Positions 1 to 64,000 of a DNA stretch of 64,000 nucleotides are shown here, piece by piece. Location of the stretch: NCBI GenBank assembly GCA_016278615.1, contig JADQBM010000006.1:36206-100205 (forward strand), given 5' to 3'. The DNA is from Clostridia bacterium. GTDB taxonomy: Bacteria; Bacillota; Clostridia; Peptostreptococcales; JAAYPU01. The position numbers and the translations under genes were made by a program. Every line of letters begins with the position of its first letter. Within the stretch, counting starts at the first letter, position 1. The notes beneath the pieces were generated by a model. It was not told where the DNA came from. It ran no database searches and was given only the letters and a program-made list of their open reading frames with translations.

Positions 1-2364
1 TCCATGATTGAATTAGATGGTTTTGAAGCAGACGATTTGATAGGAACCATCGTTAAAAGAAGTGAAGAAGCAGATATTCAAGCTACAGTCATAACTGGAG
101 ATAAAGATGCACTACAACTTGCTTCAGATTCTACACAAATTGTCATCACAAAGAAAGGCATCAGCGAATTCGAAGCATATGACAAAAATTCTTTTGTGGA
201 CAAGTATGGGATCACACCGGAACAGTTTATTGATTTAAAAGGACTCATGGGAGATGCATCCGATAATATTCCAGGGGTCCCAGGAATTGGAGAAAAAACA
301 GGGTTGGATCTCATAAAAGTTTTTGGCTCCGTCAATAATTTAATTGAAAAAATTGATGAAGTGAAAAGCGAAAGAATCCGACAAAAAATAATGGATAACA
401 TGCAATCTGCCGTTATGAGTCGACGTCTTGCAGAAATAAATACCAATGTCCCTATAGAAATCACTTTTGATGAATACGCATTTGATCAACCGGATACCCA
501 AAAACTTATCAATATCTATAATCGACTTGAATTCTATAGCCTGATTCCAAAATTAAAAAAAGCAGCCCAATTAGATCCTCCCATTGAAATGATTCAAGAT
601 GATGTTGAATCTATTCTGGTTTCAGATGAAGCTTCTTTAAAGAAAATGATTGATTCACTTTCCAAAAATCAAGAAGTGATTATTAAAGTGTTTTCAGATG
701 ACAGTCATTTGGCCACACCAAAGTTTTTGAGTTTAAGCTTACTGGCAAATCATCTTTACTATAACATTAATATTGAAGATGAAAATTTAAAAAAGATGCT
801 TAGTGAAGTTTTAAATGAATTGGATTTACATATAATAGGTCATGATATCAAAAGGGATATTTATGAGCTGTTTCATATGAATATAAGGTGCTTTCACATT
901 GAATTTGATACAGCGATTGCTCAATACTTACTTCAGCCGGAAAGAAGTCAGTATGATTTAAAGTCACTGGCTTTAGAGTATTTAAACATTGAGTTGGAGA
1001 GCGAAAAAGATTTTCTGGAGAAGAATAGTCAAATAGAGTTTTTTAATAGCCTCCACAGTCACTATGGGGAATATGGACTCAAATGGTGTAAAATCACAAA
1101 GGCCATTGCAGCGATTTTAAAAGAAAGAATGATTCAAGAGAACTTAATAGATTTGTACCATGACATTGAACTTCCTTTAGTCGAAGTGCTTGCCAGTATG
1201 GAGTACGAAGGCTTTCTCATGGATAAAGAGGAACTTACAAAGATTGGATCGAGATTAACTGGTGAAATTGAAAGTATTACAAATAAAATATATGAATTGG
1301 CGGATGAAACATTCAATATAAATTCTACAAAGCAATTGGGACCCATTTTATTTGATAAACTAAAACTTCCCGCCATTAAAAAAACAAAGACAGGTTACTC
1401 AACCAGTATAGATGTTTTAGAAAAACTTAAAGACGCACATGAGATCATTCCTTTAATTATAGAATATCGAACCCTTGCCAAATTAAAAAGCACCTATATT
1501 GATGGGCTCATCCCTTTGATTAATAAAGACACCCATAAGGTACACGCTCATTTCAATCAAACGGTGACCACAACTGGAAGAATAAGCTGCACAGAGCCCA
1601 ATCTTCAAAACATACCCATTAAACAAGAAGTTGGACGGCTACTTAGAAAAGCTTTTATTCCAGAAAAAGGCTTTGTCTTAATGGGTGCGGACTATTCACA
1701 AATTGAACTTCGTGTTTTGGCACATATATCTGAAGATGCTTCTTTGATGGAAGCATTTATGACGGATCAAGACATTCATACTCTAACGGCTTCTAAAGTT
1801 TTTAACATACCGGCCCAAGATGTCACCAGTCTTCAACGTTCACAAGCTAAAGCAGTGAATTTTGGTGTTATCTATGGCATGAGCGATTATGGTTTATCTG
1901 AGAATTTGAATATATCGAGAAAAGAAGCAGCTCAGTATATAGAAGAATATTTTAAAAAATATTTTACCGTAAAGATTTATATGGATAAGATGATAGAACT
2001 CTGCAAAAGAAATGGATATGTGAGTACCATCATGAACAGAAAACGTCATGTGCCTGAAATTGCTTCTAAAAATTTCAATATTCGTTCCTTCGGTGAAAGA
2101 TTGGCTATGAATACACCCATACAGGGTAGCGCAGCTGATATCATTAAAATTGCCATGAGGGATGTGTATTTCGCTCTAAAAAAGGAAAAAACTAAGTCTC
2201 GCCTAATTCTTCAAGTCCATGATGAGCTTATAATAGAAGTGCATCAAGATGAAGTCGAGAAAGTTAAAAAAATATTGGTAGAAAAGATGGAGAATGCTAT
2301 AAATTTAAAAGTTCCTCTTAAAGTGGATTTTCATGTGGGTCAAAATTGGTATGAATTAAAATAG
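1..2364 (+). CDS. polA: DNA polymerase I (N-terminus cut by window edge)
   Basis: Frame open from base 1; 5'-nuclease HhH GVPGIGEKTG; Pol A-family motifs DYSQIELRVLAH, QAKAVNFGVIYG, LQVHDELI. Confidence 0.95.
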   Translation, partial: SMIELDGFEADDLIGTIVKRSEEADIQATVITGDKDALQLASDSTQIVITKKGISEFEAYDKNSFVDKYGITPEQFIDLKGLMGDASDNIPGVPGIGEKTGLDLIKVFGSVNNLIEKIDEVKSERIRQKIMDNMQSAVMSRRLAEINTNVPIEITFDEYAFDQPDTQKLINIYNRLEFYSLIPKLKKAAQLDPPIEMIQDDVESILVSDEASLKKMIDSLSKNQEVIIKVFSDDSHLATPKFLSLSLLANHLYYNINIEDENLKKMLSEVLNELDLHIIGHDIKRDIYELFHMNIRCFHIEFDTAIAQYLLQPERSQYDLKSLALEYLNIELESEKDFLEKNSQIEFFNSLHSHYGEYGLKWCKITKAIAAILKERMIQENLIDLYHDIELPLVEVLASMEYEGFLMDKEELTKIGSRLTGEIESITNKIYELADETFNINSTKQLGPILFDKLKLPAIKKTKTGYSTSIDVLEKLKDAHEIIPLIIEYRTLAKLKSTYIDGLIPLINKDTHKVHAHFNQTVTTTGRISCTEPNLQNIPIKQEVGRLLRKAFIPEKGFVLMGADYSQIELRVLAHISEDASLMEAFMTDQDIHTLTASKVFNIPAQDVTSLQRSQAKAVNFGVIYGMSDYGLSENLNISRKEAAQYIEEYFKKYFTVKIYMDKMIELCKRNGYVSTIMNRKRHVPEIASKNFNIRSFGERLAMNTPIQGSAADIIKIAMRDVYFALKKEKTKSRLILQVHDELIIEVHQDEVEKVKKILVEKMENAINLKVPLKVDFHVGQNWYELK

Positions 2365-2373
2365 GGGTAAAAT

Positions 2374-2982
2374 ATGAAAGTAATCGGTTTAACAGGAGGT
2401 ATTGGTTCAGGAAAAACTTCTGCATCCAACTATCTTGAAAAAAAAGGAATAACGGTCATTGATGCCGATAAAATTTCCAGAGAAATCGTTGAACCTGGCA
2501 AAGCGGCATTAAATGAAATTGTTCTTTGTTTTGGCAACGAAATATTGAATGAAGATGGTACTTTGAATCGAAAAGCATTGGGAGATATTATCTTTCATGA
2601 TAAAGAAAAGCGCGCTACCCTTAATAAAATCATGCATTCAAAAGTTCTTCTTGAAATTAAGCATCAGTTAAAAGAGCTTAGAGAAAAGATCGTAGTAGTA
2701 GATGCCCCTTTATTAATTGAAACAGGTATTGACCAAATGATGGATGAAATATGGGTTCTAAATGTCCATGAGAAGGTTCAAATTCATCGAATAAAAAAGA
2801 GAGACAAGTTGTCTGATGCTGAGATAGAAGCACGCATGAAAGCCCAATTACTTCCAGCTGAAAGAAACAAGTTTGCAGATGTTATATTAGATAACTCTGG
2901 GGACCTCAAAGATTTATATAAACAAATAGATGAAGCACTAATAAAGATAGATAAAAGATATAAGATAAGAGATAAGAGATAA
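2374..2982 (+). CDS. coaE: dephospho-CoA kinase; last ~12 codons (IDKRYKIRDKR) lie inside the AGATAAN repeat tract
   Basis: N-terminal P-loop GLTGGIGSGKT, ~200 aa, canonical position directly after polA. Confidence 0.9.
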   Translation: MKVIGLTGGIGSGKTSASNYLEKKGITVIDADKISREIVEPGKAALNEIVLCFGNEILNEDGTLNRKALGDIIFHDKEKRATLNKIMHSKVLLEIKHQLKELREKIVVVDAPLLIETGIDQMMDEIWVLNVHEKVQIHRIKKRDKLSDAEIEARMKAQLLPAERNKFADVILDNSGDLKDLYKQIDEALIKIDKRYKIRDKR

Positions 2983-3168
2983 TTTATTAAAGATAGATAA
3001 AAGATAATAGATAACAGATAATAGTTGAGGAAGGATTTTGTTGCACAAAATCTCAATTTAACATCATTTAAAATCATTTAACATAATGATAGTTTTGTAT
3101 AACAAAACTCACCATAACTGTTATCTATTATCTGTTATCTGTCATCTATTATCTGTTATCTCTTATCT
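2945..3168. repeat. E1: inverted pair of heptamer-tract/hairpin repeat arms
   Basis: Left arm: AGATAAN tract 2945-3024, AGTTGAGG, hairpin GATTTTGt-tgc-aCAAAATC 3034-3052. Right arm is the reverse complement: hairpin 3091-3109, heptamers 3119-3168. Confidence 0.85.
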
Positions 3169-3191
3169 AATCTTTTAACATTGGCGGTGAA

Positions 3192-4802
3192 GTGATTTTG
3201 TATGGAAAAAAAATAATATTAGGGACTGTATTGATATTTTTAATGATCCTTATTTCAGGATGTAGGGTAGCATCTAATCCTTTAGATGAGGGTGCTGAAA
3301 TTGAAGTGGAACCGATTATTCTAAATGAAGTATCCATTCCCATGCTGAATTTCAAAACGATTAATCCTGTTATTAGCAAGGATGAATCTATATATCATCT
3401 TAATAAGCTCATATATGAAAGTCTTGTGGATTTGGATGAATCCTTGCAAGCTGTTCCTTTGCTTGCTGAAAGCTGGTCCTATGAAAACGATGGCTATGAG
3501 CTTGTTTTCAACTTGCGTACAAATGTCCAATGGCATAACGGTACGCCTTTTCATGCCAATGATGTGGTATTTACCATTGATACTTTTTTAAACAATAAGA
3601 AATATGCCCCATCACCCTATAAAGCCTACTTGGCTAATGTTAAAAAGGCAGAAATAATAGATTCCAATACTGTGAGAATAACATTTAACAACAATTATGA
3701 CAATTCTATAGAGCATTTCATTTTCCCTATCCTATCTGAGGCATATGTATCATCACTGGGAAATGTTTATGAGAAAACTTCGGGTTATCTACCAGTGGGG
3801 ACTGGTCGATATGTGATTGAAGAAATAGAAAAATTAAAATATATTAAGTTAAAGGGAAATGATCAATATTGGGGGAAAGAGAAACCTTTGAATAATCTGA
3901 CCTTTAAAATTGTTCCTTCTCCAGAAGAGTCCATTGGGTTATTAGAGATTAATGATATTCACATTGCCTACTCCCATAGTACAGATTGGGAAAAATATCT
4001 TGAGGACAAAACTCTATCCATCCATGAATATGTCTCTAATGAGTTAGAATTTATAGGCTTTAATTTTAATAATGAAATTTTAGGAGATAGAAGAATACGT
4101 CAAGCCATATGCTATGCCATTGATAGGGAAGAAATCGTTAAACATATTTATTTAGGGGCGGCAGTGACGAGTAATAGCCTTTACTTTCCTGATTATTTAG
4201 ACGATGGGAATAGTTTGTTATCGAACTATAACTACGAACCTGATGAAGCTAAGGCGCTTTTAAAGGAAGCTGGATATGAGGATAGAAATAACGATGCAAT
4301 CCTGGAAGACTTGGATGGAAATAACTTGAGTTTGAATATATTGGTTAATTCGGAAAATAAAAATAGGATGGATAGTGCAATAATAATCACTAAAAGTCTT
4401 GACAAAATTGGGATATTAGCTAATATAATATATATTGGCTTTGAAGAATATACGCAACTTATTAACAAAGGCGAATTTGATATGTATTTAGGTGGATGGC
4501 GTGTATCGCCTTTAATGGATTTTCGATTTGCGCTTCATTCAGCGTATGACAATCCTATAGGCTATAATAATGATTATTTAGATTATCTTCTTGTAGACCT
4601 TCAGAGAAATCATACGGATGAAGAAAAGAAAGCACTCCTTACAGAAGCAAAAAATATTTTAAATCAAGATTTGCCCTACTATACGCTCTTGTATAAAAAA
4701 TATGGCGCCATATCAACGAAAGAACTAATTGGCGAAATAAGAACAAACTTTTTCAACCAATATAGAGGCGCAGAAACTTGGCAAATCAAGAAAACTCCAT
4801 AA
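3192..4802 (+). CDS. family-5 (OppA/DppA-like) ABC substrate-binding lipoprotein, no adjacent permease genes
   Basis: Lipobox LISGC; LAESWSYENDGYELVFNLRTNVQWHNGTPFHANDV matches the peptide/nickel SBP signature region; GTG (3192) or TTG (3198) start. Confidence 0.8.
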   Translation: MILYGKKIILGTVLIFLMILISGCRVASNPLDEGAEIEVEPIILNEVSIPMLNFKTINPVISKDESIYHLNKLIYESLVDLDESLQAVPLLAESWSYENDGYELVFNLRTNVQWHNGTPFHANDVVFTIDTFLNNKKYAPSPYKAYLANVKKAEIIDSNTVRITFNNNYDNSIEHFIFPILSEAYVSSLGNVYEKTSGYLPVGTGRYVIEEIEKLKYIKLKGNDQYWGKEKPLNNLTFKIVPSPEESIGLLEINDIHIAYSHSTDWEKYLEDKTLSIHEYVSNELEFIGFNFNNEILGDRRIRQAICYAIDREEIVKHIYLGAAVTSNSLYFPDYLDDGNSLLSNYNYEPDEAKALLKEAGYEDRNNDAILEDLDGNNLSLNILVNSENKNRMDSAIIITKSLDKIGILANIIYIGFEEYTQLINKGEFDMYLGGWRVSPLMDFRFALHSAYDNPIGYNNDYLDYLLVDLQRNHTDEEKKALLTEAKNILNQDLPYYTLLYKKYGAISTKELIGEIRTNFFNQYRGAETWQIKKTP

Positions 4803-4805
4803 CAT

Positions 4806-4890
4806 GCGGGGGTGGCGGAATTGGCAGACGCGCACGCTTGAGGGGCGTGTGGGGTAACTCGTGCGGGTTCAAGTCCCGCCCTTCGCACCA
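4806..4890 (+). tRNA. tRNA-Leu (anticodon GAG), CCA encoded
   Basis: Acceptor GCGGGGG/CCTTCGC; anticodon stem CACGC/GCGTG with loop TTGAGGG; long variable arm; T-arm GCGGGTTCAAGTCCCGC. Confidence 0.9.
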
Positions 4891-4935
4891 ATAGTAAATT
4901 TTCTTATAGACAACACTTCAAATATTCAAAATGTA

Positions 4936-4967
4936 AAGTTATCTTCTTAAAAGAAGATAACTTTTTT
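4936..4967 (+). terminator. intrinsic terminator after tRNA-Leu
   Basis: AAGTTATCTTCTT/AAGAAGATAACTT stem followed by a T-run. Confidence 0.8.
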
Positions 4968-5006
4968 ATATAATAGGAAATATCGATTTTCTATTATATA
5001 AAAAAA

Positions 5007-5106
5007 GGGGAGTGCAGAGGGGATACTCCTTTGCCGGTTAAGGAGGGTGCAGTGCCGAAGGGAACCATTGGGTTCCCTAGCGGAGTGGCGATAGCCACTT
5101 TTTTTT
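5007..5106 (+). ncRNA. candidate structured leader or small RNA ending in an intrinsic terminator (class unknown)
   Basis: Locally GC-rich. Hairpins GGAGT..ACTCC (5009-5029), GGGAACC-attg-GGTTCCC (5060-5077), AGTGGC-gata-GCCACT plus T8 (5084-5106). Internal repeat GGAGTGCAG / GGGTGCAG. Confidence 0.3.
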
Positions 5107-5167
5107 GTGTAATAATTCCTATTCTTTTTAAATATCTATTAAAAGAAGGAATGTTTGGAGGGGGACT

Positions 5168-5824
5168 ATGAGAAGAAAATTTTATAAAAAGAACAAGAGT
5201 ACTTTTAATAAAGTTGTTGTACAGATATTAGTATGTATCATTATTGTAATAACGGTTATCGGTATAAAAAAAGCAGATGTCACTATGACCAATAAATTTT
5301 TAAGCATTGTTGATACTGCCATCAATAAAGAATACAGTATTAAAGAAATTCCATCGAAAACATTTGCTATTCTTAAAAAAATTCCTGAATTGCCTCTTCA
5401 AGTTGCAAAAAGAATTCAAAACAGAGATGAACAAATGGCGTTTTCTCCTCCAATTGACCAAGGAGAAGTCATTTCAACCTTTGGAAGCAGCTATGATTCA
5501 GTTACTGAAACAGGCAGTTTTCAAAGAGGCATTGATTATTACTCACCTAAAACAATGGATATCTATTCTATTGGAGATGGGGTGGTGACTGAAGTGGCAA
5601 ATAGTAATGTTTATGGAAATTACATAAAAATACATCATGGAGAACAGGTTTTTTCTATTTACGGAAGTTGTTCTTCTATCTATGTGAATAATGATCAAAA
5701 TATTAAAAAAGGAGATATTCTAGCATCAGTAGAGCCTTTTGGAGATGATCCCACCTATTTCCATTTTGAATTATGGGTAAATGGGGAAATCGTTGATCCA
5801 GAAGAATTTATTGATTTTAATTAA
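5168..5824 (+). CDS. M23/LytM-domain peptidase with N-terminal membrane anchor, in the SpoIVFA position
   Basis: GIDY..., IHHGEQVFSIYG, HFELWVNGEIVDP LytM-type motifs; directly upstream of the spoIVFB-like gene. Confidence 0.7.
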   Translation: MRRKFYKKNKSTFNKVVVQILVCIIIVITVIGIKKADVTMTNKFLSIVDTAINKEYSIKEIPSKTFAILKKIPELPLQVAKRIQNRDEQMAFSPPIDQGEVISTFGSSYDSVTETGSFQRGIDYYSPKTMDIYSIGDGVVTEVANSNVYGNYIKIHHGEQVFSIYGSCSSIYVNNDQNIKKGDILASVEPFGDDPTYFHFELWVNGEIVDPEEFIDFN

Positions 5825-5828
5825 TAGG

Positions 5829-6704
5829 ATGTTTACATTTAAAATTCCTAAGACCAAAATTGAATTGAATTATGTTTTGGTTTTTGTACTCATTATTTTC
5901 ATCCTTTATGGAAATGCGAGTACTTTTTTCGTTTGCTTTTTATTTGTCTTTTTACATGAATTATCACATTATTTCACGGCACTATTATTGGGTTGTGAGA
6001 TTGAAAGAATGGAATTAAATTTATGGGGAGGGGTTTTGCATCTAAAGAACTACGTCATAAAGCCCTCTCATGAAATGCTGATTCTAATTGCAGGACCTTC
6101 TTCGAATCTATTGTTTGCATTAATCTTTAATATCTTGCCAAAATATACACAAACTAACTTCATAAAAGAGATTATTTTATTCAATGCTGTACTTGGGTTG
6201 TTTAACTTAATGCCAATTGTTCCTTTAGATGGAGGAAAAATAATAAGGCTTTATCTCACCTATTTTCTGGGATATGGAAAAGCCATAAAGATAACCCTGT
6301 TTTTTTCAAAAATATTTTCTATATTTCTTTTAATTTCAGGTATTTACTTGTTACAATATGATATATTAAACATGGTCATCTGTTTTGTTGCATTAAATAT
6401 TTATATTTCTTCAAAAAGAGAAAGCAATTTCGTTCTCTACAAAATCATGAGATATATGGATATCATTGATAGACAAATGCTTTCCAATAGGATTGTGGTA
6501 TATAAAAGCAATAAAAAAATAAAACATGCTTTAGATTCTTTTATTCCATCAAAAAAAAGAATCTTCACCATCGTAAATGATAAAGGGAAATATAGAGGTC
6601 AATTGTCGGAATCCGATTTATTGAATGGCATTTTAAAATACGGAATTTATTCGGATTTCAAGAAAATACTTGAACTAAAGAAAAGCAATAAAAAGGAGTT
6701 ATAG
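5829..6704 (+). CDS. spoIVFB: M50 site-2 metalloprotease with C-terminal CBS-like region (SpoIVFB-like)
   Basis: HELSH zinc motif, NLMPIVPLDGG motif, polytopic membrane protein. ATG at 5829 preferred over the track start at 5781, which overlaps the upstream CDS. Confidence 0.75.
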   Translation: MFTFKIPKTKIELNYVLVFVLIIFILYGNASTFFVCFLFVFLHELSHYFTALLLGCEIERMELNLWGGVLHLKNYVIKPSHEMLILIAGPSSNLLFALIFNILPKYTQTNFIKEIILFNAVLGLFNLMPIVPLDGGKIIRLYLTYFLGYGKAIKITLFFSKIFSIFLLISGIYLLQYDILNMVICFVALNIYISSKRESNFVLYKIMRYMDIIDRQMLSNRIVVYKSNKKIKHALDSFIPSKKRIFTIVNDKGKYRGQLSESDLLNGILKYGIYSDFKKILELKKSNKKEL

Positions 6705-8540
6705 ATGTCAAAATTAAATAATTTAGAAAAAATATTGCCTAAAGTTGAAAAACCAGCAAGATATATCGGAGGAGAAATCAATGCAGTTGTAAAAAAAGAT
6801 GCTGAAATAAAAGCAAGATTTGTATTTGCTTTTCCTGATATTTATGAAATTGGAATGTCTCATTTAGGCATGCAAATATTGTATCATGCACTTAATGCAG
6901 AAAATGATATCTTTTGCGAGCGCGTTTTTGCACCGGCTCAAGATATGGAATCTATTATGAGAGAGGAAAACATCCCTTTGTTTTCTTTGGAAACAAAAAC
7001 GCCACTTATGGATGCAGATATGATCGGCTTTACATTGCAGTATGAACTGAGCTATTCTAATGTTATTAATATGTTAAATTTAGCCAATATTCCATTGATG
7101 TGTGATGAAAGAAAAGAAGCTTTCCCATTTATTTGTGCAGGAGGACCTTGTGCTTTTAACCCAGAGCCTTTGGGCGAGATTATTGATTTTTTTATTTTAG
7201 GTGAAGGGGAAACAGTCAATATAGAAATAATGAAAAGGTATATTCTATGGAAGGAAACCGGCAGAACAAAGTTTGAATTTCTAAAAGAAATTTCATGTAT
7301 ACAAGGTGTTTATATTCCTTCTCTTTATAAACCGCGATATGATGAACATATGAAACTAATAGGTATGGACAAGTTATATGAATGGGCCCCAGAAAAAGTA
7401 ACGAAAAAAATTGAAGGGGACTTGGATGCTGCTTTTTTTCCAGAGAAATTTATTGTTCCTTTTATAGATATTGTTCACAATCGTGCCATGGTTGAGATTC
7501 TCAGAGGGTGTACAAGAGGCTGCAGGTTTTGTCAAGCAGGTGTTATTTATCGTCCTGTTCGAGAGCGTTCGGTAGAAAAGATTGAGGAAATAACCCATCA
7601 ATTAATTAAAAATACTGGATATGAAGAGATGTCCTTGCTTTCTCTAAGCACCAGTGATTATTCAAAGATTGAACCTTTGGTTTCATCTTTGATGGAAAAA
7701 TGCAGAAATGAAAATATATCTTTATCTTTGCCTTCACTAAGGTTAGACTCTTTTTCATTCAAGGTTTTAGATGAAGTGCAAAGTGTCAAGAAATCAGGAT
7801 TAACCTTTGCTCCTGAAGCAGGTACTCAGAGATTAAGAAATGTCATCAATAAAAGCATCACAGAAGAAGATATTTTCAATGGAGCAGAGAATGCTTTTAA
7901 ATTAGGCTGGGGAACGATAAAACTCTATTTTATGATTGGGCTCCCAACGGAAACTTATGACGACTTAGATGGTATAGTAAATATCGCAAAAAGAATCATT
8001 GATATTTACTATAAAATACAAGATAAGAAGAATAGAAAACTTAAGATAACCATTAGTACTTCTAATTTTGTTCCAAAACCTCACACTGCATTTCAATGGT
8101 TTCCCATGGATGATATGGAAACTCTATCATCCAAGCATCAGTATTTGTCCGAAAAGTTTAAAAAAATGAAGCACATTACCTTTAACTACAATGATGTGCG
8201 GACCAGCTTTTTAGAAGCAGTTTTAGCAAGAGGAGACAGAAGGGTTAACGAAGTGTTAATAAAAGCCTGGAAAAGCGGTTGCAAATTTGATGGGTGGCGA
8301 GAGCATTTTGATTTTGATAAGTGGCAGCAAGCATTTAATGATGTAGGGATTGATCCTGGCGTATTTTCATGCGAGAAATGGGACTATGATGATGTACTTC
8401 CTTGGGATCACATAGACGTGGGTGTCACCAAAGAATACCTAATTTCCGAAAATGAAAAGGCATACGAAGAAACATTTACGGATGATTGCAGAAATGGCTG
8501 CACGGACTGCGGTGTTAATAGAATATTTGAGTGTAAATAA
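6705..8540 (+). CDS. radical SAM protein with N-terminal B12-binding-like domain, function unknown (my assignment to TIGR03960 is from memory)
   Basis: CTRGCRFCQAG CxxxCxxC cluster motif, 611 aa, followed by a DUF2344-type partner. Confidence 0.8.
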   Translation: MSKLNNLEKILPKVEKPARYIGGEINAVVKKDAEIKARFVFAFPDIYEIGMSHLGMQILYHALNAENDIFCERVFAPAQDMESIMREENIPLFSLETKTPLMDADMIGFTLQYELSYSNVINMLNLANIPLMCDERKEAFPFICAGGPCAFNPEPLGEIIDFFILGEGETVNIEIMKRYILWKETGRTKFEFLKEISCIQGVYIPSLYKPRYDEHMKLIGMDKLYEWAPEKVTKKIEGDLDAAFFPEKFIVPFIDIVHNRAMVEILRGCTRGCRFCQAGVIYRPVRERSVEKIEEITHQLIKNTGYEEMSLLSLSTSDYSKIEPLVSSLMEKCRNENISLSLPSLRLDSFSFKVLDEVQSVKKSGLTFAPEAGTQRLRNVINKSITEEDIFNGAENAFKLGWGTIKLYFMIGLPTETYDDLDGIVNIAKRIIDIYYKIQDKKNRKLKITISTSNFVPKPHTAFQWFPMDDMETLSSKHQYLSEKFKKMKHITFNYNDVRTSFLEAVLARGDRRVNEVLIKAWKSGCKFDGWREHFDFDKWQQAFNDVGIDPGVFSCEKWDYDDVLPWDHIDVGVTKEYLISENEKAYEETFTDDCRNGCTDCGVNRIFECK

Positions 8541-8573
8541 AAAAACTTGTTAGGTCATGAAAAAGGTGATTAT

Positions 8574-9278
8574 ATGTATAAATATTTATTTCAATTTACT
8601 AAAACTGATTATATGAAGTTTATTTCCCACTTGGATTTGATGAGTACTTTTGAGAGAGCGTTTAGAAGGGCCGATATAAAAATTCTTTATTCTCAGGGGT
8701 TCTCACCGCATCCTAAATTGAGCATTGCACATCCTTTATCTGTAGGGATATCCAGTACCTCAGAGTACATGGAAGTGGAGATAGAGGAAAGAAAAGAGGG
8801 CTTAGAGATTCTTTCAAGGCTCAATGACGTGTTGCCTGAGGGAATCCGTATCTTAAATTGCAAAGAAATGATAGAAAAGAAAAAATCTTTAGCAGCACTT
8901 GTGGAATACGCTGCTTATGATATTTCATTCCATATCGAAGATATTGAGCAGGATGTATTAATAAAAACCATAGAGGATTTTCTATCCGAGATTGAGATTA
9001 TTGCCATAAAAAAACAAATGAAAACCCATACAATAAAACAAGTGGATATTCGACCCTTTATTGATGCCTTTGAATTAACAAAGTATTCTCAAGGAGTGGC
9101 AACTATTACTGCTATCATTAAAACAGGTAGTAATGGGAACCTAAATCCTGAATTGTTAATGCAAAGCTTTATTGAATCATCAGAGATAAAAATTGATCCC
9201 AATGAGATTAAAATAATGAGAACTGAACTTTATTTTGTCAAAGAGAACAAAAGAATTCCTTTTTCATCAATTAATTGA
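8574..9278 (+). CDS. DUF2344-like radical-SAM-associated protein
   Basis: Adjacent to and co-oriented with the radical SAM gene; AAAGGTGA RBS before ATG 8574; family assignment from memory of the FISHLDL motif. Confidence 0.65.
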   Translation: MYKYLFQFTKTDYMKFISHLDLMSTFERAFRRADIKILYSQGFSPHPKLSIAHPLSVGISSTSEYMEVEIEERKEGLEILSRLNDVLPEGIRILNCKEMIEKKKSLAALVEYAAYDISFHIEDIEQDVLIKTIEDFLSEIEIIAIKKQMKTHTIKQVDIRPFIDAFELTKYSQGVATITAIIKTGSNGNLNPELLMQSFIESSEIKIDPNEIKIMRTELYFVKENKRIPFSSIN

Positions 9279-9299
9279 CATCTGTAAAGGAATGTGATA

Positions 9300-9392
9300 A
9301 TATTTATCTTCGTAAGCCGCACGAATGAGGTTATAAAAAAACATTTAGTTTACCTGCATTTGGCGAGTATCGGGTAGAGGAGGTGCACATTA
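9300..9392 (+). promoter_or_regulatory. possible rplU (L21) leader RNA
   Basis: Two hairpins (TTCGT-aagccgc-ACGAA; TACCTG..CGGGTA) just before the rplU RBS. Ribosomal leader motifs are known at this position in Firmicutes, but the consensus was not verified. Confidence 0.25.
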
Positions 9393-9704
9393 ATGTATGC
9401 AGTCATAGAAACAGGTGGAAAACAATACAAAGTACAAGAAGGTGACGTAATATCTGTTGAAAAACTAGGACTTAGCGAAGGTGAAGCAGTTGAATTCACT
9501 AAAGTACTTATTTTTTCTGATGGAAATGAAATTAAATTCGGTACACCTGTATTAGAAAATGCTAAAGTTTTGGGCAATGTTGTAGAAAACGGAAAAGGAA
9601 AAAAAGTTATTATTTTTAAATACAAAGCCAAAAAAGATTCTAAGAAAAAACGTGGTCATAGACAGCCTTTTTCAACAGTTAAAATTGACAAAATTGAATG
9701 TTAG
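9393..9704 (+). CDS. rplU: 50S ribosomal protein L21
   Basis: MYAVIETGGKQYKVQEGD N-terminus, 103 aa, GGAGG RBS. Confidence 0.95.
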   Translation: MYAVIETGGKQYKVQEGDVISVEKLGLSEGEAVEFTKVLIFSDGNEIKFGTPVLENAKVLGNVVENGKGKKVIIFKYKAKKDSKKKRGHRQPFSTVKIDKIEC

Positions 9705-9920
9705 TGAATTGAAAATAGAAACAGATTAAAGTGATATAATTTTGACTATGGTAATTTTGATTGACAGTAGGAGTGCGCAGTCTCGAAGACGAAATCAAAG
9801 ATTTCCACGGAGCGAATGGCAACTCTTACTAATCATAGATTAGAGAGTTCCACTTTTCTCATTGCGTTTAAACTACGAGAGATTAAAATTCCGGTTAGGT
9901 CATAAAAGGAGGTGTGGTCA

Positions 9921-10181
9921 ATGGCAAGTAAAAAAGGAGTCGGTAGCTCCAAGAATGGTAGAGATAGTGAGTCCAAACGGTTAGGTGTTAAAAGAGCGGA
10001 TGGACAGACTGTACATGCAGGAAGTATCCTTGTTAGACAAAGGGGTACCAAAGTTCACCCTGGTAACAATGTTGGAAGAGGCGGAGATGACACACTTTTC
10101 GCTAAAATAGATGGTGTTGTGAAATTCGAGCGTAAAGGAAAAGAGAATAAACAAGTAAGTGTTTATACAAAAGAAGCATAA
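9921..10181 (+). CDS. rpmA: 50S ribosomal protein L27, without N-terminal propeptide
   Basis: [24 protein letters not shown] from ATG 9921 with AAAGGAGG RBS; the track start (GTG 9912) sits within 1 nt of the RBS, too close to serve as a start. Confidence 0.95.
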
Positions 10182-10214
10182 ACAAGTCTTTTGCGTGAGT
10201 TAAGCCTGACAACG

Positions 10215-10248
10215 AACCCTCTGTGTTTTCATAGAGGGTTAATTTTTT
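10215..10248 (+). terminator. intrinsic terminator after rpmA
   Basis: AACCCTCT-gtgttttcat-AGAGGGTT followed by AATTTTTT. Confidence 0.85.
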
Positions 10249-10305
10249 AGAAGATAAAAGATAAAAGATAACAGATAATAGTTAAGGTTGGGTTTATACA
10301 CCTGA
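10249..10305 (+). repeat. E2: solo heptamer-tract arm with a divergent or truncated hairpin part
   Basis: AGAAGATAAAAGATAAAAGATAACAGATAATAGTTAAGG, then TTGGGTTTATACACCTGATTTTT instead of the GATTTTG/CAAAATC hairpin. Confidence 0.75.
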
Positions 10306-10352
10306 TTTTTAGGTATAATAAGTCATAGAATCATTTAAAGTAGGTGATAATT

Positions 10353-11636
10353 ATGTTTGTAGACAGAGCAAGGGTTCTCATAAGATCTGGAAAAGGGGGA
10401 GATGGGGCTGTTTCCTTTCGAAGAGAAAAATATGTTCCTGATGGTGGGCCTGATGGTGGAGACGGTGGAAAAGGCGGAGATGTTGTATTACAAGCCGATA
10501 TAAGTTTAAGAACACTCATGGATTTCAGATATAAGACTCAGTATTTTGCAACAGCCGGAGAAAACGGAAAAAAGAAAAAACAATTTGGTAAAGATGCAAA
10601 CGACTTGATTTTAAAAGTTCCACCTGGGACCATTATAATTGACGAAGAGACAGGTCTCACTATGACGGATTTGATTCAAGATGGAGATAGATACATAGCA
10701 GCAAAAGGAGGCAAGGGTGGAAAAGGAAATGTCCATTTCAAGACTTCTACAAGGCAAGCACCAAATTTTGCTGAAGCAGGTGGTTTTGCAGAAGAAAGAT
10801 GGATTATTTTAGAATTGAAGCTCATTGCAGATGTGGGTATTATTGGTTTTCCAAATGTGGGCAAGTCAACTTTGCTCTCCATTGTGACCAGTGCGAAGCC
10901 CAAGATTGGAAATTATCATTTTACCACCATTAAACCCAACTTAGGCGTTGTTGAGGTGTTTGATAAAAGTTTTGTTATTGCAGATATTCCAGGCCTCATA
11001 GAAGGAGCCCATAAAGGGTTGGGATTGGGTCTCAGCTTCTTGAAACATATCGAAAGAACCAAAATGCTTATACATGTAATTGATGTTTCTGGTTCTGAAG
11101 GAAGGGACCCTGTAGAAGACTTTGAAAAAATAAACGATGAGCTTAAGAGTTATACAAAAAGGCTTGGGGAGAAACTACAAGTTGTTGCTGCAAATAAAAT
11201 GGATCTGTTACAGTCACAGGACAAATTTGAAGATTTCAAAAAATATATTGAAGACAAAGGATATAAATTGTTTCCTATATCTGCCGCTGCTAATCAAGGC
11301 ATCAATGATATGATGAAATATATTGCTTCTGAACTGGATAACATAGAAGTAGAACCAGAATCTCAACATGAGAATATTTTTGATTTTGATTTGCACGGTC
11401 AAGACGATGCTGAATACAAGAAAGTATTTGTTCGTAAAGAAAATGAGAGTTATATCTTAGAAGGCAAACAACTAGAAAAAATCTTTAATTCCACAAATTT
11501 CAATGATTTAGAATCTTTAAGATATTTATACAACTATTTAAAATCTAGAGGTGCTATCGAGAAATTGCTAGAGATAGGGATTAAAGAAGGCGATACTGTA
11601 AAAATAAAGAATTTTGAGTTTGAGTTTTACGAATAA
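10353..11636 (+). CDS. obg: GTPase Obg
   Basis: MFVDRARV start, glycine-rich Obg fold (GGPDGGDGGKGGDV), G1 GFPNVGKST, C-terminal OCT-like domain. Confidence 0.95.
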   Translation: MFVDRARVLIRSGKGGDGAVSFRREKYVPDGGPDGGDGGKGGDVVLQADISLRTLMDFRYKTQYFATAGENGKKKKQFGKDANDLILKVPPGTIIIDEETGLTMTDLIQDGDRYIAAKGGKGGKGNVHFKTSTRQAPNFAEAGGFAEERWIILELKLIADVGIIGFPNVGKSTLLSIVTSAKPKIGNYHFTTIKPNLGVVEVFDKSFVIADIPGLIEGAHKGLGLGLSFLKHIERTKMLIHVIDVSGSEGRDPVEDFEKINDELKSYTKRLGEKLQVVAANKMDLLQSQDKFEDFKKYIEDKGYKLFPISAAANQGINDMMKYIASELDNIEVEPESQHENIFDFDLHGQDDAEYKKVFVRKENESYILEGKQLEKIFNSTNFNDLESLRYLYNYLKSRGAIEKLLEIGIKEGDTVKIKNFEFEFYE

Positions 11637-11667
11637 AAAAAGCAGAAATATTGTTCCTGCTTTTTTT
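11634..11667. terminator. bidirectional terminator between obg and the convergent repressor gene
   Basis: A7-AGCAG..CTGCT-T7. Confidence 0.6.
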
Positions 11668-11681
11668 ATTGTTTATAGGTG

Positions 11682-12440
11682 TTAAAAATTCATTTTAAAA
11701 GAAATGACCTTTCCCAGATAATTAAAATTAGTCATATCGTCGAAACAAAAAATATCATAGTCTTTGTTTTCTGGTACTAAAATGATACTGCTATTCTGTT
11801 CGAAATATCTTCTGATGCAGGGCGATTTGTTATCCTTGGGATAAAAGGCCACCACATCTCTGTTTTTTAATAATTCAGTTCTTGTAGGCGTGATTTTTAC
11901 GTGTGCATTCATAGGAATTAAAGGGTCCATAGAACCATCTCTTAAAAAGAAATAGGCATTTTCTGAATTCTCTTCCTCAATACTATGAACAGCTCCCGAC
12001 ATAGTATTTATTTCTGCTATTAGAGCATTGACATCTGATTCGTTTATGCTTTGAATGAGTTTAGCTGATAAATCAAGAGCTGCTAATACTTCTAATTCAT
12101 CTATGTATTCCTCAAATTTCGCACCAACTTCCTTATCTTGAGAAATAGATTTAAGAAGGTGTTTATTGACGGCGACAGACATTAGAATATACTTTCTAAT
12201 GACTTCAGGCGCTTTTTCTAAATACCCCTGAAAAACCAATCTCATGGGATTTTTTTCACCACAGACAAATGCTAATGCTTTTGATATATCTTCGGAAGGA
12301 GGCGGCAGTTTGCCGTTTTTTAGCTGGCTGATATAAGAAGGTGTAATCTCGTAATTTAAATCACCACATCTCTTGGTAAGTTGCCTTAATGATAAGCCGC
12401 TTTTTCGAATAATTTCATCCAGCATCTTGGCATAGACCAT
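11682..12440 (-). CDS. XRE-family HTH repressor fused to an S24 (LexA/CI-like) peptidase-type C-terminal domain
   Basis: N-terminal HTH (SGLSLRQLTKRCGDLNYEITPSYISQLKNGK); C-terminal FFLRDGSMDPLIP...DVVAFY resembles the S24 fold; AGGGGG RBS before ATG at 12440. Confidence 0.65.
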   Translation of the reverse strand: MVYAKMLDEIIRKSGLSLRQLTKRCGDLNYEITPSYISQLKNGKLPPPSEDISKALAFVCGEKNPMRLVFQGYLEKAPEVIRKYILMSVAVNKHLLKSISQDKEVGAKFEEYIDELEVLAALDLSAKLIQSINESDVNALIAEINTMSGAVHSIEEENSENAYFFLRDGSMDPLIPMNAHVKITPTRTELLKNRDVVAFYPKDNKSPCIRRYFEQNSSIILVPENKDYDIFCFDDMTNFNYLGKVISFKMNF

Positions 12441-12555
12441 GATAAAAAACCCCCTATTTTCAAACATTTGTATTGAGTCATCTTCTGTTAAGTATATCAT
12501 TTACATTATGTTAAATCAATACATAACATGTTTCGACATTATACTACTATTTATT

Positions 12556-12586
12556 TAAAAAAAAAGAGAATTTTAATTCTCTTTTA
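12556..12586 (-). terminator. terminator downstream of the UPF0316 gene
   Basis: A9-AGAGAATT-tt-AATTCTCT-TTT palindrome. Confidence 0.65.
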
Positions 12587-12613
12587 GGGTAATTCTAATT
12601 TTAATTTTTAATA

Positions 12614-13174
12614 TTAAAGTTTTTTACTTGTTAATCTTGGTACAAAGATGCCCCTATTAACATATTTCATTTCTTCAATGGAATAGAACATATTTGAGTC
12701 TGTATGCTCAATGATATCCACTACTTTATTCAGTTCTTTTCTTCTAAAAATACAGAATAAAATGTTTGTTTCACTTACTTTACCCATTCCTTTAACAATG
12801 GTTACCCCAAAACCTTCTTCGAATAGCCTATTCCTGAGCATATCCATCTTTTCTTCAACTATAAAAACCCGAGCAGCTAATGTTCCTAATGCTAATTTTT
12901 CTTCAATAATCATCCCTACATAGTTTCCTATAGCAAAACCACCGGCGTATGCAACGTAGCAAAGATAGTTTGTAGCATTTTGCATGATATTACTAATAAC
13001 CACTAGCCAGATGAGGACTTCGAAAAATCCCAACAATGGTGCGAGATATTTTTTCCCCCGTGAAATAAAAATAATCCGCAATGTCCCTAATGATACATCA
13101 ATAATTCTCGAGGTAAATATTAAAATTGGTATGACAACCCATTCAAACAAATCATTACTTATAAATATATCCAT
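12614..13174 (-). CDS. UPF0316/DUF2179-family membrane protein
   Basis: IIDVSLGTLRIIFISRGKKYLAPLLGFFEVLIWLVVIS is typical of the YebE-like UPF0316 family. Confidence 0.75.
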   Translation of the reverse strand: MDIFISNDLFEWVVIPILIFTSRIIDVSLGTLRIIFISRGKKYLAPLLGFFEVLIWLVVISNIMQNATNYLCYVAYAGGFAIGNYVGMIIEEKLALGTLAARVFIVEEKMDMLRNRLFEEGFGVTIVKGMGKVSETNILFCIFRRKELNKVVDIIEHTDSNMFYSIEEMKYVNRGIFVPRLTSKKL

Positions 13175-13372
13175 TCCTGTACTCCTTTAAATGAGAATGT
13201 TTTCAAGTATAATTATAACCTTTTAAGAAATTTAAGTAAATCATATTATAAATAGTGGCTAATCATTATGTCTATCATTATTTAAAAAGTCTATTGGCAT
13301 AATAAAAGTAGAATGGTTATAATAAAATAAGATGTAAAGGTTATCGTATTCATGTAATATTGAAGGAGAATT

Positions 13373-14665
13373 ATGGAAGAGAATCTATTTATTGAATTCA
13401 AAGAATCTGAAAAGTTTTTATATGATGATCCTGTAGAATGGGGTAAAGTTATCATTGGCATGGCTAATAGGTATGGTGGTAAAATAATTGTTGGCAAAAA
13501 AGATGATGGGTCCAATGAAGGCTTTGATATTTTTGACAAATTTTCAGAAGAAACCAAAAGTGGTATTGACAAATTAAAAGAGAAAATTGAAGCGTTTTGT
13601 AAGGACAGAATAACGCCTTCCATATTGTGTGATTTAAATCATCATATTGAAAAAAGCGGAGAGTTATTAATCATCAGCATTCCCAGAAGAAAAGAATTGC
13701 CATATGCTTACAAAGATCATGTGCGACGGACGTATTACATCAAAAATAGTCATGGAACAGATCCCATAACCGATGATACCTTAATTTCCTGGTTATACAA
13801 TGAAGGAAATTTTTATTTAAACAGAGAATTTTATTCATTAATTCATTTTAACAAAAACAAAATATTACCTGTATCTGATTATCAGAACAGTTGCATGTTC
13901 TTATTACCTGGTGTTGAACTGGCCAATCGGGTACTATTTCCATTATATAAAGAATTCGTTTTAGATAATGCTGTTCAACAGGAAATTATTTCTTTTTTAT
14001 TCCCATATTTGATATCATTGTCCTTGAACGAAAAAATGCATCATGGATGGCGTATTATAGAAAACACCACAGAAATGGGCGGTAGTACTACCTCCATAAA
14101 AGAAGATGCTGTTGAAATTGATGTTGATAAAATTTTAAAAGAAAATATTAAAATCCATTATGAGAGCCGCCAAATTGAAATTATCGAAGATATCTTTCAT
14201 AAAGGTATTTTTGGATTAGAAAAAATATTAGCTCCCGTTGAAACTAACGTAAAAATCAGTCATATAAAAACGGGTAACACTTATAACAGTATCATTGAAT
14301 TCTCGAATCCTCAGTTTAATTATAAAGTGACTACTGGCATTAATGTATACTCAGCTGCATTGGACGGTCCAATTTATCGAACCATACTTAAATCAATGAT
14401 GAATTGTAATATGAAAGGAGATATGATTAAAGACAATCAGAATTTTGAAACTTATGAGTTTATCGTCACAACAGAATCAGAATTTCTATTTTTGGAACAT
14501 CAGCGCTATGAATTTAAAAAAATAAATGAGTTCATCAATATGATTAATAAAACCTTGCAGGAAAATTGGGATTATTACTATTTGATAGAAAACATTTCAC
14601 CGGTTACACTTTTATATAGCATCGAGAATAAGATCAATCAAGTGATAAAAAAAATGGAAGAATAA
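13373..14665 (+). CDS. hypothetical protein, N-terminal AlbA_2/Schlafen-like domain plus ~280-aa uncharacterised C-terminus
   Basis: EENLFIEFKES...GKVIIGMANRYGGKIIVGKKDDGS...YYIKNSHGTDPIT fits the AlbA_2 pattern; I recognise nothing in the rest. Confidence 0.55.
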   Translation: MEENLFIEFKESEKFLYDDPVEWGKVIIGMANRYGGKIIVGKKDDGSNEGFDIFDKFSEETKSGIDKLKEKIEAFCKDRITPSILCDLNHHIEKSGELLIISIPRRKELPYAYKDHVRRTYYIKNSHGTDPITDDTLISWLYNEGNFYLNREFYSLIHFNKNKILPVSDYQNSCMFLLPGVELANRVLFPLYKEFVLDNAVQQEIISFLFPYLISLSLNEKMHHGWRIIENTTEMGGSTTSIKEDAVEIDVDKILKENIKIHYESRQIEIIEDIFHKGIFGLEKILAPVETNVKISHIKTGNTYNSIIEFSNPQFNYKVTTGINVYSAALDGPIYRTILKSMMNCNMKGDMIKDNQNFETYEFIVTTESEFLFLEHQRYEFKKINEFINMINKTLQENWDYYYLIENISPVTLLYSIENKINQVIKKMEE

Positions 14666-14696
14666 ATATAAAGTGATAGAACCCTGTAAAAATGAC

Positions 14697-14765
14697 CTAG
14701 TACATCGTTCTCTAAATAACACTACTATGTAGGAATGCGTAGGTATTTAGAGAACGCTGTACTAG
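14697..14765. terminator. 22-bp inverted repeat between convergent genes (bidirectional terminator)
   Basis: CTAGTACATCGTTCTCTAAATA / TATTTAGAGAACGCTGTACTAG, one mismatch, 25-nt loop, flanked by AAAAATGACC/GGCCATTTTT. Confidence 0.7.
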
Positions 14766-14795
14766 ATAATAGGCCATTTTTACTTTTGGGCTTTT

Positions 14796-15302
14796 TTATT
14801 TAAATTTAGCATTATCTCTGGATTTATACTTTCGAGGTTCAAGTATCAAAATGAAAGAATCTGGTTCATATTCTTCAATTATTTTTACCAACTCATTTTC
14901 TTTGTGACGGGTCACCAATATATCAAATTTATAACGATCACCATCGACACCTGTGCCTTTAAAAACAGTAAAATGAAAGTCTTTTTTTCTTAATATATTT
15001 ATGAGTGTTTGGTTGTAATTTTTAAGATTAACACTTATAGTTATGGTTCCAATTGCTAGTTTTTTTTCAATTATTCCCCCAATGCAAATTCCTACAGCAA
15101 AACCAATAGCATAAGTGAACATAACAAGAATATCGTTTTGCTCACTTAAAACCAATGAAAGTCCAAATATATATACAATAGCTTCTAAAAAACCAAATAC
15201 TGCAGAGATTGTACATTTTCCTTTAACCATAAAATTTGTGCGTAAGGTTAATAAAGGCATAAAAAATAATTGCAGTATCAAAATAGGAATAATTCTTTCC
15301 AT
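14796..15302 (-). CDS. second UPF0316/DUF2179-like membrane protein (paralog of 12614..13174)
   Basis: Same architecture: LLTLRTNFMVKGKCTISAVFGFLEAIVYIFGLSLVL, then a soluble C-terminal domain. Confidence 0.65.
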   Translation of the reverse strand: MERIIPILILQLFFMPLLTLRTNFMVKGKCTISAVFGFLEAIVYIFGLSLVLSEQNDILVMFTYAIGFAVGICIGGIIEKKLAIGTITISVNLKNYNQTLINILRKKDFHFTVFKGTGVDGDRYKFDILVTRHKENELVKIIEEYEPDSFILILEPRKYKSRDNAKFK

Positions 15303-15474
15303 AAAACCCCACCTCTTAAAAAATACCTATGATTATTATTAATTCACTTATGCACAATAAAATATACAGCTAATGATTATGGTTAAACTTGTATTTGCCC
15401 ATTTAACTTGATATAATTAATCTAGTATTTAAAAATGAGTTTGTTGAGATGCAGACTATAAATGAAGGCGGTCT

Positions 15475-17436
15475 ATGTCAATGTTACAGTTTGAAAACTC
15501 TGTAGAGCATGAAGAATGGCAGGAATTTATAACAGAAGGAATTGAACCAACTAAGATAAAAAGAAACATTTTAGATTCATGGAAAAGATGTAAGGCAATA
15601 AATGTAAATCCTTACGAAGGCCATAAAGGTTCCTCAATGGATCAAAAAGAATTGATGCAAAAAATTAAGGAAAAAGGCATACTGATAGATGTAATAAAAC
15701 CTTACATGGAAAATCTTTATAAGATAGTGGAAGGTTCAGGCGTGATTGTCTTTTTAACAGATGAAGAGGCCAATATTTTACATGTTATTGGGGATGAAGA
15801 TATATTAAAGGATTATCGTACAGGCTGCAATTTCAAACTGGGTGCCAACTGGAGCGAAAAAAATGTTGGAACCAGTTCAATTGGAATGGTTTTAAAAGAG
15901 GGAAAACCCATTCAAGTAGTTGGACGGGAACATTATTGTCTCAAGCATCAAAAGTGGACATGTTCAGCGGTCCCTATTCGGGATGTGGAAAAAAATATAG
16001 TTGCCTCCATAAGTATGGCTGGGAGATCTGAAAAAGGACATATTCACACTTTAGGAATGCTGGTCGCTACAGAAATGGCCATAGAGAATCAACTTAAAAT
16101 AATTGAAACAACAGAAAAACTTATTTTTGCTACAAAGAATCACAAGGCGGTCATTGAATCCGTTTCAGAAGGGATTTTATCCATAGATAAGCATGGCATT
16201 GTTACCTTTATGAATGAAAGTGCTGGAAAAATACTTTTTTCTGATTATAAAAATGCTGTGGGTAAACATATTAATGATGTATTAGACTATAAAGCGGTCA
16301 TTTTAAATGTCCTTGAAACAGGGGAAGGATATATCGATAAGGAATTTATTATTAATTCTAAAAGGGGCAGAATTCATTTTGTAAAGAGTGCCATTCCTAT
16401 TAGAGATGAAAATGGAGAGATTAATGGCATCGTTGATATATTTAGAGAGATAAAACAAGTTAAGAAATTGGTTAATCAAATGGTAGGTGCCCATGCCCGA
16501 TTTACTTTTGATGATATATTAGGCAAGAGTGATGAATTGATTGAGGCAAAACGCCTTGCAATGTCTGCTTCCAAATCTTCTTCAAATGTATTAATAATGG
16601 GAGAAAGTGGTACAGGCAAGGAGCTCTTCGCTCAAGCACTGCATAATGCCAGTTCACGCGTTCAAGGACCCTTTGTTGCTGTTAACTGCGGTGCCATTCC
16701 AAGGGAATTGATTGAAAGTGAATTTTTTGGTTATGTAGAAGGGGCTTTCACGGGTGCTCAAAGAGGCGGGCGGCCTGGCAAGTTTGAAATGGCTGCCGGT
16801 GGGACACTATTTCTCGATGAAATAGGAGAAATGACTATGGATATGCAGGTCCGACTCCTAAGAGTATTACAAGAGAAAGAGGTGACGCGAGTAGGGGGCA
16901 ATAAAACTTTTCCGGTAGATGTACGAATAATAGCTGCTACCAACAAAAAACTCAATAAAGAAATCGAAGAAGGCACATTTCGCAACGACCTTTTTTGGCG
17001 CCTTAATGTCCTTACAATAAACATACCACCTCTCTGTCAAAGGACTGGGGATATTCCTCTTTTGACTGGATATTTTCTTGAGACCCTTTCAAAAGAACAT
17101 AATAAGAAGTACATTCTGAACCCTGAAACCATGAAAATTCTTAACAACTATTCTTGGCCTGGGAATGTGAGAGAGTTGGAAAATATATTGGAACGAGCCG
17201 TTAATTTCACTGAAAAGAATGAAATTTTTCCAATAGATTTACCTAAAAACATACTTAAAAACGGTCAAGATTTTAAAAGCCCTAACAAAGTATTGTCATT
17301 GGAACAAGCAGAATATCAAGCTATTATAGAAGCTATGGAGCATTGCCAAGGAAACATCACCTTAGCAGCAAAAATATTAGGTGTAGCACGAAATACGCTT
17401 TATAGTAAAGTGAAGAAATATAGCATCGAGTGTTAG
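15475..17436 (+). CDS. acoR: sigma-54-dependent transcriptional activator (AcoR-like: GAF/PAS sensor, AAA+, Fis-type HTH)
   Basis: Walker A GESGTGKE, GAFTGA loop (EGAFTGA), C-terminal HTH NITLAAKILGVARNTLYSKVKKY. Confidence 0.9.
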   Translation: MSMLQFENSVEHEEWQEFITEGIEPTKIKRNILDSWKRCKAINVNPYEGHKGSSMDQKELMQKIKEKGILIDVIKPYMENLYKIVEGSGVIVFLTDEEANILHVIGDEDILKDYRTGCNFKLGANWSEKNVGTSSIGMVLKEGKPIQVVGREHYCLKHQKWTCSAVPIRDVEKNIVASISMAGRSEKGHIHTLGMLVATEMAIENQLKIIETTEKLIFATKNHKAVIESVSEGILSIDKHGIVTFMNESAGKILFSDYKNAVGKHINDVLDYKAVILNVLETGEGYIDKEFIINSKRGRIHFVKSAIPIRDENGEINGIVDIFREIKQVKKLVNQMVGAHARFTFDDILGKSDELIEAKRLAMSASKSSSNVLIMGESGTGKELFAQALHNASSRVQGPFVAVNCGAIPRELIESEFFGYVEGAFTGAQRGGRPGKFEMAAGGTLFLDEIGEMTMDMQVRLLRVLQEKEVTRVGGNKTFPVDVRIIAATNKKLNKEIEEGTFRNDLFWRLNVLTINIPPLCQRTGDIPLLTGYFLETLSKEHNKKYILNPETMKILNNYSWPGNVRELENILERAVNFTEKNEIFPIDLPKNILKNGQDFKSPNKVLSLEQAEYQAIIEAMEHCQGNITLAAKILGVARNTLYSKVKKYSIEC

Positions 17437-17497
17437 ATTTTCTAACACTGTTCCAAAATTGAGCATCGTCTGAAAGCACTGCATTTTACCCTTAACC

Positions 17498-17551
17498 GTA
17501 TAAGTGATCATATTTTGAACATATTAAATATGATTACTTATACTTTTTTTT
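17498..17551 (+). terminator. intrinsic terminator after the activator gene
   Basis: 17-bp IR GTATAAGTGATCATATT / AATATGATTACTTATAC followed by T8. Confidence 0.75.
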
Positions 17552-17582
17552 AACTAATGTTGAAATTTCAACGTTTTTATCT

Positions 17583-17598
17583 TGGCATATAACTTGCT
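17583..17598 (+). promoter_or_regulatory. sigma-54 (-24/-12) promoter of the aco operon
   Basis: TGGCAT-ATAAC-TTGCT; GG at 17584-85 and GC at 17596-97, 12 nt apart as in the TGGCAC-N5-TTGCW consensus. Confidence 0.8.
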
Positions 17599-17669
17599 CT
17601 AATAATGTTTAAAGCAAATTTATAATGGTATTAATAAATATAGTATCAGTCTACGAAAGGAGAAATTTT

Positions 17670-18659
17670 ATGAAAATGAAGGACAAAGACTTATCTTTAA
17701 AATTCTATGAAGAAATGCAACGATTACGATTATTCGAGCTTAAGGCTTCGGAATTATTTACCCAGGCAATGCTTTCAGGAAACATCCATACCTATACAGG
17801 TCAGGAAGCTGTTGCAGTGGGAGCTTGTAATGCTATAAAAGAAAGTGATTTTATTGTATCCACACACCGTGGTCATGGACATTGTTTAGCTAAAGGATGC
17901 AAATCTGATAGGATGATGGCTGAATTATTTGGAAAAGCAACAGGTTATTGCAAAGGAAAAGGTGGTTCCATGCATATTGCCGATTTAGAGCTGGGTATCT
18001 TAGGTGCTAACGGTATTGTTGGAGCGGGTATTTCCATAGGAACTGGTTCAGCATTAGCTTCAAAGATACAAAACAAAGCGGAAGTTACACTTGCTTTTTT
18101 CGGTGATGGTGCATCCAACGAAGGTTCTTTTCACGAATCTATTAATATGGCTTCTGCTTGGAATCTGCCTATTGTTTATTTATGTGAAAATAACAAATAT
18201 GGTGTGTCCGTTTGTATTGATAGAATTTGTAATGTAACAGATATTGCTGAACGTGCTAAAGCATATGACATACCAGGTGTGGTTGTAGATGGAAATGATG
18301 TTTATGCGGTTTATAAGGCAGTGTTAGAAGCGGCGAAACATGCTCGTGAAGGAAATGGACCTACTTTAATTGAAGCAAAAACATATCGATATCATGGTCA
18401 CTATGAAGGTGATCCTCAAATGTATAAACCAAAAGAAGAAATGGAAAAATGGTTGAATTTGGATGCCATTAAAAAGTTAAAAAAAGATATCTTAGATAAT
18501 AATCTAGCCTCAGAAAAAGAGCTTGATTCCATAGATCAACAAGTTAAAGATGAAATTGAATCTGCGGTTGAATTTGCTAAAGAATCACCGTATCCAGATG
18601 TTGATAGCGTTACTGACGATGTATATGCGATGGATAATGAAAGAGGTGTTGTCAGATGA
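17670..18659 (+). CDS. acoA: acetoin/pyruvate dehydrogenase-type E1 alpha subunit (TPP-binding)
   Basis: FFGDGASNEGSFHESINMA TPP motif; GAAAGGAG RBS before ATG 17670. Confidence 0.9.
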   Translation: MKMKDKDLSLKFYEEMQRLRLFELKASELFTQAMLSGNIHTYTGQEAVAVGACNAIKESDFIVSTHRGHGHCLAKGCKSDRMMAELFGKATGYCKGKGGSMHIADLELGILGANGIVGAGISIGTGSALASKIQNKAEVTLAFFGDGASNEGSFHESINMASAWNLPIVYLCENNKYGVSVCIDRICNVTDIAERAKAYDIPGVVVDGNDVYAVYKAVLEAAKHAREGNGPTLIEAKTYRYHGHYEGDPQMYKPKEEMEKWLNLDAIKKLKKDILDNNLASEKELDSIDQQVKDEIESAVEFAKESPYPDVDSVTDDVYAMDNERGVVR

Positions 18660-19633
18660 GAAAAATAACTTATGGTCAAGCGATCAAAGAGGCGATGCAT
18701 GAAGAAATGATACGAGACAGTTCTGTCTTTGTGTTGGGAGAAGACATGGGCATTATGGGTAGTGTCTTTGGCTTAACTAAAGGCTTTTTAGAAGAATTTG
18801 GACCCCTCCGTGTTCTTGACACACCTATTTCAGAAAATGGTTTTATGGGTATGTCCGTGGGAGCTGCAATGAGAGGACTTCGTCCAATTGTTGAACTTAT
18901 GTATGTAGACTTTGCACCTATATGTTTGGACCCCATTGTTAACCAAGCTGCAAAAATGCGTTATATGACAGGTGGTCAGATTTCAATTCCTATGGTAATA
19001 CGAGCACCAGGAGGTTCGGGAAGAAGAAATGCCGGACAGCATTCCCAAAGTTTAGAAGCATTGTTCACACATTTTCCAGGTTTGAAAGTTGTTGCGCCGG
19101 GAACGCCCTACGATGCAAAAGGATTGCTAAAATCAGCAATTCGTGATGACGACCCCGTGGTATTTATAGAGCATAAGATTTTATACGCCAGTAAAGGAGA
19201 AGTGCCTGAAGAAGAATATCTGATTCCATTGGGTAAAGCGGATATCAAACGCAGTGGAAGTGATGTCACCATCATTGCCTATTCCAGGCAGACACTCTTT
19301 GCAATGCAAGCAGCAGAAGAACTTGAAAAACAAGGAATTAGTGCAGAAGTATTGGATTTGAGGTCTTTGGTGCCATTGGATTGGGAAACCATTGAAAAAT
19401 CTATTAAAAAAACACATCGAGTTGTATTGGTTCAGGAAGGTGTCCAGCGAGGAGGCTATACAGGCGAGATCGCTTCACAAATTACAGATGAGCTTTTCGA
19501 CTATTTAGATGCGCCTATAAAACGTGTTGCAGGTTTAAATGTCGTACCGCCATTTAGTCCTGCTTTAGAAGATCATACTTATCCAAATCCACAAGATATT
19601 ATTGCGAAAGTTAAAGAAATCGTGTCGAAATAA
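18656..19633 (+). CDS. acoB: E1 beta subunit
   Basis: ATGA overlap with acoA; LGEDMG..., DTPISENGF, transketolase-like pyrimidine-binding fold. Confidence 0.9.
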   Translation: MRKITYGQAIKEAMHEEMIRDSSVFVLGEDMGIMGSVFGLTKGFLEEFGPLRVLDTPISENGFMGMSVGAAMRGLRPIVELMYVDFAPICLDPIVNQAAKMRYMTGGQISIPMVIRAPGGSGRRNAGQHSQSLEALFTHFPGLKVVAPGTPYDAKGLLKSAIRDDDPVVFIEHKILYASKGEVPEEEYLIPLGKADIKRSGSDVTIIAYSRQTLFAMQAAEELEKQGISAEVLDLRSLVPLDWETIEKSIKKTHRVVLVQEGVQRGGYTGEIASQITDELFDYLDAPIKRVAGLNVVPPFSPALEDHTYPNPQDIIAKVKEIVSK

Positions 19634-19649
19634 AAGTAAGGAGGACAAT

Positions 19650-20960
19650 ATGGCAACAAACGTCTTAATGCCCAAACTCGGTCTCACTATGACCGAAGGA
19701 ACTGTTGTTAAATGGAATAAGTCAGTTGGTGATACAGTTAAAGCTGGTGAATCACTGGTAGAAATAGAAACCGATAAAATAAATAATGTGATTGATGCTC
19801 CTGCTGACGGATTACTTCTTAAGGTATTGGTCAATGAAGGAGATGCTATGGAAGTTTCTGGTCTTCTTGCCATAATAGGAGAGCAGGGAGAAAAAATTGA
19901 ATCAGACGCTGTATCGAAACCAGAAAAGGAAGCTCAGCCAGAAGATACTATAGCTGAAGAGACTCAAAGCAATGTTTCCCTTGAGACAGACTCTAATGAC
20001 ACTTGGATTAAAGCCTCGCCTGCTGCTAAAAAGCTGGCTAAAGAATTAGGTATATCTTTGTCGGGAGTTACTGGTACAGGTCCTGGCGGTCGAATTATAG
20101 AGCGTGATATACACAGTTTTAGTGAAAATACTCCAAAAATTAAAGCATCTCCTCTTGCTGTTAAAGTAGCAGCAGTAGAAGGGGTCAACCTATCAGATAT
20201 TAATAAGGATTCACGCATCATGAAAGAGGATGTTATGTCCGCAGCTTCAACTACTAAACCAGTAGAAGCAACTCAAACCCTATCTGACTCAAATGCAACG
20301 GCATTGAGTGGTATGCGTAAAGTTATTGCCCAGCGCATGAGTACAAGTTGGAATACTTCACCTCATGTCAATATGACTTATGAAATTGATATGACGGAAG
20401 CAAAAGAATTGAAAGCTAAAATATCTAAAGCTTCAGGTGCAAAATATTCCTTCACTGAAATAATCGTTAAAGCTACAGCACAAGCATTAACAGAACATAA
20501 GGAAATTAACAGAAGTCTAATAGATAATAAAATTTATCAACACGATACCATTAATATGGGCATTGCTGTTGCCCTTAAAGATGGACTTATTGTGCCCGTT
20601 ATTAAGGATGCACAAAAAAAATCAATTAGTGTTCTTCGAAATGAAATAAGTCTTCTTGGTGAAAAAGCGCGTAATGGTGAACTTTTACCTGGCGAAATCA
20701 GCGGCGGTACTTTTACAATCTCGAATTTAGGTATGTTTGGTGTGGATCAATTTACACCCATCATCAATCCTCCGGAGAGTGCCATACTTGGTGTATGCCG
20801 TATTGTAGAAAAACCCGTTGTTGTAGAAGGTGAAATAGCGGTTCGTCCCATGATGAATCTTTGTCTTTCCTTTGACCACCGTATAATTGATGGGGCAGTA
20901 GCGGCTTTGTTTATGAAAAAACTTCGGCATTTTCTTGAACAACCTTATCAAATACTTTAG
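19650..20960 (+). CDS. acoC: dihydrolipoamide acyltransferase E2
   Basis: Lipoyl domain (VEIETDKINNVIDAP), E3-binding domain (ASPAAKKLAKELGISL), catalytic DHRIIDGA. Confidence 0.9.
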   Translation: MATNVLMPKLGLTMTEGTVVKWNKSVGDTVKAGESLVEIETDKINNVIDAPADGLLLKVLVNEGDAMEVSGLLAIIGEQGEKIESDAVSKPEKEAQPEDTIAEETQSNVSLETDSNDTWIKASPAAKKLAKELGISLSGVTGTGPGGRIIERDIHSFSENTPKIKASPLAVKVAAVEGVNLSDINKDSRIMKEDVMSAASTTKPVEATQTLSDSNATALSGMRKVIAQRMSTSWNTSPHVNMTYEIDMTEAKELKAKISKASGAKYSFTEIIVKATAQALTEHKEINRSLIDNKIYQHDTINMGIAVALKDGLIVPVIKDAQKKSISVLRNEISLLGEKARNGELLPGEISGGTFTISNLGMFGVDQFTPIINPPESAILGVCRIVEKPVVVEGEIAVRPMMNLCLSFDHRIIDGAVAALFMKKLRHFLEQPYQIL

Positions 20961-20989
20961 TGAATGAATAATGCCAAGGAGGGCTTGAA

Positions 20990-22369
20990 ATGTCAAAGAA
21001 AATTATTGTAATAGGAGGCGGACCCGGCGGCTATGTTTCAGCCATTCGTGCCTCGCAGCTGGGTGCAGAAGTGCATCTGATAGAAAATGAAAAAATAGGT
21101 GGAACCTGTTTAAATGTAGGTTGCATTCCCACAAAAGTCCTACTTCATACTGCTGAGTTGTATCACTCTGTACTCCACGGTGATGCTATAGGACTGAAAG
21201 CAGATCATATAAAGATAGATTGGGATACTTTAATGAAAAGAAAGCAAACGGTTATTAGACGTTTGGTTGGTGGTGTAGAAGGACTCCTTAAAGCGAATAA
21301 AGTTATGGTCCACAAGGGAAAAGCAATTTTAGAAGACGAACATACTGTTAAAGTAAATGATGAAAGTATTAAAGGTGATAAAATAATTCTTGCCTATGGT
21401 TCTCTCCCTGTCTCATTGAATTTTCCTGGAGCGAACCTGCCAGGGGTTATTGATAGCACTGCTGCATTGAGTTTGTCCAAACCGCCATCATCTATTGTTA
21501 TTGTTGGTGGTGGCGTTATTGGCGTTGAGTTTGCTTGCTTATTTGCTTCAATGGGAACTAAAGTTACAGTTGTTGAATTACTTCCAGAGATACTTCCTTT
21601 GATTGATATTGAAATTACTCAATTGATTAAGCAGGAGATGAAAAAATTGGGTGTTACTTTTATGAATCAGGCCAAGTTATCTGAAGTTAAAAAGGGATCA
21701 AAAGACTTAATTGCTTGTGTTGATTGCAATGGCAGAGAAGCGCAACTTTCTGCAGAACACGTCCTGGTTGCTGTAGGCAGAAAACCAAATACTGTTGATG
21801 TTGGATTAGAGAAGCTTGGAATTCAGATGGAACGTGGTAAAATTATTGTCAATAAAGATTTTGAAACCAACATACCAGGTATTTATGCAATTGGAGATTG
21901 TAATGGGCAAATTATGTTGGCACATGCTGCTTCTGCTCAAGGCGTGGCGGCAGTAGAACACGCCATGGGACATAATCCTGAATACTTATCCAATACCATT
22001 CCATCCTGTATCTATACCAGTCCTGAAGTCGCAAGCGTAGGTTTGACTGAGGAAGAAGTCAAAAAGCAAAATATTGAATATAAGGTTGGCAAATTCCCTT
22101 TGGCGGGAAATGGAAAATCTATCATTGAAAACGATGGTGTTGGTATGGTTAAAATAATTGCTGGGAAAACACATGGAGAAATCCTTGGTGTTTCCATGAT
22201 GGGTCCAAGAGTTACGGATATAATAGCTGAAGCTGCTCTGGCAATACGATTAGAAGCCACCGCTGATGAGCTTATTACCACCATACACGCCCATCCAACC
22301 ATTAGCGAGAGCATGCCGGAAGCTGCTTTAAGCTTAGATGGTATAGCAATTCATTGGATAAATAACTAA
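20990..22369 (+). CDS. acoL: dihydrolipoyl dehydrogenase E3
   Basis: GGGPGGY FAD motif, redox-active GGTCLNVGCIPTK, C-terminal HAHPT. Confidence 0.9.
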   Translation: MSKKIIVIGGGPGGYVSAIRASQLGAEVHLIENEKIGGTCLNVGCIPTKVLLHTAELYHSVLHGDAIGLKADHIKIDWDTLMKRKQTVIRRLVGGVEGLLKANKVMVHKGKAILEDEHTVKVNDESIKGDKIILAYGSLPVSLNFPGANLPGVIDSTAALSLSKPPSSIVIVGGGVIGVEFACLFASMGTKVTVVELLPEILPLIDIEITQLIKQEMKKLGVTFMNQAKLSEVKKGSKDLIACVDCNGREAQLSAEHVLVAVGRKPNTVDVGLEKLGIQMERGKIIVNKDFETNIPGIYAIGDCNGQIMLAHAASAQGVAAVEHAMGHNPEYLSNTIPSCIYTSPEVASVGLTEEEVKKQNIEYKVGKFPLAGNGKSIIENDGVGMVKIIAGKTHGEILGVSMMGPRVTDIIAEAALAIRLEATADELITTIHAHPTISESMPEAALSLDGIAIHWINN

Positions 22370-22461
22370 CGAATTTGATTTATGAGAATAATAGTTATTG
22401 CTACTATTTATTGTATGGGTATTTTATATTTCAAAAATATCCATGAAAGACCGATTAGGGG

Positions 22462-22932
22462 GTGTCAATAATTTTTACTAAGAATAACAATATGATCTCA
22501 GGAAGGCTATTGCCGGGAGCTGATTTAATTCAGGGATTAAACGAAGTGTGTCGAAAGAATAATATAAAATACGGAAACATTGTAAGCTGCATCGGAAGTC
22601 TCAGCAAGGCCACTTATATATATGCCATCGATGATGACGAGAACCCCATTAAAATCCGTTATTGTGATCCAGTAGTGGTTGCTGGACCTATTGAGCTTAT
22701 TGCTTGTCAAGGGACCATTGGACAGGATGACGGAGAGAGCGTTATCCATTTACATGGTATGTTTAATGATAAATATACCAATGTATATTCTGGACATTTT
22801 TATGAAAAGAACAACACCGTTTTAGCTACTATCGAATTTCTTATAATAGGATACGACTCTCCCGTTATTAATAAAGAGTTTGATAGTGAAACAGGTTTTA
22901 GATTATTAAGATATAATGATGAGAAAGAGTAA
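22462..22932 (+). CDS. DUF296 (PPC-domain) protein
   Basis: GRLLPGADLIQGL...GSLSKATY...VIHLHGMF pattern; start ambiguous (GTG 22462 or ATG 22492). Confidence 0.55.
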   Translation: MSIIFTKNNNMISGRLLPGADLIQGLNEVCRKNNIKYGNIVSCIGSLSKATYIYAIDDDENPIKIRYCDPVVVAGPIELIACQGTIGQDDGESVIHLHGMFNDKYTNVYSGHFYEKNNTVLATIEFLIIGYDSPVINKEFDSETGFRLLRYNDEKE

Positions 22933-22944
22933 GGAGTGTGTCTT

Positions 22945-23694
22945 ATGGATTTTTCTAATAAAATAGTAGTTCTTACCGGCGGAAGTCAAGGCATTGGAAA
23001 AGAAATCGCCTTAGCATATGGACGGGCCAATGGAACGGTTATTATTTTTGATATTAGTATTGAAGAAGCGGAAAAAGTAAGTAATGAAATCATAAAAAAC
23101 GGATCAACAAGCAAGTCATATTTAGTAGATGTTACTAATAGAGAAAGTGTTTCAAAAGCAATAAAAGAGGTAATAGATACCTTTGGAAGAATTGATGTTT
23201 TAGTCAACAGTGCAGGTGTGGTTAACACAAAACCCTTTGTTGACGTTACAGATAAAGACTGGGACTTGGTTATGAATGTCAATTTTAGAGGTGTCTTTTA
23301 TACATGTCACGAAATATTTCCTTTCATGATCGGTGCGAAATATGGTAAGATAGTGAATATCGCGTCGATTGCAGGTAAAAAGGGTGGTGGATTTTTTGGA
23401 AACTCTCTTTATGGTGCTTCAAAGGCTGGTGTCATTGGTCTTACCAAAGGACTGGCTCGAGAAGGTGGCCCACATGGCATCAACGTAAATGCAGTTTGCC
23501 CTGGTCCAACAGATACAAAAATGCTTGAAGGTTTACAAGATGATGTCAGGAAATCATTGATCAACAACATACCTTTAAGAAAGTTTGCAACGCCTAAAGA
23601 CATTGCCAATGTCGTTCTGTTTTTATCATCTGATTTAGCAGGCCATGTATCCGGTGAAATCACTGATGTAGATGGTGGGGTGATGTTAGATTGA
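22945..23694 (+). CDS. short-chain dehydrogenase/reductase (acetoin/diacetyl reductase-like)
   Basis: TGGSQGIGK, NSAG, YGASKAG catalytic YxxxK. Confidence 0.85.
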   Translation: MDFSNKIVVLTGGSQGIGKEIALAYGRANGTVIIFDISIEEAEKVSNEIIKNGSTSKSYLVDVTNRESVSKAIKEVIDTFGRIDVLVNSAGVVNTKPFVDVTDKDWDLVMNVNFRGVFYTCHEIFPFMIGAKYGKIVNIASIAGKKGGGFFGNSLYGASKAGVIGLTKGLAREGGPHGINVNAVCPGPTDTKMLEGLQDDVRKSLINNIPLRKFATPKDIANVVLFLSSDLAGHVSGEITDVDGGVMLD

Positions 23695-23708
23695 TAAAAA
23701 CGAATAAA

Positions 23709-24740
23709 ATGCTTGCAATTGTTAAAGATAAAAAAAAAGTCGGTGCAACACTTAAAGAAGTTGACATCCCTGTAATTTCAGTAGATGAGGTGTTGGTTAA
23801 AGTAGAAGCAACAGCCATTTGTGGAACAGACATGCATATATATGACTGGAATCAATGGGCACAAAATGCCAACATTAAAGAAGATTTGGTAATGGGTCAT
23901 GAATTTTGCGGACAAGTTGTTGAAATTGGTGAAGATGTTAAACACGTGAAAATTGGAGACCGCGTGGTAGCAGAAACACACATTCCATGTGCCACTTGTT
24001 ATCAATGCAAACACGATTTGCAACATATTTGTGCCAATATGAAAATTTTTGGTGTTCATACAGATGGGTGTTTTTCTGAATATGCAAAGTTGCCTGAAAA
24101 ATGTGCCTATGTCATTGATAAGAAGATAGATAGAAAAGTAGGCGCCATGATGGAGCCTATTGGGGTGGGTGTCCGCGCTATATCTGAAGCTGAAGTTTTT
24201 GGAAAAAACCTTGTTGTAATCGGATGTGGCCCCATTGGCCTCCTTACCATTGCTACAGCAAAAACTGCAGGTGCAGCAAAAATAATATCCACGGATATCA
24301 GCAGTTCTCGATTAAACCTTTCAAAACAAATTGGAGCTGATATTACTCTGAATCCTTTAAAGGATGATGTTATAAAGTATGTATTGAACGAAACCAATCA
24401 GGTGGGAACAGATATCATCATTGATAGTTCTGGAAGTGTTCCTGCAATAATAGATGGCTTTAAATATTTGCGGAAAGGAGGCGTTGTCATATTAGCTGGC
24501 TTACCATCCGAAAAAGCAGAAATTGATTTAAGTGTCGATGTTGTTTTTAAGGAAGCCAGGATTATGGGTATTCATGGCAGAAGGATGGATGATACATGGA
24601 CAAAGATGAAAAGTCTCTTAGAAAATAATAAGTTAAATGTAATTGAAGTTGTTAGTCATGAAATGCCTTTAAGTGAATTTGAGACAGCATTTGACTTACT
24701 AAAAAAAGGAGAAGGAAGTAAAATTATTTTATTACCTTAA
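23709..24740 (+). CDS. zinc-dependent alcohol dehydrogenase, L-threonine 3-dehydrogenase-like
   Basis: CGTDMHIYDWNQWAQ and GHEFCG zinc motifs, GCGPIGL Rossmann. Confidence 0.75.
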   Translation: MLAIVKDKKKVGATLKEVDIPVISVDEVLVKVEATAICGTDMHIYDWNQWAQNANIKEDLVMGHEFCGQVVEIGEDVKHVKIGDRVVAETHIPCATCYQCKHDLQHICANMKIFGVHTDGCFSEYAKLPEKCAYVIDKKIDRKVGAMMEPIGVGVRAISEAEVFGKNLVVIGCGPIGLLTIATAKTAGAAKIISTDISSSRLNLSKQIGADITLNPLKDDVIKYVLNETNQVGTDIIIDSSGSVPAIIDGFKYLRKGGVVILAGLPSEKAEIDLSVDVVFKEARIMGIHGRRMDDTWTKMKSLLENNKLNVIEVVSHEMPLSEFETAFDLLKKGEGSKIILLP

Positions 24741-24758
24741 TGAGGAGGAAAATTAATT

Positions 24759-25790
24759 ATGTTAAAAAGAGTATTAAGTTTTGTTTTAATTTTTGTATTA
24801 GCACTTTCCCTTGCGGCTTGTGGTGGCGGTGGCGATGTTGTTGAAGATGGTGACAACGAAGCACCTGCAGTAGACGCAAAAACATTGAAACTAAGTATCA
24901 CAATAAGTGAAAATTCTACTTGGTATGAAGGTGCCATGAGATTCAAAGAGATTATTGAAGAAGAAACTGAGGGCCGATACTTAGTTGATATCTATCCCAA
25001 TGAGCAATTAGCTGGTGGAAACCAAATGAAGGGTATAGAAAACGTTCAAACTGGCGTAACAGATGTAGACATCCATTCAACAATCGTTTACACAATTGTT
25101 GATGAAAGATTTACTGCACTTAACATGCCTTGGATGATTCCAACCTATGAAGAAGCAGACGCAGCTATTAACGGAGAAGGCGGAGAAATGATCTTTGAGA
25201 TCGCAAGAGATAATGGTGTTATACCTTTGGCTCTAGGTGAATCCGGTTATAGACAGTTTACAAATAATGTAAGACCTATCACAAAACCTTCAGATCTTGA
25301 AGCATTAAAAATACGTGTTCCTGGAATCAAAATGTTCTTAGACTTATTTGGTATGCTTGGGGCAGATCCTACAGCAATGAATTTTGCAGAAGTATTTACA
25401 GCTCTACAGCAAGGTACTATTGATGGTCAGGAAAATCCTGTAGACATTATTTCTTCATCTAAACTTGATGAAGTGCAAAAATACTTAACCCTTTCAAATT
25501 ATGTTTATGACGCACTTTTAATGAGTGTTAGCACCAATCTATGGGATTCATTAAGTGACGAAGACAAAGCTATTTTTGAAGCAGCAGGACAAGAAGCTAT
25601 GGCTTATCAAAAAGAAAGAGCTAGAATTGTTAATGATGAAAAAGTAGCTGCTCTAAGCGAGACAATGGAAGTTAATGAATTGTCAGCAGAAGAAATAGCT
25701 GTATTCCAAGATGCTATGGTTCCATTATATGAACAATGGGTAGAAATTTTGGGTATGGACCTTATGAAAGCTTTCGGATACCAAGAATAA
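24759..25790 (+). CDS. TRAP transporter substrate-binding lipoprotein (DctP family)
   Basis: Lipobox LAACGGG; followed by DctQ/DctM genes. Confidence 0.85.
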   Translation: MLKRVLSFVLIFVLALSLAACGGGGDVVEDGDNEAPAVDAKTLKLSITISENSTWYEGAMRFKEIIEEETEGRYLVDIYPNEQLAGGNQMKGIENVQTGVTDVDIHSTIVYTIVDERFTALNMPWMIPTYEEADAAINGEGGEMIFEIARDNGVIPLALGESGYRQFTNNVRPITKPSDLEALKIRVPGIKMFLDLFGMLGADPTAMNFAEVFTALQQGTIDGQENPVDIISSSKLDEVQKYLTLSNYVYDALLMSVSTNLWDSLSDEDKAIFEAAGQEAMAYQKERARIVNDEKVAALSETMEVNELSAEEIAVFQDAMVPLYEQWVEILGMDLMKAFGYQE

Positions 25791-25844
25791 TCCTGTTTGA
25801 TTATAATGATTTAACATTTGTTATCAAACCTTTAATAACTATAG

Positions 25845-25876
25845 AGCACTACAAAGCTTTTATGCTTTGTAGTGCT
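25845..25876 (+). promoter_or_regulatory. intra-operon 13-bp hairpin after the TRAP SBP gene
   Basis: AGCACTACAAAGC-ttttat-GCTTTGTAGTGCT, no T-run. Confidence 0.5.
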
Positions 25877-25899
25877 ACTCTTTAAGAGGAGGAAAGCAA

Positions 25900-26376
25900 G
25901 TGATCAAAATTTATAATAAGTTAGAAGAACTATTATTGGCAGCGTCTTTAATTGTTATGGTCTCGGTTAATTTTCTTAATGTTGTTTCTCGTTACTTTAT
26001 CCATGCCTCCATATCATTTACAGAAGAATTGTTAATGCTGTTATTGATTTGGAACACAATGATTGCATCTGCCCTTGCCTTTAAATATAAAGCACATCTG
26101 GGCTTAAGTGCTCTTACAGACTTATTTCCACAAAAAGTTCAAAAATATGTTGTAGTACTTACTTCAGGTGCTACCATAGTATTAATGGGTGCTCTGTTGA
26201 AATTTGGCATTGACATGCTTAAAAACCAATTTAAATTTAATATCAAAACTCCAGTATTGGAAATGCCTGAATCAATTATTAGCTTTGCCATTCCAGTAGG
26301 CGCAACACTTATCATCCTAAGGGTCATTGAAGCAGGGTATCATGAAATCAAAGGTTTAAAGGAAGGAGAGAAATAA
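25900..26376 (+). CDS. TRAP transporter small permease (DctQ)
   Basis: 4-TM 158-aa protein between the DctP and DctM genes. Confidence 0.8.
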   Translation: MIKIYNKLEELLLAASLIVMVSVNFLNVVSRYFIHASISFTEELLMLLLIWNTMIASALAFKYKAHLGLSALTDLFPQKVQKYVVVLTSGATIVLMGALLKFGIDMLKNQFKFNIKTPVLEMPESIISFAIPVGATLIILRVIEAGYHEIKGLKEGEK

Positions 26377-27653
26377 TGGGATTCATTTTATTTGGATTAT
26401 TTGCAGCTTTTATTTTTGTTAATATACCTATATCTATTTCCTTAGGATTATCGGCTATTATTACCATAATACTATTTGATTTTCCTTTAATAATTTTCCC
26501 TTCCGCCATGTATTCTGCTATAGGCAAATTTAGTTTGCTTGCCATACCTTTTTTTATTCTTGCTGGAGTTATTATGGAAAAAGCTGGGATATCAAAAAGA
26601 TTGATTCATTTTGCCAATGTATGTGTGGGGCATTATAAAGGCGGCTTAGCTATCGTAACTGTAATTGTGGCATGTTTTTTTGCGGCAATCTCAGGTTCTG
26701 GACCTGCTACAGTAGCGGCATTAGGTGCAATACTGATTCCTGCTATGGTCCATGAAGGTTATGATAAGGGAATGGCCTCGGCATTAATGGCTTCATCAGG
26801 AGGAATAGGAATCGTTATCCCACCAAGTATTGCTTTTGTCGTATATGGTGTATTAGCGGAAGTATCCATCGGTAAATTATTTATTGCCGGTATCATCCCA
26901 GGTCTTCTAATGGGATTATCTTTGATAATAGTCAGTTTGTTTATGCTTAGAAAGAATAAAAACTTAAAAAAGAGAGAAAAGGCTACATGGAAAGAAATAG
27001 GCAAAGCCTTTTTTGATGCGTTTTGGGGGCTTATGACGCCTATTATTATTTTAGGTGGTATTTACGGTGGATTTGTAACACCCACTGAAGCAGCTGGTGT
27101 TGCGGTAGTTTATGGATTATTAGTGGGTCTATTCATTTATAAAGAGATAAAAATAAGAGACTTATATAAATTATTAGTTGAGTCTTCTATAGCTTCAGCA
27201 ACCGTTATGTTTATTATTGCCAATGCCAGTGTGTTTGCATGGATACTTACAACAGGTCGGATAGCAAATAACATGGCTACCACACTAATGGATCTGACAA
27301 CCAGCAAAATCGGATTGCTATTATTGATGAATTTGATTTTCCTTATTGCTGGATGTTTTATAGATGCAATTTCTGCATTTTATATCTTAGTTCCTATATT
27401 GTTACCTGTTATACTCGCCATAGGTGTGGATCCCATATTATTTGGTGTTTTCATGACCGTAAATTTAGCCATAGGTTTAGCAACGCCTCCTGTGGGCATA
27501 GATCTATACGTGGCCTGTAACATCTCGAAAATACCATTAAAAGAAATTTCTTATAAAGTATTACCCTTTATTTTTGCCATGTTAATTGCATTACTATTAA
27601 TCACATTCGTTCCACAAATTTCACTATGGCTACCTGAATTTATGGGTATGTAA
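26376..27653 (+). CDS. TRAP transporter large permease (DctM)
   Basis: 425-aa polytopic protein, start overlaps the dctQ stop. Confidence 0.9.
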   Translation: MGFILFGLFAAFIFVNIPISISLGLSAIITIILFDFPLIIFPSAMYSAIGKFSLLAIPFFILAGVIMEKAGISKRLIHFANVCVGHYKGGLAIVTVIVACFFAAISGSGPATVAALGAILIPAMVHEGYDKGMASALMASSGGIGIVIPPSIAFVVYGVLAEVSIGKLFIAGIIPGLLMGLSLIIVSLFMLRKNKNLKKREKATWKEIGKAFFDAFWGLMTPIIILGGIYGGFVTPTEAAGVAVVYGLLVGLFIYKEIKIRDLYKLLVESSIASATVMFIIANASVFAWILTTGRIANNMATTLMDLTTSKIGLLLLMNLIFLIAGCFIDAISAFYILVPILLPVILAIGVDPILFGVFMTVNLAIGLATPPVGIDLYVACNISKIPLKEISYKVLPFIFAMLIALLLITFVPQISLWLPEFMGM

Positions 27654-27698
27654 TTTGGTTAAATGCATTAGCAAATCTTTAATATAAAGAGAGATAAA

Positions 27699-28631
27699 AT
27701 GATTAGTGGGATAAACAGCATACTGACAATTTTCATTATGGTAGGGGTAGGTTTTTTCTTTACAAAGAGGGGATGGTTCAATGATGAGATTGGCCAATTG
27801 TTTTCTCAGATTGTAATTAGAATTGGAATCCCTGCTATGGCAATCGTAAATATAAGCACAAGTTTGCAAAGGGGCACTTTATTTTCATCACTTCAATATG
27901 TTTTCATTGCTATGTTAAGCATGTTGGTTTTATTCGTGATATCCGCTTTTATTGCAAAATTTTTAAAGATTAATAAAGAAAAGAAAATGATTTTTATTCT
28001 CATTTTTACTTTTTCTAATAGTTTTTTTATTGGAATACCTGTCAATGTGGCCATATTTGGAGAAGATAGTTTGCTTTATGTTTTTCTTTTCTTCATGGCA
28101 AATAACATCACATTTTGGACATTGGGTGCTTATGCACTTGCAAATGCAAAAAATAAGAACAAAACCAATTTAAAGAGTTTTTTATCTAATGCAAAAAGAG
28201 CAATTACTCCCGGATTAATTGCAATATTAACGGGTTACTTAATTGTATTGATAGATATTAAATTACCCTATTTTTTATTTGAAGGCCTAAGATATTTAGG
28301 TAACTTATCCATTCCGCTATCCATGATTTTTATTGGAATCGATTTGGCTTTGACAAAAAAGAAAGATTTGACCATTGATACGGCAGCCGTTGTTGGACTT
28401 GTAGGAAGATTTGTAATCAGCCCTATAGTCGTTATCCTGATAATGATCCCTTTTGGAATATCAGGTCTGCCCTATAGTGTATTTATATTAGAAGCAGCTA
28501 TGCCAGCTCAGGCGAATACTGCAATAGCAGCCAAATATTATGATGTGGAGTCAGAATATGCGTCTGCAATGGTGGGATTATCCACTATTGTTAGTATGAT
28601 CGCCATTCCTATATTTGCACTATTACTATAA
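27699..28631 (+). CDS. AEC (auxin efflux carrier) family transporter
   Basis: 310-aa, 10-TM-type profile with a central KNKNK loop. Confidence 0.75.
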   Translation: MISGINSILTIFIMVGVGFFFTKRGWFNDEIGQLFSQIVIRIGIPAMAIVNISTSLQRGTLFSSLQYVFIAMLSMLVLFVISAFIAKFLKINKEKKMIFILIFTFSNSFFIGIPVNVAIFGEDSLLYVFLFFMANNITFWTLGAYALANAKNKNKTNLKSFLSNAKRAITPGLIAILTGYLIVLIDIKLPYFLFEGLRYLGNLSIPLSMIFIGIDLALTKKKDLTIDTAAVVGLVGRFVISPIVVILIMIPFGISGLPYSVFILEAAMPAQANTAIAAKYYDVESEYASAMVGLSTIVSMIAIPIFALLL

Positions 28632-28664
28632 GCTTTTCTCCCCTCATTTATATAAATTAATGCG

Positions 28665-28688
28665 ACTGCCCTTAATAAGGGCAGTTTT
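28665..28688 (+). terminator. intrinsic terminator
   Basis: ACTGCCCTTA-a-TAAGGGCAGT followed by TTTT. Confidence 0.8.
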
Positions 28689-28786
28689 GCATTGTAATCT
28701 AAATTTAAGAGAACTGATTTTCTCAGTTGCAAATGAGAAAAAATGTTTACAGTTTAATATAAAAGGTGTAAAATTACACTAAGGAG

Positions 28787-29242
28787 TTGATGCTTGATAT
28801 GAACAGAGAAGGGTTTATAAAAAAAGCAGATGAAAAGTTAAAAATGATACGAATTGAAAATGATTACACACAAGATAAAATGGCAGAAGCTTTGGGCACA
28901 TCAAAAAAAACGCTGATTCAAATTGAAAAGGGTAGGGCTTCTTTAGGATGGTCTGGAGCGGTAACCTTATGTACCATTTTTAAAAATAGCGAAGTCTTAG
29001 AAATGACCTTTGGGGGACCACCTCATGATGTGATACTTTTGTTGGCTTTTGACAATTATGAAAGCTACGATAAAACAATGGGTGGAAAAGTCTGGTGGAA
29101 AGATATAGAAAAAAGAGGCAAATACAAAGTGCAACAAAATATCATTACTCAACATTATAGGATTTTAGACAGTGTTGAAAGAAAAATCTGTTCCTCTTTT
29201 GATTACAAATATATTAAAAAAAGATTATTGGAACTTACTTAA
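28787..29242 (+). CDS. XRE-type HTH protein with uncharacterised C-terminal domain
   Basis: YTQDKMAEALGTSKKTLIQIEKG HTH; start ambiguous (28787/28790/28799). Confidence 0.55.
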   Translation: MMLDMNREGFIKKADEKLKMIRIENDYTQDKMAEALGTSKKTLIQIEKGRASLGWSGAVTLCTIFKNSEVLEMTFGGPPHDVILLLAFDNYESYDKTMGGKVWWKDIEKRGKYKVQQNIITQHYRILDSVERKICSSFDYKYIKKRLLELT

Positions 29243-29290
29243 AAGGTTACTTTAGAAATAAAATCATGAAGAATGCAACGAGGTAAAATA

Positions 29291-30271
29291 ATGTTGACTT
29301 TTATGAAAGCCTATATTAAATCAATGCGACTATATTACTCATTTATAACTGGTATTTCTGGATGGATTGGTATTGCATTTTATGAACATATTGCTACCTC
29401 TCCTTACCAAACAATCGAAGTCCTTCCATCAACTGAGAAAAAGGCAGTCATATTAATTATGTTATTTCTAAGCTGGGGAATCAACCAAATTATCAATGAT
29501 TATTTAGGGCTTAAAGAAGATAGAATTAATGCACCACAACGGCCTATGGTTACAGGAGAATTAGATTTGCACAAATCTTTATTGGTTTCTTTTTTATTAC
29601 TGACCATGACTTTTATAATTACATTCTTTTTATTGGAACCTCTGGCTTTGATTCCTTTAATACTCGGCATTTTATTAAATGTTTTATACGAACATGCAAA
29701 AGGGTATGGACTTTTAGGGAATATAGTATTTGGATTAATGATTTCAATGTGCGCGGTATTCGGATTTCTTGCAGCAGGGCCGACACAGTCTCCCTATTTT
29801 ACTGAAAGTCGTGTTTCAATTCTTCTTTTAGTCATTATACTCAATGGACTCATGACCTTTTACACTTACTTTAAAGACTATGAAGGGGATAAGGCTGCAG
29901 CTAAAAAAACCCTTGTAGTGAAATTTGGAATTGAAAGATCAAGAATTGTCGCAGTTATTTCATCTTTTATTCCTGCGGCTGCTTTTATACTGCTATATTC
30001 TAATGATTTTATTATGGCAAGAGTAAATACTATGTTTCTGATTTTAGCCGGATTAACACTTTTTTTAGAAATATGGACTGGATATCTTTTTTATAAAAAC
30101 CCTGAGGGGGAAAGAACTTATTATTCATTGGCTGTTAATTTTAGAGCTTGCACCTGTGGCCAGGCGACACTTATCGCTTTATTTAATACAGAACTTGCCA
30201 TGCTTTTATTCTTAGTTTCATATATATTTGTAGGATTATTATTTGATTTACATGCAAATCCAAAATCATAA
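29291..30271 (+). CDS. UbiA-family aromatic/lipid prenyltransferase
   Basis: NQIINDYLGLKEDRINAPQRP (NxxxDxxxD) and YFKDYEGD second Asp-rich motif; ~8-9 TM. Confidence 0.8.
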   Translation: MLTFMKAYIKSMRLYYSFITGISGWIGIAFYEHIATSPYQTIEVLPSTEKKAVILIMLFLSWGINQIINDYLGLKEDRINAPQRPMVTGELDLHKSLLVSFLLLTMTFIITFFLLEPLALIPLILGILLNVLYEHAKGYGLLGNIVFGLMISMCAVFGFLAAGPTQSPYFTESRVSILLLVIILNGLMTFYTYFKDYEGDKAAAKKTLVVKFGIERSRIVAVISSFIPAAAFILLYSNDFIMARVNTMFLILAGLTLFLEIWTGYLFYKNPEGERTYYSLAVNFRACTCGQATLIALFNTELAMLLFLVSYIFVGLLFDLHANPKS

Positions 30272-30314
30272 GATCTAAAGAGTTCATTAAGTTAGAATTA
30301 TTGGGAGTTTTAAA

Positions 30315-31517
30315 ATGAAAGTATTTAAGGCAAAAAAAATCGGAACATGTCTACTAAAAAACAGATTAATTCGTTCTGCAACCTTTGAAGGCATGTGTGA
30401 CTCAAATGGCTTTCCCCTACAGGCCTATGAAGAGTTATACACTAAGTTGGTAGCAGGAGGTGTAGGGGGTATTATTACTGGCTTTGCTTATGTTTCTCTA
30501 GAAGGAAAAGCCATGCAACCCGGTCAAGCAGGTATGGATTCCCAGTCAAAAATTCCCTACTTTAAGTCCATCACGGACAATGTCCACAAATATAATAGCA
30601 AAATTTTCATGCAATTGGCCCACACTGGCCGCCAGACCAGAAAAAAGGAAACCAAACAGGATGTTTGGGGCGTATCAAGAAAGAGATCCTTGTATTTTTT
30701 ACAAAGGCCAAAAGTATTAACGTCTTCTGAAATCTATACAATCATAAATCAGTTTGCACAATCCGCCTTATACGCAAAAATGGCGGGTTTTGATGGGGTA
30801 CAGTTACACGCCGCTCATGGATATCTGATTCATCAATTTATTTTACCATCCATTAACAATAGAAGAGACGAATTTGGGATACCAGAAGGTTCCAACATCG
30901 GCACAAGATTCTTAGAATTGGTTATTGACGCCATTAGGATTCAATGCGGAAATGACTTTCCGTTACTTGTAAAAATAAGTGGTGGCGTAGATTATTGTCA
31001 TCCATTTACCCCAGTGCAATTCAAAAACCTTATAGGTTTCTTGGATTCAAAAAAAGTGGATGCCATTGAAATTAGTTATGGGACTATGGATTATGCTCTA
31101 AGTATCTTTAGAGGTGAAATACCTAAGCAGACCATTTTAGAGCATAATCCTATTTATAAAACCAATCATCCTTTTAAAAAAGTAGTCTTTAACGCATTGA
31201 TTTATCCTTTTATGTCATTAAAAATAAAGTCCTTTACACCTCTTTATAATATTGAGTATGCTAAGTTGGCAAAAGAGATTACGAAGATTCCTATTATTTG
31301 TGTTGGCGGAGTTCGAAAAGGCCAAGAAATTATATCTTGTATTGAGAATAACTCTGTTGATTTCATGAGCTTATGCAGACCACTTATTTGCGAACCTGAT
31401 TTTATCGAAAAATTGAAAAAAGATGAAAATTATATTTCAAAATGCACAAATTGCAATGTATGTGCAATTATGTGTGATGCCTTAGAACAGACTAAGTGCT
31501 ATAGGAGGCTACTATGA
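30315..31517 (+). CDS. Old-Yellow-Enzyme-type NADH:flavin oxidoreductase with C-terminal Cys cluster
   Basis: [31 protein letters not shown] motifs; C-terminal [11 protein letters not shown]. Confidence 0.8.
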
Positions 31518-31762
31518 ATTTAGAAGAGCGCATTATCACAACATTAAAAAACAACATGGAACGACTCCAAGAGATAAATATAGAAAGCAAATTAAAAGAA
31601 GATCTTGCATTGGATTCATTTGATATATTGATGGTTATATCTGCATTAGAAGATGAATTTTCAATTACGATCAATGAAGAAGACTTTTCAGAGGTTGTTA
31701 CTGTAGGTGATATCGTAGACAGAATGAGAGCAGTAAATAAGAAAGATAAAGATAAAAGATAA
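31514..31762 (+). CDS. acyl carrier protein; C-terminal KKDKDKR tail encoded by the repeat tract
   Basis: 82 aa, [19 protein letters not shown] phosphopantetheine-Ser context; ATGA overlap with the upstream gene. Confidence 0.8.
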
Positions 31763-31808
31763 TAGTTTAGGATGATTTTGCAACTCTTGTAGCAAAATCT
31801 TCATTTTA
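31739..31808 (+). repeat. E3: solo heptamer-tract/hairpin arm inside the operon
   Basis: AAGAAAGATAAAGATAAAAGATAATAGTTTAGGAT, then GATTTTGC-aactcttgta-GCAAAATC, then TTCATTTT. Confidence 0.85.
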
Positions 31809-31846
31809 AACTTTTTGCTTTGAACCTGATAGTAAAGGAGAAATGT

Positions 31847-33022
31847 ATGGGTTTTGAGAGTTTTTATAAGAGATTTGATGTTGATGAAAGGGTTGCGAAT
31901 GTAGCCGGCTTTAATCCGTATTATATGGAAATCGACTCTGGATTAAATGAAAAGATATGGATGAATGGCAGACAAATCATTAATCTTGCTTCAAATAATT
32001 ACCTTGGCTTAGCAACAGATGAAAGGGTAAAGGAAGCCATTATTTCAGCAGTTGAAAAATATGGCGCATCTTTGTGTGGAACGCCCATATCAACGGGATA
32101 TGTTGATTTGTATAAAAGGCTGGAATACTCATTGTCAAATTTTGTTAGGCTTGAGGATACCATCATACTTCCTTCATGCTATCAAGGAAATAATGGATTA
32201 TTTGTTTCCATTGCAAAAAAGGAAGATCTTATCATTGTTGATCGCTTTGCACATTCCTCATTGATTCAAGGGATTAAGGCTGTTGGCTGTAAGATCAGAC
32301 CTTTTCTACATAATAATTTAGAACATCTTGAAGGTATTTTGAAACGCTCACAAGATTATAAGCAAATCTTTGTTGTTACGGAATCTGTATTCTCAACAGA
32401 TGGGGATATCTCACCCTTTAAGGAAATTATCGATCTATGTGAAAAATACAACGCCTTACCAATCATAGATGATTCCCATGGCATTGGTGTGTTGGGGAAT
32501 ACAGGAAAAGGCATCCTTGAAGAGGAAAACATTATTAACTTCAAAGGCATTTATACCGCTTCCCTTGGTAAGGCCCTGGCCAATTCGGGAGGGATGATAA
32601 GTGGTAAAAAAGAGATTATAAACTACCTGAAATATTACTGTCCTCATTTGGTTTATTCTACTTCACTTACACCCTCAATCTTGGCAGGTATAGAAGCCGT
32701 GTTAAAGATTGTATCCTCAGAATTTGAATCATTAAAAAATAAATTGTATTCAAATAAACAAATTCTATTTGCAAGTCTTATGGAGGCAGGATTTGAAACA
32801 ACTGAGTGTATTGCTCCAATTAATAGCATTAAAACACAGAGCAAAGAAAATACTTTTAAAACAGCAAAAAGCTTTTTTGAGAAGGGCATTCTTTCAACCC
32901 CTTTTATTGAACCCTCTGTTCCTGTAAACCAAGGCTGTATAAGACTCATTGCAGGGGCCAATCTGACTCAGTCTACTATTGAAGAAGCCTGTGAGATTAT
33001 AAAGAGTGTGAGGAAGACATGA
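31847..33022 (+). CDS. PLP-dependent alpha-oxoamine synthase family (Spt/BioF/Kbl-like), divergent
   Basis: NNYLGL, DDSHGIGVLG, PLP-lysine context ASLGKAL; AAAGGAG RBS before ATG 31847. Confidence 0.8.
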   Translation: MGFESFYKRFDVDERVANVAGFNPYYMEIDSGLNEKIWMNGRQIINLASNNYLGLATDERVKEAIISAVEKYGASLCGTPISTGYVDLYKRLEYSLSNFVRLEDTIILPSCYQGNNGLFVSIAKKEDLIIVDRFAHSSLIQGIKAVGCKIRPFLHNNLEHLEGILKRSQDYKQIFVVTESVFSTDGDISPFKEIIDLCEKYNALPIIDDSHGIGVLGNTGKGILEEENIINFKGIYTASLGKALANSGGMISGKKEIINYLKYYCPHLVYSTSLTPSILAGIEAVLKIVSSEFESLKNKLYSNKQILFASLMEAGFETTECIAPINSIKTQSKENTFKTAKSFFEKGILSTPFIEPSVPVNQGCIRLIAGANLTQSTIEEACEIIKSVRKT

Positions 33023-33999
33023 AATATTTTCTTATCTTGAACCCTGGTTCTAAGGGAGGAAAAAGCAGAAAAAAATTCAAAACGATACTGGATATCTTGG
33101 AAGAGAACAATATTTCTTATGATTACAAGATAACCACAACCCTTGAAGATGCCACTGTTTTTTCAGCAGAAGCCAATCAAAAAGGTTATGATGTCATTGT
33201 ATCTGTAGGTGGTGACGGAACGATTAATAGAGTCATCAATGGATTTTTTGATCCTTATGGCAAAAGAATATCCCATTCAAAATTAGGCGTCATCTACACG
33301 GGAACAAGCCCTGATTTCTGCAAAAGCTATCATGTTCCTTTAAAAATCGAAAATGCAATGGGTGTATTGATTTCGGCCAAAAGCAAAAAAATTCAGATTG
33401 GCAAAATAAGTCATGCTTTACATTTTGAAAAAATCTTAGAGGGTCAAGCTTTGCCAATTAATTACCACCCCATGAAAACCAGCTACTTTGCATGCTGTGC
33501 CAATATTGGTATAGGTGCTTCACTTGCTAAGAATGCAAATAGTGGCATCAGAAAGTGGTTGGGGGATTACGGTGGAACCTTTATTTCTCTTATTAAAGCA
33601 TTAAAAAAATACGAAGCTTCAAGTTTTACAGTAACCTTAGATGGAAAAAAGCAAATCCTCCAAAAAGTTTATAATATAGGAGTAGGCCGAACGACTTTTA
33701 TTGCCTCTGGAATAAAAGTTAAAAACAATTTACAACCAGGTGATGGTCTTTTTTATAATCTTATAATTAAAAACATAAGTTTTTTTAATTGCCTTGGTAT
33801 ATTAAAAAAAATATATAGTGGAAAAGATATTATCAATGGACCTATTATTGCATTGAAATATGCAAAAGTCATAGAAATTTACGGGTGCAATAAGAATCCT
33901 GAGTTGGAGTTTGACGGTGATGCAAGTGGTTATCTTCCATGCCTGATAGAATCAACTCGAGACCCATTGGACTTAATTTGCGAGGTGCAAAATGAGTAA
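33019..33999 (+). CDS. DAGK-catalytic-domain lipid kinase (YegS/BmrU-like)
   Basis: ILNPGSKGGK, VSVGGDGTINRVINGF; ATGA overlap with the upstream gene. Confidence 0.8.
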   Translation: MKYFLILNPGSKGGKSRKKFKTILDILEENNISYDYKITTTLEDATVFSAEANQKGYDVIVSVGGDGTINRVINGFFDPYGKRISHSKLGVIYTGTSPDFCKSYHVPLKIENAMGVLISAKSKKIQIGKISHALHFEKILEGQALPINYHPMKTSYFACCANIGIGASLAKNANSGIRKWLGDYGGTFISLIKALKKYEASSFTVTLDGKKQILQKVYNIGVGRTTFIASGIKVKNNLQPGDGLFYNLIIKNISFFNCLGILKKIYSGKDIINGPIIALKYAKVIEIYGCNKNPELEFDGDASGYLPCLIESTRDPLDLICEVQNE

Positions 34000-34999
34000 A
34001 GAGAAAGAAATGATTGAAATCATCAACAAACACATGCCGAAAAGTCCAACACAGTTGAATAAATTGTTTGAATCAGATGCTGAAATCATCGATTTTCAAA
34101 GCAAAAGACTTGCCTATAGCATGGATGAATTTTCCGAAGAAGATTTATTATCAGATGAAGACGCCTATACCCTTGGGTGGAATATGGCAGTGGGGTGTAT
34201 AAGTGATATCTTGGCCAGCGGCGGAAATCCTAAGTATTATGCCCATAGTCTTGCAGTTAATCGCACATGGACAAAGGAATATATTGAAAAGCTTTCAATG
34301 GGAATAGGCAAGGCTCTAGAAGAAGCGGGAATGTCCTTTATTGGGGGAGATTTTAGTATTGCAAAGACTTGGCGATATACAGGCTCCATAATCGGTGAAC
34401 TTATAGGAAATCCCTTATTAAGGCGTGGAGCAAAAGTTGGAGATCTAATATTTATTTCCGGCAGAATAGGCGCTGGAAATATTGATGCCGCTCTTAAGCT
34501 TTATTGGGATAACCCAAGAGACATTAAAATACCTAAACAGTTTAAGAGTCGGTTTAAACTTCGAAAAAATGAGGCGTTATTAATCAAAGAATTTGCTCAT
34601 TGTTGTATAGATACAAGTGATGGCGTTTTAAGTGCACTTAAGGCAGTATCTGACATCAATGAAACTGGCTATAAAGTGAGTTATTTACCCTATAAAAAGA
34701 GGGGCATCTTCCTTGCGAAATTACTAAATCTGCCCAAAGAATTGTTATTTTTTGGGGGATGTGGCGAGTACGAGCTACTTTTTACTATTAGCAAAGAGGC
34801 ATCTGAAGATTTTTTAATTCAATCCAAGAAAAGAAATTTTAAATTTTATAAAATTGGCGAAATAAAAGAAAAAGACATTCAGTTATTGCATACTAAAGAG
34901 AAAGAAATTGATTTAAATTTATATGATTTATGTGCAAGAGACTATGAAAACCCCAAAGATTATTTGAAGGATGCGATTCATTTTTTGCATGTTAAATAA
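33992..34999 (+). CDS. PurM/AIR-synthase-superfamily protein (ThiL-like ATP-dependent enzyme)
   Basis: SDAEIID...YSMDEF...ISDILASGGNP...FIGGD... resembles ThiL/PurM N- and C-domains; 8-nt overlap with the kinase gene. Confidence 0.65.
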   Translation: MSKEKEMIEIINKHMPKSPTQLNKLFESDAEIIDFQSKRLAYSMDEFSEEDLLSDEDAYTLGWNMAVGCISDILASGGNPKYYAHSLAVNRTWTKEYIEKLSMGIGKALEEAGMSFIGGDFSIAKTWRYTGSIIGELIGNPLLRRGAKVGDLIFISGRIGAGNIDAALKLYWDNPRDIKIPKQFKSRFKLRKNEALLIKEFAHCCIDTSDGVLSALKAVSDINETGYKVSYLPYKKRGIFLAKLLNLPKELLFFGGCGEYELLFTISKEASEDFLIQSKKRNFKFYKIGEIKEKDIQLLHTKEKEIDLNLYDLCARDYENPKDYLKDAIHFLHVK

Positions 35000-35016
35000 G
35001 AAAGATGGCGTTTATT

Positions 35017-36273
35017 ATGAAGCGAAGAGTTGTTATTACAGGAATAGGTCCTGCAACAGCTATAGGGATCGGGAAAGAAGAATTATTCCAAAGTGTCTTG
35101 GAAATGAAAACATGCATTTTAAAGATACCAGATTGTTATGAAAAGAATTATACTTTTAAGTCTCGTTATTTTGTTCCCAAGCCTGTGTTTTCCTTAGTGG
35201 ATTATGGTATTCCTAAATCCTCTGAATATATTATGGAGGAGATCTCACGACTTTCAGTTCTGTGTACAAGGTTGGCTCTGGAAGATGCAAAGTTTAAAAT
35301 CAAGAAAAGGGGTCAATTTTTTGAAGTGGTGGATTGCCCAAAGAACTCTATGACGATACTTGGCATAGGGATGAGCAGTCTTCAGACAGCTTTTGATTCT
35401 TATACAGCTCATAATACAGAAAATAGCAAGAATCGTTTTAATCGGATGGTGATTCCCATGTTGATGCCAAACTCAGCATCGTCTTGGGTATCTATTGTAT
35501 ATGGTACAAATGGTTTTAATTATACGGTAAACGCTGCCTGTGCATCTGGAAGTCTGGCAATAGGTGAGGCTTATTCCAATATCCTAAATGGCAAATGTGA
35601 TGTGGCCATAACCGGTGGGGTTGAAGCTCTGGCTGAAAAAGAGGGTGCTGTTATGAGAGGCTTTGACATGCTCACAACTCTTACAAAATCAAAAGATGGC
35701 AAACCTTTACCTTTTTCAAAACAACGAAGCGGATTTTTATTTAACGAGGGCGCAGGATGCGTTCTGATCCTTGAAGAACTCCAAAATGCTCGCAAGAGAG
35801 GCGCTGATATATACGCGGAAATAGTGGGATATGAAAGTTCCAGTGATTCACATCATATTGTTCAGATGGAACCTTCAGGACAAAACATTGCTATGCTCTT
35901 TGAAAAGCTAACTAAGGGAATAAAGATTGATTATTTAAACGCCCATGGAACAGCAACCCTTTCCAATGATGAAATTGAAGCTAAAATCATTCAAGATTTG
36001 TTTGGAGACAAAAGCACCCAACCCACTATAAATTCAACAAAAGGTATTTTAGGACACAGCATCGGTGCAAACGGAGCCATAGAGGCTGCCGTAACAGCTA
36101 TGTCAATAAAAAATGCCTTAATACATGGGAATCTAACAACAGACCCAATGGACAACTTAAATCTTCCCATGACAACCATTGAAGCTAAAATCAAATATGC
36201 TATTTCCGCTTCATATGGCTTTGGGGGACATAATGTCTTATTATTATTGAAGAGGTTTGAAGAAAATGAATAA
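35017..36273 (+). CDS. beta-ketoacyl-ACP synthase (KAS I/II family)
   Basis: MKRRVVITGIG, active-site AACASGS, NAHGTAT and GHSIGANG His motifs. Confidence 0.85.
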   Translation: MKRRVVITGIGPATAIGIGKEELFQSVLEMKTCILKIPDCYEKNYTFKSRYFVPKPVFSLVDYGIPKSSEYIMEEISRLSVLCTRLALEDAKFKIKKRGQFFEVVDCPKNSMTILGIGMSSLQTAFDSYTAHNTENSKNRFNRMVIPMLMPNSASSWVSIVYGTNGFNYTVNAACASGSLAIGEAYSNILNGKCDVAITGGVEALAEKEGAVMRGFDMLTTLTKSKDGKPLPFSKQRSGFLFNEGAGCVLILEELQNARKRGADIYAEIVGYESSSDSHHIVQMEPSGQNIAMLFEKLTKGIKIDYLNAHGTATLSNDEIEAKIIQDLFGDKSTQPTINSTKGILGHSIGANGAIEAAVTAMSIKNALIHGNLTTDPMDNLNLPMTTIEAKIKYAISASYGFGGHNVLLLLKRFEENE

Positions 36274-37297
36274 TGTAATGATTACAGGTGCCACTGGCTT
36301 TATTGGCAGTCACATTGTCCGAATTTTTTGTGAGAATCAGATTCATGTGGGTTGTTTAATGAGAGAAACCAGCAATAGAAAGAACCTAAATGGACTGCCA
36401 ATAGAAATAAAGATTGGCGATATAAGAGAGGGCGAAGGGATAGAAACTGCATTTCAAGGATACGATTGTGTCATTCATAATGCTGCAAAAGCAGAGGACT
36501 GGGGACATTATGATGAATTTTTTCAAACAAATGTGATGGGAACATTAAATGTATTAAGAGCATCTGTAAAAGCAGGTGTTAAGAATATCATTTTAACTGC
36601 TTCTAATTCCGTTTATGGAGAAGAAAACAGTTTTATTGTAAAAGATGAGAATTCACCCTACAAGTCTCACTACAAATATTTCGGAGATGGTGTTTTCCCG
36701 TGCAAATTGAATTATTATCGCGATACCAAGGCCTTGGCAAAAAAAGAAGCCATAAAATTTGCTAAAGAACATGATTTGAACCTTACGATCATAGAGCCTG
36801 TTTGGGTTTATGGCGAAAGGGAATTCAATACTGGGTTTTATGAGTATATTAAGACAGCTGGAACCGGCATTGTGTTTTTGCCAGGATCGAAAAAAAATAA
36901 ATTTCATGTTGTGTATGCAGGGGATCTCGCCAGGGCCTACCTTGCTGCGTATAAGAAACACTTGGTAGGCATCAACTGTATACTTATTGGAAATGAAAAA
37001 GCTGAAAGCATGGACAAAATCTATAGACTGTTTTGCTTAGAAGCTGGAATTAGAAAGCCTTTCAATATCCCAAAGATCCTAGTATATCCAATAGCATTTA
37101 AACTAGAGTTACTCTACACGATATTTCGCGCTAAGAAACCACCCCTTCTAACCCGGGGAAGGGTCAATATGTTTTATGATAATATCGAGTTCTCAGTTAA
37201 AAAAGCAGAGGAACTTCTGGGGTTTACAAACCAATATACTTTAGAGGAAGGAATCAAAAAAACAGTTGCTTGGTATAAGGAGCAGAAGCTAATTTGA
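36266..37297 (+). CDS. NAD-dependent epimerase/dehydratase-family reductase
   Basis: ITGATGFIGSH Rossmann, YYRDTKALAKK (YxxxK); 8-nt overlap with KAS. Confidence 0.8.
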   Translation: MNNVMITGATGFIGSHIVRIFCENQIHVGCLMRETSNRKNLNGLPIEIKIGDIREGEGIETAFQGYDCVIHNAAKAEDWGHYDEFFQTNVMGTLNVLRASVKAGVKNIILTASNSVYGEENSFIVKDENSPYKSHYKYFGDGVFPCKLNYYRDTKALAKKEAIKFAKEHDLNLTIIEPVWVYGEREFNTGFYEYIKTAGTGIVFLPGSKKNKFHVVYAGDLARAYLAAYKKHLVGINCILIGNEKAESMDKIYRLFCLEAGIRKPFNIPKILVYPIAFKLELLYTIFRAKKPPLLTRGRVNMFYDNIEFSVKKAEELLGFTNQYTLEEGIKKTVAWYKEQKLI

Positions 37298-37323
37298 TAC
37301 AAGTGATAGGAAACTGGAAAATG

Positions 37324-37622
37324 AAGATAAAAGATAATAGATAATAGATAACAGTTAAGGATGATTTTGTTCCAAAATCTTCGTTTTAATTTAAAAGAGT
37401 AAGAAGATGCGTAGAGACGACCCTTGCGGTTGTCCGTATGAGATAAAAGAGTATTTGTCATCGCGAGGAGTATAGCGACGTGGCGATCTATCATAAAGCA
37501 AAATAAAGGTAACTGTAGGGGCTGGTCCTGTGCCTGCCCGAACAAGATTCAGGTTTATTATTCAAATGAAGATTTTGTGTAACAAAATCCTTCCTAAACT
37601 ATTATCTGTTATCTATTACCTA
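37324..37622. repeat. E4: inverted pair of heptamer-tract/hairpin arms enclosing a ~170-nt GC-richer cargo (MITE-like)
   Basis: Left arm 37324-37388 (hairpin GATTTTG-ttc-CAAAATC 37363-37379). Right arm 37563-37622 is its reverse complement (hairpin 37571-37589). Interior has several hairpins and no credible ORF. Confidence 0.85.
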
Positions 37623-37636
37623 TAAGGGAGATTATT

Positions 37637-38932
37637 ATGATAAAAACAAATAATGTCACTGGGATTCATAAAAATTTATTTAATTTGAAATTGAAAATCT
37701 TTGTTTTCTTTTATTTCATTCCTGAGTTTATTAAAGGAAATATTTCATTAAAAAGATATACGCTCTTTTTAAAAAGACTTTTACTTTTCCTTGCAAAGAT
37801 GCAACACAATAAATTTGTAAAAATCGGAAGCAAAACTCGAATGAATTTATATGTCCCGGGTTTTGCTTCAAAAGCATTTCTCACGGCCTGTAAGAAATTT
37901 TTACAATTTGAAAATCAAATGCCTTGTACAACGGTTTTAATATCCATTACTTCTTCTTGTACATATCACTGTAGCCATTGTTATCAAAAACTCGATAAAG
38001 GCAAAGATGTGGATTTAAACTTATTGATTCCAATTGTGAAAAAACTTCAAGACAGGGGCATTGCTTTCTTCAATATTGAAGGAGGGGAGCCATTTTTAGT
38101 CTATGACAGATTAAAAAGTATCTGCACATCCATTGATGAGAGATCAGAAATCTGGATAAACTCAACGGGTGTTGGAATTACCATAGAGAGACTAATGGAA
38201 TTGAAAAAAATGAATGTTACTGCTATCATGTTTTCTTTACATAGTTCTCAGCGGGATATTTTTAATGATTTTATGGGGGATGATTCTGCGTGGGATACAC
38301 TTGAATCCGCTATTCATCTATGTCATGAAGCAGGCTTAGGAGTTACCTTTAATTCATGTCTTATGAAAGATGATTTTTACAACGGGAATTTTGAAAAAAT
38401 CATGGAAACTACTAAAAAATATAACGCCTCCTTGGTTCAAATCATAAAGCCAAAGCCTTCCGGCGGATGGCTTGAAAAAGAAGATATAGAATTTACTCAA
38501 ATGGATATAGACGATATTAAGAAAAAGGTTCTTCGATACAATTCCCAGCATAAGTTTAAAGAATACCCTTCGATTTTTGCTCAGATTATTGAAGAGGATA
38601 AAGATGTTTTTGGCTGCACAGCGGGTGGAATAGACAGGTTTTATATCAATGCAAAAGGAGACATTCAGCCATGTGAGTTTCTAAACATATCTTTTGGGAA
38701 CATAAGAGAAGAAGATTTCGAAACCATCTATAATAGAATGAGAAATTCTTTTGAGTGGGGAGGGGATTGCATGATTTGTGAGAAATATGCTAAGGAAGTT
38801 CGTGAAATCTTTAAAGATAATCATTTATCATCCTTACCCCTTTCTTCAACACTATCTGAAAAGATTTATGGTTCATGGGATAGAGGTGACAAGACGGAAT
38901 TGTATGAAAAGCTGGAAGAGATTAAAGGATAG
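37637..38932 (+). CDS. radical SAM enzyme with extra C-terminal Cys motifs
   Basis: CTYHCSHCYQ cluster motif; C-terminal CTAGG...QPCEF and CMICEKY cysteines. Confidence 0.8.
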   Translation: MIKTNNVTGIHKNLFNLKLKIFVFFYFIPEFIKGNISLKRYTLFLKRLLLFLAKMQHNKFVKIGSKTRMNLYVPGFASKAFLTACKKFLQFENQMPCTTVLISITSSCTYHCSHCYQKLDKGKDVDLNLLIPIVKKLQDRGIAFFNIEGGEPFLVYDRLKSICTSIDERSEIWINSTGVGITIERLMELKKMNVTAIMFSLHSSQRDIFNDFMGDDSAWDTLESAIHLCHEAGLGVTFNSCLMKDDFYNGNFEKIMETTKKYNASLVQIIKPKPSGGWLEKEDIEFTQMDIDDIKKKVLRYNSQHKFKEYPSIFAQIIEEDKDVFGCTAGGIDRFYINAKGDIQPCEFLNISFGNIREEDFETIYNRMRNSFEWGGDCMICEKYAKEVREIFKDNHLSSLPLSSTLSEKIYGSWDRGDKTELYEKLEEIKG

Positions 38933-39040
38933 ATATCAGAAAATAGATAACAGATAATAGATAAGGGATAGATAAGAGATAACAGATAATAGATAAGAGT
39001 TGAGGAGGATTTTGCATGAAATAGGCAAAATCTTCTTTTG
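38931..39040 (+). repeat. E5: solo heptamer-tract/hairpin arm
   Basis: ~10 AGATAAN-type units, AGTTGAGG, GATTTTGC-atgaaatag-GCAAAATC (39008-39032), TTCTTTTG. Confidence 0.85.
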
Positions 39041-39117
39041 TTTAGATTAATACCTTTTGTTTAGGGTAATCTAATAAGTGAGAAGTTGTAAAAATAACAA
39101 CGTAAAGGAGAATTTCT

Positions 39118-39579
39118 ATGAGTGCAATTGCAGTAGGTGTAGACGCACCGAACTTTACTGTAAAGGATCAGAATAACAATAATATAAGCTTATCAGATTT
39201 AAGAGGAAAAAAGGTTCTCTTATCTTGGCATCCTTTGGCCTGGACTCCAGTTTGTACCGATCAAATGCGAGGATTAGAAACCAATTTTCAAGAATTTCTT
39301 AATCTAAACACAGTACCCCTAGGTTTTAGTGTAGACTCTCAGCCTTGCAAAGCAGCATGGGCTACAGCACTACAAATTCATTATGTTAGTCTTCCGGCTG
39401 ACTTTTGGCCTCATGGTAAAGTTGCACAGGAATATGGCATATTTAACGACAAGATAGGGGTATCTGAGCGTGCCAATATCATTATAGACGAAAATGGCAA
39501 GGTAAAATGGGTGAAAGTTTACCCACCGGGACAACTTCCGGATATTAATGAGGTTTTGCAGGTTTTGGGAGAAGCGTAA
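39118..39579 (+). CDS. thiol peroxidase / peroxiredoxin (AhpC/TSA-Bcp-like)
   Basis: WHPLAWTPVCTDQ peroxidatic Cys context, 153 aa. Confidence 0.8.
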   Translation: MSAIAVGVDAPNFTVKDQNNNNISLSDLRGKKVLLSWHPLAWTPVCTDQMRGLETNFQEFLNLNTVPLGFSVDSQPCKAAWATALQIHYVSLPADFWPHGKVAQEYGIFNDKIGVSERANIIIDENGKVKWVKVYPPGQLPDINEVLQVLGEA

Positions 39580-39580
39580 A

Positions 39581-39720
39581 GAAGAAAGATTAAAAAGATA
39601 GATAAAAGATTAAAAAGATAGATAAAAGATAAGAAGATAGATAAGAGAAAAAGATAGATAAGAGATAACAGATAATAGTTAAGGTTGATTTTGCAACAAC
39701 TGCTAGCAAAATCTTCATTG
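39581..39720 (+). repeat. E6: longest solo arm, with a 22-nt higher-order duplication
   Basis: AGATTAAAAAGATAGATAAAAG occurs twice in tandem, then AGATAAN units, AGTTAAGG, GATTTTGC-aacaactgcta-GCAAAATC (39687-39713), TTCATTG. Confidence 0.85.
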
Positions 39721-39734
39721 ATTTATAAGTTCAG

Positions 39735-39951
39735 TGAGGTAGAGTAAAATCTATCTCGTTTTTTTATCTTAAAGATACTCCAGGGACATTCCTTAAAAAG
39801 ATAGACCCTTAAGCGAAAGGTGTGTCCCTTTACCTTTAATTTGAGTCCTTTAATTGAAATTTACTGCAAAACGGGCGCAAACCTGCTAATAAATACATTA
39901 AACATCTCTTACGTGTTGGAACTTAGAATGTATGAGGAACAGGGTGCAAAA
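39735..39951. repeat. X1: mosaic repeat copy (modules A+B)
   Basis: Module A 39735-39838 with 13-bp hairpin AGGGACATTCCTT/AAGGTGTGTCCCT (39781-39828); module B 39858-39951. Confidence 0.8.
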
Positions 39952-40097
39952 GTGGGGGAGATACTTGGTTTAAAGCGAAAAGATATATATCGTTACATTA
40001 TTTTACATTAATTGTTAATTTTATGCTATTATAATATTAAATAATCTTTATTGTCACAACAAATTTGTTGTGATAATATGTATAAAAGAGAGGTAAG

Positions 40098-40439
40098 ATG
40101 AAAATACATGCTTATACTACTAAAGGTGGTAAGAATGAAATATTCGGTTACTTAAATAGTCTACCAAATAAGGAAAAAGCTGAAGGCTATACAATTATTT
40201 CAATGTTAGAAGAAAAAGGTATGGAATTACTTAACATTTTGAATACACGGCAACTTCAAGGTAAGATTTGGGAAATTAAATTCTATAGACATAATAGAAT
40301 AATGTATATTTTAATAGATGAAGAAAATATTTTTTTACTACATGCTTGTAAGAAGCAAAAAAACAAAGCAGAAAAGAAAAATATAAATATAGCCGTTCAA
40401 AGAGCGAAGGAGATTTCACCTACTGTTTCTGCAGAATAA
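40098..40439 (+). CDS. higB: type II toxin, RelE/HigB-like (Gp49/DUF891-type)
   Basis: 113 aa; KIWEIKF...RIMY...LLHACKKQKNK pattern; toxin-first order with an XRE antitoxin gene downstream. Confidence 0.7.
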   Translation: MKIHAYTTKGGKNEIFGYLNSLPNKEKAEGYTIISMLEEKGMELLNILNTRQLQGKIWEIKFYRHNRIMYILIDEENIFLLHACKKQKNKAEKKNINIAVQRAKEISPTVSAE

Positions 40440-40476
40440 GTCCATGAGTAAACATGTAAGGAAAGGAGAAAAACAA

Positions 40477-40770
40477 ATGCCTTTTGAGCGTATTAATATT
40501 AAAGAATCCATTTCCCAGGAATGTGGAAAGAATGAAGAGTTCAGAGAAGCTTACAATGAAATGATGGAAGAATATAAATTAATTAGTTATGTGGTAAAAG
40601 CTAGAAAAGCAAAAGGATTAACCCAAGAAGCCTTAGCAAAAGCAATCGGTGTTAAACAACAAGAAATTTCCAGATTCGAGAATAGAAAACATATGCCGAC
40701 TTTATCTAATTTAACAAAAATTTTAGATGGTTTAGATTTGCAATTAAGCATTACTCCTAAAAAAAGATAG
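40477..40770 (+). CDS. higA: XRE-family HTH antitoxin (HigA-like)
   Basis: LTQEALAKAIGVKQQEISRFENRK HTH; AAAGGAG RBS before ATG 40477. Confidence 0.75.
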   Translation: MPFERINIKESISQECGKNEEFREAYNEMMEEYKLISYVVKARKAKGLTQEALAKAIGVKQQEISRFENRKHMPTLSNLTKILDGLDLQLSITPKKR

Positions 40771-40807
40771 TGTTTTGTAAAACAAAATAAGAAACGTTGC
40801 TTTTCTT

Positions 40808-41181
40808 GAGGTGGGTTAAAAATCTATCTCATTTTTTTATCTTAAGGATCGCCCAGGGACATTCCTTGGAAAGATAGACCCTTAAGCGAAAGGTGTGTCC
40901 CTGTACCTTAAATCTCTTCTTGTTTTGCAAACGAACCCTTAAGATAAGGTTAAGCTTCAGCATAGACGCGGTGCGCTAAGTCCTTGCAAATTGTGATGTA
41001 GGGACCGGTTCTGTAGTAAATAAGATACCCTAGGGACATTCCTTAGAAAGATAGACCTCTAAGGGAAAGGTGTGTCCCTTTACCTTTATATTTACTGCAA
41101 AACAAGCGCAAACCTGCTAATAAATACATTGAACATCTCTTACGTATTGAAACTTAAAATGTATGAGAACAGGGTGCAAAA
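40808..41181. repeat. X2: mosaic repeat copy (modules A+C+A'+B)
   Basis: A 40808-40910, C 40914-41021, partial A 41024-41086 inserted in the C/B hairpin loop, B 41090-41181. Confidence 0.8.
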
Positions 41182-41292
41182 TGAAAAGCAAGAATACTTA
41201 AGAGAGGTAGCCCCCAGGCATTCTAAATCAACTTTTGCACACAAAATAGTGAGTTGGATGTAATAGTTCAAGGGGGAGACGTTCAATCTATT

Positions 41293-41516
41293 TCTTCTTG
41301 TTTTGCAAACGAACCCTTAAGGTAGGGTTAAGCTTCAGCATAGACGCGGTGCGCTAAATCCTTTCAACATATGATGTAGGGACCGGTTTTGCAGTAAATG
41401 ATATTTAAGTTCTTTAAAGGAAATTTACTGCAAAACAGATGCAAACCTGCGAATAAATAGATTAAACATCTCTTACGTATTGGAACTTAGAATGTATTAG
41501 AAACAGGGTGCAAAAG
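41293..41516. repeat. X3: mosaic repeat copy (modules C+B), the cleanest ~225-nt unit
   Basis: C 41293-41399, B 41423-41516. 14-bp IR GTTTTGCAGTAAAT/ATTTACTGCAAAAC; possible closing helix TTTTGCA (41301-07)/TGCAAAA (41509-15). Confidence 0.8.
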
Positions 41517-41563
41517 TTAAATTTAAACAAAAAGATTATAGGATGAACCTATAATCTTTTTCT

Positions 41564-41606
41564 TGGTGCCGAAGGCGGGACTTGAAGACGGGCGGCCGTC
41601 TGCCGA
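41564..41606 (-). pseudogene. tRNA-Leu 3'-end fragment (internally deleted copy)
   Basis: TGGTGCCGAAGGCGGGACTTGAA is identical to the first 23 nt of the intact tRNA at 41750; preceded by a similar terminator hairpin. Confidence 0.6.
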
Positions 41607-41749
41607 TCTTTTGTGTCATGTTTGTATTGATGATGTTGTTTATTTGATTTCTATATAGCATTTGAAAGTGTCCGCTTCTTTACGCGGGTTCTTCGCACCC
41701 ACCTTTCAGACAATTAAAAAATCATAGGATAACCCTATGATTTTTTAAT

Positions 41750-41836
41750 TGGTGCCGAAGGCGGGACTTGAACCCGCACGTTGTTACCAACACTGGATTT
41801 TGAGTCCAGCGCGTCTGCCAATTCCACCACTTCGGC
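41750..41836 (-). tRNA. tRNA-Leu (anticodon CAA), CCA encoded
   Basis: Reverse complement reads GCCGAAGTGGTGGAATTGGCAGACGCGCTGGACTCAAAATCCAG...GCGGGTTCAAGTCCCGCCTTCGGCACCA; anticodon loop CTCAAAA. Confidence 0.9.
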
Positions 41837-41964
41837 AAGTCACTTAACAATAATAGCATATTCCATATAAATATTCAAGAAAAATTAAATTCTATATTAT
41901 GTAAAAAAATAAAGGAATTTGAATTTTTTAGGAGAATATAAATAATTCATAAGGGGGGATAGAA

Positions 41965-42753
41965 TTGTCTAATAAGCAGCTCTATAAATTAGCTTTCGGA
42001 TTCTTCATGATTGTTATCTCTTGTTGTGTTTATTATTTTCAAGATATCAACAATCATGATTCTGAGATTGCAATTGATAGTGAAGGTTTTCAAGAAGAAG
42101 AAATGCAACCTCCTGAAATATTTGTAGATATCTCAGGGGAGGTCTTGGAGCCGGGATTTATCGAACTTCCATTCAACTCTAAGGTTTTTGAAGCTATTAA
42201 TGTTGCAGGAGGTCTTTCAGAAAAAGCTAATATTAGAGTCATCAATGTGGTTCAGACGCTTACAGATGGTGAAAAGGTATTTATACCAAGCCAAGAAGAA
42301 GCAAATCAAATAAAAGGACTCATCCCTGTAAAAGATATTTTTGATGATAGAGGTGAACCCGTATATGTCAGTATCATCGGGGCAATTGATACGCCTTGTG
42401 TGGTTATTGCAAGTTCAGAGTGCCGAGTTATTGATGCCCTCGATGCTGCAGGGGGACCCACAATAAAAGCCGATATGAATCGAGTCAATCTCGCAGAAAG
42501 GCTTATTGATGGAATGAATCTTTACATACCAAAAAAAGGAGAAGATAACAAGACACTTAATCAAGTCAATATAAATACAGCCAGTCAACTTGAATTACAA
42601 CAATTAAGTGGTATTGGGGAAGTGCTGGCAAGCGAGATTGTAAAATACAGAGATGAAAATGGTTTCTTTAAAAAAAGTGAAGACATCATGAAAGTCCCCG
42701 GCATAGGTCAAGGGAAATTTAATAATATCAAAGAAGATGTTTGTATTTATTAA
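41965..42753 (+). CDS. comEA: ComEA-like DNA receptor (SLBB domains plus C-terminal HhH)
   Basis: VNINTASQLELQQLSGIGEVLASEIVKYRDENGFFKKSEDIMKVPGIG; membrane anchor; TTG start after AAGGGGGG. Confidence 0.8.
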   Translation: MSNKQLYKLAFGFFMIVISCCVYYFQDINNHDSEIAIDSEGFQEEEMQPPEIFVDISGEVLEPGFIELPFNSKVFEAINVAGGLSEKANIRVINVVQTLTDGEKVFIPSQEEANQIKGLIPVKDIFDDRGEPVYVSIIGAIDTPCVVIASSECRVIDALDAAGGPTIKADMNRVNLAERLIDGMNLYIPKKGEDNKTLNQVNINTASQLELQQLSGIGEVLASEIVKYRDENGFFKKSEDIMKVPGIGQGKFNNIKEDVCIY

Positions 42754-42958
42754 AAAAGCCATCAAATAAATAACTAAAAATTACTAAAGAGTTTTGTATC
42801 ATATGGCAAAATTCTTTTTTTATTGGCCTAAAAATCCCAAGATGTATAAAATTAGAAATAATTGCAAATAATACTTTCGAGACGAATTCTATGGTAATGC
42901 AATTTTTTATCAAAATATTTTATAAAAAGAAATTGTCTGTTTTAAAGAGGTGTTAAAC

Positions 42959-43624
42959 ATGTTTAATAGTAAAAGAAAAGGAAAATTGTTCAGTAAATTA
43001 TTTGTTATAACCATTATTGCACTTTTTGTATATGGTTATATTTTAGATGAAGAAAATATGGATTATTTTAAAAATTTATATTCCAAAAATGAGCCGGATT
43101 CTAATGAAATGAATGACCCAAATAATGAAAGTCAAAATGCAGATTCAGCTAAAGATGAAGATCCAAATACCATAAATCCAGTTAATCAACCTTCAAATAA
43201 TCTAAAAACACTTTCATCTGATACAAAACTTATATTCAAAACTTATAATAACGATAATAATGAAATTTCTACTCAAGAATTGGACATTCCTAAAGATTTA
43301 ATCAATTTATCTATTGATGATGCAAAAGTTTACATTGCTGAGAATTACTCAAATTGGATTGTAAATGATATTAATCAGGATTATATTGAGGTATTTAAAA
43401 CATCACAACAAGATGTCTTTGTTGAACCCTATTATCTTATTAAAGAAACAGAAGGGAAAATTTACATATATGAATTTAATGAAAAAGGGGAACAAAAAAT
43501 GGTACAGGAAACTAATATCGTTTTCAATTTATTAAGTGAATCAGATCAAGCACTTTTTAAAGATGGAATCGTCAAATATGATATGGAAGAAGTCACAGAA
43601 ATCATGCAAGATTTCGAAAGTTAA
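42959..43624 (+). CDS. hypothetical membrane-anchored protein with N/D-rich linker
   Basis: N-terminal TM, low-complexity region, globular C-terminus; upstream of spoIVB. Confidence 0.45.
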   Translation: MFNSKRKGKLFSKLFVITIIALFVYGYILDEENMDYFKNLYSKNEPDSNEMNDPNNESQNADSAKDEDPNTINPVNQPSNNLKTLSSDTKLIFKTYNNDNNEISTQELDIPKDLINLSIDDAKVYIAENYSNWIVNDINQDYIEVFKTSQQDVFVEPYYLIKETEGKIYIYEFNEKGEQKMVQETNIVFNLLSESDQALFKDGIVKYDMEEVTEIMQDFES

Positions 43625-43714
43625 TGTTTACTGAATTAATATTATGTAACCATTAGCAAAATCTGCAAAGCATAAACATTTATAAATAAGGCAACATTAA
43701 TTTTAACAGATTAT

Positions 43715-45037
43715 ATGAGGAGAGTGATTTTTTTGTATAAGGTATCAAGATCAAGCCTTTTTTATATATGTTTGGTTTTCATGTTGTTTTTTTCTTTAAG
43801 TTTTTCTTACTATATTTATAGCATTCCAGATAATATTGATATTTTTGAGAATGAAACCAGGTCATTTCATCTCAACTTTCCTTTTTCTCTAAGTTTTAAT
43901 GATTCGGAAGATATACTGGAACACTCGTATCTTAATCACACTGTGAGACATTCATATAACATTTCTCCTCTTCAATTAGGGAATTCTAATTTAAAACTCA
44001 CTTTGTTTGGGAAAATCCCAGTAAAGGATATTGCAGTTAATGTTATTCCCGATTGTCAGGTAATTCCAGGAGGGCATTCCATAGGTGTGAAAATGAACAT
44101 AAAAGGTGTTTTAGTTGTTGGAATGGAAGAAATTGAAAATAATGAAGGTAGTTTTATAAATCCCAGTTTAGAGGCAGGCCTTCAAATTGGCGATGTCCTC
44201 TTATCCATTAACGGTACAGATGTAACAAATTCTTCCCATGTCCAAGATTTAATAAATGATTCTTCCAAAGAGGTAAATGTAAGAGTGAAACGAAAGGATG
44301 AAATTTATAATTTCACTGTGCATCCAGTTTTTTCAAAATTAGATAATTCCTATAGAATTGGGCTCTGGGTTCGTGATAAAACGGCTGGAGTTGGCACTTT
44401 AACTTTTTTTAATGAAGCAAATAAGGCCTTTGGAGCTTTAGGACATGCCATTACGGATGTGGACACTGGGATTCTTTTTAATGTTCAGGATGGTGAAATA
44501 TTAAACTCAAAAGTATTATCTGTACAACAAGGCAAATCAGGACATCCCGGCGAAATTAAAGGTATCTTTTATGAAGCAGACAAACCAATTGGCGCTTTGC
44601 GCTCAAATACTGAATTCGGAATTTTTGGTGAAATCTACAATAGTATTGAAAACCCTATGATTCATTCGTCTATACCTATAGGGTATCAAAATGATATTAA
44701 GAAAGGTAAAGCCCATATCTATACTACGCTTGAAGGAAACAAAATAGAAAAATTTGAAGTCTATATAGAAAAGATTAATTATCAAACGAAACCCGATACA
44801 AAAAGTATGATTATCAGAGTAACAGACGATCGCTTGCTTAATAAAAGCGGCGGGATAGTACAAGGCATGAGCGGAAGTCCAATTATACAAAATAATAAAC
44901 TTATTGGAGCTGTTACCCATGTTTTTGTTAATGATCCCAGCAAAGGATATGGCATATTTATTGAATGGATGTTAAAAGCGTCTGAGCTCAATATAAACGA
45001 GGATCAGCTTGTGAATAACTTGAATATGGCAAACTAA
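43715..45037 (+). CDS. spoIVB: SpoIVB signalling serine peptidase (S55)
   Basis: PDZ region (GLQIGDVLLSINGT), GTLTFF...GALGHAI, catalytic GMSGSPI; true start may be TTG 43733. Confidence 0.9.
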   Translation: MRRVIFLYKVSRSSLFYICLVFMLFFSLSFSYYIYSIPDNIDIFENETRSFHLNFPFSLSFNDSEDILEHSYLNHTVRHSYNISPLQLGNSNLKLTLFGKIPVKDIAVNVIPDCQVIPGGHSIGVKMNIKGVLVVGMEEIENNEGSFINPSLEAGLQIGDVLLSINGTDVTNSSHVQDLINDSSKEVNVRVKRKDEIYNFTVHPVFSKLDNSYRIGLWVRDKTAGVGTLTFFNEANKAFGALGHAITDVDTGILFNVQDGEILNSKVLSVQQGKSGHPGEIKGIFYEADKPIGALRSNTEFGIFGEIYNSIENPMIHSSIPIGYQNDIKKGKAHIYTTLEGNKIEKFEVYIEKINYQTKPDTKSMIIRVTDDRLLNKSGGIVQGMSGSPIIQNNKLIGAVTHVFVNDPSKGYGIFIEWMLKASELNINEDQLVNNLNMAN

Positions 45038-45089
45038 CTGTATTTTATTGTTACAAATAATATTTTTTATAATAATTATCAGTTATTGA

Positions 45090-45116
45090 GAAGGATTTTT
45101 TATCCAGTTGTCGAAT
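45090..45116 (+). promoter_or_regulatory. sigma-H-type promoter with embedded 0A box upstream of spo0A
   Basis: GAAGGATTT (45090-98), 11-nt spacer, GTCGAAT (45110-16) fits RNAGGAWWW-N11-12-RNNGAAT; TGTCGAA 0A box at 45109-45115. Confidence 0.55.
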
Positions 45117-45158
45117 ATATAATTAAATCAACAAAAAACAAAAGGGGGGCGTATATTT

Positions 45159-45959
45159 ATGGAACATATTAGAATAGGGATTGCTGACGATAATAATGAT
45201 TTCTGTGATATTTTAACAGAATTCTTGGATCGTCAGCAGGAAATTGAAGTAATTTGGACTGCAAAAGATGGGTTAAATGCGGTGGATATGATATCTGAAA
45301 ATGTACCAGATGTATTAATTCTGGATATTATCATGCCACATTTGGATGGACTTGGTGTTCTGGAGAAAATAGCAACGATGAATATAGAACAAGATTTAAA
45401 GGTAATTGTTCTATCTGCAGTAGGACAAGAATACATAACCCACAAAGCAATCAATATGGGTGCTGATTATTACATTGTTAAACCCTTTGATTTTAACACT
45501 CTTACCAAACGAATTTATCAATTAGCGGGAAAGGCAGATGGGCTCAGCCAGATTAATAAAAAGAATATATCAAAGTCATTATTTAAGTCACTTGGCAATG
45601 ATTTACCAGATCTTGAAACAGACATTACAAGTGTCATTCATGAAGTAGGGGTCCCAGCACATATAAAAGGTTACCAATACTTAAGAGAAGCGATTACCCT
45701 TGTTGTTGGAAATATTGAATTATTAAGTGCTGTTACTAAGGAATTATATCCATCTATTGCTAAAAAATATAATACCACCCCAAGTAGGGTCGAACGAGCT
45801 ATCCGTCATGCAATAGAAGTGGCGTGGAATAGAGGAAAAATTGATACCATTAATTCTTTATTTGGTTATACGGTTCATAACGATAAAGGCAAACCAACTA
45901 ACAGTGAGTTCATAGCCATTATAGCGGATAAATTGAGACTGGAAAGAAAAGCTGTTTAA
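45159..45959 (+). CDS. spo0A: sporulation master regulator Spo0A
   Basis: REC domain ([14 protein letters not shown]) plus Spo0A-specific C-domain [33 protein letters not shown]. Confidence 0.95.
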
Positions 45960-45963
45960 AAAT

Positions 45964-45990
45964 AAAAAAAGGGTGTTAGCCCTTTTTTTT
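45964..45990 (+). terminator. intrinsic terminator after spo0A
   Basis: A7-GGGT-gtta-GCCC-T8. Confidence 0.75.
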
Positions 45991-46040
45991 ATTTTATAAA
46001 AAGTTATAATATAGATATCATAATAAATGGAGTGATTAAT

Positions 46041-46217
46041 ATGTTATCTAAAGAAAAGTTAAATCGTTTAAATTTTTTAGCACGAAAATCAAAAACCACA
46101 CAATTATCAGATAAAGAGAAAGAAGAACAAGCTGAATTAAGAAATGAGTATTTATTAAAATTTAAAAGCAATTTTAGAAAACAATTAGAAAACATTGAAT
46201 TTGTGGATGATAAATAA
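46041..46217 (+). CDS. UPF0291/DUF896 small protein (YnzC-like)
   Basis: MLSKEKLNRLNFLARKSK...LSDKEKEEQAELRNEYL. Confidence 0.7.
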   Translation: MLSKEKLNRLNFLARKSKTTQLSDKEKEEQAELRNEYLLKFKSNFRKQLENIEFVDDK

Positions 46218-46307
46218 TAAAAATAAATTTTGACAACAGCTTTTAACATTTTTTTTTGCTTATAGAGTTTATGATATATCTATCTCTTATAGAAAGGACT
46301 TTTTTCT

Positions 46308-46775
46308 TTGAATAGATATATGCAAAAACTCTTTTTCATTTTGTTATTTCTTTTAATGATTTTTAGCTTAAATTATTTCAGAACAGAAAGAATCAGCACT
46401 GTATTAGATGACATCATGTCAGAACGCATTGAAATTATTGAAAATACAGCATATGGAGAGCACTCCTATATGCATGCTGAGGATCTTTTAAGTGAAATCA
46501 TTGATAATCCACTTTTACAATCAGATATAGAATTTTTAAAAGCTATAGATCAGAATCCAACAGAGCTGGATTTAGTTCGGGATATAGAAATCGGAAAGAT
46601 TGAAAAAGTTCAAACACTAGATGATACAGTCACCCTTTGGGCCACCATTCTCTGGACTATGGAAGGACCTAATGGTACTTATTCTGAATTATCCACCTAT
46701 GCTTTTGAAATGCTTAAAGATGGCAACACCTATATCTTGTGCGATTATTATCCAATAAATTATGAGCTCAAATAA
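46308..46775 (+). CDS. hypothetical membrane-anchored protein
   Basis: N-terminal TM; AAAGGA RBS 9 nt before TTG 46308. Confidence 0.45.
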   Translation: MNRYMQKLFFILLFLLMIFSLNYFRTERISTVLDDIMSERIEIIENTAYGEHSYMHAEDLLSEIIDNPLLQSDIEFLKAIDQNPTELDLVRDIEIGKIEKVQTLDDTVTLWATILWTMEGPNGTYSELSTYAFEMLKDGNTYILCDYYPINYELK

Positions 46776-46794
46776 TAACACTTAAATAACAAAA

Positions 46795-46818
46795 CGCCTC
46801 ATTATTGAGGCGTTTTTT
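46795..46818 (+). terminator. intrinsic terminator
   Basis: CGCCTCA-ttat-TGAGGCG followed by T6. Confidence 0.85.
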
Positions 46819-46905
46819 ATTAAAAATGTTTCTTGACAATAAAAAACGGGTATACTATACTTAGATTAAATCCGAGTACACTACTGGGAATTAGGAGGAC
46901 GTAAA

Positions 46906-47310
46906 ATGTGGTTATCTACTAAAACCCGCTACGGTTTAAAAGCCATTTATGAAATTGGAATGCATGAAAAAAGCCCCATTGCTTTAAACACCATTGCTTC
47001 CAAACATGAAATTTCTTTGAGCTATTTGGAACAGATCATAGCACTTTTAAAGAAAGATGGACTCATTAGGAGCACCAGAGGTCCACATGGTGGTTATTCC
47101 TTAGCAAAACCTCCCGAAAAGATTTATGTTGGAGATATTATTCGAGCTTTAGAAGGCTCATATGCCCCAACAGAATGTGTAGAGGAAAATGACTTGTGTA
47201 ATCTGCGAACCTCTTGTGTGACACATTATGTTTATAAAAAAATAAATGACAGTATAACCGAAGTCGTCGATCATATGACTCTAAAGGATTTAATGGATCA
47301 AATGCTATAA
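46906..47310 (+). CDS. iscR: Rrf2-family regulator (IscR/CymR-like)
   Basis: STKTRYGLKAIYEI..., HTH ISLSYLEQIIALLKKDGLIRSTRGPHGGY; three Cys (C..C.....C) for a cluster. Confidence 0.85.
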   Translation: MWLSTKTRYGLKAIYEIGMHEKSPIALNTIASKHEISLSYLEQIIALLKKDGLIRSTRGPHGGYSLAKPPEKIYVGDIIRALEGSYAPTECVEENDLCNLRTSCVTHYVYKKINDSITEVVDHMTLKDLMDQML

Positions 47311-47324
47311 AGGAGATGATTTTA

Positions 47325-48494
47325 ATGAAAGAAGTATATTTAGATTATTCTGCTACAACTCCAGTAAAAAAGGAAGTTTTGGATGCGATGCTTCCGTTCT
47401 TCATAAACTCATACGGAAATCCATCGAGTCTATATAAAAAAGGAAGAGAAGCAAAAGCTGCCATCTCTGATGCCCGGAAAAAAATTGCAGACCTCATAGG
47501 TGCTTCAGAACGTGAAATCATTTTCACTTCCAGTGGTACAGAAGCAGATAACTGGGCTGTAAAAGGTGCTGCTTATGGCAACTCTCATAAAGGAAATCAT
47601 ATTATTACAACGAAAATAGAGCATCATGCACTCCTCCATACATGTGAATTTTTAGCAGATAATGGGTTTGAAATCACATATTTGGATGTAGATCAATATG
47701 GAATGATCAATTTAGAAGATTTGAAAAATGCCATTAAAGAAAATACTATTTTAGTAAGTATTATGCTTGTAAATAATGAAATAGGAACCATTCAACCCAT
47801 AAAGGAAATAGGTAAAATCACTAGAAACCACGGCATATTGTTTCATACTGATGCCGTTCAAGCTCTTGGGAATATCGAAATAAATGTAGATGATATGAAT
47901 ATTGATTTACTCTCCATCTCATCTCACAAAATTTATGGACCCAAGGGGATAGGCGCATTGTATATCAATAAGAAAATCAAAATCCCCAATTTTATTCACG
48001 GGGGTGCTCAAGAGTATCAAAAACGTGCAGGGACGGAAAATGTTCCAGGAATTGTTGGTTTCGGAAAAGCAGCAGAATTAGCTAAAGAAAACCTTGCTGA
48101 ACATATAGAAAAGTTGACTCACTTAAGAAACTATTTTGTTGATACAATTCTTGAAAAAATTGAAGAAGTAACTCTTAATGGACATCCTCAAAAAAGGCAT
48201 CCAGGAAATATCAATATGACTTTTTCTTATGTGGAAGGCGAGACTATGTTGTTATATTTAGATGTTCAGGGAATAAGTGCTTCTAGTGGATCTGCTTGTT
48301 CTTCCAGTTCTTTTCAGGCATCTCATGTTCTGAAAGCCATTGGTATACCCTTAGAAAATGCCTTGAGTTCTGTCAGATTCACTATAGGGGATTTTACTAC
48401 CAAAGAAGACTTGGATTATGTCATTGATACTATTGTAACCATTGTTAATAAATATAGAAAGATTTCTCCATTTTATAAAGAAAAGAAAGGATGA
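47325..48494 (+). CDS. iscS: cysteine desulfurase (NifS/IscS type)
   Basis: LDYSATTP, SSHKIYGPKG PLP-Lys, SSGSACSS active-site Cys loop. Confidence 0.9.
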   Translation: MKEVYLDYSATTPVKKEVLDAMLPFFINSYGNPSSLYKKGREAKAAISDARKKIADLIGASEREIIFTSSGTEADNWAVKGAAYGNSHKGNHIITTKIEHHALLHTCEFLADNGFEITYLDVDQYGMINLEDLKNAIKENTILVSIMLVNNEIGTIQPIKEIGKITRNHGILFHTDAVQALGNIEINVDDMNIDLLSISSHKIYGPKGIGALYINKKIKIPNFIHGGAQEYQKRAGTENVPGIVGFGKAAELAKENLAEHIEKLTHLRNYFVDTILEKIEEVTLNGHPQKRHPGNINMTFSYVEGETMLLYLDVQGISASSGSACSSSSFQASHVLKAIGIPLENALSSVRFTIGDFTTKEDLDYVIDTIVTIVNKYRKISPFYKEKKG

Positions 48495-48500
48495 GTTATT

Positions 48501-48932
48501 ATGTTTAATGATAAAGTAATCGACCATTTTATGAATCCTCACAATGCAGGAGATATGGAAAATCCCGATGCTGAAGGAACAATAGGAAGCCCAGTATGCG
48601 GTGATATTATGCAAATCTTTTTAAAGATTGAAGATAATATTATTAAAGATGTTAAATTTAAAACTTTCGGTTGTGGTTCTGCTATTGCATCATCAAGTGT
48701 TGCAACGGATATGATAAAAGGGAAATCCATAGAGGATGCTCTTAAAATCACCAACAAAGATGTTGTTGATGAACTTGGTGGGCTACCCAGTCAAAAAGTA
48801 CATTGTTCTGTACTTTCTGAACAAGCCATTAAAACAGCTATTTATAATTATGCAAAAAAACATAATTTAGAATTTGAAGGTTTAAAAGGTTTTAATCCCG
48901 ATTATGATCCCCATGAACACCACGACGAATAA
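48501..48932 (+). CDS. iscU: Fe-S cluster scaffold NifU/IscU
   Basis: GSPVCGDIM, FGCGSAIASSS, VHCSVLSEQA conserved Cys motifs. Confidence 0.9.
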   Translation: MFNDKVIDHFMNPHNAGDMENPDAEGTIGSPVCGDIMQIFLKIEDNIIKDVKFKTFGCGSAIASSSVATDMIKGKSIEDALKITNKDVVDELGGLPSQKVHCSVLSEQAIKTAIYNYAKKHNLEFEGLKGFNPDYDPHEHHDE

Positions 48933-48951
48933 ATACGAAAGCGTGATTTGT

Positions 48952-49998
48952 ATGTCTTTGGATAAAAAAAAAGTATTAATAGGTTTTAGTGGCGGAGTGG
49001 ATAGTACCGCTTCGTCTTTACTTCTTAGAGAAAAAGGTTATGAAGTTCATGGTATTTTTTTTAATGTATTTGGAAGTGAGTCAGATACTCAGAATAAAGC
49101 CACTGAAGTTGCCAGAAAACTCTCTATGCCCCTTATCACTTTAGACATTTCTAAGGAATTTAAAAAGAGGGTTAAAGATTATTTCTACGAAGAATATAAA
49201 CAGGGAAGAACACCGAATCCATGCGTACAATGCAACAAATATATAAAGTTCAATTTCATGCTACAAGAAGCAAAAAAGATTAATGCTTACTATATTTCTA
49301 CTGGTCACTACGCAAGGATACTCTATGATGATATAGGCGATTATTATGTCATAAAAAAATCTACTGCTTTAAATAAAGATCAGACCTATATGCTCTATAA
49401 CCTTAATCAGGAAATCCTTAGGCACACACTTTTCCCCTTGGGTAATATGGAATCTAAAGACTATGTGAGAGAAATTGTTCATCATGTAGGCCTTCCAAAT
49501 GCTAATACAAAAGACAGTCAAGAAATTTGTTTTATACAAAATAATGATTACGTTGATTATATATGCCGCAATTATGATTACTCGCCTATGGAAGGTGATT
49601 ATGTGGATATATCTGGTAATATTTTGGGGAGACATCGTGGTGTTGTAAATTACACCATTGGTCAAAGAAAAGGATTAGGTATTACACTGGGTAAACCTGT
49701 CTATGTAACCCATATTGATGCTCATAAAAATACAGTTGTATTAGGGAATAATGATGAATTGTACCAAGATGTTGTTTATTCCAATAAAAACAATTTCATT
49801 CATATTGAATTTAATCAACCTATGAAAGTAGAAGCTAAAGTTAGATATTCTGCCAATCCAACTGAAGCAATTCTTACTTTTGAAGATGACAATATCATTA
49901 AAACAACTTTCTTAAAACCACAAAGAGCCATTACTCCAGGGCAATCCATCGTTTTTTATTCTGGGGATACGCTTTTAGGAGGCGGAACCATCATTTAA
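48952..49998 (+). CDS. mnmA: tRNA 2-thiouridylase
   Basis: PP-loop GFSGGVDS, NPCVQCN, DSQEICF. Confidence 0.9.
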   Translation: MSLDKKKVLIGFSGGVDSTASSLLLREKGYEVHGIFFNVFGSESDTQNKATEVARKLSMPLITLDISKEFKKRVKDYFYEEYKQGRTPNPCVQCNKYIKFNFMLQEAKKINAYYISTGHYARILYDDIGDYYVIKKSTALNKDQTYMLYNLNQEILRHTLFPLGNMESKDYVREIVHHVGLPNANTKDSQEICFIQNNDYVDYICRNYDYSPMEGDYVDISGNILGRHRGVVNYTIGQRKGLGITLGKPVYVTHIDAHKNTVVLGNNDELYQDVVYSNKNNFIHIEFNQPMKVEAKVRYSANPTEAILTFEDDNIIKTTFLKPQRAITPGQSIVFYSGDTLLGGGTII

Positions 49999-50002
49999 TT
50001 TA

Positions 50003-50136
50003 AAATTAAGAATTAAGAATGAAGAATTAAGGTAGAGATTTTCATAAAAATCTCTTTGATTTTTATGAAAAAATAATTGATTTTATAAAATAAAATCTAC
50101 CATAATTCTTAATTCTTAATTTTTAATTCTTAATTA
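50003..50136. repeat. E7: inverted-pair element of the same architecture but with GAATTAA-type heptamers
   Basis: Left: AATTAAG repeats, AAGG, hairpin AGAGATTT/AAATCTCT (50034-50055). Right (reverse complement): AATTAAG repeats, ATGG, GATTTTA/TAAAATC (50079-50097). Confidence 0.8.
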
Positions 50137-50245
50137 TTTTATGGTAATTATAACCTTCATCAAATATTCATGACGTTGCATGATTTCTTTTATATTTAGG
50201 CAAAATAAAAGCATGTAAGAGAATATAAAAAGAAAGGATGAATAA

Positions 50246-50440
50246 ATGATGCAAAGAAATGGGTTTTTCGCTGGAGTTGTTGCTGGAAGTATGATTGGAG
50301 CCGTTACAGGTATGAATGTATACAGAAGAATGTCTCCAAGTACTAAAAAATCGGTTGACAAAAGTATAAATACAGTCATTGATCAGATGACAGATGTTCT
50401 TGACACACTTCAAAACATGCAACCATTTGATCAACAATAA
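50246..50440 (+). CDS. small glycine-zipper/YtxH-like membrane protein (hypothetical)
   Basis: AAAGGATG RBS region, FFAGVVAGSMIGAVTG segment; two longer antisense ORFs overlap it and look spurious. Confidence 0.45.
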   Translation: MMQRNGFFAGVVAGSMIGAVTGMNVYRRMSPSTKKSVDKSINTVIDQMTDVLDTLQNMQPFDQQ

Positions 50441-50479
50441 ATTCTTTTAAAAAAGGAACTTAACTTGTCTTAGTATCTT

Positions 50480-50510
50480 AGGAGTAGCTTAAATATCTAC
50501 TCCTATTTTA
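50480..50510 (+). terminator. intrinsic terminator
   Basis: AGGAGTAG-cttaaatat-CTACTCCT followed by ATTTTAATTTTT. Confidence 0.7.
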
Positions 50511-50612
50511 ATTTTTGATTCAAGTTTTCATAAAGAAAATACATATATAAATTAGGAATATTCAATTAATTCGTAATAATGTAATGACAATATCACAAAA
50601 ATATATTATAAT

Positions 50613-51386
50613 TTGGTTGAAAAAGCGAATATTCGAAAGGAGGACTATACTATTTTAGACCATACTAGAGGCGCTCGTCCGCTTTATCAACAAATTATAG
50701 ATGAAATGTTAGAAGGCATCAATCAAAGTAAGTGGATTGAAGGTAGTAAGTTTCCTACAGAAGAAGAATTTTGTGAATATTACAAGGTAAGTAGAATTAC
50801 AGTTCGACATGCTATTAATGAACTTGTTCGAGAAGGATTTTTGACTAGAAAAAGAGGGAAAGGAACAATTGTAAAAAGTAGAATCATAGATAATTATAAT
50901 AAAGCCATCGGCCTTGAGGAAAGAATGAAGGAACTGGGTGTAGATACTTTTAATACAAATATTGAAATAAAAAAAATAGTACCACCTATAAGAGTATGTC
51001 GTGAATTTGTAATCGATGAAAACCAATGGGTTTATGAAATAAGGCGAATACAAGTCGTAAAAGAGGATGGTGTTGTTTTAGCAGGTATCCACAATTATTT
51101 AAACCCTAAGCTTGATATTAGTTTAAATCCTAAAGATTACTCAGTTTCTCTTTATAAATATTTAAAGGAAAAAAAGGGAATCATTGTCTCCAGTGCAAAA
51201 GAAACCATTGAAGCTATTAAATCAAATAAAAGAATCAATGATTTTTTAGGAGTTGAAATTGATGTCGTTTTAAAAAAGACAAGAACTTCTTATGATCAAA
51301 ATAATGATATAGTTGAATTTACTTATTCCTATTATCCTTCTACAGCTTATAAATATACTGTGGAGTTTAGTTTGAATGGTAAATAA
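50613..51386 (+). CDS. GntR-family regulator with UTRA-like effector domain (HutC subfamily)
   Basis: PTEEEFCEYYKVSRITVRHAINELVREGFLTRKRGKGT. Start uncertain: TTG 50613 abuts a TATAAT box, while a strong AAGGAGG (50636-42) is followed in frame only by ATT 50652. Confidence 0.8.
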   Translation: MVEKANIRKEDYTILDHTRGARPLYQQIIDEMLEGINQSKWIEGSKFPTEEEFCEYYKVSRITVRHAINELVREGFLTRKRGKGTIVKSRIIDNYNKAIGLEERMKELGVDTFNTNIEIKKIVPPIRVCREFVIDENQWVYEIRRIQVVKEDGVVLAGIHNYLNPKLDISLNPKDYSVSLYKYLKEKKGIIVSSAKETIEAIKSNKRINDFLGVEIDVVLKKTRTSYDQNNDIVEFTYSYYPSTAYKYTVEFSLNGK

Positions 51387-51637
51387 TTTTGATTATTAAC
51401 ATTTCTCTCTTATAATTTCCATTACCTTTTTATTTCTTTAATATCTAATTTTATTATATTTACCATACCTTCCCTTTCTTGTACAATGAGTTACTCAAGG
51501 ATCCGGTTGTGATCTTTGATTTTTTTTTGGTAATTTTTATCATATTTATTGAAATTTCAGCATTAAAACCTTTAAACCTCGAATTATCAATAATTAAAAT
51601 TTTAACAATTGTTGTAATTTTCTAAAAACTCATATAT

Positions 51638-51697
51638 TATTGTTATAACATTAAAAATTATAACATTATAACAATTCGAGTTTAATGTTATAACAAT
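51638..51697. promoter_or_regulatory. cluster of GTTATAAC palindromes (candidate GntR operator)
   Basis: ATTGTTATAACATT, ATTATAACATTATAACAATT, AATGTTATAACAAT within 60 nt, just upstream of the 51715 operon. Confidence 0.6.
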
Positions 51698-51714
51698 AAA
51701 GGTAGGGGAGCTAT

Positions 51715-52488
51715 ATGAATTACAATTTAAGTGAAATGTTTGGAGTAAAAGACGAAGTTACAGTTATCACAGGTAGTGCCAATGGCATCGGAAAAGAAGT
51801 TGCGCTGTCCATGGCGTCTCTTGGAGCAAAAGTTATACTAATTGACATTAGTAATGATAATTTAAATATTACTGTTAATGAATTTATGAAACTTGGACTA
51901 ACTGTTGATAGTTATGAAACAGATATCACAAAAAAAGACAGTGTTGTTGCAACTGTAAATCAAATAATTGAGAAATATAATAAAGTGGATATTTTAATAA
52001 ATTGTGCTGGCGTTTGTTATCTGGAAGACGCAGTTGATTTTGATGAAAAAAAATGGGACTGGGTTATGGATGTAAATGTAAAAGGTACAATGCTTACTTG
52101 TCAAGCATTTGGAAAACATATGATCAAGCAGCAAAAAGGTAAGATTGTCAACTTTTCATCCGTTAGGGGACTTCAAGGACGTGCAAAGTATTTAGCATAT
52201 GCACCTAGCAAAGGTGCTATAAACATGTTGACTAAATCATTAGCAACAGAATGGGCAAAATATAATATTAACGTAAATGCAATAGCACCAGCATTTACGT
52301 TAACAGATCTAAACAAAAATATGTTAAAGGATGATGAAACTTATAACTGGGTGATTAGTAGAATTCCTACAGGATCCTTAGGAGAACTTAAATATATGGC
52401 AGGAGCCACTGTTTTCCTCTGTTCAAAAGCAGCAGAATTTATAAATGGACATATTTTATATGTAGATGGAGGATGGACTGCAAGTTAA
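51715..52488 (+). CDS. short-chain dehydrogenase/reductase
   Basis: TGSANGIGK, NCAG, YAPSKGA (YxxxK). Confidence 0.85.
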   Translation: MNYNLSEMFGVKDEVTVITGSANGIGKEVALSMASLGAKVILIDISNDNLNITVNEFMKLGLTVDSYETDITKKDSVVATVNQIIEKYNKVDILINCAGVCYLEDAVDFDEKKWDWVMDVNVKGTMLTCQAFGKHMIKQQKGKIVNFSSVRGLQGRAKYLAYAPSKGAINMLTKSLATEWAKYNINVNAIAPAFTLTDLNKNMLKDDETYNWVISRIPTGSLGELKYMAGATVFLCSKAAEFINGHILYVDGGWTAS

Positions 52489-52551
52489 AAAAATTGCGTG
52501 AATAACATCCCAATAAACGATTAAGAAAATAAATGGAAATAGGTGATTAAA

Positions 52552-52938
52552 ATGGCAGTAATAAATACAAATGAAATTGAATTCAAAAAATTGCCTGGAC
52601 GGAATTTAAAATGGATTTGTAATGAAACATTACTAGGGGCACAATACTTAACATCCTGTATAGGTCGGATACCAGTGGGACAAACTGTTAACCCCGCCCA
52701 TGCCCATCCTGATGGCGAGGAATTAGTATATATTATCAAAGGCGAAGGTAGAGTATGGATTGATGGCGAGATAAGTAGTTTTATAGCTGGATCTGCCATA
52801 CTTTTCCCTCAGAATTCTATTCATATGGTTCAAAATAATGGAGAAGAGGAAGTAGAAATGATTTGTTTTTATGCGCCACCAGCAGACACTTCTACCTATA
52901 AATATTACGAAAATGTTGGATTTTCAAAAGCGGACTAG
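52552..52938 (+). CDS. cupin-domain protein
   Basis: NPAHAHPDGEELVYIIKGEG...SIHMVQN two-motif cupin signature. Confidence 0.75.
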   Translation: MAVINTNEIEFKKLPGRNLKWICNETLLGAQYLTSCIGRIPVGQTVNPAHAHPDGEELVYIIKGEGRVWIDGEISSFIAGSAILFPQNSIHMVQNNGEEEVEMICFYAPPADTSTYKYYENVGFSKAD

Positions 52939-53086
52939 GTTGTTTATATTTTTCCAATATTAACTCGAAAAATGACTTCACTATAGAACGTTAAATAAGA
53001 TTTTGGAAGGAGTGATGATAAACAATACACATTTAAAATGTCTGTACAGTAGTAAAATTATTACTAAAACACAGGAGGAGAGAAAA

Positions 53087-54319
53087 ATGAAAAAATTATT
53101 AAGCTTACTAATCGTACTTATCATGTTGTCTTCACTATTTGTTGGTTGTGGAAGCGAACAAACCGGAGAAGAGGCAGAAGAAGTTACTGTGGTTAAGATT
53201 GCATTCATGAATCCCTTGTCAGGGAATAATGCTGATGCAGGACAACAAGACTTAAATGCTGCAGAACTTGCAGTTAAGCATATCAATGAATCAGGCGGTA
53301 TAGCAGCATTAAATGGTGCTCTTATCGAGTTAGTCGTAACGGATACTACAAGTGATCCTACTCAGGCTCAATCCGTTGCACAACGAGTTCTTTCTGATGA
53401 AGACATCGTCGGAATTGTTGGAACAGGAATTAGTGGTTTAACTTTACCAATCTTACCTATTGCTGAAAAAAACGAAGTGGCTATGATTACAAATTCCATT
53501 AGTAATGATATTACAAGTCAAGGTTACAGATATGTTTTTGAACCCGTTCCAAAAGGAAATATGTTTGGAGAAACTCAAGTTGATTTCTTAAAAGCTTTAA
53601 ATGAAGAATTTAATTTAGGTATTAAAAAAGTTGCTATTGTTTATGAAAACTCTGCTTACGGTGTTTCTACAGCAGAAGGGACAAAAGCGAGAGCTGAGTC
53701 TGCTGGATTAGAAGTTGTTGTTAATCAATCTTATCCTCAAGGATTCACAGATGCTTCTTCACTTGTTACGACTGTTAAACAATCTGGCGCACAAGCAATC
53801 TTTCCTGTTGCTTATACAACAGATGCCAAACTTATTATTAATACAATGAAGAGTATGGATTACAATCCGCTTATTATTGGTGGTGGCGCTGGTTTCTTAT
53901 GGCCTGCAATGGGTGAAGAACTGGGCGACAACATTAATGGATTGCTTTCAGTTGCATCTTGGAACTGGGACAGTAAAAATATAAGCAGCAACCCAGAATT
54001 GGCTAAAATTCCTGAAGATTATGAAGCAGAATTTGGTGAGTTTATGACCGAACATGCTGGCCCAACATATAGTTTTGTATGGATGTTTAAAGAAGCTATT
54101 GAAAAAACAGGTTCTACAGATTCAGTTGTTATAAGAGATGCTTTAGCTGAAATGACATTTGAAAACACACCAGCTGCACTTATGCAACCAGGGATTACCC
54201 AATTTGGTGATGATGGTTGGAATGTGAAAACACATCCTGTAATGATTCAATGGCAAGATGGAAAACCACGTACAATATATCCAGTTTCCGATGCTTCAAG
54301 TGATATTATTGTAGATTAA
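53087..54319 (+). CDS. Liv-type (branched-chain amino acid/amide family) ABC substrate-binding lipoprotein
   Basis: MKKLLSLLIVLIMLSSLFVGCGS lipobox after an AGGAGGAG RBS; type I periplasmic-binding-fold length. Confidence 0.8.
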   Translation: MKKLLSLLIVLIMLSSLFVGCGSEQTGEEAEEVTVVKIAFMNPLSGNNADAGQQDLNAAELAVKHINESGGIAALNGALIELVVTDTTSDPTQAQSVAQRVLSDEDIVGIVGTGISGLTLPILPIAEKNEVAMITNSISNDITSQGYRYVFEPVPKGNMFGETQVDFLKALNEEFNLGIKKVAIVYENSAYGVSTAEGTKARAESAGLEVVVNQSYPQGFTDASSLVTTVKQSGAQAIFPVAYTTDAKLIINTMKSMDYNPLIIGGGAGFLWPAMGEELGDNINGLLSVASWNWDSKNISSNPELAKIPEDYEAEFGEFMTEHAGPTYSFVWMFKEAIEKTGSTDSVVIRDALAEMTFENTPAALMQPGITQFGDDGWNVKTHPVMIQWQDGKPRTIYPVSDASSDIIVD

Positions 54320-54352
54320 CTTGACCTAAAATATGATTTACACATAGATGAA

Positions 54353-54381
54353 ACATGGGCGATATTTTATCGCCCATGTTC
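54353..54381 (+). promoter_or_regulatory. intra-operon 12-bp hairpin after the SBP gene
   Basis: AACATGGGCGAT-atttt-ATCGCCCATGTT. Confidence 0.5.
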
Positions 54382-54420
54382 ATAAAACAGCTATTATATT
54401 ATTTGACTAGAGGTGAAAAA

Positions 54421-55290
54421 ATGTTATTAGGACAAACGATCATTAATGGTCTAATGATAGGCGGGGTATATGCGCTTATCGCAGTAGGCTTAACTATTAT
54501 TTTTGGCGTAATGAAAATAGTAAATTTTGCTCAAGGCGAGTTTTTAATGGTGGGCATGTATGTTACTTGGCTACTCTATAAAGCAATTGGCGGCAGTCCA
54601 TACCTTTTAATTCCGCCAGTTATAGTCATCATGTTTATTTTTGGATTGTTATTGTATAAAATCGTTGTTAAACCGGTAGTAGGAAAAGGAGACACTGCTT
54701 ATATCTTACTGACTGTAGGCTTATCAATATTTTTGCAAAATGTGGTTCAACTCATTTGGGGCGCAAATTATTTTTCAATTGAAACAACCATTAAAACAGA
54801 AGCGATTCAAATGGGAGATGTTTCAATACAACTGCCCAGGTTAATTGCTTTTATAGGCGCAATCATCTTGGTAGGCGGCTTGCACTTATTCTTAAAGAAA
54901 ACAGATATTGGAAAAGCCATGCGCGCGACAGCTGAAAATAGTCAAGTGGCTTCTTTGCTTGGGATTAATCCTTCAAGATCATTTGCTATTGCATTTGCTA
55001 TTGGAGTTGTTATGGCTGGAATGGCTGGTGTTTTATTAACGCCAATGTTCTATGTATATCCAAGAGTCGGACAACTTTTTGGATTAACTGCATTTGTTGT
55101 AGTTGTGTTAGGCGGGCTTGGGAATATAACAGGTGCGTTATTTGGCGGCCTAATTATCGGACTCGTTGAAGCATTTACAGCAAGCTATGTAGCCCTTGAT
55201 TTAGCTCCTGTTGGTACTTTCGTTGTATTTCTGTTAGTTTTACTACTTAAGCCTGAAGGAATTTTTGGAGGAGGTGTGCGCAAGACATGA
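54421..55290 (+). CDS. LivH-type ABC permease
   Basis: MLLGQTIINGLMIGGVYALIAVGLTIIFG is typical of LivH. Confidence 0.85.
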   Translation: MLLGQTIINGLMIGGVYALIAVGLTIIFGVMKIVNFAQGEFLMVGMYVTWLLYKAIGGSPYLLIPPVIVIMFIFGLLLYKIVVKPVVGKGDTAYILLTVGLSIFLQNVVQLIWGANYFSIETTIKTEAIQMGDVSIQLPRLIAFIGAIILVGGLHLFLKKTDIGKAMRATAENSQVASLLGINPSRSFAIAFAIGVVMAGMAGVLLTPMFYVYPRVGQLFGLTAFVVVVLGGLGNITGALFGGLIIGLVEAFTASYVALDLAPVGTFVVFLLVLLLKPEGIFGGGVRKT

Positions 55291-56279
55291 CAGATTTTAA
55301 AGAATTAATTAAAAAACAAAAATATTCAGTATTTATAGTAATTCTTTTTTTGCTTTTTCCATTGATTTCACCGTCAGATTATATTACACATGTTATGGTA
55401 TTAATCTTTTTATTTGCTGCCATGGCAACTGCTTGGAATGTAATAGGTGGGTATGGCGCACAGGTATCTTGGTGTCATGCAACTTTTTTTGCAATAGGCG
55501 CTTACACAAGTTTTCTGCTTTTCCTAAGATTTAATATATCTCCAATAATTAGTATATTTGCCGCCATGATTATGTCATTTATACTTGCTATGATTGTTGG
55601 ATATCCTTCTTTTAGGCTTAGAGGTGTTTATTTCTCATTAGCAACCATTGCATTTGCAGAAATTGTGAAAACTCTATTGTTATATTTTACCGATTTTACA
55701 GGTGGTGCTAATGGGTTGATGTTACCCTATAAAGGGGCTAGTCTCATGAGTCTTCAGTTTAAAACTGAAATACCCTACTATTATATTAGTTTTGTAGTGC
55801 TGGCTTTATTGATATTTGTTACGTGGAAATTTGAAAAATCCAAATTAGGTTACTTTTTAAAAGCAATCAAAGAGGATGAAGATGCAGCAGAATCACTGGG
55901 AATAAAAGCTTATAAGGTAAAATTAACTGCATTTGCATTAAGTGCTGTTATGATATCAATTGTTGGGCCCATATATGCATTCAACATCTCATACATTGAC
56001 CCCATAGGTATCGGTCATCTTGATTTATCCATTAAAATTGGAACGATTGCAATAATAGGGGGTGTCGCTACTTTATGGGGACCACTTCTTGGAGCAATAA
56101 TCATTATCCCTTTATCAGAAATAACAAACGCTTTATTGGGAAGCACACGTGGTGGTGCAAGCACTGCGATTTATGGTTTAATACTTATACTTGTTATCAT
56201 CTTTAAACCCGAAGGGTTGATCAGCCTATTTGATAAGTTTAAGGGAAGAAAAAAAGATAAAAAACTGAAAGTGAGGTGA
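55287..56279 (+). CDS. LivM-type ABC permease
   Basis: ATGA overlap; polytopic; GGYGAQVSWCHATFFAIGAY. Confidence 0.85.
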   Translation: MTDFKELIKKQKYSVFIVILFLLFPLISPSDYITHVMVLIFLFAAMATAWNVIGGYGAQVSWCHATFFAIGAYTSFLLFLRFNISPIISIFAAMIMSFILAMIVGYPSFRLRGVYFSLATIAFAEIVKTLLLYFTDFTGGANGLMLPYKGASLMSLQFKTEIPYYYISFVVLALLIFVTWKFEKSKLGYFLKAIKEDEDAAESLGIKAYKVKLTAFALSAVMISIVGPIYAFNISYIDPIGIGHLDLSIKIGTIAIIGGVATLWGPLLGAIIIIPLSEITNALLGSTRGGASTAIYGLILILVIIFKPEGLISLFDKFKGRKKDKKLKVR

Positions 56280-57010
56280 CCATAGTGGAGAAAATATTAG
56301 ACATTAAAAATTTGGACAAATCATTTGGAGGGATACATGCTGTAAATAATGTTAGCTTTGCAGTAAATAAAGGCGAAATATTAGGATTAATTGGACCAAA
56401 TGGATCAGGAAAATCCACATGCGTTAACCTTATTAGTGGTGTATATAAGCCTGATTCTGGAGAAATTCTCTATAATGAAAAAGATATCGTAGGCATGACA
56501 GTTCCAGATAGGGCAAACATAGGGATAGGTAGAACATTTCAATCTCCAAAGCCTTTCTCCAATTTAACTGTTTTTGAAAGTGTGCTTACCATTGCTTTAT
56601 TGCATAATAGTATGGCAAAGGCAAAAGTGAAAGCGAACGAAATATTAGAGCTTACGGAATTAAATAATGTTGCTGAAATCAAAAGTGGGAAACTTCCCAT
56701 TGAAAAAAGAAAATGGTTAGACCTTGCCAGAATTTTAGCGATTAATCCACAAGTTATTATGATGGATGAAGTTATGGCTGGATTAAATCCTTCTGAAATG
56801 GAAGAGAGCATAAAACTGGTAAAGAAAGTTAATAAACAAGGCATCACAGTTGTATTCATTGAACATGTTATGACCGCAGTTATTAAACTATGTAATCGCG
56901 TCATTGTATTAAATGAGGGTACGGTCTTGAGCCAAGGAAATGCAAAAGAAGTAATGAAAGAAGAGGCTGTAATTAAAGCATATCTGGGGGGAGGTTACAA
57001 AGATGCTTAA
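56276..57010 (+). CDS. LivG-type ABC ATPase
   Basis: Walker A GPNGSGKST, Walker B IMMDEV. Confidence 0.9.
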   Translation: MTIVEKILDIKNLDKSFGGIHAVNNVSFAVNKGEILGLIGPNGSGKSTCVNLISGVYKPDSGEILYNEKDIVGMTVPDRANIGIGRTFQSPKPFSNLTVFESVLTIALLHNSMAKAKVKANEILELTELNNVAEIKSGKLPIEKRKWLDLARILAINPQVIMMDEVMAGLNPSEMEESIKLVKKVNKQGITVVFIEHVMTAVIKLCNRVIVLNEGTVLSQGNAKEVMKEEAVIKAYLGGGYKDA

Positions 57011-57710
57011 CGTTAGCAATGTACACGCGGGTTATGGAGATTTGAAAGTGCTTTTTGATGTTTCCATAGACTTACAAGATGGTGAAGTCGTAAGTTTAGT
57101 AGGCTCAAATGGTGCTGGTAAAACAACACTATTAAGAGCTATTTCCGGATTAATTCCTGTAACTTCAGGCGAAATCACTTGGTACGATAAAAGCATGACA
57201 AAAATGCCTGCTTATAAAATACCTGAATTAGGTATCGCACATATCCCCCAAGGCAGAGGCATTTTGTCAACTTTGTCTATTAGAGATAATCTATTATTGG
57301 GAGGTTATATTAAAAGTGCTAGAGCGATGCGCGAAGAAAGAATGGAATATGTACTAGGGTTATTCCCAATACTTAGGAAAAGAATAAATCTATTGGCTGG
57401 CACTTTAAGTGGTGGACAGCAGCAAATGCTAGCAATAGCAAGAGCATTAATGATGAATCCTAAACTGCTTATATTAGATGAACCTTCATTAGGGCTAGCA
57501 CCGATTATTGTAGATGAAGTCTTTAATATCATAAAACGCGTTAGTAAAGAAGAGGGTGTATCCATACTTTTAATAGAGCAAAATCTGTTACAAGCATTAT
57601 CCGCTTCAGATAGAGGGTATGTACTTGAGACAGGGCAAATAGTAATGTCTGGCTCCAGTGATGAATTGTTCGCAAATAAAGATATTAAAAAAGCATATTT
57701 GGGAATATAA
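57003..57710 (+). CDS. LivF-type ABC ATPase
   Basis: Walker A GSNGAGKTT, signature LSGGQQQ, Walker B LILDEP. Confidence 0.9.
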   Translation: MLNVSNVHAGYGDLKVLFDVSIDLQDGEVVSLVGSNGAGKTTLLRAISGLIPVTSGEITWYDKSMTKMPAYKIPELGIAHIPQGRGILSTLSIRDNLLLGGYIKSARAMREERMEYVLGLFPILRKRINLLAGTLSGGQQQMLAIARALMMNPKLLILDEPSLGLAPIIVDEVFNIIKRVSKEEGVSILLIEQNLLQALSASDRGYVLETGQIVMSGSSDELFANKDIKKAYLGI

Positions 57711-57760
57711 GCTAAAAAGGGAAGGAAGGAACCTGCATATATATTATGTAGAAAAATAAA

Positions 57761-58798
57761 ATGAAAGCATTAGTAAAATACGCAACAGGACCAGGCAATA
57801 TGGAAATTCGAGAAATTCCAGAACCCATTCCGGGTCCAGGTCAAATAAAAATAGAAGTGAAAGCAGCAGCGATATGTGGTTCGGATTTGCATATATTTCA
57901 TGATGCCATTGGGATACCACAAAATCCGCCCTTTGTTCTTGGACATGAATTTTGTGGTGTTATCGCAGAAATTGGGGAAGGTGTTATAGGTTGGAAAAAG
58001 GGCGACCGTGTTACTTCTCAAACGGCAGTCAGTTTTTGTGGTAAGTGTGTGAATTGTAATACAGGTAGATATAATTTGTGTGATGAACGTAAGACACTTG
58101 GTTTTTGGTATAATGGTGCATTTGCCAAATACACCATAGTACCGGATGCAAGAGTGCATCTGCTTCCTGATAACGTGAGTTTTAATGCTGGCGCTGTAAC
58201 AGAACCAACAGCAAGCGTGGTGCATCCGGTATTAGAACTAACTGTAATCACTGCCGGGGATGTTGTTTTAGTAAATGGTCCTGGAGGAATTGGATTAATC
58301 GCCCTTCAAGTAGCCAAGGCACAAGGTGCAATCGTAATCGTAACCGGAACAACAGTAGACCAAGAGCGTCTTGAAAAAGCAAAAGAACTAGGGGCTGACT
58401 ATGTTGTAAATGTACAAGAGATAGATTTAGACACATTTATTAAATCCATTACCAATGGGTTAGGTGTAGATGTTGTCTTAGAATGTACAGGAGTTGAGGC
58501 TGCTGCAAATAGTGCACTGAAGGTAATCAAAAAGCAAGGAAAGTATACTCAAATCGGTCTATTTGGGAAACCTATTACTTTAGATTTTGAAATAATATGT
58601 TACAAAGAGCTCATGGTTACTGGTTCACTTGGCTCCACATGGACTTCTTGGCATAGAGCACTGAAATTAATGAAAATAGGCAAAGTAAACAACGAGCTCA
58701 TCGTATCACATAGTTTTCCTATCACAGAATGGGAAAAGGCATTTAAAATGTTCGAAAATAAAGAAGGACTTAAGATCGTTTTGACACCTGCGGAGTAA
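57761..58798 (+). CDS. zinc-dependent polyol/alcohol dehydrogenase (MDR family)
   Basis: CGSDLHIF, GHEFCG, structural-zinc CGKCVNCNTGRYNLC, GPGGIGL. Confidence 0.85.
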   Translation: MKALVKYATGPGNMEIREIPEPIPGPGQIKIEVKAAAICGSDLHIFHDAIGIPQNPPFVLGHEFCGVIAEIGEGVIGWKKGDRVTSQTAVSFCGKCVNCNTGRYNLCDERKTLGFWYNGAFAKYTIVPDARVHLLPDNVSFNAGAVTEPTASVVHPVLELTVITAGDVVLVNGPGGIGLIALQVAKAQGAIVIVTGTTVDQERLEKAKELGADYVVNVQEIDLDTFIKSITNGLGVDVVLECTGVEAAANSALKVIKKQGKYTQIGLFGKPITLDFEIICYKELMVTGSLGSTWTSWHRALKLMKIGKVNNELIVSHSFPITEWEKAFKMFENKEGLKIVLTPAE

Positions 58799-58852
58799 CA
58801 TATAAAACAGTAAATAAGTCTTTAAATTGTATGCTATTAAGAGTAATAATTA

Positions 58853-58872
58853 TTGTTATAACATTATAACAA
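58853..58872. promoter_or_regulatory. second copy of the candidate GntR operator
   Basis: TTGTTATAA-CA-TTATAACAA: perfect 9-bp inverted repeat, 40 nt before the transketolase-like gene. Confidence 0.6.
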
Positions 58873-58911
58873 ATAATTTGGCTAATAAAGCTAAAAGAAA
58901 GAGAGGACACT

Positions 58912-60954
58912 ATGAAAAATAATAATAACTATTCAAATTCATTACACAAGCTATTAGAGGTTAAAGATTCCTGTATTAGGTTGTCACTTATAGATCAAGC
59001 CTATACAGCAATTGACAAAGGTATTCATATGGGTGGATGTATGTCGTCAGTAGTGCCAATGAACGCACTTTATTACGGTGGTTTTATAGATTATAACGTT
59101 GAATACCCTACACAAATTGAACAAGATAGATTCGTATTAAGTAAAGGTCATAATATTGCTTTAATGGCATCAATATTTGCAGATCTAGGCTATTTCAGTA
59201 CCGATCATCTTGTAGGTTCCCGTGCTCTTAAAAGTATTGTAAATGGTCATCCAGGTCCAATTTTACCAGGATTCCATGTATCTACAGGGCCATTGGGACA
59301 AGGTGTATCTGCAGCTACAGGTTATGCCGTAGCAGGAAAAGGTTCTGTAGCTTTTGATGTATATTGCCTAGCTGGTGATGGAGAACTTCAAGAAGGCATT
59401 TTTTGGGAACCTATTATGTATGCAGGTGCTGAGAATTTAGATAATCTATGCTTAATTATTGATGCAAATAATGGACAACTTGACAATGTGGAACAACTAA
59501 TATTCCCATCAGGTCCTCTAAAACAACGTTTTGAATCTTTTGGCTGGAATGGAATAGATGTTGATGGTAAAGAGTATGCAAATGTTGTTAATGCAATTAG
59601 TGAATTTAAGAATGGTGATCGCTCTGGAAGGCCGACAGTTATCATTTGCCATACTACAAAAGGGTACGGTGGCTTTTCAAATAAAATGAATAAGCATAAA
59701 GCAACAATGGATGAAAGCTTGTACACTACTGAAAAAACGCTACAAACCAGTAGATTGAAGTCTAGAGAAGCCTCTTTTGCAGCAGCTTATAGGACTATAA
59801 ATGAAAATGAAAAAATTGAATTAAACAAAATAGCTACAAATATGAATTTCAAGATTTCAAAAGACGGTACAATAGAATATATTAAGCCTTTTGTAAAAAC
59901 AAAAATAGCACCCATACTCGATAAAAGTATAAAATATGACGCAACTCAATTACCACAGTTGCAAATGGGAAAAGATTATGCCGCACATGAAGTCATCGCT
60001 CAATGCATGAAAGTTTTTGCTGCTGATGAAAGAGTCGTGTCTATTGATTGTGATTTATCATCAGCCAGTGGATTGCAAAATGGTATTGGAAGTGTGGATA
60101 AAAGCCGCGCCCTTAATGTAGGTATCGCTGAAGCCAATATGATGTCCATGGCTGAAGCTTTTGCATCGTTAGGATATAATGCATGGAACTCTACATTCTG
60201 CCCATTTTTTGACTGGAAAGTATTACGAAGAACTGCCGTAGGCTACCAAGAGAGGAAAGAATCTATTGAATCGGGGCTTTGGTTATCCAAAGGCCATAAT
60301 CTAGATATTACTTACCTTGCTTCAGCGGCTAATTTTGATACACAAGTCAATGGCGCAACGCATATGGGTAATGATGATATTATGGTTTTCTCAGAAATAG
60401 CCCATCTTAAAATAATTGATACTTCATGCCCTAATCAATTAATAAGTATTATGAAGTGGATAATGGAAGGTGAAAAGGGACTTGTTTACCTTCGTATCAT
60501 GAGGGCTGCTGCCCCTGTAATTTACACCAGCGATTACAAGTTTGAATATGGTAAAGCCTATCAAATAAAAGAACTCGAAAACCCTGATATGTATTTTGTA
60601 GCTTCTGGCAGACAAATACACAATTGCCTTGAAGCCTCCAATAAGCTTGAAGAAATGGGTATTCGCGTTGGCGTTATAGATATGCCATCTTTCGATGAAG
60701 AGATGATGCTATCACTTTGTGATTCAAAAAAACCAGTCATTATTACAGAACAAAATAATGGATATATCTATAAGAAATGTGGAGAAGTGCTTCTTAAAAA
60801 TGGCGTATCTTCAAAATCTAAAATAATTTCAGTCAATGCATTAGACACTAAGCAAGAGAAACAGTTTATTCATTCAGGTAAACTTAATGAATTACAAGAA
60901 GAGTTTAACCTTTCAGCGAATAAATTATTGGAGCTTGTGAAAGAATTAAAGTAG
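58912..60954 (+). CDS. transketolase-family TPP enzyme, N- and C-terminal subunit types fused with a long linker
   Basis: GPLGQGVSAATGYA, GDGELQEG TPP motif, C-terminal pyrimidine-binding/Tkt-C-like part; lacks the canonical Tkt THDSIGLGEDGPTHQ stretch. Confidence 0.75.
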   Translation: MKNNNNYSNSLHKLLEVKDSCIRLSLIDQAYTAIDKGIHMGGCMSSVVPMNALYYGGFIDYNVEYPTQIEQDRFVLSKGHNIALMASIFADLGYFSTDHLVGSRALKSIVNGHPGPILPGFHVSTGPLGQGVSAATGYAVAGKGSVAFDVYCLAGDGELQEGIFWEPIMYAGAENLDNLCLIIDANNGQLDNVEQLIFPSGPLKQRFESFGWNGIDVDGKEYANVVNAISEFKNGDRSGRPTVIICHTTKGYGGFSNKMNKHKATMDESLYTTEKTLQTSRLKSREASFAAAYRTINENEKIELNKIATNMNFKISKDGTIEYIKPFVKTKIAPILDKSIKYDATQLPQLQMGKDYAAHEVIAQCMKVFAADERVVSIDCDLSSASGLQNGIGSVDKSRALNVGIAEANMMSMAEAFASLGYNAWNSTFCPFFDWKVLRRTAVGYQERKESIESGLWLSKGHNLDITYLASAANFDTQVNGATHMGNDDIMVFSEIAHLKIIDTSCPNQLISIMKWIMEGEKGLVYLRIMRAAAPVIYTSDYKFEYGKAYQIKELENPDMYFVASGRQIHNCLEASNKLEEMGIRVGVIDMPSFDEEMMLSLCDSKKPVIITEQNNGYIYKKCGEVLLKNGVSSKSKIISVNALDTKQEKQFIHSGKLNELQEEFNLSANKLLELVKELK

Positions 60955-61005
60955 GAATTAATACAACTAACAATAAAAGACTTTGTTATACCTAATTGAA
61001 AAAAA

Positions 61006-61074
61006 CACTTGGATATAGAATTGTAAAGACGAGCTCCCCTCACTTATAAAATAAATATATCCAAGTGATTTTTT
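61006..61074 (+). terminator. terminator-like 12-bp IR with 38-nt loop
   Basis: CACTTGGATATA / TATATCCAAGTG followed by ATTTTTT. Confidence 0.55.
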
Positions 61075-61199
61075 ATTTCTCAGTATTAAAAGCAAAACAA
61101 TGCAATAATCCTCATAGCTATTGACATATCTACACCTATTTATTATAATTTCTTTAGTCTATACATATAATAAGACAATGAAAAAGAAAAGTATAATAT

Positions 61200-61570
61200 A
61201 ACTTGTTCTCAAGAGAGAAAGATGTATGGTGAAAGTCTTTTGCTCAGGTATATTAGAAGCAGCTTTTGAGTCTTTTTCCTGAAAAAGCAGTAGAAATCTA
61301 CAAATACAAGATTTGGTCGGCTAAGTAATCTAAATCAAAGATTTAGACTACGCGACATCTGACCTACGACACAATCAAAGATTGTTGTTAGGTCATTATG
61401 ATTTCATTGCATAAGTTCGCCATCAATTCATTATCATGAACTGGGCGAGCTAATATTAGGGAAAAACGGTTTCCGCCGTTATTGGATTAAGTGATCATCA
61501 TTTTTGATGGTAAGTAGGGTGGTACCGCGATACACTCGTCCCTATATTCCTTTAGAGGCGGGTTTTTTTA
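61200..61570 (+). promoter_or_regulatory. T-box riboswitch leader of alaS
   Basis: AGAGAG/GGTGAAAG stem I elements (61210-61245), T-box core GGGTGGTACCGCG at 61517-61529, terminator-like CTCGTCCCT..AGAGGCGGG plus T7 (61535-61569); GAAGCAG context offers a GCA (Ala) specifier. Confidence 0.85.
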
Positions 61571-61594
61571 TATAAAAATTTGGAGGTGTATGTT

Positions 61595-64000
61595 TTGAAT
61601 AAACTTGGTTTAAATGAAATAAGACAAAAATTTCTTGATTTTTTTGCAAGTAAAGATCATTATGTTCGTCATAGTTACTCATTGATTCCTGAGAAAGATA
61701 AGAGTTTACTATTAATTAATGCTGGCATGGCGCCATTAAAACCCTATTTCATGGGTATTGAAACGCCTCCTAACAAAAGAATGACGACTTGCCAAAAATG
61801 TATCCGAACAGGTGACATAGATAATGTAGGGCACACTGCACGACATGGTACTTTTTTTGAAATGTTAGGGAATTTTTCTTTTGGTGATTATTTTAAAAAA
61901 GAATCTATTAGCTGGGGATGGGAATTTGTAACAGAGCACCTCAATATGCCAGTGGATAAATTATGGATCACAATATATGAGGAAGACGAAGAAGCTTACG
62001 ATATTTGGAAAGATCATATTGGCATAGCAGAAAATAGAATTGTTCGTTTAGGAAAAGCCGATAACTTTTGGGAAATTGGCGTTGGCCCTTGTGGCCCATG
62101 CTCTGAAATATATTTTGACAGAGGAGAAAAATATGGCTGCAACAACAATGAATGTAAACCTGGCTGTGATTGTGACCGATATGTAGAATTTTGGAATCAC
62201 GTTTTTACTCAATATAATAAAAATGAAGCAGGTGAATACACACCACTTCCCAGTCCTAATATTGATACTGGAATGGGCCTGGAAAGAATGGCATGTATTC
62301 TTCAAGAGGTTGAGTCCATTTTTGAAGTGGATACCATTTCTTACATATTGAATCGAATTGCTTCAGAAGCTAATGTTACATATACTTCCAGTAATTCGTC
62401 TCAAGATGTATCCATAAGAGTCATAACGGATCATATTCGTTCTGTCACTTTTCTTGTTTGCGATGGAATTCTTCCAAGTAATGAAGGGCGTGGCTATGTA
62501 CTTAGAAGACTTCTTAGAAGGGCTGCAAGACACGGTAAGTTAATAGGCATCAAGGGTTCTTTTTTAGCTGAATTGTCTAAAAATGTAATTGAAGCTTCAA
62601 AAGATGCTTATCCTGAATTAGAGAATAGAAAAGACTATATTGAAAAAATCATTTCAATTGAAGAGGAAAGATTTCAAGAAACCTTAGAGCAAGGAAACAC
62701 TATATTAAATGAATACATGGAAGAACTCAATAAATCCTCAAAAAAAATTCTTTCTGGTGAAAAAGCATTTAAACTTTATGATACCTTTGGATTTCCTCTT
62801 GAATTAACTGAAGAGATTTTAAAAGAAAATAATTATACGGTAAATATTGAAGATTTTAATCTTTATATGGAAAACCAAAAGAATATGTCAAGATCTGCAA
62901 GAAAATCCGAAACAGGGGACGGATGGGAAGAAGGTATCAACATTGACTTTGATAATCTAAACAAAACAATATTTACTGGATATCAGCAGTTAACAGACGA
63001 AGCTCAGATTCTTCTCATTATAGAAGATAATTGTGAGATTGATACAGCAAAAGAAGGGCAGAGAGTAAAGATTGTCTTAGACAAAACACCCTTTTATGCT
63101 GAAAGCGGTGGACAAATTGGCGATAAAGGAAGCTTATCTAATGACCAGTGTGAGGTTGAAGTTTACTCCTGCGATAAATCCAAAGATATTTATTTCCATA
63201 ATTGCATCATCAAAAAAGGAAGCCTTAAAAAGGACCATAAGGTTAGTGCAGAAGTCGATAAAATATTGAGAAACGCTACATCTAGAAACCATACTGCAAC
63301 CCATATCCTACACAAAGTATTAAAAAATGTTTTAGGTCAACATGTTGAGCAAGCAGGGTCCTTGGTAACGGATGAACGCATGAGATTCGACTTTACGCAC
63401 TTTGAGAACATTTCTAAAGACGACCTTAGAAACATTGAAGAAAAAGTTAATGCTATTATTTCGGAAAGTTACAATGTAATAGTGGAAGAAACTGATCTAA
63501 AAAAGGCCATGGAAAAAGGTGTTACAGCATTGTTTGGAGAAAAATATGGGAGTAAAGTTAGAATTGTAGAAATTGATTCCTTTAGTATGGAACTTTGTGG
63601 GGGTACTCATGTAAAGGATTCTGGGCAAATTGGCGTCTTTAAAATACTAAGTGAAAATGGCGTGGCTGCCGGTGTAAGACGCATCGAGGCAATAACTGGC
63701 CAGAATGTATACCGTTATCTACTACAAACAGATGACTTAATAAACAATATCAACCTTGTGTTGAAGTCCAATGCCAATAATGTGATTAACAAGCTGGAAA
63801 ACCTTAATGATGAGTACAAGAATTGCAAAAAGGAACTTGAAGAATTGAAAAAGAAAGATATGATTGATTCTTTAGATGATATCATAAGTGATCCAACGAA
63901 TATTAATGGAATCAACTTAATAAAACATAAGTTTTACAACACTGAAATAAAAGATTTGAGAAATATCACAGATAATATTAAATCAAAATCCAACAAAACT
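61595..64000 (+). CDS. alaS: alanyl-tRNA synthetase (3' end beyond window)
   Basis: TTG start 6 nt after GGAGGTG; LNKLGLNEIRQKFLDFFASKDHY..., WEIGVGPCGPCSEIYF; frame open through base 64000. Absent from the ORF track, probably because there is no stop in the window. Confidence 0.95.
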   Translation, partial: MNKLGLNEIRQKFLDFFASKDHYVRHSYSLIPEKDKSLLLINAGMAPLKPYFMGIETPPNKRMTTCQKCIRTGDIDNVGHTARHGTFFEMLGNFSFGDYFKKESISWGWEFVTEHLNMPVDKLWITIYEEDEEAYDIWKDHIGIAENRIVRLGKADNFWEIGVGPCGPCSEIYFDRGEKYGCNNNECKPGCDCDRYVEFWNHVFTQYNKNEAGEYTPLPSPNIDTGMGLERMACILQEVESIFEVDTISYILNRIASEANVTYTSSNSSQDVSIRVITDHIRSVTFLVCDGILPSNEGRGYVLRRLLRRAARHGKLIGIKGSFLAELSKNVIEASKDAYPELENRKDYIEKIISIEEERFQETLEQGNTILNEYMEELNKSSKKILSGEKAFKLYDTFGFPLELTEEILKENNYTVNIEDFNLYMENQKNMSRSARKSETGDGWEEGINIDFDNLNKTIFTGYQQLTDEAQILLIIEDNCEIDTAKEGQRVKIVLDKTPFYAESGGQIGDKGSLSNDQCEVEVYSCDKSKDIYFHNCIIKKGSLKKDHKVSAEVDKILRNATSRNHTATHILHKVLKNVLGQHVEQAGSLVTDERMRFDFTHFENISKDDLRNIEEKVNAIISESYNVIVEETDLKKAMEKGVTALFGEKYGSKVRIVEIDSFSMELCGGTHVKDSGQIGVFKILSENGVAAGVRRIEAITGQNVYRYLLQTDDLINNINLVLKSNANNVINKLENLNDEYKNCKKELEELKKKDMIDSLDDIISDPTNINGINLIKHKFYNTEIKDLRNITDNIKSKSNKT

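Follow-up and report, generated by a model that had tools for sequence, protein, structure and literature searches.

Organization of the locus

The window (the whole 64-kb stretch of DNA analysed, from an Anaerovoracaceae genome) contained an array of three types of repeated module of approximately 100 nt, termed A (n = 3), B (n = 3) and C (n = 2), in one orientation throughout. As originally predicted, the array was situated between a repeat, E6, and a tRNA-Leu gene. The features were, in order of position:

39580–39734, + strand: repeat E6, with an AGATAAN heptamer run, a hairpin (GATTTTGC..GCAAAATC) and a T-rich tail
39735–39771, + strand: T1, with which the long form of A begins, an intrinsic-terminator-like hairpin GAGGTAG/CTATCTC followed by T7 (39733–39760 plus the T-run)
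39772–39840, + strand: A1 core, with arms at 39782–39794 and 39817–39829 and a 22-nt loop containing AAAGATAGA
39841–39858, + strand: linker L1, a homologue of the C2–B3 loop
39859–39951, + strand: B1, opening with ATTTACTGCAAAAC and closing with TGCAAAA
40028–40770, + strand: higBA cassette, including its own promoter and, at 40050–40077, a palindromic operator of 20 bp
40098–40439, + strand: higB (Gp49/PF05973; Pfam 2.7e-17)
40444–40770, + strand: higA (HTH_3, PF01381; Pfam 2.5e-15)
40808–40844, + strand: T2, a terminator-like hairpin (40807–40831) and T7, downstream of higA
40845–40913, + strand: A2 core, with its hairpin at 40855–40902
40914–41021, + strand: C1, closing with GTTCTGTAGTAAAT, two substitutions from the C2 form
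41022–41089, + strand: A3, core only, with its hairpin at 41032–41079, between C1 and B2
41090–41181, + strand: B2
41182–41292, + strand: spacer U, between B2 and C2
41293–41399, + strand: C2, whose terminal GTTTTGCAGTAAAT is exactly complementary to the B start
41400–41422, + strand: loop L3, GATA followed by TTTAA-GTTCT-TTAAA, with a small inner stem
41423–41516, + strand: B3, a solo copy with no C 3' of it
41530–41586, − strand: displaced tRNA-Leu copy (86% identical to 41716–41772), comprising a terminator hairpin and the last 23 nt of tRNA-Leu
41750–41836, − strand: tRNA-Leu(CAA), identified with Rfam

The coding content of the array was a HigBA type II toxin–antitoxin system, in which a Gp49/HigB toxin gene preceded an HTH_3 antitoxin gene and a palindromic operator was present. 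The two genes with their promoter (40028–40764) were 72% identical to a copy in the metagenome-assembled genome of a relative, PL25b_bin.38 (locus L087), where the pair stood between unrelated genes and without modules. E6 belonged to another hairpin-repeat family, E, dispersed through the window; the genome is thus rich in repeats.

Synteny with the nearest relatives started exactly at the tRNA-Leu terminator (~41711) and ran downstream, while the cargo upstream of this terminator differed in each relative. Beside the same tRNA-Leu, relative L004 carried a restriction-modification system (a methylase and an MjaI-type endonuclease) as well as 85-nt tandem repeats of its own. In tests for similarity to the three modules, those repeats and a small segment downstream of the tRNA-Leu all gave z < 1.1 and are unrelated to A, B and C. 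The tRNA-Leu(CAA) flank is a hotspot of differing addiction and defence cassettes in the relatives, and the original prediction of a cassette array or decayed island was a reasonable description of this variable site. Within the variable region (27655–41711), the ORFs scanned included no integrase.

The displaced tRNA-Leu 3' fragment at the edge of the array had previously gone unremarked. Positions 41564–41586 corresponded to 41750–41772, forming a direct repeat which bounded only 186 bp, and the same duplication of a tRNA-Leu fragment occurred in relative L020.

Repeated modules and their coding potential

Blastn and a repeat search recovered all three modules at the predicted positions, with the correction that the first base of B1 was 39859 and not 39858. 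The predicted mosaic order was likewise observed, with B and C alternating (B-C-B-C-B) and hairpins interspersed. Long copies A1 (39735–39838) and A2 (40808–40910) were 91% identical over 91 nt, and the A3 core was 90–91% identical to both. Pairwise identities were 89–92.5% among the B copies and 91.6% between C1 and C2, so that module copies were 89–92% identical overall. The repeats had E-values of 1e-18 to 1e-40 in a search within the 64 kb, far beyond chance. Blastn and nhmmer profiles revealed no further copy of A, B or C in the remaining ~62 kb.

Small open reading frames overlap the modules and had been dismissed earlier on account of a 1-nt indel and a stop codon. Both were seen, as a 1-nt deletion in B2 and an in-frame TAG in B3. 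Six-frame peptides of the modules, used as a synthetic query against 5.8 billion proteins, matched nothing at E ≤ 0.1, which argues against the modules being fragments of pseudogenes. We consider the modules non-coding because of these disruptions and the lack of peptide matches. A search for exact-protein records returned none for the peroxiredoxin, SpoIVB or a 63-aa module ORF.

The short segments between the modules were also related to one another. A loop of 23 nt (L) separated C2 from B3 in X3 (C2-L-B3, 41293–41516), and the 18 nt between A1 and B1 were homologous to it. An A hairpin had been predicted to be inserted in the C/B loop of X2 (C1-A3-B2, 40914–41181); A3 does sit there, although it stands in the place of L and is not an addition to it. 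The 3' half of spacer U aligned weakly with the E6 tail and the T1 start (score 34; null distribution, 24.6 ± 4.1), and U may be a decayed copy of this terminator context.

Module A hairpin and terminators

The first 37 nt of A1 and of A2 resembled intrinsic terminators, each a hairpin followed by T7 on the + strand. These segments, T1 and T2, were 86% identical and came directly after the peroxiredoxin gene and higA, respectively. An intrinsic terminator and a second hairpin thus made up the long form of A. The terminator at the start of the long form had no mention in the original prediction.

The second hairpin was less regular than the 13-bp stem first proposed, as it contained 11 Watson-Crick pairs, one G-T pair and one T-T mismatch. 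The arms were invariant in 3/3 copies, in agreement with the earlier observation that copies differed in the loop; some of the 13 variable columns were however located in the flanks. Since 13/43 non-arm columns varied while none of the 26 arm columns did (P = 9e-4 for 0/13 by chance), the arms are under constraint. The G-T pairs in the A and T hairpins are wobble pairs on the + strand only. Only three hairpins of the form GGACA..TGTCC occurred in the 64 kb; all lay on the + strand, had a 22-nt loop and lacked a GTAG tag.

Terminal inverted repeats

Modules B and C had only their termini in common, namely a 14-nt inverted repeat on one side and a 7-nt one on the other. The sequence ATTTACTGCAAAAC was present in exact form at 39859, 41090 and 41423 (+ strand) and at 41386–41399 (− strand), and with two mismatches at 41008–21 (− strand). 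Within the array, these four exact copies and one inexact copy were always at module ends. A sixth match, with one mismatch, was located inside an ABC transporter gene (56355–56368) and looks like a chance occurrence. B was also considered as a diverged inverted copy of C and rejected, as the interiors were unrelated (z < 1). The end of C (GGTTCTGTAGTAAAT), which we took to resemble the inverted repeats of the IS6 family, agreed with them at 10–12/16 positions only, and no IS6 transposase was present.

Of the two C copies, only C2 had an end exactly complementary over 14 nt to the B start, as claimed earlier; C1 (GTTCTGTAGTAAAT) pairs with B2 with one wobble and one mismatch. Similarly, the AACCCT/AGGGTT hairpin reported within C was intact in C2 and altered in C1, which has AAGGTT. 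The junction of C end, loop and B start formed a 51-bp imperfect palindrome.

Most economically, the 14-bp inverted repeat ATTTACTGCAAAAC/GTTTTGCAGTAAAT would delimit two units in the array. Of these, the B...C unit at 39859–41021 would carry higBA and its terminator in the manner of a mobile insertion cassette, the other (41090–41399, 310 bp) had perfect 14-bp terminal inverted repeats and was empty, and B3 would be a solo end. Parsing the array the opposite way, into hairpin units of C+B, accounts for the adjacencies just as well. The reading as B...C units, one of them bearing higBA, had been missed in the original prediction.

Neither B...C unit was flanked by a target-site duplication: the flanks were TTGAA|..|AAGAT and TTTAT|..|GATAT, with no in-register repeat of ≥2 nt. 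The homology between B1 and B3 extended 18–20 nt past the inverted repeat into linker L, which is not expected of independent insertions unless these had the same target.

Folding, covariation and Rfam searches

The C+B unit had been put forward as a multi-copy structured small RNA of ~225 nt, closed by TTTTGCA/TGCAAAA and possessing a central 14-bp stem with a loop that tolerates an optional A hairpin. Such an RNA would be transcribed from the + strand. The + strand minimum-free-energy folds of X2 and X3 contained both helices, and that of X2 was well below its shuffles (z = −4.5). The conserved A arms, the + strand wobble pairs and the placement of an optional hairpin at a terminal loop, which is typical of structured RNAs, all agree with an RNA. 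In contrast, the X3 fold barely surpassed shuffled sequences (z = −1.9 on the + strand and −2.5 on the − strand), and its signal came almost wholly from one inverted repeat. Covariation, which had been suggested as a check, yielded no compensatory change in 71 predicted pairs (0/12 and 0/59), a comparison of very low power with 2–3 copies. C1 carries substitutions that leave the AACCCT hairpin and the stem between C end and B start weaker, no promoter-like site lay upstream of either C copy, and X1, the B1 copy, has no C. An Rfam search of 39500–41900, also suggested earlier, matched no family to the modules even at E ≤ 10; only tRNA-Leu exceeded its gathering threshold, and the best other matches scored 10.8–24 bits against thresholds of 40–66. 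The absence of homologues in relatives and in every collection searched also speaks against a structured RNA. On this evidence we regard the small-RNA reading as improbable.

Transposases and recombination sites

A Pfam scan of 38 window ORFs detected no transposase, integrase or reverse transcriptase; TnpA, TnpB and IscB, the genes looked for in view of a proposed relation to IS200/IS605 PATE elements, were among those not found. In a reading of this kind, the modules would be non-autonomous IS200/IS605-type elements, or REP/BIME elements mobilized by a Y1 transposase, with the A hairpin as the recognized subterminal hairpin. The A hairpin is indeed imperfectly palindromic, its arms are invariant and its mismatch is conserved, target-site duplications are lacking as in the IS200/IS605 family, and GTAG-tagged hairpins occur elsewhere in the genome (37411 and 37515). 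Apart from the Y1 transposase, TnpB and IscB missing from the window, this reading has against it the A hairpin itself, which is AT-rich, has a 22-nt loop and bears no GTAG tag, the lack of HEARO or omega-RNA-like Rfam matches, and the single orientation of the copies, given that BIMEs alternate (PMC2817692). Of the explanations weighed, we find this one the hardest to credit.

The modules had also been suggested to be recombination sites. Palindromic junctions were present, yet neither an attC core nor a dif-like site was. In such a cassette system, attC-like or Xer/dif-like, crossover would take place at C end, loop and B start, and higBA would have been captured. A toxin–antitoxin cassette with its own promoter between repeated palindromic junctions, the 51-bp palindrome, and the other addiction cassettes at the same place in relatives are in line with this idea. 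Integron attC sites have cores RYYYAAC...GTTRRRY, and in full are defined as R''(RYYYAAC)...R'(GTTRRRY) over 57–141 bp with IntI nearby. The outer boxes here (GTTTTGC...GCAAAAC) differ from those cores in sequence and order. No dif-like site was found in 39500–41800, where every 11-6-11 palindrome belonged either to the higA operator or to part of an A hairpin. The arms are 23 nt apart, too long a gap for a simple tyrosine-recombinase core, and no integrase or recombinase was encoded in the 38 ORFs scanned. Capture by site-specific recombination is therefore very unlikely.

A related possibility, which we consider a long shot, is that an undescribed cassette system of Anaerovoracaceae, distant from any integrase, uses the palindrome of C, loop and B, with or without the A hairpin, for recombination or recognition; equivalently, the palindrome would be a new multi-copy structured RNA or ssDNA element. 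It would capture and shuffle self-contained addiction and defence cassettes beside tRNA-Leu, such as higBA here and restriction-modification in a relative.

Searches for further copies

Exact scans produced no match for the B pattern in GTDB genomes and none for the A, B and C patterns in IMG/VR; distant-mode blastn against plasmids and phages returned nothing. A C 20-mer gave five matches in JGI metagenomes, all of them chance matches of 20–21 nt in contigs of 54% GC. The relatives, in which a search for the modules had been recommended, were covered by 80 SpoIVB-anchored loci (~1.45 Mb), and no module was detected there by blastn or nhmmer profiles. JGI metagenome 3300032098 includes a contig (L090) of 100% identity.

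Independent Logan contigs of the same organism spanned 39883–40883, 41328–50131 and 37519–38993, each in two samples. Their ends were in repeat sequence in 6/6 cases, with breaks inside A2 and B1, and an exact 31-mer common within the window explained only 1/6 ends. Because the contigs end at repeats, mostly without such a 31-mer, the genome may well contain more copies resembling A2 and B1 at other places. The breaks could instead reflect strain microdiversity or coverage.

Origin of the array

We tentatively interpret the locus as a lineage-specific patchwork of non-coding palindromic repeats of the MITE/BIME kind, at a variable hotspot immediately downstream of tRNA-Leu(CAA), with a probability of roughly 0.4. 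Nested insertion, together with recombination between hairpins, would have built up the repeats, with A hairpins inserted or swapped at palindromic junctions. The elements were probably moved or reshuffled in trans, or else by homologous or illegitimate recombination at hairpins. At present they would most likely act on the + strand, terminating transcription and insulating the cassettes from each other. The two to three local copies of each module and the contig-break argument point to an unreported, MITE/BIME-like repeat family in this genome. As to dispersal, no copy was found elsewhere in the window or the collections, and the evidence is the Logan contig ends inside A2 and B1. The term family is weakened by the lack of a copy in any public collection searched.

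Like MITEs and mobile insertion cassettes, the array contained short non-coding units with terminal inverted repeats at both ends (14 bp, perfect in 41090–41399), and a larger unit with the same ends and passenger genes (higBA) but no transposase. The qnrS2 cassette, in which IS ends surround a passenger gene, is an example of a mobile insertion cassette (PMC5444012). The MITE-like reading is weakened by the absence of target-site duplications at either B...C unit, and by the absence from the window of a transposase or an autonomous element with the same ends. The array further differs from MITEs in the homology past the inverted repeat at B1/B3, in that genome dispersal is a deduction, and in having no public match.

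BIMEs, REP clusters and REPINs (PMC2817692, PMC3116915, PMC3733652) are similar mosaics of few palindromic motifs, located in intergenic DNA at gene 3' ends. They share with the array a likely role in termination or mRNA stabilization and inverted motif pairs with a short spacer. REPs measure 20–40 bp, are GC-rich and usually GTAG- or CGTC-tagged, and occur in >100 copies with alternating orientation, whereas the present modules are ~100 nt, AT-rich, few in number and in one orientation, and no RAYT was seen. Tagged GC-rich palindromes, high copy number and alternation were all missing from the array.

Genomic islets at tRNA genes integrate into the 3' end of the gene and leave a direct repeat of that end behind. 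The array resembles such islets in the displaced end of tRNA-Leu with its terminator, the variable upstream content among relatives and the addiction module as cargo. Unlike such islets, it has no integrase; the tRNA repeat bounds 186 bp, and the modules lie outside it and contain no tRNA-derived sequence. Integron attC arrays, CALINs and Acinetobacter pdif modules also have promoter-bearing cassettes, often toxin–antitoxin pairs, between repeated imperfect palindromes. The present array differs from them in lacking attC cores, dif-like 11-6-11 sites and IntI, and in its modules, which are longer than attC and, for B and C, have unrelated interiors.

A purely local history would explain the array without mobility. 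In a decaying island beside tRNA-Leu, slippage or unequal crossing-over would have copied an old intergenic terminator-A-C-L-B segment two to three times, deletions would then have eroded it, and the modules would be immobile, with no function beyond the inherited terminators. The copies are all in the same orientation within 1.8 kb, with none elsewhere in the 64 kb, and their pairwise identities are all alike. X3 is like X2 minus A, and X2 is like X3 minus L; spacer U resembles a decayed E6-tail/T1 context, and the displaced tRNA fragment indicates a past rearrangement at the site. The lack of target-site duplications and of a transposase also fits such duplication. Tandem direct repeats at 10% divergence are however usually lost or homogenized in bacteria, and the invariant A arms imply constraint. 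The Logan ends at 39883 and 40883, which no exact 31-mer shared within the window explains, moreover hint at copies elsewhere. We therefore judge a purely local history rather unlikely and prefer the patchwork of MITE/BIME-like repeats.

Implications

The locus would raise a new biological question only if mobility, a transcript or a dedicated recombinase were demonstrated. For annotation, the small ORFs in this region should be treated as spurious. The modules are also useful for assembly, since public contigs of the organism break at them. If the patchwork interpretation is right, the locus would represent an unreported small-repeat family, together with a toxin–antitoxin system between inverted-repeat ends, in the Anaerovoracaceae, a poorly studied clostridial family.

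Organization of the array

Three types of approximately 100-nt module (A, B and C) were located around higBA by direct reading of the region and repeat searches, which bore out the positions originally predicted. A second, dispersed family (E) consists of AGATAAN heptamer runs, then a hairpin (GATTTTG..CAAAATC) and a T-rich tail.

Repeat elements in the window (copies numbered in window order)
39735–39838, 40808–40910, 41022–41088: module A, copies A1, A2 and A3 (A3 core only), 90–91% identity
39859–39951, 41090–41181, 41423–41516: module B, copies B1, B2 and B3, 89–92.5% identity
40914–41021, 41293–41399: module C, copies C1 and C2, 91.6% identity
39859–41021: possible B...C unit 1, carrying higBA with promoter, operator and terminator
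41090–41399: possible B...C unit 2, 310 bp, perfect ends
2943–3169, 10250–10295, 31734–31779, 37323–37625, 38929–39050, 39580–39734: E repeats

The array order was T1-A1-L-B1-[higBA]-T2-A2-C1-A3-B2-U-C2-L-B3, where T1 and T2 are the 37-nt 5′ portions of A1 and A2, L is a short loop and U the spacer between B2 and C2. When module B was compared with C in reverse complement, only the termini matched (ATTTACTGCAAAAC at one end, TGCAAAA at the other); the interiors were unrelated. One parse of the B-C-B-C-B alternation is into C+B hairpin units, as originally proposed, giving two complete units and a solo B1. An equally good parse is into two B...C units with a 14-bp terminal inverted repeat at their ends, B3 then being a solo end. 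Module adjacency fits both parses alike. No target-site duplication was found around either B...C unit.

Some predicted details needed revision. The A hairpin was present, but its stem comprised 11 Watson–Crick pairs, one G-T and one T-T, not 13 clean pairs. Exact 14-nt complementarity between the C end and the B start held in C2 only, C1 carrying two substitutions, and the AACCCT/AGGGTT hairpin of C was likewise intact only in C2. In X2 (C1-A3-B2), A3 indeed lay in the C/B loop, where it substituted for the 23-nt loop L instead of being added to it; L also occurred between A1 and B1. Disruption of the small ORFs was verified for both the B2 indel and the B3 stop.

The E copies at 2943–3169 and 37323–37625 formed opposed inverted arms around 70–200 bp, resembling a MITE with arms built of heptamers. 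E5 and E6 flanked a peroxiredoxin gene as direct repeats. Both U and the stretch ahead of A2 resemble E-type terminator contexts that have decayed. Two GTAG-tagged GC-rich REP-like hairpins (37411–37435 and 37515–37539) lay between inverted E arms; the former was homologous to positions 7640–7665 of the relative L004 (z = 5.5), adjoining its tRNA-Leu flank. Analogous AAGAATT/AAGAACT heptamer tracts stood behind genes in the relative L003, and intergenic AT-rich heptamer tandem tracts (TTAAGAA, TAATTCT) occupied 50000–50150.

Folding, coding potential and known families

X3 (C2-L-B3) folded with z = −1.9 on the + strand and −2.5 on the − strand, and X2, including the nested A hairpin, with −4.5 and −3.6. 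The inverted repeats themselves account for this signal. In consensus folds no pair was compensatory (0/12 for A, 0/59 for C+B), although two to three copies provide almost no power; the C1 substitutions weaken helices instead of preserving them. We consider a multi-copy structured sRNA unlikely. Even under permissive settings, Rfam matched only tRNA-Leu in the region and no module; elsewhere in the window it matched a second tRNA-Leu (gag, 4806–4887) and a T-box leader (61169–61546, 119.5 bits), upstream of an ORF starting near 61579 and conserved in L003, L004 and L020.

All three copies had identical A-hairpin arms, against 13 variable positions among the 43 remaining aligned columns (P = 9e-4), so the hairpin is constrained at the RNA or DNA level. 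A1 and A2 each open with 37 nt that form an intrinsic-terminator-like hairpin and a T7 run on the + strand; in A1 this lies just downstream of the peroxiredoxin gene (E6 between), and in A2 just downstream of higA. Where the two hairpins differ by an A-to-G change, the pair is retained as G-T only on the + strand.

Peptides translated from every module in six frames had no match among 5.8 billion proteins, and the two 63-aa ORFs had none in Pfam; the modules are thus not pieces of genes. Among 38 ORFs scanned across the window, Pfam identified transporters, metabolic enzymes, regulators, peroxiredoxin and HigB (Gp49)/HigA (HTH_3). None was a transposase, integrase, reverse transcriptase, TnpB or IscB, the genes suggested as partners in the original prediction, and IS200/IS605 PATE or REP elements seem highly improbable. 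Site-specific recombination sites are very unlikely: attC core sites were absent from the array and dif-like 11-6-11 sites were not found.

Distribution

The source organism belongs to the Anaerovoracaceae; its nearest GTDB representatives by SpoIVB identity were L004 (83%), L020 (80%), and L002 and L003 (74%). The modules were absent from 80 loci of relatives, GTDB genomes (searched with the B pattern), IMG/VR, plasmids and phages, and blastn and nhmmer profiles detected no additional copy in the other ~62 kb of the window. JGI metagenome matches to a C 20-mer were chance matches. Purely local duplication followed by decay is a possible but doubtful origin.

The same organism occurred in Logan run SRR24974067 and a JGI metagenome (99.99–100% identity). 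Its Logan contigs spanned 37519–38993, 39883–40883 and 41328–50131, in two samples each, and all six ends lay in repeats (GTAG-tagged hairpin 37515–37539, E5 heptamers, B1, A2, C2 and, for contig L089 at 50131, a heptamer tract). An exact 31-mer common to C1 and C2 accounts for the end at 41328 only; the others imply k-mers that recur beyond the window. Such ends point indirectly to A2-like and B1-like copies at other genomic positions; breaks of this kind could also arise from strain microdiversity or coverage.

The tRNA-Leu flank

The tRNA-Leu terminator (~41711) marked the exact start of the synteny that extends downstream in L004, L020 and L003; upstream, content differed in each genome. 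The L004 flank encoded a DNA methylase and MjaI-type endonuclease. Adjoining this pair, and inserted in the segment downstream of its tRNA-Leu, were at least three tandem 85-nt repeats (7721–7954, with an assembly gap of Ns), unrelated to the modules. Positions 41530–41586 repeated, at 86% identity, the tRNA-Leu terminator and final 23 nt of the tRNA; this fragment was shared with L020, whose contig stops there. This tRNA-Leu(CAA) terminator and last 17–23 nt were duplicated ~186 nt (window, 41530–41772) or 160 nt (L020, 1–230) downstream, enclosing a ~130-nt segment conserved well between L004 (7640–8020) and L020 and weakly in the window (z = 2.9). The segment had no Rfam match and could be a relic of integration at the tRNA or a small unannotated RNA gene.

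Blocks 27655–41711 and 50440–61579 were missing at syntenic positions in the nearest relatives, and no integrase was seen among the ORFs scanned in either. The first was a lipid/secondary-metabolism-like cluster (UbiA, OYE, aminotransferase, DAG kinase, AIRS, KAS, epimerase, radical SAM/SPASM) with the peroxiredoxin gene and higBA at its end; the second encoded a GntR regulator, dehydrogenases, a branched-chain amino-acid ABC transporter and transketolase.

MAG PL25b_bin.38 had a higBA copy, promoter included, with 72% identity to 40028–40764 of the window; it lay between unrelated genes without modules, and the modules are thus not part of the toxin–antitoxin cassette itself.

Nature of the modules

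Our preferred reading, at a probability of roughly 40%, is that these small non-coding elements, which bear palindromes, form a lineage-specific family of the MITE/BIME kind. Nesting and recombination would have taken place beside tRNA-Leu, at a variable hotspot of addiction/defence cassettes, one unit with inverted-repeat ends would carry higBA, and the + strand hairpins may act as terminators. A new cassette-shuffling recombination site or new structured element appears improbable. Since no described family matches, the module sequences are new; their kind, mosaics of small intergenic repeats at a variable site linked to a tRNA gene, is already familiar.
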